The notes under the pieces: model-generated
Told to the model about the DNA's origin: nothing
The model's database searches: none
Seen by the model: the letters and a program-made list of their open reading frames with translations, nothing else
Part shown: in pieces, positions 1 through 64,000 of the stretch
How the letters are laid out: each line of letters starts with the position of its first letter
Numbering within the stretch: position 1 is the stretch's first letter
DNA from: Candidatus Zhuqueibacterota bacterium
GTDB lineage: Bacteria; Zhuqueibacterota; Zhuqueibacteria; Residuimicrobiales; Krinioviventaceae
NCBI GenBank assembly: GCA_034521575.1
Contig: JAXHMJ010000002.1
Location: 1,001,089-1,065,088 of the forward strand
DNA: 64,000 nt
Reading direction: 5' to 3'
Program-made: the position numbers and the translations under genes

Positions 1-1
1 C

Positions 2-1141
2 ACCTGGAAAGAATATGATGAAGAACATCCGGGATTCCTAAAGCCGATTAAAAACCATTTCACGGTCAGTCCGCGCATCGGTATTTCCTTCCCGATCACC
101 GTGAATTCAAAATTTTACTTTAACTATGGGCATTTCCGCTCCAATCCGCCCTATTACACCATGTATCTGTACCGCTACCGCTATGACAAGAACGGGCTGT
201 ACGACATGTCAAATCCCAATCTGGCACCGCCTCGCACCATCTCTTACGAACTGGGTACGGCCGTGAACATTTACCAGAATCTGGTGGTGCGGTTGTCCGG
301 GTATTCGAAAGATGTAACCGGCAAGCATGGTGAAATCACATACCAGAATGCGGCCGGAAACCTGGATTACGATGCCTGGGCCAACAATGAATATGAGGAC
401 ATTCAGGGATTCGAGATCAATATCGCCAAAAAGGACAACAGCTGGGTAACGGGCTGGGTCAATTTCAATTATATGCTAAAAAAATCCGGTCTCAGCGGCC
501 GTGAACTGATAACCGACGTGACCATCAACAACGACCAGGAAGGGCTGTACAGAGGTCAGGAATCGCGCGCCCTTCCCGTACCGGAACTGAACGCTAACAT
601 CACATTTCGTTCGCCGCGCGACTGGGGTCCGGAGCTGATGGGGCTGCATGTCCTCGGCAGCTGGAATTTGACCCTGTTCGGAGAATGGGAAGCCGGAGAT
701 TATTTTACCTGGAATCCTCTGAACGAACTGCATGTGAGTGACAATATGCGCTGGCCGAGTTATTATATGCTGGATATGAAAGTGACCAAAACATTCAGCA
801 TCGGCGGACTCAATACCACCTTTTACATTGATGCCAGCAATGTACTGAATTTAAAAATGAACATGATGCATCGCGGGTATGCCTTTGAATACGTATCCGG
901 TACGGATATGGAGGAACGTCCGGACTTTTTCCGGTACATGGCCTCTCTGCAGCTGCCGCGTTACGATTCGCCAAAGTATGATCAGCTGCGGGAACGCTAT
1001 CCGGGATATTTTATACCCGGCGATGACAAGGTCGGTGATCTGCGTTCATCGGATCAATCGTATATCAATGATCCCAAAAATACATACTGGTATTATGGCA
1101 GACCCAGAGATATCTGGTTCGGTTTGCGGTTCAGTTTCTAA
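2..1141 (+). CDS. Outer-membrane beta-barrel, probably the C-terminal part of a TonB-dependent/SusC-like receptor. The 5' end lies outside the window.
   Basis: The reading frame is open from the first base of the window. The protein ends ...RPRDIWFGLRFSF with a terminal aromatic residue, typical of OM beta-barrels. It has alternating amphipathic beta-strand segments rich in Y/G/N. A T9SS cargo gene and a PorV-like gene follow immediately. Confidence 0.5.
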   Translation, partial: TWKEYDEEHPGFLKPIKNHFTVSPRIGISFPITVNSKFYFNYGHFRSNPPYYTMYLYRYRYDKNGLYDMSNPNLAPPRTISYELGTAVNIYQNLVVRLSGYSKDVTGKHGEITYQNAAGNLDYDAWANNEYEDIQGFEINIAKKDNSWVTGWVNFNYMLKKSGLSGRELITDVTINNDQEGLYRGQESRALPVPELNANITFRSPRDWGPELMGLHVLGSWNLTLFGEWEAGDYFTWNPLNELHVSDNMRWPSYYMLDMKVTKTFSIGGLNTTFYIDASNVLNLKMNMMHRGYAFEYVSGTDMEERPDFFRYMASLQLPRYDSPKYDQLRERYPGYFIPGDDKVGDLRSSDQSYINDPKNTYWYYGRPRDIWFGLRFSF

Positions 1142-1144
1142 ACT

Positions 1145-3324
1145 ATGGAGTCTTTAATGAATGTTCTAAATTTTTTCAAAAACAAAATATTGTATATGCC
1201 GCTGCTGACGGTGATGGTTGCAGCCCTGATTGCAGGCTCTTCTGCACTGATCGCCCAAACCCAGCCCGAACTTGAAAAGGCACAAATCCGCATGGGACAT
1301 GTTTGGTGCGGTGTTACGGCGAACGGCGGCAAGGGTAATTTCGATTATCGTGCAGGATTTTTTCCGAATGATTATGACATATTGGGGGTCCGTGGCCAAT
1401 ACCGGGAAGCCTGGGCCGGAGGCGGTTTTCAGTTGACCACCACCAACTGGGTGGATCCGCTGGATTCCCTGCATATTGCCGCTATTTACGGTCCGACAAA
1501 TGAATTCAGGCCGATCGGCAAAGTGGTCGAGCCCATGACCAATTTTATCCGTTACACCTATCCGGAAGAGACGGTAGATTTTCAGACGGTTGATCTGGAA
1601 CCGTTTGGCGCTCATGCGCCGGAACAATTCGGCGAGGAAACCTACGATCAGGTCCTTAAAGTGACGACGGAAAACATTCTCGGTGTTGAGGTCAAGCGCA
1701 AGATCATGGCCTGGACGCAGAATTTTCACAATGATTATATTCTGGTGGATGTCACCCTAACCAGTGTCATCGACTCGACACTCTATGATTTTTATATCAA
1801 TATGAAATTAAACGGAGAAAACACATTTCGTTCAAACGGCAACAATCCCAGTCCGGCGGCCGGGGAGCGTTTTGATCCGGCTGTCACCTGGCAGCATTAT
1901 TACGGCGGACGAGTGGGTGATTCACTGCGTGTGTTTTACGAGTACAGCGCCGATGAGCCGGAAGAAACCGGAGATGATATGGGCGCGCCGGCGCCGTCTC
2001 AGGGCGGACGGCTTTTAAATCCCAACTATATCTGGTATTCTATACTGCATGCATCCGAAACACCGTTTTCCGATCCTTCGGAAGACCAGGATGATTTTCT
2101 ACAGCCGCGCGTTACCTATATCGGCAAAGACAATCTGATTCCCTATAATGAACAGGGGGATGAATTCGGCAGTAAAAATTACTGGGCAATTCGGGGCGGC
2201 TATTCTGAATTCTGGCCTATGACCGGCAATACCTGGCCGAACACATTTCACGGCGGCAACAGTGATGAAATGGGCAGTGCGGATTATGCCAGTCATCCCG
2301 GCGGCAGCCATCAGGCCGGCAACTCTAAAATGTGGTCCAGCTTTGGGCCTTACACTCTTGAACCCGGCAAAAGCATCCGCATTGTTTATGCGAGCGGCTA
2401 TACCGGTCTGAGCCTTGAAATGGCCAAACAGGTGGGTGAACAGTGGTTGGAAGAAACCCTAAAAGATCCGCCGGGCATTCCGAATGAACGCAGCGGATAT
2501 TTTCCAGACAATTTTGTATTTCCTCAAGGCGCCACAGAAATGGACAAGATCAAAGACCGCTGGCTCAGCACCGGTATCGATTCAGTTATGAAAAGCGCCA
2601 GTCGGGCCAAATGGAATTTTAAACAAAAGTACCAGGTGCCGCAGGCTCCGCCTCCCCCTTCCATGGTTGAGATCACCGGACTCGGTACCGGCGTTGAAAT
2701 CCGCTGGTCGAATAGCGGGGCTGAGGAGATGGACAATTTTGCCGGACACCGGATTATGCGCCGAATCTCCAATATGGACACCGTGTTTTATCAGGAAATT
2801 TACAGAACAAGTCCTGATGATAAAGCTGATGAACATCTTTATGTGGACAAGGATGTGCTGATCGGCGCCCAGTACTATTACTATATTCAGGCCATAGCGC
2901 GTATTCCGGAGAATGATTTAAAGGCACATCCCACCAGCCGCGGCAAACTCATTTACAGCAGCCGGGTACTGGAGCCCAATATTTACTGGATCAATCCTCC
3001 GCATTTTTCACAACAGGACCTGAACAAAATCCGAATCGTGCCGAACCCATACAATATCAATGATCCTCTGCTGGTGGAACAGGGATTCACAGATCAGCGT
3101 GCGATTCAGTTTTTCAACCTGCCTCCAGGATCACCATCAAGATCTTTACAGAACACGGTGACCTGGTCCAGACGATTGAACACGACAGTCCGGTGAATTC
3201 CGGACACGTGAACTGGGATATGATCACAAAAAATCAGCAAATCATCAACAGCGGCGTATACATCGCTGTTTTTGAAAAACCCGACGGCTCTGTCTCTTAT
3301 CAAAAATTTGTGGTCGTCCGCTAA
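1145..3324 (+). CDS. Secreted protein with a T9SS C-terminal sorting domain (Por_Secre_tail) and an FN3-like domain. Function is unknown and it may be a polysaccharide-active enzyme. The gene is interrupted by a -1 frameshift near 3128-3131.
   Basis: The 683-aa ORF 1145..3196 has an N-terminal signal-like segment MPLLTVMVAALIAGSSALIAQT, with alternative starts at 1163 and 1196. Its end, ...IVPNPYNINDPLLVEQGFTDQRAIQFFNLP, is the first half of a T9SS C-terminal domain. The rest, ITIKIFTEHGDLVQTIEHDSPVNSGHVNWDMITKNQQIINSGVYIAVFEKPDGSVSYQKFVVVR*, is encoded in the -1 frame at 3130..3324. An FN3-like segment (EITGLGTGVEIRW...YYYYIQAIA) precedes the C-terminal domain. Confidence 0.6.
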
Positions 3325-3344
3325 GAAACAAGGAGAATGTTCTC

Positions 3345-4367
3345 ATGAAATTCTGTAAACACTTATTCATGATATTGATCGTTGCCATGACCGCGGTTCC
3401 GGCCGCGCGGGCGCAGGTCGGTTTGACCAAAGTCGCCCAGAGCACCATGAATTTTCTATTGGTGAATGTTTCCCCGAAAGCGGCCGCCATGGGAGAAACG
3501 TTCACAGCCGTGGGGGAAGGCGCTGAAAGTATATTTTTCAATCCGGCGGGCGCCGCTGAACTGAGTAACAACAGTGCGTTTGATGTGAAAATGTACATGA
3601 CCCAATGGATCGCTGATATCCAGTATATGGCCGGCGCTGTGGTGTGGAACGGCCGACATCTGGGAACCATCGGACTCTCTGCGCTTTGGGTGGATTACGG
3701 CACAATCTACGGCACCAGTTTATTGAGCGGCGGTGAACAGGCCCAGTATCCCCTGGGGTACAAGGATAACGGCACACTGAGCAATGTCGGTTCCTATGCC
3801 CTTGGGCTCACCTACGGCTATGCGGTCAGCGACCGGTTTCTGATCGGCGGTAATTTAAAGTACGTCGGACAAAATCTCGGTGAAAACATGATGGGCGGCA
3901 GCATCGTGCAGAACGATGCCCAAAAACTGGTGGTGGATGCCGGGGTGAAATATTACACCGGTTTCAAGAGCTTTCGGTTCGGAATGGCGATCCGTAATTT
4001 TTCCTCGAATCTGAAACGTGAAGAAATATCTGAACCGCTCCCCCTGCTGTTCACCATGGGGCTGGCCATGGATATTCTCGACTTTTTTCCCATGGACAAT
4101 CCGGACGCCAATTCCCTGACTCTGGCTCTGGACTTTTTACATCCGAACAACTATACCGAACGGATTAACTTTGGTATAGACTATACACTGTGGAATGCCC
4201 TGTCGCTGCGGGCCGGATACCAGACCAATCAGGACGTGGCGAACTGGTCAACCGGGCTGGGTATCCGAACTGCAGTCGGGAAGAATGATATAGACTTTGC
4301 ATATTCGTATTCAAATTTTGATGTCTTTAACAGCGTAAACCGTTTTTCAATGGGTATCAGATTTTAG
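3345..4367 (+). CDS. PorV/PorQ-family (FadL-like) outer-membrane beta-barrel, a T9SS-associated shuttle-type protein.
   Basis: Strong RBS AAGGAGAA upstream. Signal peptide MKFCKHLFMILIVAMTAVPAARA. The N-terminal motif ...VNVSPKAAAMGETFTAVGEGAESIFFNPAGAA matches the PorV/UPF0164 signature (P.AR..aMG..g.A..d...i.wNPAg.a). The C-terminal strand ends in F, as in beta-barrels. The gene sits between two T9SS cargo genes. Confidence 0.55.
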   Translation: MKFCKHLFMILIVAMTAVPAARAQVGLTKVAQSTMNFLLVNVSPKAAAMGETFTAVGEGAESIFFNPAGAAELSNNSAFDVKMYMTQWIADIQYMAGAVVWNGRHLGTIGLSALWVDYGTIYGTSLLSGGEQAQYPLGYKDNGTLSNVGSYALGLTYGYAVSDRFLIGGNLKYVGQNLGENMMGGSIVQNDAQKLVVDAGVKYYTGFKSFRFGMAIRNFSSNLKREEISEPLPLLFTMGLAMDILDFFPMDNPDANSLTLALDFLHPNNYTERINFGIDYTLWNALSLRAGYQTNQDVANWSTGLGIRTAVGKNDIDFAYSYSNFDVFNSVNRFSMGIRF

Positions 4368-4451
4368 GATCGTTCACATAACAAGAGTGAACTGTGGGAA
4401 GGCGAAAAAAACTCTTATAAATGTGAACACTTAACCAAACAAGGAGGAAAC

Positions 4452-7400
4452 ATGAAGAGAGGATGGATAGTAACCCTTGGTGTGATATGCGCGTTGTTTG
4501 CTGTCACACAGCTGAATGCACAGTGGCTGATCTATGATGCCAGTGTGCTTCCGGCTGAAACCGGGACCGGAGAGTACACACTGGATCTCACCAGTGTCAG
4601 TGATAATTCACCGGGCGAAAATTTTGTCGAGGAAATTATTGCTGATCCGGATATTCCCGGTAATCAATTACTCAAGTACCTGCATCCGGACGGCAAAACT
4701 ATGTACCGGTATTACTTTGATGATGCTTACAGCGACTCGGCGTTTACACTTATGGCTCGGGTAAAGGCTGAACGCGATGAAGCCTTTGACCGGGCATTTG
4801 ATCTGCAATGGAGAAACGCCAATGCCGGCAGCCGGGACGAACTGCGCATCTGGCCGGCGGACAGTACTCTCGAACTGGAAAAAGCCGATGTTGAGATCAA
4901 AGTCGATATGGACCTTTACGGATGGCACACCTACCGTATTGCAGTCGATGGCGATAAAGCCACTGTTTACATTGATGAAAATCCGGTTGCTGTGGTCAGC
5001 GGTGTCTCCGGTTCGTCCAGCGGTGATCAGTACATCAAAATCGGCGACGGCTCCGGTGATGCCATAGGCGGATACCTGGACTGGTGCATTCTCGACCCTT
5101 CCGGTGCTTATGCTCCGGGCGAAGGCAATGCCCTGCCTGAAGATCTGTATGTCGAAGGCGCTCAGGAAGAGGTTTCTCCCTGGCTGGTTTATGATGCCAG
5201 TATACTGCCCTCTGAAACACCGACAGCCGAAAATACTCTGGACCTCACCAGCGTCAGTGACAACTCACCAGGAGCAGGATTTGTACAGGAAATCATCGAT
5301 GATCCGGATCTGGCCGGTAACAAACTGCTAAAGTACCTGCATCCGGACGGCAAAACCATGTACCGGTATTACTTTGATGATGCCTATGCAGATAGTGCGT
5401 TCACCCTCATGGCACGCGTCAAAGGCGAACGCGACGCAGCCTATGACCGCGCGTTTGATTTGCAATGGCGCAATGGAAATGCCGGCACGCGCGATGAACT
5501 GCGGATCAGCCCGGAAGACAGCACTCTGGAACTGGAAAAAGCTGATGTTGAGGTCAAGGTCGATATGGACCTGTACGAATGGCATACCTACCGTATCGCG
5601 GTCAACGGTGATGAGGCGACTGTTTACATTGACGAGTACCCGGTCGCCGAGATCAGCGGCGTGTCCGGTTCGTCCAGCGGCGATCAGTACATCAAGATCG
5701 GCGACGGATACCGGCGATGCCATCGGCGGTTATCTGGACTGGTGTATTCTGGATCGTTCCGGCGCTTATGCGCCCGGTGAAGGTTCGGCTCTGCCCGAAC
5801 ATTTAATTGTAGACGGCGGCAACCAGGACGTCCCGCACTGGCTGATCTACGAAGGCAGCGTGTTGCCCGAGAATACCGGCGGTGGCGGTGATACGCTGGA
5901 CATCACCAGTGTCAGCGACAACTCGCCGGGCGCGGATATGGTGCAGGAAATCATTGACGATCCGGACATTGAAGGCAACAAACTGTTAAAGTACCTGCAG
6001 CCCGACGGCAAAACCATGTTCCGGCATTATTTTGATCGAATCTTATGAGGATTCAACATTCACACTGATGATCCGGGTTAAAGGCGAAAACAATCCGGAA
6101 ACCTATGACCGATCCATAGATATTCAATGGCGCAACGGCAATGCCGGTACACGCGATGAACTGCGCATTTTCCCGGCGGACAGTGTACTGGAACTGGAAA
6201 AAGCGGAAACTGAAATCAAACTGCCGGTGGATTTTTACGAATGGCATACATTCAGAATTGTGGTCAACGGTGATGTAGCGACGGTTTATCTGGATGAAGC
6301 TCAGGAACCTGTACTCAGCGGCACTTCCGGGTTCATCGACAGACGCCAAGTACATCAAATTCGGCAACGGCTCCGGCGATGCCATCGGCGGTTATGTCGA
6401 TTGGTGCATTCTGGACACTTACGGGGCCAATGTGCCGGGTGACGGTTTGCCGCTTCCGGGTTATCTTGAGGTTGATCTGGCCGCTCCGCCTGACATTCCC
6501 CACTGGCTGGTTTATGACGCCGGCGTCCTGCCGGGAGAAACCACAGCCGGCGGCGACACACTTGACCTCTCCGATTTCAGTCAGGATTCGCCGGGCGCCA
6601 CATTTGTCGAAGACATTGTGGATGACAATGATATTGAAAACAACAAACTGCTGAAATATCTGCAACCCGACGGTGAACGCATGTACCGCCACTATTTCAA
6701 GGAAGAATTTAAAGATTCCCTGTTCACATTAATGGCGCGCGTGCGCGGTATTGATTCTCCCGCCTATGACCGGGTCTTTGATCTGCAATGGCGCAACGGC
6801 AATGCCAATTCCCGCGATGAACTGCGCATCTGGCCGGAAGACAGCACTCTGGAACTGGAAAAAGCAGGTGTGGAAGTCAAGGTGGACTTGAATCTTTATA
6901 ATTGGCACACCTATCGCATTGTTGTAATTGGTGATTCTGTCGCCGTTTATATCGATGAACGTTCGACTCCATACATCACCGGCGTGTCTACCTCGACCAG
7001 CGACGATAATTACATCAAAATCGGCGACGGGTCCGGTGAAGCCATTGGTGGTTATCTGGATTGGTGCATTCTGAATCTCTATGGAGCAGCAGATCCGGGT
7101 GAAGGTCTGGCTGTTCCCGAAGACCTGTATGTGGATCCCTATATTGCTCCAATTGCTCCCGGCTGGAAAGTGTATGACGCCAATATCCTGCCGCAAATGA
7201 CGGGAAGCGGCGGCGATTCTCTGGATCTCACCAGTATGAGCCAGGATAATCCGGGTCCTGATTTTGTCGAAGAGATCATGGACGATCCGGATGTTCCCGG
7301 CAACAAGATCCTGAAATATCTGCAGCCGAATGGGGAACGTATGTACCGTTATTATTTCCCGGAAGGCTATAGCAAAAAAGCCTATACCATGATGGCGCGG

Positions 7401-8099
7401 ATCAAGGGCGAAAATGATCCGGCTTATGACCGTGTATTCGACCTGCAGTGGCGCAACGCCAACATCGGCAGCCGTGATGAACTGCGTATCTGGGGCGAAA
7501 CCGGTGAATTTGAACTGATAAAATCGGATACCGTTGTAAGCAGCGGTCTGGATATGTATCAATGGCATACTATACGAATTGCCGTTTCCGGAGATACATC
7601 CTGGATCTATGTAGACGAAAATCCAGTGCCGGTTACTATGGGCCTTTCAGGCGAGTCAACCAGTGACAATTACATTAAAATCGGTGACGGCTCAGGTGAA
7701 GCCATCGGCGGTTATCTGGACTGGTGTATCCTTGATCTCTCCGACGCCTATGCGCCGGGTGAAGGTGAACCCTTTCCTGAAGGATTGATCGTGGACGGAT
7801 ATGACACCGGTGTAGCGGAAGAAGCAACGGTACCGGATCAATATGCGCTGGGACAGAATTATCCAAATCCGTTCAATCCCACGACGACGATCGAATTTCA
7901 GCTGCCTCAGGATGATCATGTAACCGTGACCATTTTCAACGCAGTCGGACAGACCGTGACAGTACTGACGGATAAATCCTACAAGAGCGGTGTCCACAAA
8001 TTGACATTTGACGCTGCCCGGTATTCATCCGGACTGTATTTTTACAAAATCAAAACCAACTCGTTCAGCAAAGTCAGAAAAATGATGCTGCTGAAATAA
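4452..8099 (+). CDS. T9SS cargo protein built from five tandem LamG/concanavalin-A-like repeats of about 219 aa each. It is read through three +1 frameshifts at about 5711, 6039 and 6337.
   Basis: RBS AAGGAGGA is followed by ATG 4452 and the signal peptide MKRGWIVTLGVICALFAVTQLNA. Five repeats each contain W(L/K)(I/V)YDA..LP...DLTS.SD.SPG..FV.EI.DD.D..GN.LLKYL.PDG..MYR.YF...DLQWRN.N.G.RDELRI....LELEKA...WHTYRI.V.GD.A.VYIDE...YIKIGDGSGDAIGGYLDWCIL. The WHTYRIAV.GD.ATVYIDE motif matches the LamG jelly-roll fold. The C-terminus NYPNPFNPTTTIEFQLP...GLYFYKIKTNSFSKVRKMMLLK is a T9SS C-terminal domain. The ORF track splits the gene into 4452..5780, 5374..6048, 6032..6442 and 6294..8099. Each junction is a 1-nt insertion that I mapped by aligning the repeats. 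Confidence 0.6.
4525..7800 (+). repeat. Five tandem direct repeats of about 657 bp that encode the LamG-like modules. Repeat units begin near 4525, 5183, 5838, 6500 and 7160.
   Basis: Protein-level periodicity is about 219 aa. Neighbouring DNA units are about 70-80% identical by eye, for example the DLQWRN...YIKIGDGSGDAIGG blocks. Confidence 0.7.
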
Positions 8100-8106
8100 T
8101 TTCACC

Positions 8107-8153
8107 TCCCCGCAATGCCAGGTCGGTTTCATGCCGGCCTGGCATGATCCGGG
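8107..8153 (+). terminator. Imperfect GC-rich hairpin downstream of the LamG cargo gene. It has no clear U-tract.
   Basis: ccccgcaATGCCAGGtcggtttcatgccggCCTGGCATgatccgggg. It has an 8-bp perfect inner stem and lies between the stop at 8099 and the next gene start at 8208. Confidence 0.25.
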
Positions 8154-8207
8154 GAAGGCAAACAATCAGGAGATATTATCCAGATATTTAAAACGGCGGA
8201 ACCAGCG

Positions 8208-9395
8208 ATGAAGACGAGACAAAAATTATATCCGATAATGATACTGCTCTTGGCCTGTATATCTGCAGGCATGTATTGTACACCCGAGAAAAAACAATCC
8301 CCGTCCCGGGGTCTGCAATGGGGGATCCGCATGGCGGAATCCGTGATTGTCAGGCATCCGGACAATTATTACAAGTGGGATTATGTGACAGGCACGGTTT
8401 TGCGCGGCTTTGAAGAACTCTGGCTGTTGACCGGCGAACGAAAATATTACGAGTATATCAAAAAAAGTGTTGATTTTTCGGTTAATGAGGATGGTTCAAT
8501 TAACGACTATGATCTCAATGATTACAATATCGATGAAATCAATGAAGGCCGCATGCTTTTATTTCTGTACAAAGAAACCGGCGATGAAAAATACAAAAAA
8601 GCTGCAGATCTATTATATCAACAACTGATCGAGCAGCCGCGTACATCCGGGGGCGGATTCTGGCATAAACAAAGATATCCGTTCCAGATGTGGCTGGACG
8701 GTTTGTATATGGGCGCGCCGTTCTATGCGGAATACGGAAAACTGTTCAACAACCCTGAAATATACGACGATGTTGTGCTGCAGTTTGAATTATCAGAAAC
8801 CCATACACGCAATGCCTGGTCCGGTCTGTTATACCATGGCTGGGATGAAAAAAAGACCCAGGACTGGGCGGATTCTAAAACCGGCCAATCATCAGAATTC
8901 TGGGCGCGTGGCATGGGCTGGTATGCCATGGCGCTGGTCGATGTCATTGAAATCATGCCCAAAGAATACCAGCAGCGTAAAGAACTGATGGATATTTTGG
9001 CCCGGCTGGCCAAAGCCATAAAAAAAACCCAGGACAAAGACAGTGGTGTCTGGTGGCAGATCATGAACAAACCGGAGCAAGCCGGGAATTATCTTGAAGC
9101 TTCGGCGTCCTGTATGTTCACCTATGCCCTGGCCAAAGGTGTGAGAAAAGGATATCTGGACGAATCGTATCATCGGATAGCGGACCGGGGCTATAAAGGA
9201 ATAATCGATCAGTTTGTCAGTGAAAATTCTGACGGAACCCTAAATTTGAATCAAATCTGCCGTTCAGCCGGATTGGGATACGGCAGGGATGGATCTTATT
9301 CATATTATATCAATGAGGATATAGTCAGCAATGACGGCAAAGGTGTCGGCCCGTTCATTACGGCAAGTGTTGAAATTCACAAGCTGAATAACTGA
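8208..9395 (+). CDS. Glycoside hydrolase of the GH88/GH105 family (unsaturated glucuronyl/rhamnogalacturonyl hydrolase, YteR/UGL-like).
   Basis: The 395-aa protein has a lipoprotein-like signal peptide (LLLACISAG). Conserved blocks include WDYVTGTVLRG, MWLDGLYMGAPF, GLLYHGWDE, WARGMGWYAMALVDV and GYGRDGSYSY, as expected for Glyco_hydro_88. Confidence 0.8.
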   Translation: MKTRQKLYPIMILLLACISAGMYCTPEKKQSPSRGLQWGIRMAESVIVRHPDNYYKWDYVTGTVLRGFEELWLLTGERKYYEYIKKSVDFSVNEDGSINDYDLNDYNIDEINEGRMLLFLYKETGDEKYKKAADLLYQQLIEQPRTSGGGFWHKQRYPFQMWLDGLYMGAPFYAEYGKLFNNPEIYDDVVLQFELSETHTRNAWSGLLYHGWDEKKTQDWADSKTGQSSEFWARGMGWYAMALVDVIEIMPKEYQQRKELMDILARLAKAIKKTQDKDSGVWWQIMNKPEQAGNYLEASASCMFTYALAKGVRKGYLDESYHRIADRGYKGIIDQFVSENSDGTLNLNQICRSAGLGYGRDGSYSYYINEDIVSNDGKGVGPFITASVEIHKLNN

Positions 9396-9678
9396 ACTGG
9401 TTTACCTTGCTAAAAATAAAAACAGATATTCATCCCCCCGACCTTGGTTAGCCGGATGCGTCGTTTTTGTATGATACGGTTCATCAGTGAATCAGCGCAT
9501 CCAGCTTTCCTGATTTTTCATTTATTACCTATTATGTGCTATGATACGACAGCAGTCTGCAAAACATCATGGAATCCGGAATGGGGTTCGGATCAACCAC
9601 AGCCTTTTCAGATTTAAGCTCGGGCGCGCAATATCGGCGGTATCACCCATATCAGCATACCAGTGACCAGCCTGCCGT

Positions 9679-11034
9679 TCAGCTTGCGGTGTTCCGCTTC
9701 AGAAATGCCCTAACCAGAATATAGGCCAGAATACCGGTCAAAATATTTGCCGTGAACGCTGCCCAGAATATCCCTTTGATATCCCAAAACCAGGCAGCGA
9801 GAACAGACGTAGGCACATAAAGTCCGACCATGCGCAATGCGGTCAGGCCTGTGGCCGGAAGTGGTTTGTTGACGCCGTTAAAGACAGAAATTCCGAGAAC
9901 CAGAAAGCCGATAAACATATAGCTGAAGGAGACAATCCCCAGGTATTGGGCGGTAATATCAACAACCTGCATATCGTCGCTGAACACACCGGCGATTTCG
10001 TGCGAGAATACCTGAGCAACTATAAACAGGATCAATCCCCACCCCACGGAAAACAGGGCGCCGATCCGGTACCCCTGCAGAATGCGTTCTTTTTGTCCCG
10101 CCCCCCAATTTTGTCCGACAAAAATGATCATCACCGAGCCCAGCGCATGGATAAACAGCATGGCAAACATTTCGAGGCGAGTAACCACACCGAATGCAGC
10201 AACGGCGGGTTCGCCGTAACGGGAAATAATGCGCGTAATAATGCCGATGGACAGCGGTGTAATCAAGATGCTGATCGCGGCAGGGCCGGCTATGTACAGA
10301 ACCTTTCCCCAAATTCGAAAGATATCGCGTCGGGTTGGAAGATTTTTAGTGAGTAATTGATCACGTTTTATCAGAATGTACAATGTCAACACCATACCCA
10401 TTGCGCGTCCGAATACCGTTGCCAATGCCGCACCTTTCAGCGACAGTACCGGAAACGGTCCCAGGCCGAAAATCAAAAACGGATCAAGCACAATATTCAC
10501 ACTCGCTGATAGAAGCATGATCATACCCGGCGTAAATGTATCTCCGGTGGCCCTGATGATATTGTTGCCCATCATGGGAATAATGACAAATATCATTCCC
10601 CAGTACCAGATACTCATATAATCATGGATTAATTCGAGCATCTCACCTTCTGCCCCGAGAACTGAGAACAGCGGACGGATGGTTAATTGTCCGGCTGCAA
10701 TGAATACCAAAATGATCATAATTCCGAGGAACAGCGCTGAGGTGGCATAACGTCGGACAGTGAGATGATCAGCCCCGCCGATACTGCGCGAAATCAGGGA
10801 TGCCGTGCCAATACCCATTCCCAGTGAAATACTGGTGACCAGCATAACCACCGGAAAAGAAAATCCCAGCGCAGCGAGTTCATTCACACCCACTTGCCCG
10901 ATGAAATAAGTATCCGCCAGATTAAACACCACCATGCCCAGCATACCGAAAAGCATGGGCCAGACCATGTGCACCAGACTGGATGCAATATTGCCCTCGG
11001 TTAATGTTATGTTTCTGCGTCTCATTGGTGTCAT
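9679..11034 (-). CDS. MATE family multidrug efflux transporter.
   Basis: The 451-aa protein has 12 predicted TM helices. The MATE N-terminal signature is ...SSLVHMVWPMLFGMLGMVVFNLADTYFIGQVG. There is an internal repeat with GPAAISILITPLS. Confidence 0.85.
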   Translation of the reverse strand: MTPMRRRNITLTEGNIASSLVHMVWPMLFGMLGMVVFNLADTYFIGQVGVNELAALGFSFPVVMLVTSISLGMGIGTASLISRSIGGADHLTVRRYATSALFLGIMIILVFIAAGQLTIRPLFSVLGAEGEMLELIHDYMSIWYWGMIFVIIPMMGNNIIRATGDTFTPGMIMLLSASVNIVLDPFLIFGLGPFPVLSLKGAALATVFGRAMGMVLTLYILIKRDQLLTKNLPTRRDIFRIWGKVLYIAGPAAISILITPLSIGIITRIISRYGEPAVAAFGVVTRLEMFAMLFIHALGSVMIIFVGQNWGAGQKERILQGYRIGALFSVGWGLILFIVAQVFSHEIAGVFSDDMQVVDITAQYLGIVSFSYMFIGFLVLGISVFNGVNKPLPATGLTALRMVGLYVPTSVLAAWFWDIKGIFWAAFTANILTGILAYILVRAFLKRNTAS

Positions 11035-11206
11035 TTTTGATTCAAATTTCGAGTTGATTCAGATTCAAACAATATAACAGATCGAACGAAGAAAAACAAA
11101 AAGTATCCTTTGCAAATGAAAATGATGACAATATGCTACTTGACTTGTTCACCTTTAACATTTAAATTATAAAAAAATTGATAATGCGCTTTATAAAGGA
11201 TATATC

Positions 11207-12274
11207 ATGAATCCGCAAACACCTCCCTTTCGCCTGAAACTCGCCATCACATTGTTAAATATTGCTATAGGCTGGCATTTCCTCTACGAAGGTTTGGTCA
11301 AACTCATTGATCCGGCCTGGTCTGCAGCCGGATATTTAATGAATTCAAACGGTTTTTTATCGGGCTTTTTTCAATGGATGGCAGGTTCAGATCTGCTGCT
11401 GACAGCGGTTGATTTTATCAATATTGCCGGACTCGTCATCATCGGTTTGTTTATTATGCTCGGTTTGTTTACCCGATATGCGGCGATAGCCGGAGCATTG
11501 CTGATCGGTTTTTACTATCTGGCGCAACCGCCCTGGACCGCAACCAAAGTAAGTTATGCCAGTGAGGGGCATTATCTGCTGGTGGATAAAAATCTGGTGG
11601 AAATCATCGCTCTCATCGTTATTGCCAATTTACCGCAATCGTGGTATTACGGACTGCAAAGGCTGATTAAGATCAGACTGCCGAAAAAAAACCGGATCAA
11701 AGCGCCGGACGACATCAATCACAACCTGGACGGTCATGCACTAAACCGCCGCAGACTGGTCAAGAATCTGGTTTCCTTGCCGTTTGTCGGCGCCCTGGCA
11801 TTTGCATTCATCAAGAATCACGGCTGGGAAAGCTTTGAAGAGACACAACTCAACAACAAACTGAACCTGAGCGATGCCAGAACCGGAGCTACGGTTCAAG
11901 TCAATGATCCGGTCGATCTGTCCAAACTGAAAAAACCGGTTTCCAAAGGTAATATCGGTGATCTGCAAATCAGCCGTCTGATCTGCGGCGGCAACCTGAT
12001 CAGCGGGTTTGCCCACAGCCGTGATCTGATTTATGTATCCTCCCTGCTGAAAACCTATTTCACAGAGAAAAAGGTACTGGATACCTGGTGGATTTGTGAG
12101 CAATGCGGCATCAACTCGATTGATATGCGTACGGCGCCGCCTGAAATCAATTTGATTCATACTTTTGGAAACAGGGCGGCAACATGCAGTGGATCGCGCG
12201 CGTTTATCCCCAGGAAAAACATTTCAAGGAAAATATCGATATGGCGTTGGACAACGGCGCTTCTGCAGCATTGA
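11207..12274 (+). CDS. DoxX-family membrane protein, N-terminal about 150 aa. A downstream region is fused in frame to it and carries a Tat-like RRRLVK signal, so there is a possible mis-join.
   Basis: The DoxX signature is LLNIAIGWHFLYEGLVKLIDPAWSAAGY, followed by 4 TM helices. At about residue 170 the sequence HALNRRRLVKNLVSLPFVGALAFAFIKN looks like a twin-arginine signal. The 3' tail (ATCSGSRAFIPRKNISRK...) overlaps the next ORF and looks non-coding, which suggests a frameshift near 12145-12185. Confidence 0.5.
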   Translation: MNPQTPPFRLKLAITLLNIAIGWHFLYEGLVKLIDPAWSAAGYLMNSNGFLSGFFQWMAGSDLLLTAVDFINIAGLVIIGLFIMLGLFTRYAAIAGALLIGFYYLAQPPWTATKVSYASEGHYLLVDKNLVEIIALIVIANLPQSWYYGLQRLIKIRLPKKNRIKAPDDINHNLDGHALNRRRLVKNLVSLPFVGALAFAFIKNHGWESFEETQLNNKLNLSDARTGATVQVNDPVDLSKLKKPVSKGNIGDLQISRLICGGNLISGFAHSRDLIYVSSLLKTYFTEKKVLDTWWICEQCGINSIDMRTAPPEINLIHTFGNRAATCSGSRAFIPRKNISRKISIWRWTTALLQH

Positions 12275-12774
12275 TTATGGGCAACATGGGTGATCAATGG
12301 ATCCGGGACGGTAAATTCGATCTGGTCGGTGAGGTGCTTGAATACATCAAAAGCAAAAAGGTGCCGGCCGGACTGGCAGGACATGAACTGGTTACAATCA
12401 AAGATGCGGAAGAGCATCATCTGGGCGCAGATTTTTACATGAAAACCCTGCACAGCAACCGCTACTGGTCCTGGCAGCCGGATGAATCCAAACAGGATTG
12501 GGTGATCGACAATTATGACACGGACAATTACTGGGCGCGCACGCCGGAGGCAACGATTCAGTATATGGAAAGCCTGGACAAACCCTGGATCGCCTTCAAG
12601 GTCCTGGCCGCCGGCGCCCTTTCCCCGGAACAAGGGTTCAAATATGTATTTGAAAACGGCGCCGATTTTGCCTGTGTGGGCATGTTTGATTTCCAGATCG
12701 TGGAAAACGCCAATAGTTTTACGTCTGTTGTGAACGATCCGGGATTTACACGGAAACGCGAATGGATGGCGTGA
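12184..12774 (+). CDS. Hypothetical protein. It is probably the C-terminal part of the Tat-exported protein whose signal lies inside the preceding ORF.
   Basis: The 196-aa ORF has protein-like composition (…DGKFDLVGEVLEYIKSKKVPAGLAGHELVTIKDAEEHHLGADFYMKTL…). Its frame opens at 12145 just as the upstream ORF degenerates. I recognise no domain. Confidence 0.45.
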   Translation: MQWIARVYPQEKHFKENIDMALDNGASAALIMGNMGDQWIRDGKFDLVGEVLEYIKSKKVPAGLAGHELVTIKDAEEHHLGADFYMKTLHSNRYWSWQPDESKQDWVIDNYDTDNYWARTPEATIQYMESLDKPWIAFKVLAAGALSPEQGFKYVFENGADFACVGMFDFQIVENANSFTSVVNDPGFTRKREWMA

Positions 12775-13055
12775 CAAGGCGTTAATGGGTGAAAAGATAC
12801 GGGCAGCGGCGGATCACCCCGGCGTTCATTGGTCATATCTTTGCTGCAGGAAATACCATCAACCGTGTCGAATCCATGCTTGTTGAGTAGATAATCCGGC
12901 AGGTATCCCCGATGCCACTTGCTCACACAGGCGGCGCAGCCTTTTACGCTTGAGCCGTCAGGCAATAGTCGATTTCGATTGCGAAATACCGGTTTCATGG
13001 AACGGAAACAGCGCTGTATGAACTCCGGTGCAAAATTCCGCGCTGGATCGTACCA

Positions 13056-13907
13056 TTAATCCTCAGGATCTAATTCGCCGTACAATTTTGCTTCACAGTC
13101 AGGACAGATGCCGTGGCTAAAGCGAGTATTTGATCGATTATGAAAATAATGTTCGACCTGTTCCCAGTATCCCGAGTCGTTGCGTATTTTTTTACAATTG
13201 GCGCAGATCGGAATAATGTCCTGCAGCATTTCAATTTCCTGGATCGATCGCTGCAGCCGATCAATCAGTTCCTCTTTTTCGATATTTGCTGATTTGAGTG
13301 CGGTGACAGTAGCGGTGAGAGCCTGGTTCGAGCTATTTAACCTTTTCTGTACAACCTCACGCAAAATTTCCATGACCAGCGCAAACGCATAGATTACAAT
13401 ATAAGCGGGAATGAACCGAATCATCAAATCCGGGGGATAGACGGCAAGTCCCGGAATTAGAGGCGCAACCACAAAGCTCAGGCTGGTCATAAACAACAGC
13501 AGCAGCGCCAGGAAAGAGCCCCGCTTTGATCCAAGCATAAACAAAGAAATCAACGGATAAGAAAACAGCCAGACAAATCCTGTAGCGTTGACACCGCCGG
13601 AGGTGATGAGATAAAAGTAAAATAACCCAATAACGGCAGAACCCAAAAATGCGGCGATATTATAGCGTTTTTTGCGGCGGAGAAAAACAAACAACCCAAT
13701 CAAAAACAACCACACGGCAAAGTCAATCACAGCAACGATGATATAGTCCTGAATCAGAGCCAGTATCCCCAATATGGACAGGAAAATACTTCCGAAAAAG
13801 ATGATGAGATTTGACAAAAAAACCTTGCGCAAAATTTCAAGATCATGATCCCGGGGCAAGCCGCTGGAGAATAAAGACCAGAACCATTGTTTCAATTTTT
13901 CAACCAT
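13056..13907 (-). CDS. Integral membrane protein with about 6 TM helices, a coiled-coil linker, and a C-terminal Cys/His-rich domain (CANCKKIRNDSGYWEQVEHYFHNRSNTRFSHGICPDCEAKLYGE) that looks Zn-binding.
   Basis: The ORF is 283 aa. The N-terminal two-thirds is hydrophobic. The segment LTATVTALKSANIEKEELIDRLQRSIQEIEMLQD is coiled-coil-like. The terminal C..C...HGICP.C motif recurs at the C-termini of sensor-type membrane proteins in several phyla. Confidence 0.6.
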   Translation of the reverse strand: MVEKLKQWFWSLFSSGLPRDHDLEILRKVFLSNLIIFFGSIFLSILGILALIQDYIIVAVIDFAVWLFLIGLFVFLRRKKRYNIAAFLGSAVIGLFYFYLITSGGVNATGFVWLFSYPLISLFMLGSKRGSFLALLLLFMTSLSFVVAPLIPGLAVYPPDLMIRFIPAYIVIYAFALVMEILREVVQKRLNSSNQALTATVTALKSANIEKEELIDRLQRSIQEIEMLQDIIPICANCKKIRNDSGYWEQVEHYFHNRSNTRFSHGICPDCEAKLYGELDPED

Positions 13908-14050
13908 AATATAATTCCTCTTTAGATAGAAGAGAAACGCTTATAAATAACAGGTTGTTCCCGTACAACAGAGAAAAGAGATATGAATAAAAAGTACAAA
14001 ACAGACCATACCATAGTATGTACTGTTATACCCTAGCATATTTCATTAAT

Positions 14051-14752
14051 TAATAGTGCTTTATATAGACTGGTGAGCGATTGGGCAATGAATCCACCAT
14101 AACCAGGGTGCCGCCTGTTTGCACAAATTGTATAATATTTTGAGCGGTCTGCGGATGCATAGATTCAACCCCGGTCAACATCAGGGCTTCATATTGCATG
14201 GGCCCGTATATCAACGTTCCTGCTAGGTTTTCCTGAAGCGACTCGCAAATCCATCCGTTCAGTTGGCGCCGGCAAGTTCGATGCTGTCACAAAACAGGGC
14301 CCGCAGAATATCCTCGAACGGTACTCCTGTATCCGCTGATATTTTCAAAAGCCTCTGCAGATAGGCGCGTGTCACTTTGCGGTTATAGTGTTCCATGACA
14401 TTCCCGGCAGCCCCGGGCGCCCCGTACATCACTTTTCGGCGACCCCGCTGCCGGATACCGTAAACCAGCTCGAACGTTCACCCGGTACGGTATAGTTTAT
14501 AGTTTTGTTTTGATACAGATTCATCAAATCAATGGATTGCGAAACATCGTGGGTACTCTCAGGAATCATATTGTTAAAAAAAAGATCATTCTGCTCTCCT
14601 TTTCCGGCATGCGCCCAGGGGCTTTGCTGCTGAAAACTTTTACGCAGCTGTTCGTGCAATTTTTGAAAACAGGTCATTGGGTTCGGTTTATTCCGATATT
14701 TGCCTGTATCTCTGAAAATTTTCGGCGGCCGAATTTCAACCGCCGAAGGCAA
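14051..14752 (-). pseudogene. Degraded gene remnant of about 230 codons in three frames with no credible start. It may be the C-terminal part of a glycoside-hydrolase-associated, GATase-like domain protein.
   Basis: Three contiguous minus-strand fragments read, N to C, as ...DLFFNNMIPESTHDVSQSIDLMNLYQNKTINYTVPGERSSWFTVSGSGVAEK / YGAPGAAGNVMEHYNRKVTRAYLQRLLKISADTGVPFEDILRALFCDSIELAGAN / LNGWICESLQENLAGTLIYGPMQYEALMLTGVESMHPQTAQNIIQFVQTGGTLVMVDSLPNRSPVYIKHY*. The fragment begins directly after the stop of the upstream gene and has no N-terminal region. Confidence 0.35.
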
Positions 14753-14755
14753 GGA

Positions 14756-15859
14756 TCAGCGAGTCAGCATCATTTTGCGCTGATGACATTGTGAGTTGTT
14801 CTGTAGACGATAGAGATAACCCCCTGAAGGCGCTTGAACGCCAGAATCCATCAGGCCATTCCATGTGGCGCTATAATGACCGGCCGGCAGAGTCTGATCA
14901 ACCAAGGTACGGATTTTCTGTCCCTGCATATTATACACCACAAGGCTTACATATCCTGTAGAGGCAAGAGAATAAGTAATTCGCGTGATCGGATTGAATG
15001 GATTGGGAACATTGGGATTCAGAGTAAAATCATCCGGCGTCATTGATTCCTGGCGGACAATGGAAACAAAATCCGTCTCTACAAATTTTACTGTACCAAA
15101 ATCCGAGGCATTCTGCCAGTGGTCGTTATATTTGTGCTGCGGTACATAGACTGATCCGATGAAATTATCGCGTGATTTCGGCTCCTCATTTATTCCGTCA
15201 TTATCGCAGTAAGCCAATGACAGGCCGCTGACTTTGCCGATAAAGAGTTCTTCCGTCGGATTGCTTGCATTGTTCACATCATAGGATTCGTTGAACACAG
15301 CCATGGCAATTTCCCAGGTGTAAAGTGTGTCCTGCTCTTTGATGACACAGCGCAGATGGTGAGTAAAGTCCACGGGGTCCCATCCCTGCTGCAGGTCAAT
15401 GACCTCATAAGCAACCGAATTATTGCCAGCTGTAATATGATAGGCGAATGCATTATTATCATGTGTATGATCCCCATCCGAATTATCTTCATCGCAGAAA
15501 ATCTCGACCACATCCCAGTCCGGCCAGCCGCCATCCGGGTAACTGTAGCCTTTGACCAATGCATCGTCAACGATCTCGACCAGAAAATAAACCGAATCAG
15601 TGTCTGATGACCAGCTCACTTTATACCGCCCTGTAAAATCTTCAGCAGGCAGACTGCCGCCCCAGGGAATCCAGACCTGATCGATGGTCTGCCACGCGGC
15701 ATGATCCCAGCAGGCATCCGATCCGAATCCATCCATTACCGGCGGTGTTTCGGCTTCACGCGCATAAACAGTATCGTCCTGTACCAGCGTCTGCAGCGGA
15801 TTTGCGGACGCAGCACTGAACAGCACAGCAAAACATAAAATAAAATAGTAGAATTTCAT
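14756..15859 (-). CDS. T9SS cargo protein with a CBM9/DOMON-like carbohydrate-binding domain.
   Basis: RBS GAGAGGAG is followed by ATG 15859. Signal peptide MKFYYFILCFAVLFSAASA. The motif ETPPVMDGFGSDACWDHAAW...WSSDTDSVYFLVEIVDD resembles CBM9. The C-terminus NPNVPNPFNPITRITYSL...GGYLYRLQNNSQCHQRKMMLTR is a T9SS C-terminal domain. Confidence 0.65.
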   Translation of the reverse strand: MKFYYFILCFAVLFSAASANPLQTLVQDDTVYAREAETPPVMDGFGSDACWDHAAWQTIDQVWIPWGGSLPAEDFTGRYKVSWSSDTDSVYFLVEIVDDALVKGYSYPDGGWPDWDVVEIFCDEDNSDGDHTHDNNAFAYHITAGNNSVAYEVIDLQQGWDPVDFTHHLRCVIKEQDTLYTWEIAMAVFNESYDVNNASNPTEELFIGKVSGLSLAYCDNDGINEEPKSRDNFIGSVYVPQHKYNDHWQNASDFGTVKFVETDFVSIVRQESMTPDDFTLNPNVPNPFNPITRITYSLASTGYVSLVVYNMQGQKIRTLVDQTLPAGHYSATWNGLMDSGVQAPSGGYLYRLQNNSQCHQRKMMLTR

Positions 15860-16139
15860 TACACTCCTCTCAAAGGTTGGACATGAATGGTTTGTATAGA
15901 TCATCTTTTTGATGCATCTGCAAAAAGTATGCTGTTGTAGAATTTTTCAAAATGCTGCATCGAGCGGCGCCCCATGCTGTCAAAATAAACCGCCACGCTG
16001 AGCCAGTCAGAGTAAGGCGCTTTTGTATCATAATCATCAAACGTCCGCATACAGGTATTCCGGGAGTACCGGGGCGCCAATGAACCTATACTCCATTTTA
16101 CTTTTATGTTGCGCCTTGCTCATATAAGGTGTAAAGTCT

Positions 16140-19100
16140 TCAGGCTGTTTTTGTGAACAAACTGTAAAGCACCGGCACAATCAGCAGAGTCAGCAGGGTT
16201 GACACCAGCAGACCCCCGATGATGGTCCACCCCATCTGCGCCCACATGGTACCGCCGGTCAGCGTCAGCGGCAGCAGTCCGCCAATGGTGGTCAATGCAG
16301 TCAAAACAATAGGAACAAACCGGGTTTCCGCTGAAATTTGTACAGCCTCAATCAGAGACTTGCCGGAACGCAGCAGCTGATTGGAATAATCAACAAGAAT
16401 GATGGAATTGTTCACCACAATTCCCACCAGACTCGTGAGTCCAATGAACGCTGAAAATGAAAAGCTGTTTCCCGTAATCAGCAGCGCCAATATGGAACCT
16501 ATAATCGCCAACGGAATGGCGGAGAAAACAATCAAGGGCTGGGACCAGGAGCGGAACTGCAGCACCAGTACAGCGAAAATACCAACCAGTGCCGCCAGTA
16601 TGGCCTGCATCATGCCGCCGAACGATTCCTGACGGCTCTCCTGCTCACCGGCAATACTGTAACGGTAGCCTGTCGGCCATTGATAGTTGTCGAGTTTTTG
16701 CAGAATACCGGAGACGAGATCATCTACTGTGTATCCCGGACGGACATCCGAGGTCAGCAAAACAGAGCGCTCCATATTGTGATGAGAGATATACAGCGGG
16801 CTGGGTGTCAATTCCACTGCAGTTAGTTGATAAAGCGGGATCATGGTTCCGGACATTGACGCTATATAAATATCGTTCAGGTCTGACATACGCGGTGTTT
16901 GATCAACAGGCAGTCGCAGGACCATATCATAGGCTTTCCCATTGACATCACGGTACTCTCCAAGCGTCAGTCCGTTCAGAGCGGCACGAACCGTAAAATC
17001 AATATCAGAAAGCCGGACTCCCAGCATGGCGGCTTTGTCCCGATTCATTTTTATTTTCAGATTACTTTTGCCGGTGCGCAGCGGATTGTCAATATTCACC
17101 GTGCCCGGATGTTGTTTTAGCATACTTTCCACATCCCCGGCAATGCGTTCCAGCATTGCCATATTGTCTCCCAGAACTCGAATGGCTACCGGCGCTTCAA
17201 CCGGTGGACCCTGTTCGAGTTCCTTGATCTGAATTTTAGCTCCGGGATAACGGTCAAAGCGCTTTCGAAGTTCAGCAATAAGCTGCTCTTGTTTTTCACT
17301 GTTGTAAGACTCGAGCTCAACAAACAATTGAGCGTGATTGCTTTTTGTACGTTCGGCAATAATATTATAATACAAACGAGGATTGCCGTGTCCGATATTC
17401 GAAGCAACGGTTTTTATTTCAGGACAGGCCTGCAGAACTGATTCCACATCCTTGCTTATTCTGTCTGTTTCATTGAGATTCATGCCCTGGGGCAGATTGA
17501 TATTGACAAAAAACTGCGGTTTTTCCGCTTTTGGGAAAAAACTGACACCGATAAAACGGAATAATCCCAGTGATAGAATCAGGGCAAGCGTGGACACTAT
17601 TAAAACTTTGAGCGGATGTTCGAGCGCCCGGAATAGTGTGCGTCTGTACACCGTTTCGATAAATCGGTTTAGCCGCTGACGCACCCGGCTCTGTCTCTGA
17701 TTGTCTGATGTGCACAATAATTTTGAAGCAAAGTAAGGAGTCACAGTCAGGGAAACCAGCAGTGACGCGGACAACGTGTACACCACCGTCACCGGCATAC
17801 TGCGGATAAAATCTCCGGTTACATCCTGAATGAGGATAATCGGAATGAACGCCAACACCGTAGTGGTTGTCGCGCTGACCACCGCCCACCCGATTTGAGT
17901 GGTGCCCTGCACAGCAGCCTGAGTGCGATCCAGTCCCTGATGAATAAACCGGCTGGTATTTTCAGTCACCACAATGGCATTATCCACCAGCAGGCCGAGA
18001 GCAATCACCAGTCCGGCAATGGACATTTGCTGCAGGCCATAACCGCTCATATCCACCAGTCCGATAGCCGTCATAATGGAAATAGGAATGGCCAGCATAA
18101 CGATCAACGCCGGACGTGCTCCCACACCAAGCAGAATAATGGTACCAACCAGCACGATACCCTGCAGCAGATTCATAAAAAACCCGCGAATGCGTTTGGA
18201 TACGCTGGTCGACTGGTCGAAAACCGTCTCCATCCGAACATTGCCCGGCAAGCTTTTTTTATGATCGTCAAGAACCGGATGCAGATTGTCAAATATTTTT
18301 AAGATATTGGTGCCGGGTTTTTGACTGACAGACAGGTAGATACATCGTTCGCCATTGAATCTGGCTTTGTATGTGACGTCATTCGGCCTCATGTCCACCT
18401 CAGCCACATCTTTCAGATAAACCACTTGGCCGGGTGCCGCATTGATTACCGTGTTTTCAATTTCCCGCACAGATTCATAGCTGCCGCTGGTTTTAATGCT
18501 CAACCGGCGTGACCCTACATCAATGGCTCCGCCCGGTATGTTCACATTGGCATCCTGGATAGCGCCGATGACACGGTCGATGGAAAGCTGCCATTGCGCC
18601 ATCTTTGTCATATTGATGGAAATACGCACCTGTTGATCCGGCAAAGCCCACAGCTTTACATTTTTCACTCCGGGAATCCGTTGCATGTCATCCTGAAGAC
18701 GTTCGGCCCGTTCTTCAAGATCGCGATAAGAGGCGTCATCGGATACCAGGGCCAAGTGTAATATCTGAACGTCGCTGATGCTCCATTTCATCAACGTTAG
18801 GTCATGAATTCCGTCCGGAAGCTGAGAGCGCATGCTGTTGACCTTTTGTACAACCAGATCATATTTTTCATCCGCATCGCTCCCGGGTTCAAATTCAACA
18901 GCCACCACACCCAGCCCATCCGATGCTTCAGCAGACAAATGTTTAATATCTTCCAATTCATTGACAATCGTCTCAATAGGATCGACAACCAGCTCCTCAA
19001 CATCAGAAGGACCGGCTCCGGGATAAATAACAATGATACTGGTTCCCGGCGGTGTCACAAGCGGATCTTCGGTTTTGGGCATATCCAGAAAAGAAATAAC

Positions 19101-19175
19101 GCCCATCAATATCAATAAAACAACAATAATCAGGGTAAACTGATGATGTTCAATGGAACTTTTGGGTAATTTCAT
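16140..19175 (-). CDS. RND efflux transporter permease (AcrB/HAE1 family).
   Basis: The protein is 1011 aa with 12 TM helices and two large periplasmic loops. Conserved blocks include DIHDLTLMKWSISDVQILHL, IDNAIVVTENTSRF and NSIILVDYSNQL. Confidence 0.9.
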   Translation of the reverse strand: MKLPKSSIEHHQFTLIIVVLLILMGVISFLDMPKTEDPLVTPPGTSIIVIYPGAGPSDVEELVVDPIETIVNELEDIKHLSAEASDGLGVVAVEFEPGSDADEKYDLVVQKVNSMRSQLPDGIHDLTLMKWSISDVQILHLALVSDDASYRDLEERAERLQDDMQRIPGVKNVKLWALPDQQVRISINMTKMAQWQLSIDRVIGAIQDANVNIPGGAIDVGSRRLSIKTSGSYESVREIENTVINAAPGQVVYLKDVAEVDMRPNDVTYKARFNGERCIYLSVSQKPGTNILKIFDNLHPVLDDHKKSLPGNVRMETVFDQSTSVSKRIRGFFMNLLQGIVLVGTIILLGVGARPALIVMLAIPISIMTAIGLVDMSGYGLQQMSIAGLVIALGLLVDNAIVVTENTSRFIHQGLDRTQAAVQGTTQIGWAVVSATTTTVLAFIPIILIQDVTGDFIRSMPVTVVYTLSASLLVSLTVTPYFASKLLCTSDNQRQSRVRQRLNRFIETVYRRTLFRALEHPLKVLIVSTLALILSLGLFRFIGVSFFPKAEKPQFFVNINLPQGMNLNETDRISKDVESVLQACPEIKTVASNIGHGNPRLYYNIIAERTKSNHAQLFVELESYNSEKQEQLIAELRKRFDRYPGAKIQIKELEQGPPVEAPVAIRVLGDNMAMLERIAGDVESMLKQHPGTVNIDNPLRTGKSNLKIKMNRDKAAMLGVRLSDIDFTVRAALNGLTLGEYRDVNGKAYDMVLRLPVDQTPRMSDLNDIYIASMSGTMIPLYQLTAVELTPSPLYISHHNMERSVLLTSDVRPGYTVDDLVSGILQKLDNYQWPTGYRYSIAGEQESRQESFGGMMQAILAALVGIFAVLVLQFRSWSQPLIVFSAIPLAIIGSILALLITGNSFSFSAFIGLTSLVGIVVNNSIILVDYSNQLLRSGKSLIEAVQISAETRFVPIVLTALTTIGGLLPLTLTGGTMWAQMGWTIIGGLLVSTLLTLLIVPVLYSLFTKTA

Positions 19176-20206
19176 AATTCCGGCCTCGCATTTTGTTCAA
19201 CGATTACCGGCATTCCCGGGCTCAGATAGGCTGCTCCATCGGTGATAATCTCTGTAACGGACAAATCGGGTTCCACCAGCACGGAATCATCAGTCATGAA
19301 CGCTATTTTGACAGCATGTTTGCTGGCTCGTCCATTTTCAACTGAATAAACAGAGGCCTGTGATCCATCGGCCTCCACCAGCGCTTTGACCGGCAGAATG
19401 TTAAATATCTGTGTATCACCGGGTATCAGTTTAACACGCGCGACAAATCCACTTTTCAGCTTGAGGTCGACAGACTGGAGGATAATCTCCAGCGGGTAAG
19501 TGCCGGTTTTGGGTGACAGGGTTCCGGAAAGCTGCTTGATGTATCCGGATACGGGACGATCCGGAAAGGCATCAAATACAACAATCGCCCGGTCGCCGCG
19601 ATTGAGTCTGATAACATCTGATTCAGTTACAGAGGTCCTCAGCGCCCAGTGATCATCCAGTTGCCCAAAGAAAAAAACGGGATGTCCGGCAGCTACCATT
19701 TCGTGCTCATCCATCAATTGAGAAAGAATATATCCATCTGAAGGAGCGGTTATACGGGCATGACGCAGGTTAAAGTCTGCGATTTTCAGGTCAGAGTGAG
19801 CCATTTCAAGCGCTGTTTCAGCATTCTGCAGCTGTTCCAGTGTGGTTACGCTGTCGGTATATAGTTTTTTCACTCGATTATAGTCACGCCGGGCTTTATC
19901 CAGACCGCTACGGGCCTGCTGGACACGCGCTTTAATTTCATCCAATTTGAGCACAGCCAGACATTGTCCCTGAACAACCTGTTCGCCTTCAAGCACACAA
20001 ACACTGTCAATAAAACCGCCGATTTTAAAGGATAACCTCAATTCTTTCTCTGCTTTCAAAAGTCCGCTGGTGACAACGGGACGTGATGTTCTATGCTGTT
20101 TTATTTTATCGACCCGAACCGGTACGGCATGAGTTTGCGGCTGTTCCGGTTCATGACAGGCCAGCAACAGTAAAGCAGATGTCAAAATCATATATCTATA
20201 TTTCAT
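19172..20206 (-). CDS. RND efflux periplasmic adaptor subunit (HlyD/MFP family) lipoprotein.
   Basis: RBS GAGGAG is followed by ATG 20206. The lipoprotein signal is MKYRYMILTSALLLLAC. The protein has biotinyl-lipoyl and beta-barrel regions. Its stop overlaps the permease start (ATGA at 19172). Confidence 0.85.
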   Translation of the reverse strand: MKYRYMILTSALLLLACHEPEQPQTHAVPVRVDKIKQHRTSRPVVTSGLLKAEKELRLSFKIGGFIDSVCVLEGEQVVQGQCLAVLKLDEIKARVQQARSGLDKARRDYNRVKKLYTDSVTTLEQLQNAETALEMAHSDLKIADFNLRHARITAPSDGYILSQLMDEHEMVAAGHPVFFFGQLDDHWALRTSVTESDVIRLNRGDRAIVVFDAFPDRPVSGYIKQLSGTLSPKTGTYPLEIILQSVDLKLKSGFVARVKLIPGDTQIFNILPVKALVEADGSQASVYSVENGRASKHAVKIAFMTDDSVLVEPDLSVTEIITDGAAYLSPGMPVIVEQNARPEL

Positions 20207-20216
20207 GTTGATCTCC

Positions 20217-20876
20217 TCATTCACTGTTGTCAATTGCAATATTGCGTAAACTGCTTCGAACCAGCTGGAAATATATTTCTATCATTCTATCCGTATCTAC
20301 ATGGAAAACATTTTGCAGTTCATCTTTGTTCTGTTGTACAATTTGAATGACGCCTGTGGTCTGTCCCCACATCAACACAGCCAGCTCCATGGGATCATAT
20401 AACGTGTGGATAGTTTTATCCTGTATACCGTTTTTTATGGCTTTTGCTGTAATTTTATGAATAGACATACCGGTCTGGTGACAGGCATCAGCCTGGGGGT
20501 CTAATTCAGCAGCGGAATTGTGTTTATCAGCCATACAGTACAACATGAGTTCATAATAATCGCGTTCCTGTTCGGCAAATCGAAGGTATTCTTTGCCGAT
20601 CGCCTCCAGCTGTTCCGCTCCGGTCTTTTTTTCCTGCATAACCGCCTCAAACATGGATTTTAATTGATTTAATCCCCGGTTACAAAGGCCGGCCAAGAGA
20701 TCGCTTTTATTTTGAAAATATAAATACAGGGTTCCCTTGCTCAATTCAGCTTTATCGGCGATTTGATCCATACTGGTTTCATGGACACCTGTTGTAAAAA
20801 CCAGCTCAGCCGCAGCGGACAAAATTTCATCCATGCGCTTCAGGCGCTCACGCTCTCTTCTTTCAGCAGTTCCCAT
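20217..20876 (-). CDS. TetR/AcrR-family transcriptional regulator.
   Basis: N-terminal HTH: ILSAAAELVFTTGVHETSMDQIADKAELSKGTLYLYFQNKSDLL. It is the first gene of the RND operon. Confidence 0.85.
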   Translation of the reverse strand: MGTAERRERERLKRMDEILSAAAELVFTTGVHETSMDQIADKAELSKGTLYLYFQNKSDLLAGLCNRGLNQLKSMFEAVMQEKKTGAEQLEAIGKEYLRFAEQERDYYELMLYCMADKHNSAAELDPQADACHQTGMSIHKITAKAIKNGIQDKTIHTLYDPMELAVLMWGQTTGVIQIVQQNKDELQNVFHVDTDRMIEIYFQLVRSSLRNIAIDNSE

Positions 20877-21140
20877 AGCTCCTCACCAACTAAAAGTTGT
20901 TTTATGACTGACCGTCAGTCATTTTATATCTAAAAGGTACCGATATATTTTTTTTTCTGCAAGCTTTATTTTGCATTTTTCATATTTTTTTATTTTATTT
21001 TATCTGTGTTTAAAAATCCTTTAATGTTCCACAATGTGCCGGACCTGACAGGCTCAACGCAAAATCAAAAGTACAATTAAATGTCCGCCACTTTAATGCT
21101 TTGTCAGTAGATTACTATCGTAGATTATCAAGGAAATCAT

Positions 21141-21968
21141 ATGAACAAAACGCTTCACTCTTTACTTTTGTGGATATTGGCCCTGGTTGTTACTCTGGGT
21201 TCTGCTGTTTTCCAGAGGATGACCGGTCCCTCCTATCCCATCTCGGGCAAAACCGAACTTGCCGGTTCGCCGGTTGTCTATGAGCTTCCCCGTACACATG
21301 GCGGTGTGGGAGGAGAATTTATCCAGATTATTGTCCCGGATACCAACATCATCGGAAAGCTCGTCTACCGACGCTATCCCACAAACGATGAATGGACTGC
21401 AGTGCGTCTAACCCGTTACGGAGACACCCTGCAGGGCATTATTCCACATCAGCCGCCGGCAGGCAAAGTTGAATACCATATTGAATTGAAAAAAGCAGAT
21501 GCCGAGATCACGCTGCCTTTTTCCGAAAATGCCGTCATCCGATTCCGCGGCCGGGTTCCAGCCTGGGCGTTGCTTCCCCATATCCTGGCCATGTTTGTGT
21601 TTATGCTGCTTTCAACACGCACCGGTTTACAGGCTCTGCGCAAGCAGGCTCCGCTGAAAGGCTATTTATGGACAACATTCAGTCTGTTGATCGTGGGTGG
21701 TTTTATATTTGGTCCCATTGTACAGCACTTTGCATTCGGCGATTGGTGGGCTGGTTTTCCCCTGGGTTATGATCTCACAGATAACAAAACCTTGATCGCA
21801 CTTTTGGGATGGATTGCCGCAATTTTTGCGTTTCAGCGTTCAAAACATTACAAGGTTTATATCTGGATTGCAGCGCTGATCACCCTGGTCATTTTTTTAA
21901 TACCGCACAGCATGCAGGGTTCAGAACTGAATTATTCCGCACAAGAGCAGATAGAAGATATGCAATAA
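21141..21968 (+). CDS. Hypothetical membrane protein with a signal peptide, a soluble N-terminal domain and four C-terminal TM helices.
   Basis: The 275-aa ORF has coding-like composition and is followed by a strong intrinsic terminator. Confidence 0.55.
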   Translation: MNKTLHSLLLWILALVVTLGSAVFQRMTGPSYPISGKTELAGSPVVYELPRTHGGVGGEFIQIIVPDTNIIGKLVYRRYPTNDEWTAVRLTRYGDTLQGIIPHQPPAGKVEYHIELKKADAEITLPFSENAVIRFRGRVPAWALLPHILAMFVFMLLSTRTGLQALRKQAPLKGYLWTTFSLLIVGGFIFGPIVQHFAFGDWWAGFPLGYDLTDNKTLIALLGWIAAIFAFQRSKHYKVYIWIAALITLVIFLIPHSMQGSELNYSAQEQIEDMQ

Positions 21969-21971
21969 ATA

Positions 21972-22003
21972 AACCCCGTTTATCGGGGTTTATTTCTTTT
22001 TCT
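21972..22003. terminator. Bidirectional rho-independent terminator.
   Basis: The stem AACCCCG tTTAt CGGGGTT is flanked by a T-run (TATTTCTTTTT) on the plus strand and an A-run (AATAAA) on the other side. It sits between two convergent genes. Confidence 0.7.
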
Positions 22004-22085
22004 TTGTATCTTTCTTCAGCCTGTTCTTTCCATACGTTCCTCGCCAAATCTTGCCGCGGCGTGAACGTTGATCACCTTTACCCAT
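21990..22085 (-). CDS. 30S ribosomal protein THX (31 aa).
   Basis: RBS GGAGGT lies 5 nt upstream of ATG 22085. The protein [31 protein letters not shown] matches the Thx consensus GKGD.R.RRGKI..G.YGK.R. The ORF track shows it only as the tail of an 81-aa ORF. Confidence 0.7.
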
Positions 22086-22146
22086 AGATACCTCCATTTT
22101 GTTCTGTTTAAATATAAGGGTTTTCAATGGAATTTCAAATATTTTT

Positions 22147-23406
22147 TCAATTTTGCCAGAGCGAGCGGTCTCGAATCGCGTAAAGTTTGTCATTTCTGCG
22201 AAGCTTTTCAGAAAACGGTATGGTGACCCTATCACCTTTTACAGCCTTTTCCGCAGGTTCCCCGTCCACATACAGTGTTTCCGCCACAGTTTCCGCATAC
22301 CCTGTCGTGGGTCCGATGACCCCCACTTTTTCTCCTGAGAACAATTCATTATTCTCTATACAAAACTCACCAATATCGGATTTTTGATAGTAATTGCTCA
22401 CATAGCCGAGATACACTTTTTCACGGGTGGCTTTTGAGCCATAGGCTGCACTCCACTCTCCTAATGGGTGTCCCAAATAATAACCGCCATGCCAGAAGCC
22501 TCGATTAAAGACGCTTTCGAGTGACTGTATCCATTGCTCAACCCGTCTCGGGTTAAATTCGTCTTGTAAAACCGCATCAATAGCCTGACGATAGGCTTGC
22601 GTCACGGTGAAAACATAATCAGCAGCGCGCGCCCGTCCCTCTATTTTGAACACCGTTGCCCCGGATTCCATCAAACGATCCATATAGCCGATTGTACACA
22701 GATCTTTGGGAGACATGACAAATTTGTTCTCGATGTCCAGTTCTTCTCCGGTAGACTCGTCGATTACCCGATACCGCCGTCTGCAAGTCTGCAGACATAA
22801 CCCGCGATTGGCCGATTGATTGGTGGCGGCCAGGCTCATATAGCACTTTCCGGCAATGGACACGCACAAGGCGCCATGAACAAACAACTCTATACTGACA
22901 AGATTACCGTCCGGTCCGGTGATTTGTTCTTTTTCAATGCGCCAGCATATGTGATTAATTTGCTGCAATGTCAGCTCTCTGGCCAACACCATAACCGTGG
23001 CAAACTGAGCATAGTGCTTTACAGCTTCGATGTTGCTGATATTGGCCTGAGTTGACAGATGTACCTGCAGGCCGATTTGAGAGGCATACCGGACAACTGA
23101 CAGATCAGTCGCGATGACCGCTGTAATCCCGGCCTCCAAAGCAGCATCACATATCTCTCGCACCTGCTTTAATTCATCGTCATAAATAATGGTGTTCAAT
23201 GCAAGATAACTGCGTACATTAGCATGACGGCACATTTCTGCGACGTTATGCATGTCTGCCCGTTTGAATGTGCGGGATGCTCTGGCCCGCATGTTCAAAT
23301 TATCCACCCCGAAATAAACAGCATCCGCACCCGCCTGGATGGCTGCTTTCAGACTCGCTTCATTCCCGGCGGGCGCCATCAGTTCAAACTCTTTTGTGCT
23401 CTTCAT
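22147..23406 (-). CDS. Peptidase U32 family protein (collagenase-like, RlhA/YegQ-type).
   Basis: The protein is 419 aa. Conserved blocks include [25 protein letters not shown]...GKCYMS and VFKIEGR, plus the C-terminal U32 extension. Confidence 0.85.
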
Positions 23407-23445
23407 TGTTTTGTATCCGACAGACTCGGGTTGTACGCTAATGTC

Positions 23446-24177
23446 TTATTCAAGATTTCGTATTCTGATTTCCGTGTCACTGTTTTCCAGCATCTTTACA
23501 AGACTATCCGTGTCCGTATTTCCAAAATGATAAGGATAAAGAATACCGGGATTAATCACCTGTACAGTCTGGAAAACCATTTCCGGATCCATTGTATAGG
23601 GCAAGTTCATCGGTAGAAATGCAATATCGATTTTTTCCAGTTGCTGCATCTCGGGTATATTCTCTGTATCTCCGGCGATATAGATTATTTTATCAGCAAA
23701 GGTCAGCACATAACCGTTTCCATCTCCTTTGGGATGAAAAGGCTCACCGTTATCGCGTACATGCTTGATATTATAGGCCGGCAGCGCTTTAACGGGAATC
23801 CCCTGGACAGTCATTGTCTCACCGTTGTTCATAACCACCCCGATTTCCAGGTGTTCCCTGGCTTTCTCCGTCAGAATAATCCTGGTATTTTTTTTACTTA
23901 CCCGCTTGATTGCATCGGCATCCAAATGATCAAAATGATGGTGGGTAATCAAAACGAGATCAGCTTTGGGCAGTTTCCCATAGTCCGCATAGCGGCCTAC
24001 CGGATCTATATGAATAACCGTATCCCCGTATTCAAACATAAGCGTGCCATGTCCGATAAAGGTCATCACCAAATCCCGATCAGCCGTTCTTACTGTATCT
24101 TTCTCAAACGGTTCACCAGCCTGTGATGTGATAAAAGTTAAACAGACAATAGCCCAAAAACAAAGTAATCTGTTCAT
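23446..24177 (-). CDS. MBL-fold metallo-hydrolase, secreted.
   Basis: Signal peptide MNRLLCFWAIVCLTFITSQA. The HxHxDH motif is ITHHHFDHLD. The fold resembles the metal-dependent hydrolases of the beta-lactamase superfamily. Confidence 0.8.
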   Translation of the reverse strand: MNRLLCFWAIVCLTFITSQAGEPFEKDTVRTADRDLVMTFIGHGTLMFEYGDTVIHIDPVGRYADYGKLPKADLVLITHHHFDHLDADAIKRVSKKNTRIILTEKAREHLEIGVVMNNGETMTVQGIPVKALPAYNIKHVRDNGEPFHPKGDGNGYVLTFADKIIYIAGDTENIPEMQQLEKIDIAFLPMNLPYTMDPEMVFQTVQVINPGILYPYHFGNTDTDSLVKMLENSDTEIRIRNLE

Positions 24178-24320
24178 TTCTGATCCTTTCTGCCATTAGG
24201 CTGTTAATATACAAAATCATTTGTAGAAAATCACTTTATAAATACCGGCTATAGATGCACAAACAACCGTCACCAACAACTCCTGCCAACGTTTGTCTAT
24301 ACACGTAATCATTAACAATA

Positions 24321-24596
24321 TTATTCAAAAACCTGAAGCGCACGAGTGATTTTCATATCAAGATCCTGCATTGAATTTTCGAGATCCACCAATTCATATC
24401 TTTCCCATGTTAGACGATTATGCAAATCTTCAAGCTGGTTTTCAATGGTTTCTCGCTGCTGTTCAAGACGTTTTAGCTCCTGCTTTTGAAAGACGTTCTC
24501 CGACCTGTCTTGTTCAACCAATTCACGTAATGTGTTCAAACGTGCGTTTATATCTTCCATACGCTGGTACAAGCGTTGATAGGTTTGTTTGTTCAT
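24321..24596 (-). CDS. Small coiled-coil protein, hypothetical.
   Basis: RBS GGGAGA is followed by ATG 24596. The 91-aa protein is rich in heptad-like E/Q/L/R sequence (…LKRLEQQRETIENQLEDLHNRL…). Confidence 0.45.
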   Translation of the reverse strand: MNKQTYQRLYQRMEDINARLNTLRELVEQDRSENVFQKQELKRLEQQRETIENQLEDLHNRLTWERYELVDLENSMQDLDMKITRALQVFE

Positions 24597-24740
24597 AGGG
24601 TTTTCTCCCGTTTCATTTGCAAGTCTATATCTTTTCACACAGCAATACAGTTGACTCTGTTTGTGCATTTATTTGAAAGGGCAGTAAAAGACCCCGTATT
24701 ACGATAGTTGTCAAGCAACGAATCATAAATAGAACCTCCT

Positions 24741-26429
24741 TTAAAATTGTTCGGATCTCCAAATCCGCAAGAGCAATAACAGGCCCATCATACCAGCCAG
24801 AATATAACCGACGAGTCCGACAATAGAAACCCCCCAAACCACGGGGCCCATCCCGGTCCGAATAATCAAAGAAGAGCCGATAATTAGAGACGCAATAATA
24901 AGACTGAATGACAACCGGTTGCTTGATCTGCCGATCTCATTCATCAAATCAGTGAGTCCCTGGTGCTGCAACGTAACAGAAATGTTACCGCTGCTGGACT
25001 TGCGCATAATCTTTTTAAGAGTTCTCGGCACATCCAGCAGCACACCGGCATAATCCTGCGCGCTTTGCTTGGTTTGCTCAGCCCAGAACGACGGCCCCAT
25101 CTTTTTCCGAATAACAGAGTCGACGTAGGGTTCCGCGACTGTAAACAGATTAAAATTTTCATCCAGTTTGCGAGCCAGATATTCCATAAGAAGCAGGGCT
25201 TTCCCCACCAGATAAAGATTACGGGGTAACTGTATATTGTGTGTTTTAATCAGGTTGACCAGATCATAAAATAAATGTTCAAATAAAAGCTGATTTGCCG
25301 GGACACCGTAATAACGATCCAGAAAATTATAGACATCAATCCGCATCGCATTTTCATTCACATCTGTGTCCAGACGATTCAGTCGGATCAACACCTGACT
25401 GACGGTATCACTGTCCCTGTTGACAATTCCCATCAGCAGCTCTCCCCCCAGCATAACCATGGACTGATCCAATCGCCCGACGAGGCCAAAATCAATGGGC
25501 ACAATTTTCCCATCAAACGTTACAAAGATATTGCCGGGATGCGGGTCACCATGAAAAAAGCGGTGTTCAAATATTTGCCTGAGAGCTGCGATGGTTCCAT
25601 TGTTGGCAATGATACCCGGGTCCAGTCCCGCTTTTTTCAATGACTCGACATGATCAATGCGAATGCCCTCCACAAACGTCATTGTAATCACTTTACCGCT
25701 TGTATACTGCCAGAACACCTCCGGAACATATAGAGTATTATCATTTTTAAAGTTTTCCCCAAAGCGGTACATATTCCGGGCTTCCTGCTTGAAATCCAGC
25801 TCATCCTGAATCCAGCTTTCAAATTCACTGACAAGCTCTGACGGGTGAATGAACATCCGGTTTGGAACGTGTTTGACCGTCCAGTCTGCCAGATCTTTCA
25901 GGATTTCAATATCCTGTTTTATTTGTTTTTGTATATCCGGCCGCTGCACTTTGATGACAACAACCTGTCCGTCATGCGTACGCGCCTTGTGCACCTGGGC
26001 CAAAGAAGCGGCCGCTCGCGGATCATTTTCAAACTCTGCAAAAATATCATTTAAAGATAATCCCAGTTCCTTTTCAATGATTTGCACACATTGTACACCT
26101 GAAAAGGGCTCTACCTCATCCTGCAGTTTCTGCAATTCTTCAATGACATGTACCGGTAACAGATCAAAGCGGGTACTGAGCATCTGCCCGAATTTAATAA
26201 AAGTCGGACCCATTTCCTGCAAAGCCAGCCGGATTCGCTGCGCTGAAGACCGGTGCATTTGTTTTTTCGATTCTTTGCGCAACAGAACCCGGCTCTTTTT
26301 ATACAAAAGCCGGGATATCTTGTAGCGATTCAGCGCATCTTCAAATCCATATTTGACAAGAATAGTGACAAGCTGCTGGTAACGACTAAAATGTCTGATC
26401 TTTTTTAATTTTGACAGCAATCGTTTCAT
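24741..26429 (-). CDS. ubiB: ABC1/UbiB-family atypical kinase.
   Basis: The protein is 562 aa. ABC1 signature blocks include FIKFGQMLSTRFDLLP, AAASLAQVHKA, IHPSELVSEFE and FFHGDPHPGNIFV, and there are two C-terminal TM helices. Confidence 0.8.
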   Translation of the reverse strand: MKRLLSKLKKIRHFSRYQQLVTILVKYGFEDALNRYKISRLLYKKSRVLLRKESKKQMHRSSAQRIRLALQEMGPTFIKFGQMLSTRFDLLPVHVIEELQKLQDEVEPFSGVQCVQIIEKELGLSLNDIFAEFENDPRAAASLAQVHKARTHDGQVVVIKVQRPDIQKQIKQDIEILKDLADWTVKHVPNRMFIHPSELVSEFESWIQDELDFKQEARNMYRFGENFKNDNTLYVPEVFWQYTSGKVITMTFVEGIRIDHVESLKKAGLDPGIIANNGTIAALRQIFEHRFFHGDPHPGNIFVTFDGKIVPIDFGLVGRLDQSMVMLGGELLMGIVNRDSDTVSQVLIRLNRLDTDVNENAMRIDVYNFLDRYYGVPANQLLFEHLFYDLVNLIKTHNIQLPRNLYLVGKALLLMEYLARKLDENFNLFTVAEPYVDSVIRKKMGPSFWAEQTKQSAQDYAGVLLDVPRTLKKIMRKSSSGNISVTLQHQGLTDLMNEIGRSSNRLSFSLIIASLIIGSSLIIRTGMGPVVWGVSIVGLVGYILAGMMGLLLLLRIWRSEQF

Positions 26430-26443
26430 ATATCCAACAGCCG

Positions 26444-26734
26444 TTATTTGTTTTCAAGAATTTGATCGAGCTTTTTATGAATTTCCTTGATATCGTCTTT
26501 TGTAGCAAGATCAAGTTTTTGCATGACCTCTTTCATATTGTCTTCTAGTTTCTGATTGAATTCCTGACATTCTTTTTGCGCTCTTTCCATGAGATCATCA
26601 ACCGCTTTTGAACGCTCTTCCTTGGAAATCTGGCCTTTTTCGATCATTTCATCAATCAGAGACTGTGCACGTTCTTTGGTGACAGCATAAGCGCCAAACC
26701 CAAAATCGACAACCTTGTTCATCCAATCTGACAT
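26444..26734 (-). CDS. Phasin-family (PHA-granule-associated-like) protein.
   Basis: RBS AAAGGAGGA is followed by ATG 26734. The protein MSDWMNKVVDFGFGAYAVTKERAQSLIDEMIEKGQISKEERSK... has the typical phasin N-terminus and helical repeat. It lies just upstream of ubiB. Confidence 0.6.
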   Translation of the reverse strand: MSDWMNKVVDFGFGAYAVTKERAQSLIDEMIEKGQISKEERSKAVDDLMERAQKECQEFNQKLEDNMKEVMQKLDLATKDDIKEIHKKLDQILENK

Positions 26735-26927
26735 AATTCCTCCTTTAATTGTTTTCATTCAAATCCATTCTCAACGACAATAATTTCATCATATCCTTCA
26801 ACGCAATAATTCCCTGTAATTTGCCTTCACGGATTACCATAATGAATACGTTTACCAAACATCAGGCCCTCAATATCTGTTAAGCATTTGAATTATAGAG
26901 TACAAGGGTCTATAGCAGCACACCGTT

Positions 26928-27389
26928 TTATTCCTGTTCAGCGCGTGTAACCAGCACAGGGCAGGATGAATGACGAATAATACCTTCAGCGACTGATCCC
27001 ATCACCAACCGCTTTAATCCGGTTCTTCCGTGCGTCGGTACAATGATAAGATCAATGTTCTGATCCTCTGCAAACCGCGAAATTTCATCCACAGGTGAAC
27101 CTGTGAGAACAGTTTTTTTAACCGTTATATTTTCAGAAAAATGTTCTTCCGCCATTTTCTGCAGAGATTCCCTGGCATTGTTATGAATTTCCATATCCAG
27201 CTGCTCGGTATTCATTGAAGACGTATCGATCATACCGGGATACCCCTCATTCACAGGGACAGGCACCACTACATTAACCAGATAAACAGTAGATCCAAAT
27301 AATTCCGCAAGTTTATTAACGGTCTCGGTTGATTTGATAGAAGATTTGCTAAAATCTGTAGGGCATAAAATATTTTTAACAGGTAACAT
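26928..27389 (-). CDS. Universal stress protein (UspA family).
   Basis: The 153-aa protein has the blocks ILCPTDFS... and PTHGRTGLKRLVMGSVAEGIIRHSSCPVLV. Confidence 0.85.
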   Translation of the reverse strand: MLPVKNILCPTDFSKSSIKSTETVNKLAELFGSTVYLVNVVVPVPVNEGYPGMIDTSSMNTEQLDMEIHNNARESLQKMAEEHFSENITVKKTVLTGSPVDEISRFAEDQNIDLIIVPTHGRTGLKRLVMGSVAEGIIRHSSCPVLVTRAEQE

Positions 27390-27553
27390 GATAAACCTCC
27401 GCTTTTATAAACCGCTCTTTACTTATATAAACAATAAATCAGCCTGTCAAATTCGATAAAAATATATAACAAACCGAATCCAATTTCAATCGGGGATTTC
27501 CTGAGTTTCAAATCAATTTTTCCTGGTTTTTTATCAATGACCGAGCGTTTTTG

Positions 27554-28201
27554 TCATAAACTGACCAGCCCCTCCCGGATGGCATATTTCACCAGATCCG
27601 GTATATTGTATATTTTTAATTTATTCATCAAATTTTGACGATGTGTCTCTATGGTTTTAACAGAAACGTATAATTTTGCGGCAATTTCTTTTGTATTGCC
27701 GCCCTCAGCGATTAACTGCAGGACTTCTCTTTCCCGTTCCGTGAGCACATCAAATGCGCTTGTATGCTGACTGTTCAGAATATCACGAAAGTGCTGGACC
27801 ACTGTTCCTGTAATACGGGAACTCAGGTAGGTATCCCCATGGATTACAGTTGTGATGGCCTCTTCCAACTCGTCTACAGCACAATCTTTCAGCAAATAAC
27901 CGCTTGCTCCTGCTTGTAACATCCCTGCAATAAACTGTTTGTCCGAATGTACAGACAAAGCAATAATTTTTATTTCCCCTTCTTTTTCCAGAATTTGGCG
28001 TGTAGCCTCCATCCCGTTCATGCCCGGCATACTGATATCCATAACAATGACATCCGGTTTCAATTCTTCTGCCTTTGTCAAGGCTTCTCTGCCGTCAGAT
28101 GCTTCAGCAATGATGTCAAACTGTTTATTTTCGCTTAAAAGAGACCGTAATCCACTTCTCAGGATCTCGTGATCATCAGCGATCAGTATTGATATCGGCA
28201 T
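27554..28201 (-). CDS. Two-component response regulator of the NarL/LuxR family (REC plus HTH_LuxR).
   Basis: The N-terminus ILIADDHEILRSGLRSLL...DVIVMDISMPGMNG has a conserved Asp. The C-terminus LTEREREVLQLIAEGGNTKEIAAKLYVSVKTIETHRQNLMNKL is a LuxR-type HTH. Confidence 0.9.
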   Translation of the reverse strand: MPISILIADDHEILRSGLRSLLSENKQFDIIAEASDGREALTKAEELKPDVIVMDISMPGMNGMEATRQILEKEGEIKIIALSVHSDKQFIAGMLQAGASGYLLKDCAVDELEEAITTVIHGDTYLSSRITGTVVQHFRDILNSQHTSAFDVLTEREREVLQLIAEGGNTKEIAAKLYVSVKTIETHRQNLMNKLKIYNIPDLVKYAIREGLVSL

Positions 28202-28231
28202 TTTTCCCTCACATGATAGTGCTAACTCTTT

Positions 28232-30079
28232 TTATTGTACACTCGTGGGAACTGATAATGTGACAACTGTGCCTTTGTCAGGTTCAGAGTTTATATCCAC
28301 AGAGCCATCCAGATATGCCATTCGATCTTTGATATTAAACAAGCCGAAACCTCCGGATTCATGCTGTTCCAATTGATCCGGGTTAAAACCCACCCCGTTA
28401 TCACGGATGATTATAATGATTTTACCCTTTTTTTGTTCCAATGAGATTTTTACGTTTTCAGCCTGAGCATGTTTGACAATATTATTGCACAACTCGCGTA
28501 CAGACTGAAACAATACATTTCGAACATCTTCGTGCAGGGATGGAATTTCATTTCGGGCATCGACAATGATGTCCAAATCATATCGATCCGAAAACTCTCC
28601 GGCAAGCCATTCAATGGCGGCTGCAAGTCCCATTTCATACAACACCGGAGGGCTGAGTTCAAAGGTAAGTGTACGTGTTTGATCAATGCTTTCATCGAGG
28701 ATTTCATATATTTGATCAATGTCGGCGTAGGATTCATCATTTGCAAATTTTTTACGCAAAATGCCGGTTTTAATTTTGGCAAGAGCCAAAATTTGTACAA
28801 TTCGATCATGCAGACCGGTCGCGATACGACGTCGTTCCTTTTCTTCAACATGCATCAAATGCATTCCCAGTTTGCGCAGCTGCTGCTGATAGCGCTTGCG
28901 CCGGAACACTTCTTTTTGTAAATCCAGATTGCGTTCCTGGATTTCCATGGTCCTTTCCATCACGCGTTGTTCCAGAGTTTCTTTGGCTTGTACGAGTTCC
29001 TGTTCTTTTTCAATCCAGCCTGTAATATCCCGGGCAATGGATGTTATAACCGATATACGTCCGCGATCATCAAAGATAGGCGAAAAAGTGATGGAAACAT
29101 AAATGTGCGTGCCGTCTTTGCGACACCGAATGGTCTCGTATCCGTCTATTTTCTTGCCACCACAAATAGATAAATAAAGTTCATCGATTGATTGATGCTG
29201 TGATTCAGGTATAATCTTTTTGATGGACTCTCCCAGCATTTCAGGTTCGGAATAACCGTAAATCTGCTGGGCACCGTCATTCCAGCTTTTGATGATCCCG
29301 TCCGGACTCTGGATAATAACCGCATCCCCCGACCGATTGACCAATTCCACCAGTAGCTGCTGTGCGTCCCGATAATTTTTCGGTTCAGTGATATCATATA
29401 CAATTCCGTACATCTTTTTTACATTATGATGCTCATCCCTGACCCAGTCACCGGCTTCATGCATCCATCGAACAGCTCCGTCAGGTTTGACTATTCGATG
29501 TTCCACCTGATAGCGCGTTTTATTTTTTACACTGGATTTCAGTGCATCCAAAAGAACAAATCGATCTTTTTCATGCACGTTTTTAAGAAAGGTTCGGAAA
29601 TTAACATCCGACTGGCGTTCCTGAAATCCAAACATCTCACTCACGGTCTCTGACCAAGTAATATGTCCGGTTTCGATATCCCAGGTCCATGTGCCGATTT
29701 TGCCGGCTTTGAGCGCTTTTGCAAACGGTTCTTCAAACCGGGGTCTTTCGAGCATGACCAAACCAATAGACCCCGGGGAGGGTGAATAAATATTGCAATG
29801 ATATTCCTTCTGGGTTTCTTTATTCAAGTAAATAAAATTATCCTGTTCTCCTTCCCCCAAACGCTCAATAAAAGCATATATATTTTCCGCAATATCCGGC
29901 AACAATTTGGAAAGCGGCTTGCCGGCACAGTCTTTCTGATCAACCGTCTTTTCAAATGCCGGGTTGCAGATATCCACGATGCATTCATTCTTTGTTTCCG
30001 TGTCAGGATCAATATACAGCCACACAACTGCACACGGAAAGGTATCTAAAAAGTTTTTATATTCAATATAATTGGACAT
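28232..30079 (-). CDS. PAS-domain sensor histidine kinase of the HisKA_3/NarX-LiaS type.
   Basis: The protein is 615 aa. It has two PAS-like segments, a coiled coil, an H-box (RRRIATGLHDRIVQILA) and an HATPase_c region (IIIIRDNGVGF...GGFGLFNIKDR). Confidence 0.9.
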   Translation of the reverse strand: MSNYIEYKNFLDTFPCAVVWLYIDPDTETKNECIVDICNPAFEKTVDQKDCAGKPLSKLLPDIAENIYAFIERLGEGEQDNFIYLNKETQKEYHCNIYSPSPGSIGLVMLERPRFEEPFAKALKAGKIGTWTWDIETGHITWSETVSEMFGFQERQSDVNFRTFLKNVHEKDRFVLLDALKSSVKNKTRYQVEHRIVKPDGAVRWMHEAGDWVRDEHHNVKKMYGIVYDITEPKNYRDAQQLLVELVNRSGDAVIIQSPDGIIKSWNDGAQQIYGYSEPEMLGESIKKIIPESQHQSIDELYLSICGGKKIDGYETIRCRKDGTHIYVSITFSPIFDDRGRISVITSIARDITGWIEKEQELVQAKETLEQRVMERTMEIQERNLDLQKEVFRRKRYQQQLRKLGMHLMHVEEKERRRIATGLHDRIVQILALAKIKTGILRKKFANDESYADIDQIYEILDESIDQTRTLTFELSPPVLYEMGLAAAIEWLAGEFSDRYDLDIIVDARNEIPSLHEDVRNVLFQSVRELCNNIVKHAQAENVKISLEQKKGKIIIIIRDNGVGFNPDQLEQHESGGFGLFNIKDRMAYLDGSVDINSEPDKGTVVTLSVPTSVQ

Positions 30080-30134
30080 TGAGTAGTCTTTAGGTATGAA
30101 TCATTACCTTTTAGTATAAACCAGTAACGTCCGG

Positions 30135-30920
30135 TTAGGTTTTTGCACGTAAGTAATTTCGTCGATTTTTTCTATGAGATTTTCTACGATTTTTCTTGTC
30201 GGAATCTCGCACTTCATTTTGAATTTGAATACGGAGTTCTCGCACTCTTTCGATGTTAACTTTTTCGTTATAATTTTCATGACAATAGATTGCCAGCAGC
30301 AAATATGTAATGAGGCCGCCGAGAATTTGAACCATAAGTCCGTACTGACTTCGAGCTATGAGATGATAGACTTTGAGATGGCGTTTCCACCAAGCGAAGA
30401 AATTTTCAATTTCCCAACGAAGTTTGTATGCCTGAGCAACATCTTCTGCAGAGAGGTCATAACGATTTGTCGCGATCCAGTATTTTACATTGCCGATTTT
30501 ATAACCGACAAGTCGTATCGACTTTTTTGTTTGATTGGTGCCCGGCGTCCCCAATAAAACTATAGCATCATAAAAAACAATGCTTTCTGGTTTTATGTCA
30601 TGTGCATAAAGACATATTTTTTTCGTCGATGCTTTGATGCGGCAGAAAAATTGACGACCGTCCTCCTGCCATTGGTCAAAGCGTTTATGGCATTGATAGC
30701 CCCGATCAAGAACGCCGGACTGGTCAGAAGAGAGTATTTGATCGACAAATGGTCGTTCACCGGCTAAACCGCCTGTGAGATATAGTTTTTTTGGAATGGA
30801 CCGATTAATATCAAAACCGAGATGAACTTTTGCCTTTTTAGAGCCGTTTCTATAATCAGCCCAAGTCATTGAAAGAACAGCATCAATCAAAGAACCGTCG
30901 ATGGCAACAAGCTCCCCCAA
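30135..30920 (-). CDS. IS4-family DDE transposase, C-terminal catalytic part (orfB). Its frame is open upstream to the A7 run at about 31034.
   Basis: The DDE_Tnp_1 region includes LVAIDGS, DRGY and WEIENFFAWWKRHLK. The stop lies inside the left inverted repeat. Confidence 0.8.
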   Translation of the reverse strand: MGELVAIDGSLIDAVLSMTWADYRNGSKKAKVHLGFDINRSIPKKLYLTGGLAGERPFVDQILSSDQSGVLDRGYQCHKRFDQWQEDGRQFFCRIKASTKKICLYAHDIKPESIVFYDAIVLLGTPGTNQTKKSIRLVGYKIGNVKYWIATNRYDLSAEDVAQAYKLRWEIENFFAWWKRHLKVYHLIARSQYGLMVQILGGLITYLLLAIYCHENYNEKVNIERVRELRIQIQNEVRDSDKKNRRKSHRKNRRNYLRAKT

Positions 30921-30982
30921 ATGTTCAAATTGCTTTGGGATAGTGGTCGCAGCTTTGGCTTGAAGTTCATTAAAAACAACAG

Positions 30983-31300
30983 CTAGTTGTTCGAGGCCGC
31001 GATTGTTGATAGCCTCAAAAAAGCTACTTTTTTTGATTCCATCTTTCGGGCAATATGCTCCCGAGCAAATGTATCTTCTTGAAGAACCTGGACAAGATGA
31101 GTCCCTGATTCATGCTCTTCAAGATGATAAAACACGAGGGCATTAAGTTGATCTTCAAATGTCATTTGCAGAGGTCGATCTCCTCGTGAAACTAATGGTG
31201 GTACCTTGGACAAGATAGCCTTGATCGGTTCCATTAGTCTTTTGAATGTTTTAGATTTTTGTCGAGGCTTAAACTTTTTGAATTTACGTCGCATTTCCAT
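30983..31300 (-). CDS. IS4-family transposase, N-terminal part (orfA, DUF4372-like).
   Basis: The 105-aa ORF ends 15 codons after an A7 run (plus-strand T7 at 31028-31034) that forms an A_AAA_AAA heptamer in frame 0. The -1 frame then continues without a stop into orfB. Confidence 0.75.
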   Translation of the reverse strand: MEMRRKFKKFKPRQKSKTFKRLMEPIKAILSKVPPLVSRGDRPLQMTFEDQLNALVFYHLEEHESGTHLVQVLQEDTFAREHIARKMESKKVAFLRLSTIAASNN

Positions 31301-31528
31301 AACACCTTATATTTATTAATGTTATGAAAGTCGACTTCAAAATTTTTGACGTAATGTCAAGTGTTTTTCTGTGTTATGTCATATTTTTTTGTATAATCTG
31401 AGCGTTGCAATTACCTAACCGGACGTTACTGAGTATAAACAATTAATCATATAAAATCAAGCAGATTCAATTCATTGCACAGCTATCATACAAAGAGAAA
31501 ATAACAAAAAAGATTTCAAGAGTCCCCT

Positions 31529-31564
31529 AAAAAGACGGGTCCTGTTGCTGTGAACAGGACCCGT
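31529..31564 (-). terminator. Rho-independent terminator of the encapsulin operon.
   Basis: On the minus strand the sequence is ACGGGTCCTGTT cacagc AACAGGACCCGT CTTTTT. It has a 12-bp perfect stem followed by a U-tract. Confidence 0.75.
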
Positions 31565-31575
31565 ACGGCTAAAAT

Positions 31576-32372
31576 TTATTCAAACACAACCACAGCTCTT
31601 GGGTTCAAATACCTGAAATGTAAAAGATTCAGTGTAAAACAACTCGACTTCTTTGCTGTCGTGTGAATGATATCCAAATTGACAAATCAGCGCCCAGCGT
31701 CAACTGAAAATCTTCGCCCCGCTGGGATACCAGAAATACATCGTCGACCTGTGGACTGAGTACAATCTGTCCTCCCAATATCTCTTCAAGCTGACGACGT
31801 ACCGGATAACCACCGGTATAGCTTGAGATTTGCTGCCATTTCTTCGGGTTGACAACCAATGTATAAGGGCCGCCGATTGAGGCATCTTCCAATACCCGAA
31901 TACCCCGAGTCACAACCGCCAGGGCTTCTTTTGCATCTTTGGGGAGTGAAAGCGGCTCGTTTTCCGAAGCTTCTTTCAACCCCTGAATCCGACCTTGTTT
32001 GAAACCGTAATAAATAGCTTGTTCTTCAAATTTTGCGGTGTTTTCAGCAGCTTTTTCCAGAGAATCAAGATCGACATCCCGGGCGCCGCGGATCAGATTA
32101 TCTATTTCCCAAATATTCAGTTTGAACGGCACACGAACTTCAGTCAAAGGAAGCATGCTGAACGTACCAAACTGGACTTGTTTATTGGATTGACCTTTCG
32201 GAATATCAAGACGTCCCAGCGGAATGGCGCCGAAATCCCATCCTTTGGGTCCATCCACATCTACAACTTTACGGGCAGACAGGTTATTTACCAGAACCGC
32301 GCGTGCGGTTTCATCTATTTCTTGCCATGCCTCATCCGTGAGAGGGGCTAATGACCGTTTTAGAATATCCAT
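31576..32372 (-). CDS. Family-1 encapsulin nanocompartment shell protein (Linocin_M18 fold). The 3' end carries two +1 frameshifts (about 31676 and 31595). The uncorrected ORF is 31629..32372.
   Basis: The sequence MDILKRSLAPLTDEAWQEIDETARAVLVNNLSARKVVDVDGPKGWDFGAIPLGRLD... matches the encapsulin N-terminus. After ...GADLSI the annotated frame reads WISFTRQQRSRVVLH*. Skipping one nucleotide at each of two sites instead gives GYHSHDSKEVELFYTESFTFQVFEPKAVVVFE*, which matches the conserved encapsulin C-terminus. Confidence 0.8.
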
Positions 32373-32392
32373 ATAAAAATCTCCTCGAATTT

Positions 32393-32749
32393 TTATGATA
32401 ATTTTCCAATACCCAAATCACTGCCTCCGGATGCTTTAGAGGCATCGTTACCGTTTTCTTCTTCCTCTTCAACTTTTGTAACATCCCGTCCTGTAAACAG
32501 GTATGTACGCAAATGTTCATCCCAGGCCGGGACATTCTGGCGCAGCCATTCCAGGGTCATACAGGCATGTTCGATTTCTTCATCGCGATTGTGTTCAACT
32601 ATATTTTTCAAATGATCATCATTGGTGGTTACAGCGCGTTGATTATACCAATCAACTGCTTCCACTTCTTCTTTAAGGCTATTAAGAGCACGGGTAATAT
32701 TTCGTGCTTGTTCTCCAAGTTCTTCAGGGGGTTCATGATAGTATGACAT
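32393..32749 (-). CDS. Encapsulated ferritin-like protein (EncFtn/Flp), the cargo, carrying a C-terminal encapsulin-targeting peptide.
   Basis: The protein is 118 aa. The ferritin-like helical core (E..H motifs: EEVEAVDWYNQRA...EEIEHACMTLEWL) is followed by an acidic linker and the terminal ...GGSDLGIGKLS*, which matches the GSLxIGxLK cargo-loading consensus. The gene lies 20 bp upstream of the shell gene. Confidence 0.8.
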   Translation of the reverse strand: MSYYHEPPEELGEQARNITRALNSLKEEVEAVDWYNQRAVTTNDDHLKNIVEHNRDEEIEHACMTLEWLRQNVPAWDEHLRTYLFTGRDVTKVEEEEENGNDASKASGGSDLGIGKLS

Positions 32750-32821
32750 AGTTTCTCCTTTTAATTGAATGAATATTTTGTCTTTATAACAAACCAGACC
32801 GCTGTTTTCATCCGCATTGAA

Positions 32822-33151
32822 TCAATTTTGATACAATAGAATAGAAACATTCTCAACGGTGACGAGTCCACCTTTCAGAGCATCCTGAATAATGGGCAAA
32901 AATGCATCAATTTTATCCGGCACATCAATCATTTCAATAACCAGGGGCAAATCTTCGGACAATCTCAAGATTTTTGCATTGTGAACTACGCTTGTGCGCC
33001 CATATCCCAACTGTCCCCGAAGTACAGTGGCTCCTGCAATATGCATTTCTCTGGCTTTATTTACAATCCATTCAAACAAGGGTTTTCCCTCATAGTGATC
33101 AGATTCCGCAATATAGATGCGCAGCAGTTGGCCTTTTTCAGGCAGCGGCAT
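32822..33151 (-). CDS. DUF190 (PII-like) protein of the kind commonly paired with CrcB.
   Basis: The protein is 109 aa. LLRIYIAESDHYEGKPLFEWIV...GATVLRGQLGYG matches the DUF190/PII-like fold. It lies 10 bp downstream of crcB. Confidence 0.7.
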   Translation of the reverse strand: MPLPEKGQLLRIYIAESDHYEGKPLFEWIVNKAREMHIAGATVLRGQLGYGRTSVVHNAKILRLSEDLPLVIEMIDVPDKIDAFLPIIQDALKGGLVTVENVSILLYQN

Positions 33152-33160
33152 ATGTTCTCC

Positions 33161-33553
33161 TTATATCAATCTAGACAAATACAGTCCTGTGTAAACCGCA
33201 AACAGCCCCAGTCCTGCCTGCACTCCGATGTTCAACGCCATCATCAACAATTGTCCATCCCGAAGCAACATTAAAGATTCGTAGGCAAACGTCGAAAACG
33301 TGGTAAAGCTTCCCAATCCACCGACCAATATCAACAACCGGATTTCCGGAGAAAACATTTGTTTCGAGTTGACCAAACCCATGAAAAATCCAATCAGCAG
33401 GCAACCGAGAATATTGACAAACAATGTGCCCCATGGGAAAAAAGACTGGGGAAAGCATTTCTGAATCCATCCACTGGAGAAATAGCGCAAGGCAGCGCCT
33501 AAAAATCCACCGGCTCCGATATATAATAATTTAATCCACACTATAAACTCCAC
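33161..33553 (-). CDS. crcB: Fluoride ion channel CrcB/FluC.
   Basis: The protein is 130 aa with 4 TM helices. Conserved blocks are GGFLGAALRY, GTLFVNILGCLLIGF and GGLGSFTTFSTF. Confidence 0.85.
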   Translation of the reverse strand: MEFIVWIKLLYIGAGGFLGAALRYFSSGWIQKCFPQSFFPWGTLFVNILGCLLIGFFMGLVNSKQMFSPEIRLLILVGGLGSFTTFSTFAYESLMLLRDGQLLMMALNIGVQAGLGLFAVYTGLYLSRLI

Positions 33554-33564
33554 AGCGCTGCAGC

Positions 33565-34459
33565 TTACAATTCCCAGTATTGGGTTTTTCCAAGAAACTC
33601 TTTTTCGAAATGGTTTTTCAAAATTTCAAACGCCTCATCCACATGATCCACGACATCAAACAAGTTTAAATCATCGCGTGATACGACCCCCCAATCGACG
33701 AGTCCCTGAAAATTAATAATTTTCTCCCAAAACTCTTTGCCGTAGATAATTACTTTGATCGACTTTTTCACCTTTTTGGTTTGCAGCAGGGTCAACAGTT
33801 CAAACAGTTCATCCATCGTACCGAATCCACCCGGAAACACAATCAGGGCTTTGGCAAGATAAACAAACCAGAATTTACGCATGAAGAAATAGTGATACTC
33901 AAAGGATAAATTTTCTGAAATATAGGCATTGGGAAACTGTTCAAACGGCAGACTGATATTCATACCAATGGTTGGGCCGCCTGCATCGGCAGCGCCGCGG
34001 TTCGCAGCTTCCATGATTCCCGGACCGCCCCCGGAACAGACAATAAACCTTTTTTTCTCAGCCAGTTGCATAGACCACTCGGTTAAACGCTTTGCCAGCG
34101 CTCTGGCTTCATCATAGTATCGGGATATTTTCAACTCCCTCTCGGCTCTTTGAAGTCTCCTCCGGTTCAGCGCCTTTTTCACGCAGAGTTTTCAGGTTAT
34201 CTGCAGCTTCTTGAGAAGAAACAAGCCGGGCTGACCCATAAAAAACCACCGTGTCTTTGATATCAAAATGACTGAGCCTGCTTTCTGTCTCAAGGTATTC
34301 CGCAAGCATCCGAATCACCCGGGCGTCATTGCTGTTCAGAAATTCACTGTTATGATAAGCACGTGTTAAATGCGGTTTTTTAAAGGAACGGCTTCTTCCG
34401 ATGCGTTTAAACGGACTCTCTTTTTTATGTGGTGAATAAACATCCCGTTCATTGTACAT
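33565..34459 (-). CDS. LOG-family (type II, TIGR00730 Rossmann-fold) nucleotide 5'-monophosphate nucleosidase. The gene is split by a -1 frameshift near 34150-34185.
   Basis: The N-terminal ORF 34112..34459 contains ...DTVVFYGSARL... The C-terminal ORF 33565..34182 contains ...RFIVCSGGGPGIMEAANRGA...GGFGTMDELFE. Together they form one LOG-type protein. The junction lies in an A5 run. Confidence 0.7.
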
Positions 34460-34466
34460 AATGATT

Positions 34467-35225
34467 TTATCCTTTTGTTAATTGTCGGTCAAGCCAGATC
34501 AGAGACTGTCGGATAACCTGATGTCGGTGACGCGGTATAGAAAATGTATGTATCGCCTGGGGCAGTTCCATAAAATCGCATGGAGGTTTGGCGATCTGAC
34601 GCAGTGCATGAAACCCCTGCACAAACATTGGTGCATCCTGCATACCCTGAGCTACAAATGTGGAAAGGTTCAGTTCAGAGAACGCCGATTTAATATCATA
34701 TTTCAGAACATCCGGGACAAAATCAGCTTCCAGCTCCCAGTGATCAAAGCTTATGATTCTGTTTTCAATCGTTGTTTCAGGATCAACATGCATTCGCTCT
34801 GTCAGCAATTTCCGCGTATCTGTTACAGGAGACCACAGTATAAGCGCATCTATCGGCAATTCATTTGCGCATAGTATGGCGGCGGCGGCGCCCAAACTCA
34901 TCCCTAAAACAGCAATCTGTTTGTACTTTATATTTCGAAGAAAAGAAACAGCATCACGAATGTTATCGATGTTGTGTGACAATCGGGTTTGTCGAAAATC
35001 TCCCTCGCTGTCACCGGAACCGTAAAAATCATAACGAAGCACATCATAGTTTTCTTCGGAAAACGCCCGTGCAGTATGAACAAACAAACGATGGTCTTCG
35101 ACTTTGTCACCGGTAAGCCCGTGACACAAAAGCAAAGACCGCTGCTGTCCTGATGTATGATGCACGCCCATGATCTGATGGCCTTGACTTTTAAAAATCA
35201 CAGGCAGTTCCTGAACCGGTGTCAT
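34467..35225 (-). CDS. Alpha/beta-fold hydrolase.
   Basis: The protein is 252 aa. Blocks are HGLTGDK, the nucleophile elbow GMSLGA, and a C-terminal His. Confidence 0.7.
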   Translation of the reverse strand: MTPVQELPVIFKSQGHQIMGVHHTSGQQRSLLLCHGLTGDKVEDHRLFVHTARAFSEENYDVLRYDFYGSGDSEGDFRQTRLSHNIDNIRDAVSFLRNIKYKQIAVLGMSLGAAAAILCANELPIDALILWSPVTDTRKLLTERMHVDPETTIENRIISFDHWELEADFVPDVLKYDIKSAFSELNLSTFVAQGMQDAPMFVQGFHALRQIAKPPCDFMELPQAIHTFSIPRHRHQVIRQSLIWLDRQLTKG

Positions 35226-35233
35226 AAAATCCT

Positions 35234-35962
35234 CTAAATTTTACCGAACAGGCTCATAAATTTCAGCTTCCATACCATCCAAACCGCTTCCCAGACGATT
35301 TTTCGCGACATTTTAGAAGTCCCGGCCCGGCGGTCTATAAAAATAATAGGAACTTCACCCAGAGTAAATCCTTTTTTCCAGGCTTTGAAATTGAGCTCGA
35401 TCTGAAAAGAATATCCGTCAGACTGTACCTGATCCAGATTTAGATTCTGCAATACTTCCCGTCTGAAGCATTTGAATCCGCTTGTGCAATCCTTGACAGG
35501 TAATCCTGTAACCAGTTTTGTATACAGACTGGCTCCCATACTGAGTATCAATCGCGAAAGCGGCCAGTTGACAACATTCACACCGTGGATATAGCGGGAT
35601 CCCAACACAATATCATAGGTCTGACTGGCCTTGAGCAGATTGGAGAGTTCGGCTGGATCGTGCGAAAAATCCGCGTCCATCTCAATAACGCGATCATAGC
35701 CGTGTTCCAACGCATATTTAAAACCGCGGACATAGGCAGTCCCCAGGCCGGATTTTGTCGGACGTTTGATGAGTTTAACCCGGGATTGTGGACCCGCTAT
35801 TTCCTCTACAATCCCTCCGGTTCCGTCCGGGGAATTGTCGTCAATGACCAAAACATCCAGTCCGTCTATTTTCTGTCTGAGAATCGCTTCAATAATCTTT
35901 AAAATATTCTCAGACTCGTTATATGTGGGAATAATTACCAGGGATTTCACCGATTTCTCCAT
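35234..35962 (-). CDS. GT2 polyprenol-phosphate glycosyltransferase (Dpm1/GtrB-like polyprenol monophosphomannose/glucose synthase).
   Basis: The protein is 242 aa. Blocks IIPTYNESENI, VIDDNSPDGT, DADFSHDP and GFKCFRREVL match Dpm1-type GT2 enzymes. Confidence 0.8.
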   Translation of the reverse strand: MEKSVKSLVIIPTYNESENILKIIEAILRQKIDGLDVLVIDDNSPDGTGGIVEEIAGPQSRVKLIKRPTKSGLGTAYVRGFKYALEHGYDRVIEMDADFSHDPAELSNLLKASQTYDIVLGSRYIHGVNVVNWPLSRLILSMGASLYTKLVTGLPVKDCTSGFKCFRREVLQNLNLDQVQSDGYSFQIELNFKAWKKGFTLGEVPIIFIDRRAGTSKMSRKIVWEAVWMVWKLKFMSLFGKI

Positions 35963-36859
35963 TTAAAGATTTAAATGATCCTTGAGTATTCTCAGGCTCT
36001 CACGGTTATCCAAAAGTAAAAGTCCGAGTTCAGTTATTGCCTTGTCCACAACAAGACCGGAGTTTAGCGGCCGCGGTGCTTTTTGTCCGAGTTCCGGGGT
36101 TGATATCGCAGTCATAAGCCGTAAATCCAGATCAAATACCTCGCAAATCTGCCGGGCAAATTCAAGGCGGCTGTTGATTTCTTTCCCGGCTATATTCAGA
36201 ATACCTGTATATCGTTGTTCAATAACACGCCAAATATTTTCGGCGAGATTGTCGTTCAGTGTGGCATTCCCAATCTGATCATTTACAATCTTTACCCTGC
36301 GGCCGGCTTTGAGTTCACCGATCAACCATTGAACAAAATCGGGTCGCTGGTTTTTAGACGTACCATACAGCACCATCGTTCGAATTATGGTCGACTCTAC
36401 AGGCGCACCGCGAAGAACATTCTCAGCTGCCAGCTTGGATTTGCCGTAATAACCAAGAGGATTCGGCGTCGCATCCTCTGTATAGGGTCCGTTTTTCCCG
36501 TCAAAAATATAATCGCTCGAAATTTGCAGGATACGGCTGCGGGTTTTTCTGGCAGCATAAGCCAGATTTTCTGCCGCCTCAACATTGACAGTCCAACAGA
36601 GTTCACGCTCTACCTCTGCCCTGTCCACATGTGTATAAGCAGCGCAGTTTATAATCCAGTCCGGAGAAAAAGCATCAAGAACATCAAAGGTTTTTCCACG
36701 GTCTGTAAGATCACAGGACACATAGTTGGGCTGTGTCAGAGGCTGTGGAGATTCCGGAAGATCGATACAAAGCAGCTCTTTGTTATCAGGTGTGGAATGT
36801 AAGAGCCGTTGTCCCAATAGTCCCAGGCTTCCGGCTATTGCAATTTTTTCCATAATCAT
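35963..36859 (-). CDS. rfbD: dTDP-4-dehydrorhamnose reductase (RmlD/RfbD family NAD(P)-dependent reductase).
   Basis: The 298-aa protein has the RmlD substrate-binding-domain blocks GSLGLLG, INCAAYTHVDRAE and YGKSKLAAE. Confidence 0.7.
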   Translation of the reverse strand: MIMEKIAIAGSLGLLGQRLLHSTPDNKELLCIDLPESPQPLTQPNYVSCDLTDRGKTFDVLDAFSPDWIINCAAYTHVDRAEVERELCWTVNVEAAENLAYAARKTRSRILQISSDYIFDGKNGPYTEDATPNPLGYYGKSKLAAENVLRGAPVESTIIRTMVLYGTSKNQRPDFVQWLIGELKAGRRVKIVNDQIGNATLNDNLAENIWRVIEQRYTGILNIAGKEINSRLEFARQICEVFDLDLRLMTAISTPELGQKAPRPLNSGLVVDKAITELGLLLLDNRESLRILKDHLNL

Positions 36860-36862
36860 TGT

Positions 36863-37321
36863 CTATAGTTTACACTGGTTAGCGCGGAACTGATCAAGCT
36901 TTTCCTGAATTGACGGATTTGCAGCGGCGAATATCTGAGCAGCATAAATGGCTGCATTCACAGCTCCTGATTTTCCAATAGCCATGGTCGCAACCGGAAT
37001 ACCGCGGGGCATCTGTACAATGCTGTAAAGCGCATCCAGTCCATTCAGGGCGGATCCACCGAGCGGAACGCCTATAACCGGCACAGTGGTATGACTTGCA
37101 ATGACCCCCGGCAAATGTGCAGCCATTCCGGCGCCGGCAATAATCAGAGCGTAACCGTTTTTCGCGGCGTTTTTTGCAAATTCCGCCGTATCATCCGGCG
37201 TTCTATGAGCGGACATCACAAAGGTATCAAACTCGATATCAAAATAGGCAAGATATTCGTGAGCATGCTGCATAATTTTTTCATCCGAAGTACTACCCAT
37301 AATAATGGCAACTTTTGGCAT
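36863..37321 (-). CDS. purE: 5-(carboxyamino)imidazole ribonucleotide mutase PurE.
   Basis: RBS GGAGG is followed by ATG 37321. The sequence MPKVAIIMGSTSD...IIAGAGMAAHLPGVIASHTTVPVIGVP is the PurE signature. Confidence 0.85.
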   Translation of the reverse strand: MPKVAIIMGSTSDEKIMQHAHEYLAYFDIEFDTFVMSAHRTPDDTAEFAKNAAKNGYALIIAGAGMAAHLPGVIASHTTVPVIGVPLGGSALNGLDALYSIVQMPRGIPVATMAIGKSGAVNAAIYAAQIFAAANPSIQEKLDQFRANQCKL

Positions 37322-37386
37322 CCACGCCTCCATTGTATTTAAACGTTCACAAAGCAGTATCCGGTCTTCCGGACACCCTTTACTGT

Positions 37387-38418
37387 TTATTTAGTTTGCG
37401 TTTTGAATGTCCTGGCCATCACATCCAACTGGCGCAGGTAGGGCAATTTTTTGTCGCCCGGCGCAAAGACCGCCATATCCACAAGATAAAGGCGCTGAGC
37501 ATCAGGATCATAAAACCCATAACTTTTAAAAGGGCCGCCTGCCGGTCTCGTTTTTTTGTCATTTTGCCAAACACCGGTCAATTGAATAGCCGGAAAACCA
37601 CAAAAATCGACTTCGCGCACCGTGAGGTCTATTTTATCCGTCACATAATCACCATCGTAATAGGGATCAGAAATATCAGCCCGGCGCTGCAACATCCAGG
37701 ATTTGCTCAATTCATAGGGATCTTCACTGGGTTCGTAGTAAACAGAAATCCAGCGCTGCGGGTCCAGTCGTTCAAGCAGGGTCAGCCGTTCTTTGAGAGA
37801 ATCCACGACTATAAAAAAGTCCGGCTGAACCCGTAGACTCCAGCCATGTTCTTTCATAAAGCGTTCTGAAAGTTCTTTTTTCTCCATGTGACGGAACAAG
37901 TTGGTTTTAACCCGTTCATTGACAAAATCATTGAATATATCAAATAATTGATCACTGTTGGCCTGTAAATCCTGTTGCAAATCCTCAACATTATTGGAAA
38001 CAGCCACAACAAGCATTTGATTGGTGGACCAGGCATCCCGTTTGTTAAATAAAAAGGCGTTATTCTGAATTACCTGCTCGCGCGAACTTTCTGACAGCAG
38101 ATTATCAACATATTCTTTCACCTCTCCTTCTGCGTCAAGAGTGCCAAGCAGTAAGATGTTCGGAACCCGGGAGAGGCGTCCCAGTTGATCAGGATTTCTC
38201 TGCAAAAAGGAAAAAACAGCTTCAGGTTGCGGAGTAAATATTTTACGCGCCAGAACATCACGAACCTCATCCTGCACCTTTAGCCACAGAGTGGAATCCG
38301 CCACCACAATAACCTTGTTTATATTGCCGAGCGATGGGCGTTTTTCTCCGCACGAAGAATACAAGCCGATAATCATCAACACGGTGAGCAGCAAAACAGC
38401 TGTTCGTTTTAGCCTCAT
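37387..38418 (-). CDS. DUF4837-family lipoprotein.
   Basis: The lipoprotein signal is MRLKRTAVLLLTVLMIIGLYSSC. The roughly 340-aa soluble domain is of a kind common in Bacteroidota-like genomes. Confidence 0.55.
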   Translation of the reverse strand: MRLKRTAVLLLTVLMIIGLYSSCGEKRPSLGNINKVIVVADSTLWLKVQDEVRDVLARKIFTPQPEAVFSFLQRNPDQLGRLSRVPNILLLGTLDAEGEVKEYVDNLLSESSREQVIQNNAFLFNKRDAWSTNQMLVVAVSNNVEDLQQDLQANSDQLFDIFNDFVNERVKTNLFRHMEKKELSERFMKEHGWSLRVQPDFFIVVDSLKERLTLLERLDPQRWISVYYEPSEDPYELSKSWMLQRRADISDPYYDGDYVTDKIDLTVREVDFCGFPAIQLTGVWQNDKKTRPAGGPFKSYGFYDPDAQRLYLVDMAVFAPGDKKLPYLRQLDVMARTFKTQTK

Positions 38419-38479
38419 ATTTACCTCCATTGTCATTTAATGTTCTATCCTATAAAACGGATAAAACCCTGCATTTCTT

Positions 38480-39487
38480 TCAGGATTTTGCGGAAAACCC
38501 TTTGCACGTTTCCTTTCGAAATGCAAACAGGATGCCGCCGGGTACTGTGGCAATAATTGCAACAAGATAAGCAAGAAATTCGAATGATACCACCTGTGAA
38601 GCGGCGACACCAATACTGGCAAACATAGATACACCGCTCTGTTCCCGAACCCCGATCCCCCCCATAGAAATGGGGAGACTGGCAGCCATCGCGATAATGG
38701 GAACAAACATAAAAAAGAACATAACATTGGTTTCTACCCCCACAGCGCGGGCAGCCCAAAAATGGACAATTACACGCAGCGCCTGCACACAGAGGGAAAC
38801 CACCAAAACCTTGGTCATCAGACCTTTTTTATGACGAAAATAATTAATCGCTTTGTAAACATCGCGTGTTTTATTAAACACGACAGACGGTATAAAGTGT
38901 TTCACATGTTTTATTAAAAAACGGGCAGCCTTTTCATTGAATAAAAGATACAGGCCTAACAGCCAGGCTGCCATAATAATGGCAATAAAATAAACAGTAT
39001 TCACAACCGTTAAAAGCTGAATACCGATGAGCGCAACAATCAAAGCCATCGAAGTAAGAGACAAAAAGCCGATAAATCTGTCAAATATTACAGTAGAAAG
39101 AGCGGCTGTTGAATTGCCGGATGTTTTTGTAATATCATAGATGCGAAAGGCATCACCGCCGACATAACCGAGTAAAAAATTATTAAAAAAAAGGCCGACA
39201 TGATAGTATGACAGGACCTGTCTAAACCGAACCGCAATATCCTGTGAACGCAGCAGGAGAAACCACTGAAATGAACCCATTATATTGCTCACTGCAAAAC
39301 ACACAATACCAATCAGGACATACCACCAATTTGCATGTCTTAACCTGAACAAGATTGAATCCAGGCCAATGCGGTTAAGGATAATAGCAACAAGTGCGGC
39401 ACTGATCGTAAACTTTAGAATGGTTATGAGCAAATTTCGTTTCGGTCGTGCTTTGGATTCCAAGATATTCCAATTCCTTTCAGACAT
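38480..39487 (-). CDS. Flippase-like membrane protein (lysylphosphatidylglycerol-synthase TM-domain / UPF0104 family).
   Basis: The protein is 335 aa with about 8 TM helices. The start KRNLLITILKFTISAALVAIILNRIGLD is typical of UPF0104 proteins. The gene lies between the GT-C and GT2 genes. Confidence 0.6.
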   Translation of the reverse strand: MSERNWNILESKARPKRNLLITILKFTISAALVAIILNRIGLDSILFRLRHANWWYVLIGIVCFAVSNIMGSFQWFLLLRSQDIAVRFRQVLSYYHVGLFFNNFLLGYVGGDAFRIYDITKTSGNSTAALSTVIFDRFIGFLSLTSMALIVALIGIQLLTVVNTVYFIAIIMAAWLLGLYLLFNEKAARFLIKHVKHFIPSVVFNKTRDVYKAINYFRHKKGLMTKVLVVSLCVQALRVIVHFWAARAVGVETNVMFFFMFVPIIAMAASLPISMGGIGVREQSGVSMFASIGVAASQVVSFEFLAYLVAIIATVPGGILFAFRKETCKGFSAKS

Positions 39488-39522
39488 GCCCTCCCCTCTG
39501 AATCAGAGGGGAGGATTTTCTG

Positions 39523-42168
39523 TTATTCCAGAGAGTCAATCAAACTGGTATCATTTTTAATTTTTTCTTCAAGCTGCTGCATCTTGCGCTGTGCATTCTG
39601 ATCATCCGGATTTGTTCCCTGCCACTTGTTCATAGCCTCAAGAGCTTGTTCATACTTGCCCTGCTGTTCAAGCATGTTTATGTAGGTTCCGGCGATATAG
39701 CTATCCGAAGGATTCATTTCGTAAGCATATTCAACAAGGTCCAGGCTTTTTTCATTTGCATCAGCATACTGATACATATTGGCGACCTGTACCATCAATC
39801 TGGGATCCGGCGGCGGGATCACTTTAAAGGGAATACGTTCCTGCATTTTATCAAGTGCCCGGACCACAGCTTTATCATCTCCCTGGCGCCTGTATTCCCA
39901 CACCAGACGCAGATAGGCGGCACGATAATTCTGCAGCAAGCCGATGATACTCTTGTTAAAATATACATCCGGATTATCAAGATTACGATATTTGAATTTA
40001 TCCAGGTTCTTTTCCAGCTTTTCACCATACACATGTTCAACCTGGTAGGGTACCAGTTTAAAACAAAGTCCGTCCATTCGCAGATAGTTATCAAGATTGA
40101 TTTTGTTCTGATCCGACACGGTTACCGCGAAATAGATCGGTTTCTCCCACCTGTTGGCCAGAATAATGTTCAGAATCATATAATCCTGCACTCGCAGCGC
40201 CTGGCCCATGATTGTGGGTTCGACTGTAACACGCATTTTTGAATCCTGATACTCGGAACTTTGCAGAAAAAGAGTTGAATCCTGCATATCATTTAGAGCA
40301 TCCTCTTTGCCCTGTTCCGTGACCGGGATGGCGATGGTGCTTTTTTCCCATCTCTGGATATTGATATCATCAATGCGATGGTCTGGAATCGAAATGGGAA
40401 CTTTGGGCTCCTCATGTTTAAGTTGTTTGATATACCAGTCTGTGTTCAACAGACTCAGATTAACCACCCGCACATCCGGTCGAATATTCTCTACATATTG
40501 CAAATACCAAAGTGGAAAGGTATCATTATCGCCATTTGTGAACACAATACCATCTTTTTCACAGGTTTCAAGGATATTATAAGAATAATCATAAGCGACA
40601 AAATTACCGCTACGGTCATGGTCCTGAAAATTGTGCGCAAACAGTATACCTGGCGCCATAACCAAGGCGAGCAAAATAGCCACACCTGCATAAACCATTC
40701 TCAGTTTTATTTTTTCAACCCGTTCCTGTAACCATTCAAGAACCGCTGTCACCCCCATTCCGATCCATATACTGAATGCAAAGAATGACCCGACATAGAC
40801 ATAATCCCGTTCTCTGGGCTGTGGATCAGGCTGGTTCAGATAAATAATAATCGCGAGACCGGTCAGGAAAAACAACGCCAGAATAAACAGCGCGTGTCTC
40901 CAATGCCTGGAGAAATGGTGAACCATTCCGAGAACGCCCAGGAGAAACGGAAGGGCAAACAAACCATTGAACGATAAATTTTCGGCAATAAACCCATCCT
41001 GGCCGATCGTTGTTCCTTTTCCGATAAACTGCCAGCCAAAATAACGGAAATACATTTTTTTAATCTGATAATTCCAAAAGAAATCCATCTGTTCGTCCCA
41101 GCGAAACGTTTTATAATCCTGGTTCGGATATTGCCGTTCGAACTGCCATTCAGGCGGCAGGTCCGGAAAACGTCTCGGGAATGTGCCCCAACTGCCGTAC
41201 TGCTCTCGATTCAGATATTTGACCATTTTTTCCATCGTCTCCGGATTATTCTCATCCACGGCCGGATCTGCATTGGAACGGATGTAAATCATAGTATATG
41301 TTGAATAACCGGTTAAGACGAGCAACAAAGCCATAAACGCCAATGTAAAAATGCGTTTTTTCTGTGAAATACCATACAAGACCCCTCCCAACACGGCAAG
41401 AATTACAATCAGGAGAAACCACATGCCGACAGATCCAGCGATTCTCGGAACAAACTGAACGACACCCGGGTAAATCACAGCAAAGACCCCGCCGGTGATC
41501 AAAACAAAGTACAATAGATTTTTCCAGGTAATGATCTCGCCGCGTTGGTCCAGAATTTTGAAATAAATAATCATAAAAATAGCCGGCAGTGCCAGAATCA
41601 TCAGCAAGTGAACACCGATAGCCAGTCCGACAAAATAGGCGATCAGCAGCAGATAACGTTCATTTCCGGGCTCATCGGCTTTTTCCAGCCACACCAAAAT
41701 GCACCAGACAATCATAGCCGTAAACATCATCGAAATGGCATATACCTCTGCTTCCACGGCACTGAACCAGAATGTATCGCTAAAGGCAAAGGCGAGTGAT
41801 CCAACCAGACCGCTGGCGAGCAGAATCAGGGTATCGTAAAAAGATTTTGATGCACCGCGCCATTGTTTGATCAGTCGCACAATAATCAGGAATGCAAGCA
41901 TAACCGTCAAAGCTGAAGACAGTGCTGAAACAATATTGACGCGTAATGCAATATTGCCGGCGATAGGTAAAAGAGTAAAAATCCGTCCGATCAACAGGTA
42001 AAACGGCGCACCCGGGGGATGCGGAACTCCAAGAATATAGGAGCATGTGATAAACTCACCGCAATCCCAGAATGAAGTTGTCGGGGCGATTGTGATCAGG
42101 TAAACAATCAACGAGCTGACAAAGGTCAAGCCGCCAAAAAGCCTGATAATGTTTTTTTCATTCTGCAT
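39523..42168 (-). CDS. DUF2723-family GT-C-type glycosyltransferase (PMT/ArnT-like, GT39/GT83-like) with a C-terminal TPR region.
   Basis: The protein is 881 aa. The N-terminal motif ...TSFWDCGEFITCSYILGVPHPPGAPFYLL is the DUF2723/PMT_2 motif with its DxE-type loop. More than 11 TM helices are predicted. The C-terminus has TPR-like repeats (...YEQALEAMNKWQGTNPDDQNAQRKMQQLEEKI). Confidence 0.7.
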   Translation of the reverse strand: MQNEKNIIRLFGGLTFVSSLIVYLITIAPTTSFWDCGEFITCSYILGVPHPPGAPFYLLIGRIFTLLPIAGNIALRVNIVSALSSALTVMLAFLIIVRLIKQWRGASKSFYDTLILLASGLVGSLAFAFSDTFWFSAVEAEVYAISMMFTAMIVWCILVWLEKADEPGNERYLLLIAYFVGLAIGVHLLMILALPAIFMIIYFKILDQRGEIITWKNLLYFVLITGGVFAVIYPGVVQFVPRIAGSVGMWFLLIVILAVLGGVLYGISQKKRIFTLAFMALLLVLTGYSTYTMIYIRSNADPAVDENNPETMEKMVKYLNREQYGSWGTFPRRFPDLPPEWQFERQYPNQDYKTFRWDEQMDFFWNYQIKKMYFRYFGWQFIGKGTTIGQDGFIAENLSFNGLFALPFLLGVLGMVHHFSRHWRHALFILALFFLTGLAIIIYLNQPDPQPRERDYVYVGSFFAFSIWIGMGVTAVLEWLQERVEKIKLRMVYAGVAILLALVMAPGILFAHNFQDHDRSGNFVAYDYSYNILETCEKDGIVFTNGDNDTFPLWYLQYVENIRPDVRVVNLSLLNTDWYIKQLKHEEPKVPISIPDHRIDDINIQRWEKSTIAIPVTEQGKEDALNDMQDSTLFLQSSEYQDSKMRVTVEPTIMGQALRVQDYMILNIILANRWEKPIYFAVTVSDQNKINLDNYLRMDGLCFKLVPYQVEHVYGEKLEKNLDKFKYRNLDNPDVYFNKSIIGLLQNYRAAYLRLVWEYRRQGDDKAVVRALDKMQERIPFKVIPPPDPRLMVQVANMYQYADANEKSLDLVEYAYEMNPSDSYIAGTYINMLEQQGKYEQALEAMNKWQGTNPDDQNAQRKMQQLEEKIKNDTSLIDSLE

Positions 42169-42177
42169 TTTTTCTCC

Positions 42178-43299
42178 TCAGTGCTGTTTTTTTGTAATTT
42201 TCTCAATAATGTCGAGTGCATGATCTGCCGAGGCATCCCATTGAAAAGATTCCGCCCAGCGTCTCGACTGCACCGCTAATTTATTTCTCAATTCTGCATC
42301 ATCCAATAGCATATTTAGATAATCCTTCATTTTGCTCAAATCGCCGTACGGATAAAGATAGCCGGTTTTTTCATGCACCACCGAATCCCGCAATCCCGGT
42401 GAATCAGATGCAATAACCGGGACGCCGCAGGCGTTGGCCTCGATGACCGTGAGTCCCCATCCTTCTTTGGGAGAAGGATTTACCGCCACCCATAGTCGGT
42501 TAAGCCACTGCACTTTTTCTTTATGTGTGACATGACCGGTAAAATGTACACGATCCCGAAGTTCAAGCCTGTCCACTAACTTTATCAGCGACGCCTTGTA
42601 ATCTCCGTCTCCGATGATCACACACCAGGCATCCGGTCTATGTGAAAATATTTCCGGCAAAGCCTTTATCAAATGATCGATTTTTTTATACTTTTTCAAC
42701 CGCCCCAGATACCCGATCAGAGGTTTGTCCTCTTTTTGGTGCAGCCAGGAATATTTTTGTACATCCACGGCATTCGGCAGAGCATAGATATCAGTCGAAA
42801 TACCCTTGTCCCGCAGTTCTTTGCGTGTACTGTCTGACACCACTGCAAACGGCGTGTTTCGATAAAAAAACGGGACCAGGCGTTCACTCTGACAAACATA
42901 TTGCGCCTGCAGATAAGACGCCTGCATGAAAATGCTTTTTCCGAAAAAATGATGCACAATAGCAATCAGCGGTTTTTTGACAAAGAGCGGTGTAAAAAAC
43001 GGTATCTTGTTGATATCATCAAAGACAATATCAAAATTATACGTGCGGTTCAGTTTTTGATAAACAAACGGCACCAAAAAATTAAACGTATTGCGGGAAC
43101 CGCAGCGAATCACGCGCATGCCGTCAATCCATTCCGATGTGGCAGCGCCTCCATATCGACAACACAGAAAAGTGACATGGTGTCCTTTGGCCGCTACACG
43201 CCGAAAAATTTCGTGAGCATGAACTTCGGCGCCTCCACCCAGCGGATGTGTGATATCCTGCCAATTGATGATCAATATGTTATACTGCTTTGTATTCAC
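42178..43299 (-). CDS. Glycosyltransferase family 4 (GT4, Glycos_transf_1).
   Basis: The protein is 373 aa. The N-terminal blocks are HPLGGGAEVHAHE. The C-terminus EGWGLTVIEANACGVPVIASDSPGLRDSV carries the E-x7-E motif. Confidence 0.8.
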   Translation of the reverse strand: MNTKQYNILIINWQDITHPLGGGAEVHAHEIFRRVAAKGHHVTFLCCRYGGAATSEWIDGMRVIRCGSRNTFNFLVPFVYQKLNRTYNFDIVFDDINKIPFFTPLFVKKPLIAIVHHFFGKSIFMQASYLQAQYVCQSERLVPFFYRNTPFAVVSDSTRKELRDKGISTDIYALPNAVDVQKYSWLHQKEDKPLIGYLGRLKKYKKIDHLIKALPEIFSHRPDAWCVIIGDGDYKASLIKLVDRLELRDRVHFTGHVTHKEKVQWLNRLWVAVNPSPKEGWGLTVIEANACGVPVIASDSPGLRDSVVHEKTGYLYPYGDLSKMKDYLNMLLDDAELRNKLAVQSRRWAESFQWDASADHALDIIEKITKKQH

Positions 43300-44078
43300 T
43301 GTTCCCTTTCATCTTTTATACCGATCACACCGATATCCATGAACGTATAAAAGGACAGTGAAAAGGTCTTGAACCATTTGGCAAATGCTTCAGCGGCGGC
43401 CGAGATCAACGGGATTTTCGGATAAGGGGCTATATTGATTCTTAGCTTTAACAATGCTTTGCGGAGAGCGCGATAAAACAGCCCCGGACGCATCCAGCTG
43501 CCGTAACGGTGATAAATATGAAAACCCTGTTGACGGAACATAGCTGCGAGTTGACCAATCGTAAACTCGGTTTCCCATCCGGCGAACCATTTATTCATCC
43601 ATATTAAAAGATGCTTGATCAGTGTATACAAATGAAATGTTTGTGGTACGTCCGCGAGCGTATAGCCGCCACGGGCGGTAATTCTGTAATTTTCCTTTAT
43701 AATCTCTTCCGGATTGCTAAAATGTTCCAGCAAGCCCTGATGATAGACCACATCCATACAGTCATCTTTAAACGGAAGATGAAACGCATCTCCTTTTACC
43801 AGAAAGACCGGCTTTTCCATTTTGTGCGCCAAATGTTTCATCACCTTGAGGGAGTTGTCCGCATAGTCGAGCAGAATAACGGTTGCACCCAGATCAACGA
43901 GCTTGAACCCGTCTCGACCGGAGCCGGCGCCGATTTCAATAACCCGTTTTCCGTCAAGTTCTGTAAGAGACTGAACCTGTCCAATGATTCGTGCAGAATT
44001 GGAATAAACCTCATCAATCGTCTCCGGATCCCAAAAGTCCTCCCACACTTTTTGATTATGCTGTTCCTGTTTCGGCAT
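43296..44078 (-). CDS. Class I SAM-dependent methyltransferase.
   Basis: Motif I is VIEIGAGSGRDGFKL. Its stop overlaps the GT4 start (ATGA). Confidence 0.75.
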   Translation of the reverse strand: MPKQEQHNQKVWEDFWDPETIDEVYSNSARIIGQVQSLTELDGKRVIEIGAGSGRDGFKLVDLGATVILLDYADNSLKVMKHLAHKMEKPVFLVKGDAFHLPFKDDCMDVVYHQGLLEHFSNPEEIIKENYRITARGGYTLADVPQTFHLYTLIKHLLIWMNKWFAGWETEFTIGQLAAMFRQQGFHIYHRYGSWMRPGLFYRALRKALLKLRINIAPYPKIPLISAAAEAFAKWFKTFSLSFYTFMDIGVIGIKDEREQ

Positions 44079-44228
44079 TCAAGTTCCTGTTTGAGTTTTC
44101 CATCGCCTCGACTTTTAAATAACCGCAAATATTAAAATAAAAGAGTCTGGCAAGAAAAACAAGTTAAATGTCATAAATGTCTATCAAATAATGGTAGTAT
44201 TCATTTCATCATAAAACTCTGACAGATT

Positions 44229-46325
44229 TCAGCTGACCAAAGCAAAGTCAGAGCGTTCCTTAAACCGACGCATCAGGTAATCGCCGCCGGGATTCTCAAT
44301 CCACTCATCTGCTTTTGGTTCGTTTTGCATAAATTCAAACGCCTCTTTTCTGGCACGAACCAGAATATCCTGATCGTTCAGTATATCGGCGATCAACAAA
44401 TTCGGCAATCCATGCTGGCGCACACCAAAATAATCGCCCGGTCCGCGCAGTTTCAGATCGCGTTCGGCAATCACAAAACCATCCGTTGTTTCGGCCATTG
44501 CATTTAACCGTGTCAGCGCCTCATCGCTCAGAGGATCATAAGCGATCAGAATACAAAACGACTGCTTTACCCCGCGTCCAACGCGTCCCCGCAGCTGGTG
44601 CAACTGGGTCAAGCCAAAGCGTTCCGCATGTTCAATCACCATAATGGTCGCATTCGGCACATCAACACCAACCTCAATGACCGTAGTACTGACCAATAGG
44701 TCTATATCTTCGGCTTTGAAACGATTCATGGTATGCTCTTTTTCATCACTGCTCATGCGACCATGCAAAAGTCCGATTCTAAAATTCTGAAAAAACCTGG
44801 TTTTCATGATTTCATAACTATCAACCGCCGCTTTGAGATCCAGTTTTTCTGATTCTTCGACCAAAGGAAAAACAACATAGACCTGAGCGCCGGCTGCGAG
44901 CTGATCGCGCACAAACCTGTATATTTGCGGACGCTTGTTTTCCAGCCGCCAGGTGGTACGAACGGGTTTTCTGCCGCCGGGCAGCTTGTCGAGGACAGAA
45001 ACATCGAGGTCGCCGTAAACCGTCATGGACAGGGTGCGAGGAATGGGCGTTGCGGTCATAACCAGAACATCAGGCGAAAAGCCTTTTTGCCGCAGCCGGG
45101 CCCGCTGCATAACACCGAATCTGTGCTGTTCATCGATTACGACGAATCCCAGATTGCGAAATTCAACCTGATCCTGAATCACAGCATGCGTACCGACCAC
45201 AATTTGTGCAAAACCGCTTTCTATATTTTCCAAAATCTGTCTTCGCGTTGCTGCAGGCTGCCCGCCGACAATAAGCACCACATGGACATCGATACGTTCC
45301 AGCAGCGAATGTATCGTTAAAAAGTGTTGTTCGGCCAGTATTTCCGTGGGCGCCATCAGCGCGGCCTGATAGCCGTTTTCTACTGCAATTAGCATGGATA
45401 GCAGGGCGACAATGGTTTTTCCGGAACCCACATCACCCTGCAAAAGGCGGTTCATGGAATACTCATTTTCCATATCTGCCGTAATTTCCGCGACAACGCG
45501 TTCCTGAGCATCTGTGAGTTTAAACGGCAGCATATCGAGCAGTTCACGGGTTTTATCCTGTTTCGCTTTAAACGCGATTCCAATTTCACTGCGCGTCATG
45601 CTTTTTTTACGGGCGGCCAGCATGAGTTCAAGATAAAAAAGTTCACTAAAAACAAGACGGTCTCGGGAACGGGATAAAGTATCGAAATTATCGGGAAAAT
45701 GAATCTGCCCCAGGGCAGCAGCGAGCGGCATCAGATCCTGACGTTCGATCATGGCGGCGGGCAGAGGATCCTTTATATTTTCAAGAAAGGAGCCCGTGAT
45801 CACAGCATTGATCAGCCGGCGCAGCCCCCGGCTGTCCAGATTGACCTTGGTAAGAGATTCCGTTGATGGGTATACCGGAATGATTTTACCGGTATTGATA
45901 TTGCCCTCACGATCACCCCCCAGCCGGTCAAAATCGGGATGGGTCATCTGATAGCCGTTAAAGCGTTTGACTTTGCCGCTCACGGCAAGCCATTCACCAA
46001 TCGTAAATATTTTTTGCCAGTAGGATAAACGTGAAAACCACACACAGGTTAACAGCGACGTATCATCTTTGAGCACAAGGACGAACCGGTTTTTACGGCC
46101 TTTGACAAAATCCTTTTGGATGATACGGCCGGCAACAGTCACTTCCTCTCCCTCACGCAATCTGGCAATCGGTGTTACCGTAGACCGGTCCAGATAGCGT
46201 CTTGGGAAATAATACAGCAAATCCTCGATCGTCCGTATTCCATTTTCCTGCAGAACAACAGCCCGTTTGGGACCAATGCTGCGCAATGATTCAATGGGCT
46301 GATGTAAGCTGTAGGGAAATGCCAT
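44229..46325 (-). CDS. recG: ATP-dependent DNA helicase RecG.
   Basis: The protein is 698 aa with an N-terminal wedge/OB domain. The Walker A motif is GDVGSGKT. The DEQH box and helicase C motifs QLHQLRGRVGRG are present. Confidence 0.9.
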   Translation of the reverse strand: MAFPYSLHQPIESLRSIGPKRAVVLQENGIRTIEDLLYYFPRRYLDRSTVTPIARLREGEEVTVAGRIIQKDFVKGRKNRFVLVLKDDTSLLTCVWFSRLSYWQKIFTIGEWLAVSGKVKRFNGYQMTHPDFDRLGGDREGNINTGKIIPVYPSTESLTKVNLDSRGLRRLINAVITGSFLENIKDPLPAAMIERQDLMPLAAALGQIHFPDNFDTLSRSRDRLVFSELFYLELMLAARKKSMTRSEIGIAFKAKQDKTRELLDMLPFKLTDAQERVVAEITADMENEYSMNRLLQGDVGSGKTIVALLSMLIAVENGYQAALMAPTEILAEQHFLTIHSLLERIDVHVVLIVGGQPAATRRQILENIESGFAQIVVGTHAVIQDQVEFRNLGFVVIDEQHRFGVMQRARLRQKGFSPDVLVMTATPIPRTLSMTVYGDLDVSVLDKLPGGRKPVRTTWRLENKRPQIYRFVRDQLAAGAQVYVVFPLVEESEKLDLKAAVDSYEIMKTRFFQNFRIGLLHGRMSSDEKEHTMNRFKAEDIDLLVSTTVIEVGVDVPNATIMVIEHAERFGLTQLHQLRGRVGRGVKQSFCILIAYDPLSDEALTRLNAMAETTDGFVIAERDLKLRGPGDYFGVRQHGLPNLLIADILNDQDILVRARKEAFEFMQNEPKADEWIENPGGDYLMRRFKERSDFALVS

Positions 46326-46337
46326 AAAATATCCGTA

Positions 46338-47678
46338 TTATTGCCGATATAGAACCGTGTACGTAAATGTTTTTTCTTGATCTGCCGCTACATCGACAGC
46401 AAACTCACAGAGAGTGGCGGTCCTGCGTGATATTTTGGGTGTGCTGCCAACAAACTCCCAATCACCCCAAAAATGCTCGACAACCGTAACGGTTATATCG
46501 TTTTGTTTGTGGTTGCGTAAAGATATTTCAACAGTCTCCTGACGAGTGTTACTGGTTACCCGCTCCCGTGATTTTACTGTGCGTTCGCCAACCACATCAA
46601 AGGCATTTCCCAGGGTCAGACGCACCCGCTCATCCTTGGGGGTATGATCGATTCGATCTTCTCCGATAAACTCCTGTGCTCCGTCTTTTGATTCTTTGTA
46701 AACCCGCACCTTGCCTTTGGGCAGCGGCATGCCGAGCCCGTTTTCTTCGCTGTTCATAAACTCAAGATCAACTCTGACTTTTTGTTTTTGGCCGTCATAG
46801 ATAAAGCGTTTTTCCGCCGGTGCGGTTTGGGGAGAAAAAAGAGAAATTTGTTTGACTTGTCGGTCTTTGAGCGTAGCCGGACGCTGCAGACGGTAGAGAT
46901 GATATTCAAACAATTCTTCCTGCTGAAACTGCTGCGGGGCTTCTGCGGCAACCATAGCTCTGTCCAGCCGCTGTACTCTTTTCTCTTCAGATGCTTTATT
47001 CAGATCTCCTGCAACCAGCTTTATTACAGCATCTTTATAGGTGGCGCCGCTGGTATTATGTATAGAAACCCAGGCGGAAAGCTCGAGCCGATCATCATCC
47101 TCATTAACCACTCCCACATACTGCGCATCCCAGCTCATATCCCCGGTAAGGTAACTGATCTCGGTTTTATGAGTTCCCGCTTTGTCGGCATCCAGCAGCC
47201 AAACCAGCGTCGGACGGGTTTTCAGACCAGCGGGCAGTTCGGGAAATTCAACATGCTCAATGACGTCTTTGGCAATTGCTCTGACTTTGCCGTTTTGAGT
47301 CATGAGAACAATATAACCATTATTGGAACTTGCAAGCTTGCCCTGAAGAAAATTTTCCTGACGCGTTACCAATTGCACCGTCTGGTCCAGATAGGTTTCC
47401 AACAACCGGTCCATACCCACGAGATCATATTCAAAATTTTGTTCCAAAATATGCACCTGACCGGGGGCGGTCAGAGACTTGAAATGCACTGATGTGGGAT
47501 CAATAGAGGCTGCCACATCAGTGAACTCGAACACTTGTCGTCCCATTTCAAATTTGTTTTCCCGAACATCACGTACCAACGACATGTTTCCGTTATAGAT
47601 TGTTACGGCGATATCCGAAGCCGATAACGAAACAACGCAAACCATCAGGCTGATCAAAATAATCTGAAAGAATCTCAT
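46338..47678 (-). CDS. DUF4139/DUF4140-domain protein (TIGR02231 mucoidy-inhibitor-A-like), secreted.
   Basis: The protein is 446 aa with a signal peptide. The N-terminus DIAVTIYNGNMSLVRDVR... and the C-terminal DUF4139 blocks are recognisable. Confidence 0.6.
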   Translation of the reverse strand: MRFFQIILISLMVCVVSLSASDIAVTIYNGNMSLVRDVRENKFEMGRQVFEFTDVAASIDPTSVHFKSLTAPGQVHILEQNFEYDLVGMDRLLETYLDQTVQLVTRQENFLQGKLASSNNGYIVLMTQNGKVRAIAKDVIEHVEFPELPAGLKTRPTLVWLLDADKAGTHKTEISYLTGDMSWDAQYVGVVNEDDDRLELSAWVSIHNTSGATYKDAVIKLVAGDLNKASEEKRVQRLDRAMVAAEAPQQFQQEELFEYHLYRLQRPATLKDRQVKQISLFSPQTAPAEKRFIYDGQKQKVRVDLEFMNSEENGLGMPLPKGKVRVYKESKDGAQEFIGEDRIDHTPKDERVRLTLGNAFDVVGERTVKSRERVTSNTRQETVEISLRNHKQNDITVTVVEHFWGDWEFVGSTPKISRRTATLCEFAVDVAADQEKTFTYTVLYRQ

Positions 47679-47771
47679 AGCACACCACCCGTTTATTAAA
47701 GTTTACTCAAATCAATAAAACGCGAATTTGCAATTCAAGTTCCTGGTTTTATTTGATAAACCCGTCTTTTA

Positions 47772-50487
47772 TCAGGACAGCATCTGCAGATTCTTTTCCA
47801 GTTTATCAAGATTCATTTCCCAATCGGCTTTTTTCTGGCGTTCTTTTTCAACCACATCTTTGGGAGCCCGGGAAATAAATTTTTCATTATTCAATTTTTT
47901 ATTCAAACCTTCCAGCTGTTTTTCAAGACGTGTCATTTCTTTTCCAAGGCGTTCTTTTTCCATCTTGACATCAATCAAATCAGTTAGGGGCATATACATT
48001 TCCATACCCTGCACCACTGCAGTTGCCGAGAGCTCGGGCCGCTCTGATCCAAAGGATAGGCTCTCCAGACGTGAAAGACGTTTGACAGCAATTTCATTAT
48101 CCTCAATAATCCGCTGTTTTGCAGGATCAGTGATATTCATGACAAGTTCAGCCTGTTTGCCCGGTGGTATATTCATTTCTCCGCGAATATTGCGGACCGC
48201 ACCGATTGTCTGCTGCAGCAATGAAAAGGTTTCTTCAGCAGACGGGTTGATCCAATCATTATCGACTACCGGGTAGCTCTCGTGCATAATGGAGCGTTTC
48301 TCATCGACTGCATGTTCATTGCCGGGAAATGCCTGCCAGATTTCTTCTGTGATAAACGGCATCATGGGATGCAATAGCTTAATACTGCTCTCCATGACAA
48401 AAAACGCAACAGACCGGCCGATTTGCTGTTTGCGCACATCCGAATCATCATAAAAGCGCAATTTTACCCATTCCACATACCAGTCACAAAACTCGCTCCA
48501 GACAAAGCTGTACAAGTCATGTGCGGCATCGTTCAGCCTGAACTCTTTCATAGACCGATCCACATCTTTGATGGTCTTGTTCAGCCGGCTCAGAATCCAG
48601 CGATCCGATAAATCAAATTCATCCTGAGAGATAGATTCCAGAGTTAGCAATTCCTGCGACGCATCCAGATTCATCAACACAAAACGGACGGCGTTCCAAA
48701 GTTTGTTGCAGAACCGCTGACCCAGTTCCACTAAAGTATGATCAAAGTGCACATCTCCACCCAGAGGCGTTGAATACAGCATGGTCATACGCACTGCATC
48801 AGCGCCATAGGCCGGGACTCCGTCTTTAAAAGTCGGATTTTCCGGAATAAAATGCTGCATCTGTTCCGGTTCCGCACCGTCGATCAGCCACAGGGGATCC
48901 GGAGAGTTTCCGAGTGACTTTGACATTTTTTTGCCCTGCAAATCGCGTATCATTCCGTTGAAATAAACATCAGTGAACGGAATATCATCCATAAATTCCA
49001 GAGAAGCCATGATCATACGGGCAACCCAGAAAAAAATAATATCCGGACCGGTAGCCAGTGTATCTGTTGGGAAAAAAGTGTATAGATCCCGAGTATCTTC
49101 CGGCCAGCCCAGGGTGCTGAACGGCCACAGCCAAGATGAAAACCAGGTATCGAGAACATCTTCATCCTGACGCAGTTCTGTACTGCCGCATTCAGCGCAT
49201 TTGTCCGGGGTTTCCCTGGAAACCGTATGATGGCCTTTTTCGCAGTACCAGACCGGAATGCGGTGTCCCCACCATATCTGACGGCTGATACACCAGTCGC
49301 GGATATTTTCCATCCAGTGAAAATAGGTTTCTTCCCAGTGTTTAGGATAAAAACGAATGTTACCCTCGCGCACAACCTTGATAGCCGGTTCAGCCAGAGG
49401 TTTCATTTTTACAAACCACTGGTCGGACAGATAGGGTTCGACAATATCATTAGATCGATAACAGCGCGGTACGGAAATCACTTTTTTCTGTTCACTTTTC
49501 ACCAATCCCAGTTCTGCAAGATCTTTTAATATTTGTTTTCGGGCTTTGAACCGGTCCATTCCTTCATACGCTCCGGCATTCTCGTTCATGCTGCCGTCCG
49601 GTGCAATTACCGATACTTGTTTGAGGTTGTGCCGCTGGCCCACCTGAAAATCATTAAAATCATGTGCCGGAGTGATCTTAACCGCGCCGCTGCCCAGTTC
49701 AGGATCGGCGTGTTCATCGGCAATGATGGGGATATCTCTATTTATCAATGGCAGCTTGACGGTTTTCCCGATAAAGTCAGTATAACGTTCATCTTCCGGA
49801 TGTACGGCAACCGCAGTATCACCCAGCATGGTTTCCGGCCGGGTGGTTGCCACGACAATCTCACCGGAACCATCGGATAATGGATAAGTGAGTTCCCAGA
49901 ATCCCCCGGTTTCCTCCTTGTTATCCACCTCTTCATCAGCCAATGCAGTATGGCAATAAGGGCACCAGTTGATGAGTCGGCGTCCCCGGTATATCAATCC
50001 CTTTTCGTACAAACTGACAAAGACTTCACGTACAGCATTGGAAAGATCTTCATCCACTGGTAAAACATTCGCGATCCCAGTCACAGGAAGCGCCGAGTTT
50101 TCGAAGCTGCTGCAAAATGATGCCGCCATATTTTTCTTTCCATTCCCACACCCGCTCGAGGAATTTTTCACGGCCCAGATCATATCGGGTTTTGTCTTGC
50201 TGCTGTAAGGCAGCTTCCACTTTGTTTTGCGTGGCAATACCGGCATGGTCCGTACCGGGCATCCACAAGGTCTCATACCCCTGCATCTTTTTCCAGCGAA
50301 TCAACAGGTCCTGGACGGTATTGTTCAAAACGTGTCCCATGGTCAGCATACCTGTCACATTCGGAGGCGGTATGACGATGGTAAATGTTGGTTTTTCCGT
50401 ATCCGAATCAGCGTGAAAAAACTTGTTTTTTTCCCAGTATTGATACCACTTGTTTTCAACGTTCTTCGGTTCGTAAACTTTATCCAT
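47772..50487 (-). CDS. valS: Valine--tRNA ligase, split by a +1 frameshift near 50050-50060.
   Basis: The N-terminal ORF 50050..50487 (MDKVYEPKNVENKWYQYWEK...PPPNVTGMLTMGHVLN, the HIGH region) ends ...CDWDRECFTSG*. The 834-aa ORF continues ...DEDLSNAVREVFVSLYEKGLIYRG and includes KMSKS and the C-terminal coiled coil. Skipping one A restores ...CFTVDEDLSNAVREVF. Confidence 0.85.
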
Positions 50488-50718
50488 ACATTCCCTCTTT
50501 CCACTAGTTGGTTTTTAACTGGTAATTTACTAAAAAAGCGGTGAAGAATCAATAGATTCCATCAAGAAATAAAGAAAGCTCAAGCTGAAAAATTTGCAAT
50601 TATTTTTAATTTTTTGAAATTTTTAGCAAGGTGTCTTTGTTACATTTCTATCATACCGAAGACCAGATCCAGATCCGATACATCCCCCATATTCCATTCA
50701 ACTGAAACAGGAGGTATT

Positions 50719-50759
50719 ATCTTGTATTTACATGAAACCAATGTAAATCTTGTATTTAC
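50719..50759 (+). promoter_or_regulatory. Candidate operator: two direct repeats ATCTTGTATTTAC, 28 bp apart, bracketing the palindrome TTACAT-N7-ATGTAA, 23-60 bp upstream of the GEVED cargo gene.
   Basis: Seen directly in the sequence at 50719-50731, 50747-50759 and 50728-50748. The motifs lie in a 290-bp AT-rich intergenic region. Confidence 0.3.
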
Positions 50760-50781
50760 GTAACATTTTTGCATCCATCCA

Positions 50782-53287
50782 ATGAAAGGGGTTAACATCA
50801 TGAGGTGTAGAGCGTATTCAGGGTTATGGGTAGTATTCTATGTTCTAACTGCTTTTTTTCTGTTCAGCACCACACTTTCGGCCGCTCCGACGGTAAACGG
50901 TTTGTTTTACGGAGATAACGATCAAAGTCAATACCAATTTTTGGCTGAAAATGGCACAGGCCGCGGTACAATGTATTACTACCTTGAGCAGGATGTTTTG
51001 TATATTGCTGTAATTGTAAGTCCCTCCGTAAATGACAATGTGATAGACGATGGGCAAACCGCATATGCAAACAGCGTGGGCTGGACTCCTCCCCACCAGG
51101 CTGAAAAGCTGATTCAATCCGATCATTTGAACTTTACGTTCACAGCAGACGGCGTTTCCTACACCTGGAAACAGGGCTATCTTTATGATGCAGATGGTGA
51201 TAAAAGCCCCTCTGAAGCGGACTGGCTGTCTGACTATCATGACGGCAGTCTGGGAGGCGGAACCCTACCACCCGGACTCGTATCTGCCAGCTCGATGCAG
51301 TGGAATATGAATAACAGTCCATGGGTGAGCACATTCACCGGGACCAGCAATGATTGGAAATCCCCCTATGATCCGGCGAGTCCGAACAGCTTGACGGCTC
51401 CATATGAACTGGGTTATCCGCACTGGGACAGTGTGAACGAGTGGGAATGGGCGATGGTGTATGAAATGAGCATTCCCATAAGCAATTATTCCGGCGCCAT
51501 AACACTGCAGGTAAACAGCGCGCACAATTCTCCTTCCAAAGACGATGAGGAAGACATTCCCATTCCTCCGGTGACACTCACAGATTATGGTGATCTGCCC
51601 AGCCCTTTTCATACGCTGAGCACTGATAATGGAGCCAGTCACTTGATTTTAACAGAAAACAATCCCACTCTGGGCAGTAGTGTGGACGCTGAAAATGACG
51701 GTCAACCTGACGGCAAAGCCAGGGGTGATGACAATAATTACCATGATGATGAAGACGGCATTCAATTCAAATCAGCTGTTTCACCCGATTATGAGGCAAT
51801 ACTTTACGTTACTGTGAAGAATACAGGATACCTGAGCGCCTGGATGGATTTTAACGGCAATGGAAATTTTGATACAGGTGAGCAATTTCTCTCGGATGTA
51901 ACCCTGTCAACCGGCACACACAGTTTAACCTTTACCCCACCGGCGGATGCAGTGACTGGAGTCACGTATGCCCGCTTTCGATACAGCACAGAAACCGGAT
52001 TAACGGCAAATGGTTCAGCTGCAGACGGCGAAGTAGAAGATTACCGGATTGAAATCCTGTCATTGCAATATGTGGATTACGGCGATGCTTTTAGTGATAA
52101 CATTATGAATGTATGGTGGCCGGAAGCCGGGAGAGGCGGTTGACGCAACCCGAGCCTATTTGGGAGACATGGTAGACACAGAGGGCGTATACACCGGTAG
52201 TTTGGCTGCCGATGCAGACGACAATAATGATGATACGAATGATGAAGACGGCATCACCTTTTACCATGATTATAACAATGACGGAATCTGGGTGGAAAAA
52301 ACAGATAATATTTTTGTCAGTAATTATACCTATCAGATCAAAGTCACGGTCAATCTGGGCAGCGGCTATTCAGCTTTATTAGCCGGATGGTTTGATTTCT
52401 CCGCAGACGGTATTTTTGGAAACTTTGACAATGAGATTATTATCAATAACGATCTGTTCCAGAATGGTCTGGGCAAAACGCAACCCGGCGACTTGAGTTT
52501 GGCAAAAACTGCCGCCACATTGACCCGCTACTATACATTTACCGTTCCCGATATTGTTGGCGGAGATTACACCTTTATCCGATTCAGGCTGGACACCTAT
52601 ACTGAAGGTGGTGGACTTTTATCTTCCGGATTTGGCGCGGGATACGGCGAGGTCGAAGATTATTACGCCACTCTGGATGATACACCGCCGGTCTCTAGCC
52701 AATTAACCTCATTCGAGGCGGAACAATCGGAAAAAGGCATCCGCTTATTCTGGAACTATGAAAACCTGCAGAACCTTGTAGGGTTCAATGTGCTGCGAAG
52801 CGTTGAAGAAGCAGGTCAATATAACCAAATCAACAAGTCGCTCTTGTTGTGCCTGGAGCCAAACCCGCAGTCTTTTACTTTTACGGATTATGATATCCTG
52901 AAAAATAAAAACTATTTTTACAAACTTGAGGCGCTCGATCTGAACGGTAAAAGCACCCTCTACGGTCCGGTTTGCGCTGCATGGAACACGGGAATTGAAG
53001 AGATACCGGAAAATTATAAATTCGTGGATAATTATCCGAATCCCTTTAATTCAAATACCTGGTTTGAATATGTACTGGCCTCTGCAGGGCATGTCAAATT
53101 ACGTATCTATAATATAAAAGGCGAACTCGTCAGGACTCTGGTTGACTCGCATCAATCAAAAGGATCGTACAAGCTGAAATGGAATGCAGAAAATGATAGA
53201 GGCCGATTCGTACCGACAGGCATTTACATCTATCAATTCCAATGCGGCGACTATGATAAAACAGGCCGTATGTTGTATATGAAATAA
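50782..53287 (+). CDS. T9SS cargo protein containing GEVED domains. The gene is split by a +1 frameshift near 52125-52140.
   Basis: The N-terminus is a signal peptide (alternative start ATG 50800). The motifs GEVEDYRIEIL (ORF1) and GYGEVEDYYATLDD (ORF2) are GEVED-type. The C-terminus DNYPNPFNSNTWFEYVL...GIYIYQFQCGDYDKTGRMLYMK is a T9SS C-terminal domain. ORF1 50782..52143 and ORF2 52109..53287 overlap in adjacent frames. Confidence 0.65.
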
Positions 53288-53566
53288 TATTATTCAACAA
53301 GCCTCCCGGCTGGCGCCTTGAATTTGCGTACCGGGGATGAAATCCATAGGGGAAAACGATGCCGCACCGGGTGTGTGAAACCGGAGGAATAGTTCGTTAT
53401 AGCCTGTTCCTCCGGTTTTCACGGACAAACAAAAGATAATGGGTAAAAAATCGCTCTGACTGTTTATCAAAAGTATATAATCAGTTTTCATTTTGAAATG
53501 GGGATATGATTTTGTACATTTATCGCTTAATGTTCTGAACCCATAACCCTTGAATAAAAGAGTGCC

Positions 53567-54457
53567 ATGCCTTTTATTGGAGAAATATCAGCTCTTACAG
53601 CTGCCTTTTTCTGGGGAAGTACTGCCTATCTGTTTGATTTTGCAGGTAAAAAAATAGGTGCCTTTCCCATTAATGTTCTTCGGGTCTTTTTCGCCTGTCT
53701 GTTGCTGGGTTTGCTTTTGTATATTCAGCGGGGATACTTTTATCCCGTGCATGTCACTCGGCACGCTTCCTTTTGGCTGGGCATCAGTGGGATCATTGGG
53801 TTGGCAATCGGTGACGGGGCCTTGTTTTTCGCCATCCTGAGCATTGGGCCCAGACTCGCAACGCTGGTTCTCGCTCTCGCGCCGCCATTGACAACAATCA
53901 TCGCGTGGGTGTTTCTTGGAGAAAAACTGGGGATCTATGCATTGCTTGGAATCACATTAACCATCACATCCATTGTTTGGGTTGTATCCGAACGCGGACC
54001 GGAGCTGCAATTTCCCAAACACAAGACGGCCGGAATTATTTATGGGATCATCGCCGCCATAGGCCAGGGATTGGGTGTTATTTTTGCCAAGATCGGACTG
54101 GAAAACAATATTGATACGATCTCGGCCACGTTGCTCAGAATGGCGCCTGCCAGTATAGCATTATGGATTATGGCTTTGTTCACGAGGCAGGCAAAACCGG
54201 CTTTTCTGGCATTTAATAACAGTCGGGTTATGGGCGCCATTATCATTGGGACCGTTTTCGGGCCGTTTCTTGGGGTATGGCTGTCTATTGTTGCAGTAAA
54301 GTTTACCGCGGCAGGTATTGCCTCCACCCTGCTGAGCACAGTTCCGGTCCTTGTGATACCCGTGGAGATCATCTTGTTTCGGAGAATTCCGTCGACGCGC
54401 GCGATAATCGGCACGGTGCTGGCCATAGCGGGTATCGCATTGATCTTTATGCGCTGA
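53567..54457 (+). CDS. DMT-superfamily (EamA-like) transporter.
   Basis: The protein is 296 aa with 10 TM helices and a duplicated EamA half-domain. Confidence 0.75.
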   Translation: MPFIGEISALTAAFFWGSTAYLFDFAGKKIGAFPINVLRVFFACLLLGLLLYIQRGYFYPVHVTRHASFWLGISGIIGLAIGDGALFFAILSIGPRLATLVLALAPPLTTIIAWVFLGEKLGIYALLGITLTITSIVWVVSERGPELQFPKHKTAGIIYGIIAAIGQGLGVIFAKIGLENNIDTISATLLRMAPASIALWIMALFTRQAKPAFLAFNNSRVMGAIIIGTVFGPFLGVWLSIVAVKFTAAGIASTLLSTVPVLVIPVEIILFRRIPSTRAIIGTVLAIAGIALIFMR

Positions 54458-54557
54458 AGATCATGCATTTAAACACTTTACGTTTTTCGTAATATTTTTA
54501 TTGTAGTTTCAATTATATATTTTTATACTATGGATTCAAATCAACAGGAGGTTCAGC

Positions 54558-54884
54558 ATGGATCAAAATCAAAAGAAACAAATTGATATACAGTTGGGTG
54601 AAAAAGAAGCAGAAGGAATTTACTCGAATTTGGCCTTAATTACCCATTCTCCGGCTGAATTTATTATTGACTTTACCCGAATTCTTCCGGGTTCTCCCAA
54701 GACTAAAGTTTTTGCGCGAGTGATCATGACACCACAACATGCAAAATCGTTTCTGGAAGCAATGAAAAACAATATCGAAAAATATGAAAACCAGTTCGGC
54801 GAAATATCCAACATACCTGACTCGGCCAGGAATCATCCAATAGGATTTCAGCCTCCGGAAAATCACAAAGAATCGAAAGAATAA
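54558..54884 (+). CDS. DUF3467-domain protein.
   Basis: RBS AGGAGG is followed by ATG. The sequence IDIQLGEKEAEGIYSNLALITHSPAEFIIDFTRILPG matches DUF3467. Confidence 0.65.
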   Translation: MDQNQKKQIDIQLGEKEAEGIYSNLALITHSPAEFIIDFTRILPGSPKTKVFARVIMTPQHAKSFLEAMKNNIEKYENQFGEISNIPDSARNHPIGFQPPENHKESKE

Positions 54885-54895
54885 TATCCGTTAAC

Positions 54896-55459
54896 ATGAG
54901 AAAACTCACATTAGTATTCATGGTACTCATGGCCAGCCAGCTGATACAGGCCAAAGAGCATTTCTATTCCCATATTGGTGTTGGCTATGTTGTCTGGAAA
55001 CCCATGAGTCTTGATGATTATCAATCGGAGCCATTACGCAATATTGAAAATGCATCGACTTTGCCGCTTTTATCAGCAACTCTAAAGATATTGAACAATC
55101 ATGCATTGCGTGTGGGTTACTTTAACTGGAATCAGGCCGGAACAGACAAGCATCCATCCTCAAAGGTCAATTTGCATTATCTGGCATTGGATGCTATGAG
55201 TCTGGTGATTGCGGAAAGTCCGGCAAGCCCGTATGTAAGCTATGGTCTTTCGACTGTTTTACACAGAAAAGACTCTGGAAATTTAATAGCGGCCGGCCCC
55301 GGTTACCAAATGGGAGCGGGTTTATATCTAAACCTGCATCGCCGCATCGCTTTTACAGCTGAATATCGTTTTCTCTATCTGATGCTGCACGATCAGATCG
55401 GACAAACCAATAATTACAGCGGGCCTATATTGTCAACATCCCTACATGTTTGTTTCTAG
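54896..55459 (+). CDS. Small outer-membrane beta-barrel protein (OmpW/porin-like).
   Basis: Signal peptide MRKLTLVFMVLMASQLIQA. The protein has alternating beta-strand patterns and a C-terminal aromatic. Confidence 0.5.
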   Translation: MRKLTLVFMVLMASQLIQAKEHFYSHIGVGYVVWKPMSLDDYQSEPLRNIENASTLPLLSATLKILNNHALRVGYFNWNQAGTDKHPSSKVNLHYLALDAMSLVIAESPASPYVSYGLSTVLHRKDSGNLIAAGPGYQMGAGLYLNLHRRIAFTAEYRFLYLMLHDQIGQTNNYSGPILSTSLHVCF

Positions 55460-55692
55460 AATCTGTTTATGTTGAATCAGATGTATTCAATTGGAACACT
55501 TTGCCAGACTTTATAAACAGCCTGTGCTTTAAAAAACCTTCGGAATTCATTGCGATATTTTTTATATTATTGATATTACTTGATTTATAATTTTTTGACA
55601 ATCTAAGTTTTGTACCATCTTTTAATCACATTCGGTATAATTGTTGCATTTTCAATCCCGAATAAAAAGGTTTACAAAACTTTTTTCAGTTA

Positions 55693-58600
55693 TTGGAGGA
55701 TTCTTTGCAGAGTTATAAAAGAATATTCATTCTGGTCATTATCCTGATTTTACCTGCTTTTGCATATTCCAAGACGTGGAAAATAATGCCGGTGGGTAAT
55801 TCGATCACTGCCGGTGAAGGCAGCAGCTCGGGCAACGGATATCGAGACATATTATACAACAACCTGAGTAATTCCGGATACGATATCGAGTTTGTCGGCC
55901 CCAACGGTGCGCCCTATAACGGTTTTTATCAGAGTGGCGCCAAAATCGATCAATTCTTGCCCGGAGGTTCGCTCAATATTACCGGACAGCTCAACACCTA
56001 TTTCCCGGACATTGTCCTGGTTATGCTGGGAACCAATAACACGGGAAAATGATGCTCCGGGGCCCTATACCAATCCAGCTACAATGGCCGGGAAAATGCA
56101 GACTTTGCTGCAGAACATAGCTCAGCATCAGAGTGTCCGTTATATTCTTGTATGTAAAATCATCCCCAAAATTGTTGAAGGGGAAGCGGAACCCAAGATT
56201 CGTGAGTACAATGCTGAACTTGAAAAAATGTTTTTTGACAATCCGCCCAGTGACAATATTACAGTTGTTGACATGTACTCTGCAGTTACTCTCAGTCAAT
56301 TAACTGACGGTGTGCACCCAAACAATACCGGATATCAAAACATGGCCCTGCGTTATGAACAGGCCATTTCGGATTTAATTGACGAAACGAATCCTGACGA
56401 TAATCCGCCGTCCCGGATCGCATGGAAGCAAGGCTATTCGATTAATTCACAAAGCATTCGACTGGAATGGTTTGCACCCAGCGATGACGGCGCCGCCCGC
56501 TCTGCGAACATTTACGAATTGCGTTATGCAACATTCAATCTGAATGCTTCCAATTTCAAGCAGGGAAAACTGGTCTCTGTCGGGAAACCCGGGGCGCCGG
56601 GTTCTGTTCAAAAAACAGATGTTACAAATCTGCTGCCGGATCAGTCTTATTTCTTTGCAATTCGCGCATGGGATGCGTCAGGCAATGTCGGGCCGTTATC
56701 CGAGAGCATATTTGTAGAGACCAGTGTTGCAGGAATTGAGTATTGTACCGATTTTGGAGACCCTGATTTACCGGACTGGTCCGCCTCGCCTCAGTATGAG
56801 GTTGTGGATTCCAATCTGGTGAACTCTCAATCCGGCGCCCGGCTGGACAGACCTGGCGGTTTACACCTCCACTGCCTACAGTCCGAATGCCTCATCGGTT
56901 GATGCCTCTTTCACCTGGTCAAATTTAGTGGACAATGACGGTATCAACTCAAGCGGTATTGCAATGCTCCTGAACAATCCCGTTTACAGCGAAGCGGACG
57001 GATATCTGGTCCGGGTTCGAAACCGCAGAATTTATCTTGAGATCATTCAGAACGGACAGGCGCAAGCCGGGGTATTAGACTCTGACGATTTTTATAAAGA
57101 CGCTCCTTCTCCCACTCAGGGGGATGAACTAAAGGTTCAATTTTCTTATGATATTTCGTTGGGCAATGTGTTCAATGTGTATCTGGAAAACACCTGGATT
57201 GGTCAGGTCAATGATGTGAACAATTTGCAGGGAAATGCACAGCGTCTTTTCTCCGGCGTTATGCTTTACGGTGGTCAAAACAATGACATTTCCAGCTTTT
57301 GTGTGGCTGTGCCACCTCTCAACGCTTATACTATGAATATTCATACGGGAAACAATGAAACCGGCCAGGTCGATGAAAAGCTTGCCATTCCCCTGGCTGT
57401 TCAGATCACTGATGTCAACGGACAAGGAATTGCCAATGTACCTGTCCAGTTTAATGTAATTTCAGGCAGTGCATTTTTAAGCACAGACTCGATTGGTGAT
57501 ATTTTTGACGGCAACATTTGGTATGAGGCGGAATCCGGCATTCTCGAACAGCCGATGAGTAGTTCCAGTTCATCAACGGCTTCCAATGGAAAGTATATTC
57601 TCGTGCCCAATATCAGCAATGCCAATAACCGGGGTAAAGCGTATTATCGCATTTTCATCCCCAAAACCGATGCCTATGCGCTTTGGCTGCGCGTTGCTGC
57701 TCAAAGCCCCATTGCAAACTCGGGATATATCGCCGTCGGAGACACGTCGGAAGCCGCAAGATGGAATTTCAAAGTAACAGAGGACTGGAAATGGTACCGT
57801 TGGGATCAAAGCTGGGTTCTTGAAAACGGCTTTCTTGATTTCGCCATTAAAAACCGTGAAGCCAACACCTGGTACGACAAAGTACTCTTTACATCCAATT
57901 CCGGCTATACCCCGACCGGCGCCGGCGGCAGCAATCAGGAATTTTCCAATATCACCAATATATCCGGTTTTGCATCGACTCAGGTCACTTTTGGCAACCA
58001 GGCAGAGACTGTAGAAATTGAAGCTTATGCACCGCTTGTCCGAATAACAACCGACAGGTGTTTACATTGACGGTAAATGCAGGCGATCCCAACCAGATGG
58101 CCCGGACCTCAGCATCGACCATAACCGGAAAAGCAGGTGAACTGCTTTCCGAGCCGTTTTCAGTGTCATTAGAGGATAAATACGGCAATCAATGTTCAGG
58201 TGTTAAAGTAAGATTTACGGTCCAGGAAGGGGACGGGACATTTAATAACCGTCAGCAGATTGATGTTTATTCTGATCAGGACGGCAATGCCGAAGTGCTG
58301 TTTAAACTCGGATATCGGGAAGAAAGTATTGTACAGGCCTTTCTTCCGGACTTTCCGAATATACCATCTCTTGAATTCCGCGCTGTTGCGGGTGAAGGAA
58401 TTCCTGTGGCCATAGAGGAACTTGGCGGGAACAATCAAACCGCGCGGGTAACCGAGGCGCTGCCTGAATCCTTGTCCATCAAGATCACTGATGAGAATGG
58501 CAATCCGGTTGAGAATTTTCCGGTGCCGTTTGAACTCATTTCCGGCAACGGCACCATTGACGGCGAATACCCTGTGCGCGTAGATACAACCAACGCAAAT

Positions 58601-61600
58601 GGTATCGCCACGGTCAGAACAACACTTGGCGATACAGCAGGCACCAACATTCATAAAGTACAGGTTGCCCCAAGCGTACCGCTGGATAACGCCCCCATCA
58701 TTTTTAACGCGACAGCGCTGCCGGATGCCCCTTATCAGATTGTCAAAGAATCCGGTGAAGCGCAGACAATTGGCGCCGGGCACACCTTTCACGAACCTCT
58801 AATTGCCCGAATTGTCGATCAATACAACAATGGCATTCCGGAGCACAACCTTGAATTTTATGTGGTCAACGGAGACGGTAACTTTGAACAAAAAGTAGGC
58901 ACTTCAACGGTCGATGCAGACACTGTTTTGACCACGGATGAAACCGGTCGTGTGGAATTGCTGTACACAGCCGGGACCATTGTCGGCAATCACCAGATCC
59001 GGGTTGACGGTGATCCGAAGATTGAGCAGGGATATCGAATTTTTAATCTCAACGTCACTCAGCCGATCCCGCATCGAATCGTAAAAATGTCCGGCGACGC
59101 CCCGCTACAGGCGGAAACTGTCGGATCATTGCTGGCCAAACCCTTTAATGTAAAAATATTAAATGCTTTTGGCAATCCGATTGGAGCCGGCACAGACGTG
59201 GTATTCAAATCCGATCGGGGTAACGGAAAGTTTTACGGTTCAGATTCTGTGATACGGCAAACGGATGCAAATGGCATTGCTTCCGCCCAGTTTACACTGG
59301 GCACAGAGTCAGGCATTCAGACTGCGATTATTTATGTTAAAGGATACAGCAATGTACAAGCCGTGGAATTTAGAGCACAGGCGAATCCTGCCGCTCCATA
59401 CAGAATAATAGCAGACAGTCCCACCGGCTTTGAGGCCAGGGCCGGACAGGGTCCCATTCAATTGCGGGTTTCAAATTTTGGATCAATTTGAAAATCCAAG
59501 ACCGGGACAAAAGGTGACCTTTAGTGTGGGTACAGGGCAACGGACATTTTTCCAACAATTCAACCGTTCGCACCATCGTATCTGACAGCGTTTCAGGCAG
59601 CGCGGTTGTGGACTATTATATGGGTGAAAGCACGGAAACACGCAATATCATTCATGCCGCAGGTCGTTAAGGAAAACAACCAACCGTTGAACGGCAGCCC
59701 TGTCGAATTCCGCGGTACAGTAAAACCGGAAGCACCGGCATCCCTGATCAAACTGCACGGAGATGATCCGATTCAGTCAGCGCCTGTGATGACCATCGCG
59801 CCGGATTCATTTGCAGTGGCTATATTGGATAAATATAATAATCCTGTGCCCAATACAGAAGTGTTGTTCACAGTCACCGGTTCCAATGGTTCTCTGGAAG
59901 GAATGCCTCAAATCACCAAAGTCACCAATTCAGCAGGAGCCGCATGGACCTGGTTAAATCTCGGAACCCATGCTGCTTTATATTCGGATAGCGTACAGGT
60001 GAGTGTCCCCAATATTCCCGATATATCACCCGTGGAATTTGTGGCCACAGCAGAATCCGGCCAGCCGAATCGCATTTACGCGGTTGGGGACAGCAGTTGG
60101 CAGCAGCCCATAGGCCAAACTCAGAAGATATTCCAGCCCGAGGTCAAAATCGTTGACACCTACAACAATCCTGTCATCAACTATGATGTAAACTTTGCAA
60201 TTCTTCAGGGCAGCAGCAGTGTGGACAACAAACAGTCTATTGTCAAGCAAACCAATGATGATGGTATAGCGCAAGTGACATGGCGACTGGGTAACACGCC
60301 TTCGGAACATATTCTGGAAGCGAGCGCTGCGCTCAATTCTGTACCCCTCAACAATTCTCCCGTACGCTTTAATGCTGTTACGGTCACCGGCGCTCCCAAA
60401 TATATTTCGCTTATCAATACGCCGGGAGATACATTGACAGCCGGTCAGAGTATTCCAATTACGCTACGCGTGACGGATACTGCACAAAACCCCATTGCCA
60501 ATCATCCGGTACACCTCAGTGTAACCCATTACAACAGTGACGATGAACACGCGGTATTTGTGGTTGACGGCAAGCTGTATCACCGAAATCACGATCCGTA
60601 CCGATGCCAACGGTTATGCAAACGCCGGATTTATGCCGATTCTTGAAGACAACCAAATTAAAATCCGCTCTTATGATGCAAACAACGCGCCGTTAGACCC
60701 CTCGCCCATCAATCTGTTTGTCTGGGGTATTCCAACACAGGCAAAGCGAATGGAATTGGTATCGGACAGGCAGCATACTGTGGTGGCGGGTCAGCCGCTT
60801 ACGGTGCGGGCCGCGGCTTATGATGCGTTGACAGGCGGAAACCGTATTGACGGACATCGTATCCAGTTTTCAATTCTGGAAGGCGACGGATATCTGCAAT
60901 CTTCAAATTACAGTTTCAGTACAAAAAAAACGACGCAGGGTGAAGCGAGAGAAACCTGGTTTGTCGGTCACAAAACGGATGAACTGAATATCCTCGAATT
61001 AAACGGAGGATCAATACCCGGGTCACCCGATTCAGTTTTCGTTAATGTGCTACCCACCTCACCGTCAGCAGATTCCTGTTCGATCACTTTTTCCGGACAG
61101 TTAAAATCTGATGAGAGTACCTCCGCACAGATCCATGTGACTCTGGTAGATTCATTCGGCAACCCCATTCCGGGTAAAGACATCGAACTGATTGCTGTTA
61201 GCGAGGGCGCAAGTTTTAATCAACCCGAAGAATCTACGAATGATAAGGGAAAAACAATGGGCAAAGTGAAAGCCTCGATTGTTGGCTCCTTAAAAATCAC
61301 TGCATTTGTTCCGGATTATCCATCGCTGAAACTGGACACCATTGCCATTCCGGTCAAACCCGGTCAAGCGTCTCAATTGGCTCTGGTTAATGAAAGCAAT
61401 CAGTTTGTCGGCAACAAGGGCGCCGTTCTGAAAGACTCTCTTGCCGTGATGGCTAAAGACAAAAATGATAATCCCGTGCCGCATACCAACATCAAGTTTG
61501 AACTCAAAACCGGCAACGGGTACTTTGTCGAAAACCGGCAAAAACTTTATTATGAAATGGCCGATTCCAGCGGTATTGCAGCGGTGCATCTTGTCATGGG

Positions 61601-63753
61601 ACCGGAAGAGGATGAAAACTATTTGATCTATGCCACTATTGATCATCCTGATTACGCTGATATCCAGGTTCCGTTTTTGGGGAAATCCAGATCAGCGATC
61701 CCCCCTATTCACTGCGTAAAATTTCCGGTGACAGCTTGACCGGTGCGGTCGGACAAAACTTGTCCTCGCAGCTCGTGGTCCAGGTTATTGACAGCGACAG
61801 CATTCCGGTACGAAACACACCGGTATCATTTACACCCCTGGGAGACAGCGATGTGCGTCTGCTTGATGATACTCCCATTTTAACCGACTATAACGGCTAT
61901 GCCGGCATCCAAATCGGATTTGACAAGCTCAGCGGTTCGCATCAAATTGAAGCCAGATTGTCAGGAAATTCCGACACGATTATTTTTATCGCATTTGCGC
62001 GCGCCGGCGCTGCTTCGCAGCTGCTGGCCGCCAGTCATGCCAAACAAACGGCAACGGTCGGTAAAACTTTTAATGATGTGGTGATCGTTCAGTCACAGGA
62101 CCCGAACGGCAACCCTGTCGGCGGAGTGAAAGTTGAATTCAGTCTAATTGAAGAACCCGGCCCGGAAAATCTCGCCGCGGTGCTGCAACCCAGCACTTTG
62201 ACTACCAATGAGCAGGGTTTAGCCGCTGCGACGATACTAATGGGGCATAAAACAGGTGAGTATATTTTCGAAGCGACATCACCTGATCTACCTGATGAGA
62301 ATGTTCAGTTTAATGTCACCGGAAAAAGTGATCAAGCCTTTTATCTAAGAAAATATGCCGGTGATGAACAGAGTATGACTCGCGGCAGAGAGCTGGTCTA
62401 TCCGTTGGTCGTACAAATCACCGATCAATATGGCAATCCGGTTCACGGAGAAACCGTATATTTTGCCCCGGAAACGGAATCCGGCTATACAGAAAATCAA
62501 ACAACAACAAGCGACAGCAGCGGCCTGGCATCCACACGCTGGACAATCGGTTATCTTGATGTAAATTCATTATTGGCGACCAAAGTCGGCCTAGAGCCCA
62601 ATTTTGTACGTTATTATGCCACCGGTGTTGACAATGCCTTTCCCGAGTTTACTGATATGCCCTCGCAAGTGACGGTTAATTATGGTGAACCCGTAATCAT
62701 TCCACTACATGCAGAGGACGGCGATCAGGACCCGCTCACATTTTCCGTTCTCAATCAACCCTCTAATTCCGAATTTGATGCAGATTCCAATACATTCAGT
62801 CGGACACCCGGGTAGATCAGAAAGGAACCTGGACCGTCAAATTCCAGGTAGAAGACAACAAGTCCGGTTATTTAAAGGGATTTGATATCGATTCGGTCAC
62901 GATTAACGTGATATCCCAAATAAAGATTTATTCGTTTTATCCGACTGATTTGGCGGAAATCCGAAAGCCGGAAATCATTGAATTCTCGATTCGTGTTACA
63001 GATCAGGGCGCATCGCAATTGAACTATCAGTGGTCGGTCGATGGCGTTCCTGAGCCGGTCAATACGAACAGATTTTCGTTTTATAGTACAAAATATGCAC
63101 GCGGCGACCATATCATCAAAGTCATCGTTACGGATGGAATATCATCAGACAGTCTGACATGGAACACGGTAGTGACCAAAGTGGAATTATCAGCATTTGA
63201 AGCTCAGAGTCTGCCGTTTGAAGGTATTCAGTTGGTCTGGGAAACCGCAAATGAGGTGAATAACGCCGGATTTAATGTGCTGAGGAGCAACAGTGAGGCA
63301 GGCCCGTTTGAAAAAGTGAATCCGCGGTTGATTCCCGCATCGCCCAAAGGGCACTATACTTTTACAGACTCGACCGCAGCCGGCGGACATACATTCTATT
63401 ATAAACTCGAGGATCAGAGCATCAGCGGCTATAGCAATCAAAGTGAAGCCATTAGGGTTAAAGCCGAATTCCCGGAAGAATATAAACTGCTGCAAAACTT
63501 TCCCAACCCCTTTAATCCGGAGACGAATATCAGATTCCAGCTTCCGGAGAAATCCGACACTCGTATTTCTATTTACAACATCCGGGGTCAATTGGTCAGA
63601 ACTCTGGTCAACAGCAAGTTGGCGCCCGGATATTATGAACTTTCATGGAATGGTAAAAACAACCAGAATATGCAGGTTGCTTCAGGCGTTTATTACTATC
63701 GCTTTCAGTCCAATGATTATCAAGCAATCAAGAAAATGGTTTTACTCAAGTAA
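55693..63753 (+). CDS. Giant T9SS-secreted multidomain adhesin or enzyme of about 2,700 aa. The domain order is signal peptide, SGNH/GDSL hydrolase, FN3, LamG-like, CBM-like (YEAESG...) domain, about 10 Big_1-type Ig-like repeats, He_PIG-like domain, T9SS C-terminal domain. The gene is fragmented by at least 9 frameshifts.
   Basis: Start is TTG 55693 or 55705, the latter after GGAGGA. The signal peptide is KRIFILVIILILPAFAYS. SGNH blocks are GNSITAG, LGTNN and DGVHPN. The FN3 domain reads SIRLEWFAPSDDG...YFFAIRAWD. Repeated ...ITD.NGNPV.N.PV.F....G.G......T.DANGIA... units are Big_1-like. The end NFPNPFNPETNIRFQLP...KKMVLLK* is a T9SS C-terminal domain. The ORF pieces are 55693..56052, 55892..56902, 56928..58070, 58058..59491, 59606..60646, 60537..61739, 61736..62815 and 62908..63753. 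Protein-like sequence continues across every junction in a neighbouring frame. Confidence 0.6.
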
Positions 63754-63765
63754 AGGCAAATAAAA

Positions 63766-63791
63766 AGGCCATCTACCTGGATGGCCTTTTT
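63766..63791 (+). terminator. Rho-independent terminator after the adhesin gene.
   Basis: AGGCCATC tacctg GATGGCCT TTTTT. Confidence 0.7.
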
Positions 63792-64000
63792 GAGTCATAA
63801 AAATGAATATTCAATTTTTGATATGAACCACCAGGCAAACCCCCAATCGGGTCAATAATTTGACCGATATTTGAATAAATTCATTACTCAGGCTCAAACT
63901 CTGTCCCATTCTGATCGTTTCTTCCTTTAACTCCCATTTTGTACCATTCAGATAATCTATATTCACCTCATCTGCTAACGGCACAATCGAGAAACCGTCT

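Follow-up and report, generated by a model that had tools for sequence, protein, structure and literature searches.

A Frameshifted Giant Gene in a Zhuqueibacterota Genome Likely Encodes One Type IX-Sorted Surface Protein With a CE3-Like Esterase Head

Reading Frame of the Giant Gene

The locus lies on the plus strand at positions 55693–63753 of the 64-kb stretch of DNA that was analyzed (hereafter, the window). Stop-to-stop analysis resolved it into ten open segments, all on this strand, which are linked via exactly nine single-site frame switches: 55666–56049 (frame 0), 55868–56899 (frame 1), 56823–58067 (frame 2), 58022–59488 (frame 1), 59412–59582 (frame 2), 59518–59667 (frame 0), 59525–60643 (frame 1), 60525–61736 (frame 2), 61661–62812 (frame 1), and 62779–63750 (frame 0). 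The switches were placed by aligning the protein sequence of P0001, an intact homologue, to the DNA with frameshifts allowed. One extra base was found at frameshifts 1 (56047, GGA[a]AAT), 2 (56828, TCT[c]AAT), 4 (59471, GTT[t]CAA), 5 (59529, GTG[g]GTA), 6 (59662, GCA[g]GTC), and 7 (60584, CAC[c]GAA). Frameshift 3 (58038–58039, CTT[gt]CCG) can be read as two extra bases or as a codon that lacks one base, and frameshifts 8 (61698–61699, GCG[at]CCCCCC) and 9 (62810–62811, CCC[gg]GTA) as two extra bases or one missing. All nine switches of the original prediction were borne out, its positions falling within ~35 nt of the aligned ones. The three successive +1 shifts that it had reported at 59485–59665 are real and correspond to frameshifts 4–6, between which stretches of 19 and 44 aa are still 74 and 75% identical to P0001.

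Without the nine indels, the gene runs from a TTG start to a stop codon (TAA/TAG/TGA) at 63751–63753 and comprises 2,682 codons with no in-frame stop. The joined protein aligned end to end with P0001 (2,681 aa; 77% identity, 4,822 bits, E = 0), and the identity was 74–82% in each of the ten segments. For these reasons the reconstruction of a single frame through nine switches is, as judged from the alignment, far beyond chance. A bidirectional, intrinsic-terminator-like hairpin (63762–63791), with a 12-bp stem between an A run and a T run, begins 9 nt past the stop codon.

Domain Architecture

The translation starts with a Sec-type signal peptide (aa 1–25; 55693–55767), in which K9/R10, the hydrophobic stretch IFILVIILILPAFA, and AFA|YS were recognized, and no lipobox cysteine was found in it by inspection. 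It is followed by a CE3-like SGNH/GDSL hydrolase domain (aa 28–222; 55774–56359), within which frameshift 1 is located. With this frameshift repaired, the domain matched Pfam Lipase_GDSL_2 at 58.6 bits (cut-off 32.9) over model positions 2–177 of 178. In an alignment of 26 sequences, G35, S37, T39, G69, G113, N115, and H208 were invariant and D205 was conserved in at least 90%, so that the predicted SGNH esterase is supported by both the profile and the invariant catalytic set (Ser37, Gly69, Gly113/Asn115, and His208). The nearest PDB sequences were 2VPT (CtCes3-1, CE3; 8.5e-10), followed by 5B5S and 5B5L (TcAE206, CE3; 4e-3 for 5B5S).

The next domain (aa ~240–342; 56411–56719) is of the fibronectin type III kind, as had been proposed: Pfam fn3 scored 25.6 bits (cut-off 25), with an additional weak match to Ig_Rha78A_N. 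The domain at aa 345–545 (56726–57329), which holds frameshift 2, had been labeled LamG. It matched neither Pfam models, including Laminin_G, nor PDB sequences. Its AlphaFold2 model (pLDDT 94, pTM 0.90) was matched by Foldseek to the PDB structures of Emp46p/47p, legume lectins, VIP36, CBM66, and GH16 (E ~1e-7, TM 0.5–0.6). The LamG label is therefore better given as a concanavalin-A-like lectin/glucanase fold (L-type lectins, CBM66, GH16).

A CBM35-like module (aa 604–735; 57504–57899) is nested inside the first Big_1 domain. The peptide for which a resemblance to CBM6/35 had been claimed (NIWYEAESG...WNFKV) was located at aa 603–765 (nt ~57500–57990), and the resemblance was upheld by profile and by fold. 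No CBM model of Pfam matched the giant protein. The family profile matched the PDB sequences of CBM35 entries (5x7o at 5.7e-8, 2wz8, 2vzp, 2w1w, and 2w3j) at 6e-8 to 1e-3, and one CBM6 entry, 1uxz, at 4.5e-3; Foldseek gave TM 0.75 for 2wz8 and 0.76 for 5fui. E611, E613, G615, A629, S630, R666, W700, and D728 were invariant in the family alignment. The host Big_1 domain is divided into an N-terminal half (aa 545–603; 57327–57503), which matched positions 1–52 of an HMM built from the protein's own repeats and only positions 14–52 of Pfam Big_1, and a C-terminal half with frameshift 3 (aa ~755–786; 57957–58054), where positions 51–92 of the own-repeat HMM aligned with aa 728–786. With the CBM spliced out, Pfam Big_1 scored 38.1 bits (cut-off 34.9; model 14–80).

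The stalk continues with 14 further tandem Big_1 Ig-like domains, detected with the own-repeat HMM (aa 799–2303; 58091–62611; frameshifts 4–8 inside), with a period of ~107 aa. The Big_1 array of the original prediction is therefore confirmed, with 15 domains counted by Pfam and the own-repeat HMM; on P0001, Pfam recovered 13 Big_1 stretches as well as Invasin_D3 and MG4. The subsequent Ig-like domain (aa ~2321–2388; 62663–62868; frameshift 9 inside) is Big_9/He_PIG/cadherin-like. Its Ig-like nature was correctly recognized, whereas the He_PIG label calls for adjustment, since He_PIG scored 17.8 (cut-off 24), Big_9 27.6 (cut-off 23.6), and Cadherin_4 17.1. Two further beta domains follow. The first (aa 2395–2490; 62887–63174) is an unassigned, Ig/PKD-like domain with a very weak PKD match (E 0.023) and is kept throughout the family. 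The second, pre-CTD domain (aa 2490–2592; 63172–63480), has the motif VEL.SF.A...GV.L.W.T..E.NN.GF.VLRS and matched none of the Pfam models. The protein ends with a T9SS type-A sorting domain (63499–63750; TIGR04183, 37.2 bits, cut-off 23; Por_Secre_tail 38.6 bits and FlgD_ig 44.8 bits in Pfam), in agreement with its earlier designation as T9SS cargo. The pre-CTD and sorting domains together (residues 2493–2682) matched many cargo proteins of the FCB group, as well as another part of the window (52700–53284; 33% identity). No genes of the T9SS machinery were seen within the window.

Family and Genomic Neighborhood

Full-length homologues were found in the candidate phylum KSB1: P0001 and ~27 more (P0001–P0028), uncharacterized proteins of 2,666–2,724 aa with 36–78% identity. 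They are named in the source data "Ig-like domain-containing protein," "T9SS type A sorting domain-containing protein," or "GDSL-type esterase/lipase family protein." All are collinear with the window protein over the full length and share with it the domain order, the 15 Big_1 domains, the invariant catalytic residues, and the upstream gene pair; the nine indels are the only difference. By sequence comparison, the window gene is an orthologue within this KSB1 family. Every full-length member has its Big_1 domains starting at the same positions, ~107 aa apart. The number detected was 13–16 per protein, with ~210-aa gaps in the arrays that look like missed domains.

Two small genes precede the giant gene on the same strand. 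The first (54558–54884; 108 aa) encodes a DUF3467 protein (Pfam, 101.7 bits), with a counterpart of 66–74% identity at the same position in loci L001, L082, L083, L087, and L088; at the P0016 locus, a Pfam-annotated DUF3467 gene occupies the equivalent position. The second (54896–55459; 187 aa) encodes a putative small outer-membrane beta-barrel protein with a signal-peptide-like N-terminus and a weak match to OMP_b-brl (19.5 bits, below the cut-off of 28.7). In L081, L082, L083, L087, L088, L001, and the P0016 locus, a homologue lies immediately 5' of the giant gene; the upstream sequence of L081 is limited, and the barrel gene alone is visible there. The pair was thus present at every related KSB1 locus with visible upstream sequence. 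The giant gene of the closest orthologue is adjoined by a GH10 xylanase gene. Across the family loci, no consistent CAZyme cluster was found, and the other neighbors are housekeeping genes that vary. Two surveys of the phylum KSB1 (PMC11683472; PMC9012183) make no mention of T9SS or of such a protein.

Origin of the Frame Breaks

The raw ORF map alone, with ten ORFs of 48–477 aa, some of which have possible start codons, could be read as an SGNH esterase gene followed by independent adhesin genes, the continuity being an artefact of ORF stitching. We regard this as extremely improbable. Frameshift 1 falls between blocks III and V of the SGNH domain, which reaches the Pfam cut-off only after rejoining; several of the other breaks are also inside domains, and the signal peptide is confined to the first segment and the sorting domain to the last. 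The intact collinear homologues already rule this reading out: all are single ORFs with the same domain order, and no separate SGNH and adhesin genes, which would have contradicted the predicted single polypeptide, were found.

The nine breaks most likely represent indel errors of the assembly, rather than decay of the gene, and unpolished sequence, the cause implied in the original prediction, is the best-supported one. This preference is due to the fact that besides the giant gene, four more genes of the window are frameshifted: three others, one of which is not T9SS cargo, and the essential valyl-tRNA synthetase gene (47775–50514, minus strand), whose conserved FTMD motif is interrupted by a +1 shift. 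It is also due to the absence of in-frame stops and to the number of lineage-specific amino-acid changes, 131 in the window protein vs. 134 in the intact P0001. In otherwise invariant columns, the window protein had one private change (0–15 in intact family members), a W to R substitution 8 nt upstream of frameshift 9. In comparison with the DNA of L081, 1,138 codon differences were synonymous and 595 non-synonymous. About 10 of the 15 frameshifts in the window are mended by skipping one extra base; such an indel-only pattern is typical for a long-read consensus.

The alternative is that the frameshifts are real, and that the giant gene and the two other frameshifted T9SS-cargo genes are recently inactivated pseudogenes, for example, in a lineage with relaxed selection on the type IX secretome. 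We consider this improbable, even though part of the evidence favors it. The three cargo genes (14.2 kb of the 64 kb) hold 13 of the 15 frameshifts, ~0.9 per kb vs. ~0.04 per kb elsewhere, and such clustering is not predicted by a uniform error process. Moreover, the frameshift sites are short runs, unlike the long homopolymers of systematic nanopore errors: there are 128 runs of at least 6 nt in the window, and none of the other mapped frameshift sites lies at one. The indels are also free of local substitution noise around them. Against decay stand the frameshifts in the single-copy valyl-tRNA synthetase gene and in a fifth, non-cargo gene, the nine indels without a single stop in 2,682 codons, the lack of an excess of lineage-specific changes, with one otherwise invariant column changed, and the triple +1 shifts, which restore the frame twice, at 59471–59662 and ~5710–6340. 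As a rough estimate from the counts of lineage-specific changes, neutral decay is bounded to ~50–65 substitutions, and this leaves room for a very young, indel-rich pseudogene. A second assembly or reads of the same strain were searched for, and none were found.

Proposed Function

Taken as one intact gene of the KSB1 family that is broken by assembly errors, the locus is likely to encode a surface protein of 2,682 aa with a distal head that would bind and deacetylate a polysaccharide. The domain order consists of the signal peptide, the CE3-like SGNH domain, FN3, the ConA-like fold, 15 Big_1 domains with the CBM35 inserted into the first, the Big_9-like Ig domain, two further beta domains, and the T9SS type-A sorting domain. 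The signal peptide would carry the protein over the inner membrane, and the C-terminal sorting domain would direct its export by the type IX system. Type-A cargo of Porphyromonas loses the sorting domain by cleavage and is then attached to the outer-membrane surface through its new C-terminus; by analogy, the same may occur here. The positions of the enzyme, at the N-terminus, and of the sorting domain, at the C-terminus, give the polarity of head and anchor. The Ig domains of invasin measure ~3.6 nm each, and if this value is assumed, ~18 Ig-like domains would form a stalk of ~65 nm, which may keep the head away from the cell. There, CBM35 and the lectin-fold domain would capture a polysaccharide, from which the SGNH domain would strip O-acetyl groups, the likeliest substrate being acetylated hemicellulose or pectin. 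The protein may thus act as both an adhesin and a glycan deacetylase.

A different role of the intact gene appears rather unlikely to us, although it deserves consideration: the protein could be a core envelope structure, i.e., a surface fibril or adhesin of fixed length, and not a nutritional carbohydrate esterase. Its SGNH head would then edit the cell's own surface glycans or be an acyltransferase, and the conserved DUF3467 and small outer-membrane barrel proteins encoded upstream would be its partners. The constancy of the array and of the protein length over 36–78% identity points in this direction, as does the recurrence of the upstream pair; the lack of conserved carbohydrate-enzyme neighbors is no less compatible with such a role than with a nutritional one. 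In addition, CE3 enzymes are the closest structures to the solved SGNH domain of OatA, a peptidoglycan O-acetyltransferase (PMC9487903). However, the nearest characterized sequences are acetyl-xylan/acetyl esterases, and plant-cell-wall esterases classically combine a catalytic domain with just such neighbors, a CBM35 and a lectin-fold domain. The giant protein is conserved far less than DUF3467, and therefore the linkage may represent plain synteny and not function.

The proposed polysaccharide-deacetylating head finds partial counterparts in known systems. CtCes3-1 (2VPT) and TcAE206 (5B5S), whose identity and activities have been described (PMC9487903), belong to the same SGNH fold family and have the block I GxSxT, the Ser-Asp-His triad, and the (D/E)FVG loop in common with the window protein, in which the DxD part of the CE3 calcium loop was not evident. 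These esterases are small, on dockerin or CBM1 modules, and released or cellulosome-borne, whereas the CE3-like domain described here heads a 2,682-aa T9SS-sorted protein. Esterase and CBM35 are also joined on one polypeptide in the Clostridium thermocellum chain deposited as "lipolytic enzyme, G-D-S-L" (2W1W, 2W47), whose CBM35 was matched at 2e-5 to 4e-5; in such esterases the CBM35 is attached by a linker, whereas here it sits inside an Ig domain.

Tandem Big_1/Invasin_D3 domains are shared with invasin and intimin, where an Ig stalk presents a distal lectin-like head, as proposed here. Those proteins have an N-terminal barrel anchor and a C-terminal head (type Ve secretion); the polarity of the window protein is reversed, and it has 15 domains instead of 4–5 and an enzyme in the head. 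SprB and RemA of Flavobacterium johnsoniae (Bacteroidota) are very large, repeat-rich surface adhesins exported by the type IX system. SprB relies on a dedicated SprF partner, and its sorting domain is of type B; that of the window protein is of type A (TIGR04183), and, in contrast to SprB, the window protein has a predicted catalytic head.

Reading Frame of the Giant Gene

The stop-to-stop analysis of positions 55666–63753 (+) chained ten stop-free segments in the frames 0, 1, 2, 1, 2, 0, 1, 2, 1, 0, with overlaps of 34–182 nt between neighboring open segments, and naive joining of these segments gave a protein of 2,683 aa. The top database match of the joined protein was P0001, an intact homologue of 2,681 aa (77% identity, 100% coverage), followed by two proteins at 59% identity and approximately 25 at 36–40%; all of them are 2,666–2,724 aa long, and several of the full-length matches are labeled candidate division KSB1 in the database. 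P0001 was then aligned to the window DNA by a frameshift-aware dynamic programme, and exactly nine frame changes were required in the giant gene: a single base was skipped at 56047, 56828, 59471, 59529, 59662, and 60584, and two bases were skipped at 58038–39, 61698–99, and 62810–11. The gene rebuilt in this way (55693–63753, +) consists of 2,682 codons with zero in-frame stops and only four amino-acid gaps relative to P0001. Identity to P0001 is 74–82% in each of the ten segments, including the 19-aa and 44-aa pieces that lie in the intervals between three closely spaced +1 shifts. The original prediction of a single polypeptide crossed by at least nine frame switches was confirmed in this respect, since all nine of its positions lie within about 35 nt of the sites placed by the alignment.

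Automatic annotation of the contig would yield some ten fragments or a pseudogene, and a surface protein of 2,682 aa would be overlooked; the same would happen to two or more further large secreted proteins and to the valyl-tRNA synthetase (ValRS) gene, which looks broken.

Domain Organization

Residues 1–25, read from the translation, have the typical n-h-c layout (KR / IFILVIILILPAFA / AFA-YS) without a lipobox and look like a Sec signal peptide. They are followed at aa 28–222 by a domain that, once rejoined, matched Lipase_GDSL_2 with 58.6 bits (cut-off 32.9; model positions 2–177 of 178) and Lipase_GDSL with 42.3 bits (cut-off 23.6). The unrepaired halves scored 28 and 21 bits, and the full model was matched only after frameshift 1 had been mended. 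The motifs G35-N-S37-I-T39, F-V-G69, G113-T-N115, and D205-G-V-H208 correspond to blocks I, II, III, and V; across 26 family members Ser37, Gly69, Gly113/Asn115, and His208 are invariant, and Asp205 is conserved in at least 90%. The profile scores over the full domain and the presence of these blocks place it in the SGNH/GDSL superfamily.

The nearest solved sequences were 2VPT (CtCes3-1; 8.5e-10) and 5B5S/5B5L (TcAE206; 4e-3), whose identities and activities, as well as the CE3 motifs, are described in PMC9487903; the NCBIfam model of the acetylxylan esterase AxeA1 gave a weak match of 25 bits, at the domain level only. The hallmarks of CE3 are GxSxT in block I and the calcium loop DFVG(x)nDxD (PMC9487903). 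The block I motif GNSIT is present and invariant in the family, and the calcium loop is partly recognizable (family consensus D-F-E-F-V-G, DIEFVG in the window, with no clear DxD after it). By similarity, the domain can be assigned to the CAZy family CE3 as a putative member.

An FN3 domain follows at aa ~240–342 (25.6 bits against a cut-off of 25). No Pfam or PDB sequence matches were found for aa 345–545, with Pfam searched at E up to 1 over aa 340–550. The structural model of this region (pLDDT 94) is a concanavalin-A-like sandwich, the closest structures being L-type lectins, CBM66, and GH16 at TM-scores of 0.5–0.6. The Laminin_G profile did not match, so that the LamG domain initially suggested here is replaced by a fold of the wider concanavalin-A-like class.

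The family profile of aa 604–735, compared with PDB sequences, matched CBM35 chains at 6e-8 to 1e-3, namely 5x7o (5.7e-8), 5x7g, 2wz8 (3.9e-6), 2vzp (8.3e-6), 2w1w, 2w47, and 2w3j, as well as one CBM6 chain (1uxz, 4.5e-3); the Pfam CBM models gave no match at E up to 1. Foldseek returned 2wz8 (TM 0.75, rmsd 3.0), 5fui (0.76), 7zvo (0.76), and 2cdo (0.71), these values referring to a three-domain query model (pLDDT 88.8) of which Foldseek does not say which part was aligned. Together, the profile matches and the modeled beta-jelly roll show aa 604–735 to be homologous to CBM35. The invariant residues E611/E613 (EAE motif) and D728 would fit the structural calcium site of CBM35. The CBM35-like module interrupts the first Big_1 domain: positions 1–52 of an HMM derived from the repeats of the protein itself fall at aa 545–603 and positions 51–92 at aa 728–786, and with CBM35 spliced out Pfam Big_1 reached 38.1 bits (model positions 14–80, above the cut-off) instead of 20.8 bits (half of the model).

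Big_1 was matched with 60–76 bits on each large segment of the giant gene and with 234 bits over 13 stretches of P0001. These repeated matches lie above the cut-off; the family-derived HMM delimited 15 Big_1 domains, fourteen of them at aa 799–2303, beyond the one split by CBM35. The array is followed by a Big_9/He_PIG-like Ig domain, two beta domains, and a type IX secretion system (T9SS) type-A sorting domain. The He_PIG label proposed originally did not hold, as this model reached 17.8 bits, below its cut-off of 24, while the same stretch passed Big_9 (27.6 against 23.6); precomputed He_PIG matches exist on some homologues. The two beta domains before the sorting domain received no assignment from Pfam or from PDB sequences.

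The sorting domain scored 37.2 bits with TIGR04183 (cut-off 23) and 38.6 with PF18962 (cut-off 27) and ends three residues before the stop; its position at the extreme C-terminus suggests a type-A T9SS cargo. Further genes with a sorting domain are located in the window at 4368–8096, 50764–53284, and 14756–15904 (minus), the last encoding an intact cargo protein with CBM9. No genes of the type IX machinery were seen within the 64 kb. In the ~190 C-terminal residues of the giant protein (63172–63750), a beta domain with the motif VEL.SF.A...W.T..E.NN.GF.VLRS and no Pfam model is combined with the sorting domain. This cassette also occurs at 52700–53284 and, at 30–40% identity, on unrelated cargo of Ignavibacteriota, Calditrichota, Bacteroidota, Latescibacterota, and others.

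Family and Genomic Neighborhood

A search with aa 379–781 against 1.84 billion cluster representatives retrieved at least 81 clusters (50% identity) at E up to 1e-30. Among the clusters listed, most members are 2,300–2,900 aa long with the N-terminal head at an equal position, and one subgroup has it ~200 residues further in. In all full-length family members the Big_1 domains begin at corresponding positions, spaced by ~107 aa. The HMM detected 13–16 Big_1 domains per protein; the gaps resemble undetected domains, so that 15 seems to be the conserved number in the family. A pattern scan of contigs found true relatives only in the loci L001–L003; its other matches arose from the generic sorting-domain pattern QN[YF]PNPFN.

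Directly upstream of the giant gene, at 54558–55459 (+), lie a DUF3467 gene and a gene for a ~200-aa barrel-like protein. The pair is present wherever the upstream region was shown, that is, in the window, in the loci L001, L082, L083, L087, and L088 of KSB1 relatives, and at the locus of the family member P0016; the sequence of L081, the locus of the closest orthologue, is cut upstream, and the barrel gene alone is visible there. The DUF3467 gene is 66–74% identical between loci. The barrel-like gene gave only a weak match to OMP_b-brl, and the outer-membrane barrel is thus putative. An EamA transporter gene lies close to the giant-gene locus in three loci. The other neighbors are variable: L082 and L087 have a pectate-lyase-fold gene, and other loci have housekeeping genes. 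A hairpin with a 12-bp stem between an A run and a T run (63762–63791) begins 9 nt past the stop of the giant gene and looks like a bidirectional terminator shared with the convergent downstream gene; at the corresponding place in L081 the downstream gene encodes a GH10 xylanase.

Our literature search on DUF3467, KSB1 surface proteins, and T9SS-sorted SGNH enzymes found nothing relevant, and two surveys of the phylum mention neither type IX secretion nor such a protein (PMC11683472, PMC9012183). Public databases already contain unstudied KSB1 proteins orthologous to the product of the giant gene, and the component families of this product (SGNH/CE3, CBM35, Big_1, and the T9SS type-A sorting domain) are well known. 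The family is uncharacterized but widespread.

Origin of the Frameshifts

As several results indicate, the frame breaks are better explained by assembly indels than by gene decay, and polishing should remove this artifact. The ValRS gene (47775–50514, minus) carries one +1 shift near 50065: its N-terminus (PPPNVTG...MGH, DHAGIATQ) is read in one frame at 50053–50514 and the remainder in another at 47775–50300, leaving 150 N-terminal aa with the HIGH-type motif apart from a separate ORF of 834 aa. The break sits within the conserved FTMD motif, where ACC A[G]TG GAT contains one surplus base. Since ValRS is essential and encoded by a single copy, its gene is not expected to be a pseudogene, and this shift argues against decay. 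In the T9SS cargo gene with five tandem repeats (4368–8096, +), comparison of its own internal repeats located three successive +1 shifts at 5709–5712, 6037–6049, and 6332–6347 (about 5710, 6040, and 6340). The GEVED cargo gene (50764–53284, +) has one +1 shift between 52093 and 52135, and a gene with an N-terminal DoxX domain (11159–12771, +) probably has one -1 shift after about 12158–12165, its C-terminal part having no Pfam match.

Approximately 10 of the 15 shifts in the window consist of one surplus base to be skipped. Substitution errors were not in excess near the shifts, identity to P0001 within 5, 10, and 15 residues being equal to the background, and this also speaks against local low-quality patches. 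As the shifts are largely surplus single bases without nearby substitutions, the indel-only pattern is the signature of a long-read consensus. Long homopolymers were rejected as the cause, because one site only adjoins a run of 6, while the window has 128 runs of at least 6 nt; no common sequence motif, such as a methylation context, was evident at the nine sites. Programmed frameshifting or phase variation was rejected as well, since the nine shifts differ in sign, slippery sequences and long repeat tracts are absent, and the orthologues are intact. Apparent broken ORFs at 30–34 kb proved to be separate small intact genes, namely those of encapsulin, EncFtn, DUF190, CrcB, and LOG. Exact-protein look-ups of the two intact upstream genes did not find a second assembly of the strain in which the indel sites could be read, and a 21-mer from within the triple-shift region matched three JGI contigs, all unrelated.

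A very recent inactivation of the giant gene by true frameshifts would agree with the distribution of the shifts, 13 of the 15 being concentrated in three T9SS cargo genes that occupy 14.2 of the 64 kb (~0.9 per kb against ~0.04 elsewhere), and with sites that are not long homopolymers. Against it stand the zero in-frame stops of the rebuilt gene, the shift in the essential ValRS gene, by which the damage is not confined to dispensable genes, and, within the limited power of such tests, the substitution record. With the homologues P0002 and P0003 as outgroups, the rebuilt protein has 131 lineage-specific changes and the intact P0001 has 134. Where all 23 other close members agree on a residue, the rebuilt protein differs once (the others have 0–15 such private changes), by a W to R located 8 nt from frameshift 9. 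Relative to the orthologue DNA of L081, 1,138 codons have synonymous and 595 non-synonymous differences. The rebuilt protein thus shows no sign of relaxed selection at the sequence level. These tests limit neutral decay only to ~50–65 substitutions by our rough estimate from the 131/134 counts, and for this reason we retain a small probability for very recent inactivation, which we regard as unlikely. Under the assembly-indel explanation, one possibility for the concentration in cargo genes is an unpolished consensus where strain-variable surface genes block short-read mapping. Two local triplets of +1 shifts each restore the frame. The window shows that indel errors can accumulate in the largest surface-protein genes, and such accumulation could skew how many pseudogenes are counted and which secreted proteins are listed for metagenome-assembled genomes.

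Proposed Function

For the giant protein, our analysis established one reading frame and the order of its domains, with an intact catalytic set and a terminal sorting domain. The protein would be exported via Sec and then by the type IX system, after which, by analogy, the sorting domain would be removed and the C-terminus joined to the outer-membrane surface; type-A cargo of Porphyromonas is the model for these two steps. With ~3.6 nm per Ig domain as in invasin, the ~18 Ig-like domains could make up a stalk ~65 nm long. In the distal head, CBM35 and the lectin-fold domain may bind a polysaccharide that the CE3-like esterase would deacetylate. The pairing of an esterase with CBM35 has a precedent in plant-cell-wall esterases, and a Big_1 stalk with a distal lectin-like head is also found in invasin, although the polarity is reversed in the giant protein.

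We consider it probable that a single intact gene, interrupted by indel errors, encodes a surface-tethered, stalked esterase, and are far less certain that its substrate is acetylated hemicellulose or pectin. An equally intact gene could instead encode a fibril of the core envelope, with an esterase directed at glycans of the cell itself. This main functional rival is suggested by the constant number of domains, by the upstream pair shared between loci, and by a CAZyme neighborhood that is not conserved, and we regard it as rather unlikely but deserving appreciable weight. More speculative, and improbable as a whole, is an undescribed, lineage-wide KSB1 surface apparatus formed by the giant protein with the adjacent barrel and DUF3467 proteins, in which a fixed-length enzyme-on-stalk (15 Ig domains, ~65 nm) would dock to the dedicated barrel partner, instead of or besides lipopolysaccharide, and the Ig-grafted CBM35 would serve as a substrate sensor. 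Such an apparatus would be a core envelope organelle and not an accessory CAZyme.

Returning to the stalked esterase, all that was observed agrees with what is known of T9SS cargo and of modular carbohydrate esterases; only the nesting of CBM35, a stalk of conserved length, and the conserved gene pair upstream are mildly unusual. The conserved domain count, the Ig-nested CBM35, and the upstream pair make the family a reasonable target for studying how enzymes are displayed far from uncultured cells of the FCB group.

Other Genes of the Window

The cargo gene at 4368–8096 (+) encodes five ~230-aa repeats with weak similarity to 3-keto-disaccharide hydrolase and Laminin_G_3, the sorting domain being last, and the one at 50764–53284 (+) encodes two GEVED domains, a pre-CTD domain, and the sorting domain. 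A GH88 unsaturated glucuronyl hydrolase is encoded at 8208–9395 (+) and a TMEM260-like protein O-mannosyltransferase with TPR repeats at 39523–42168 (minus). An insertion-sequence transposase (DDE_Tnp_1) occupies 30138–31109 (minus); the ORF upstream of it (30986–31306) overlaps it in a different frame, which may reflect a programmed frameshift or a further error. An intact encapsulin operon at 31629–33625 (minus) comprises the Linocin_M18 shell, the EncFtn ferritin-like cargo, DUF190, and a CrcB fluoride channel, and a LOG-family gene is located at 33565–34182.
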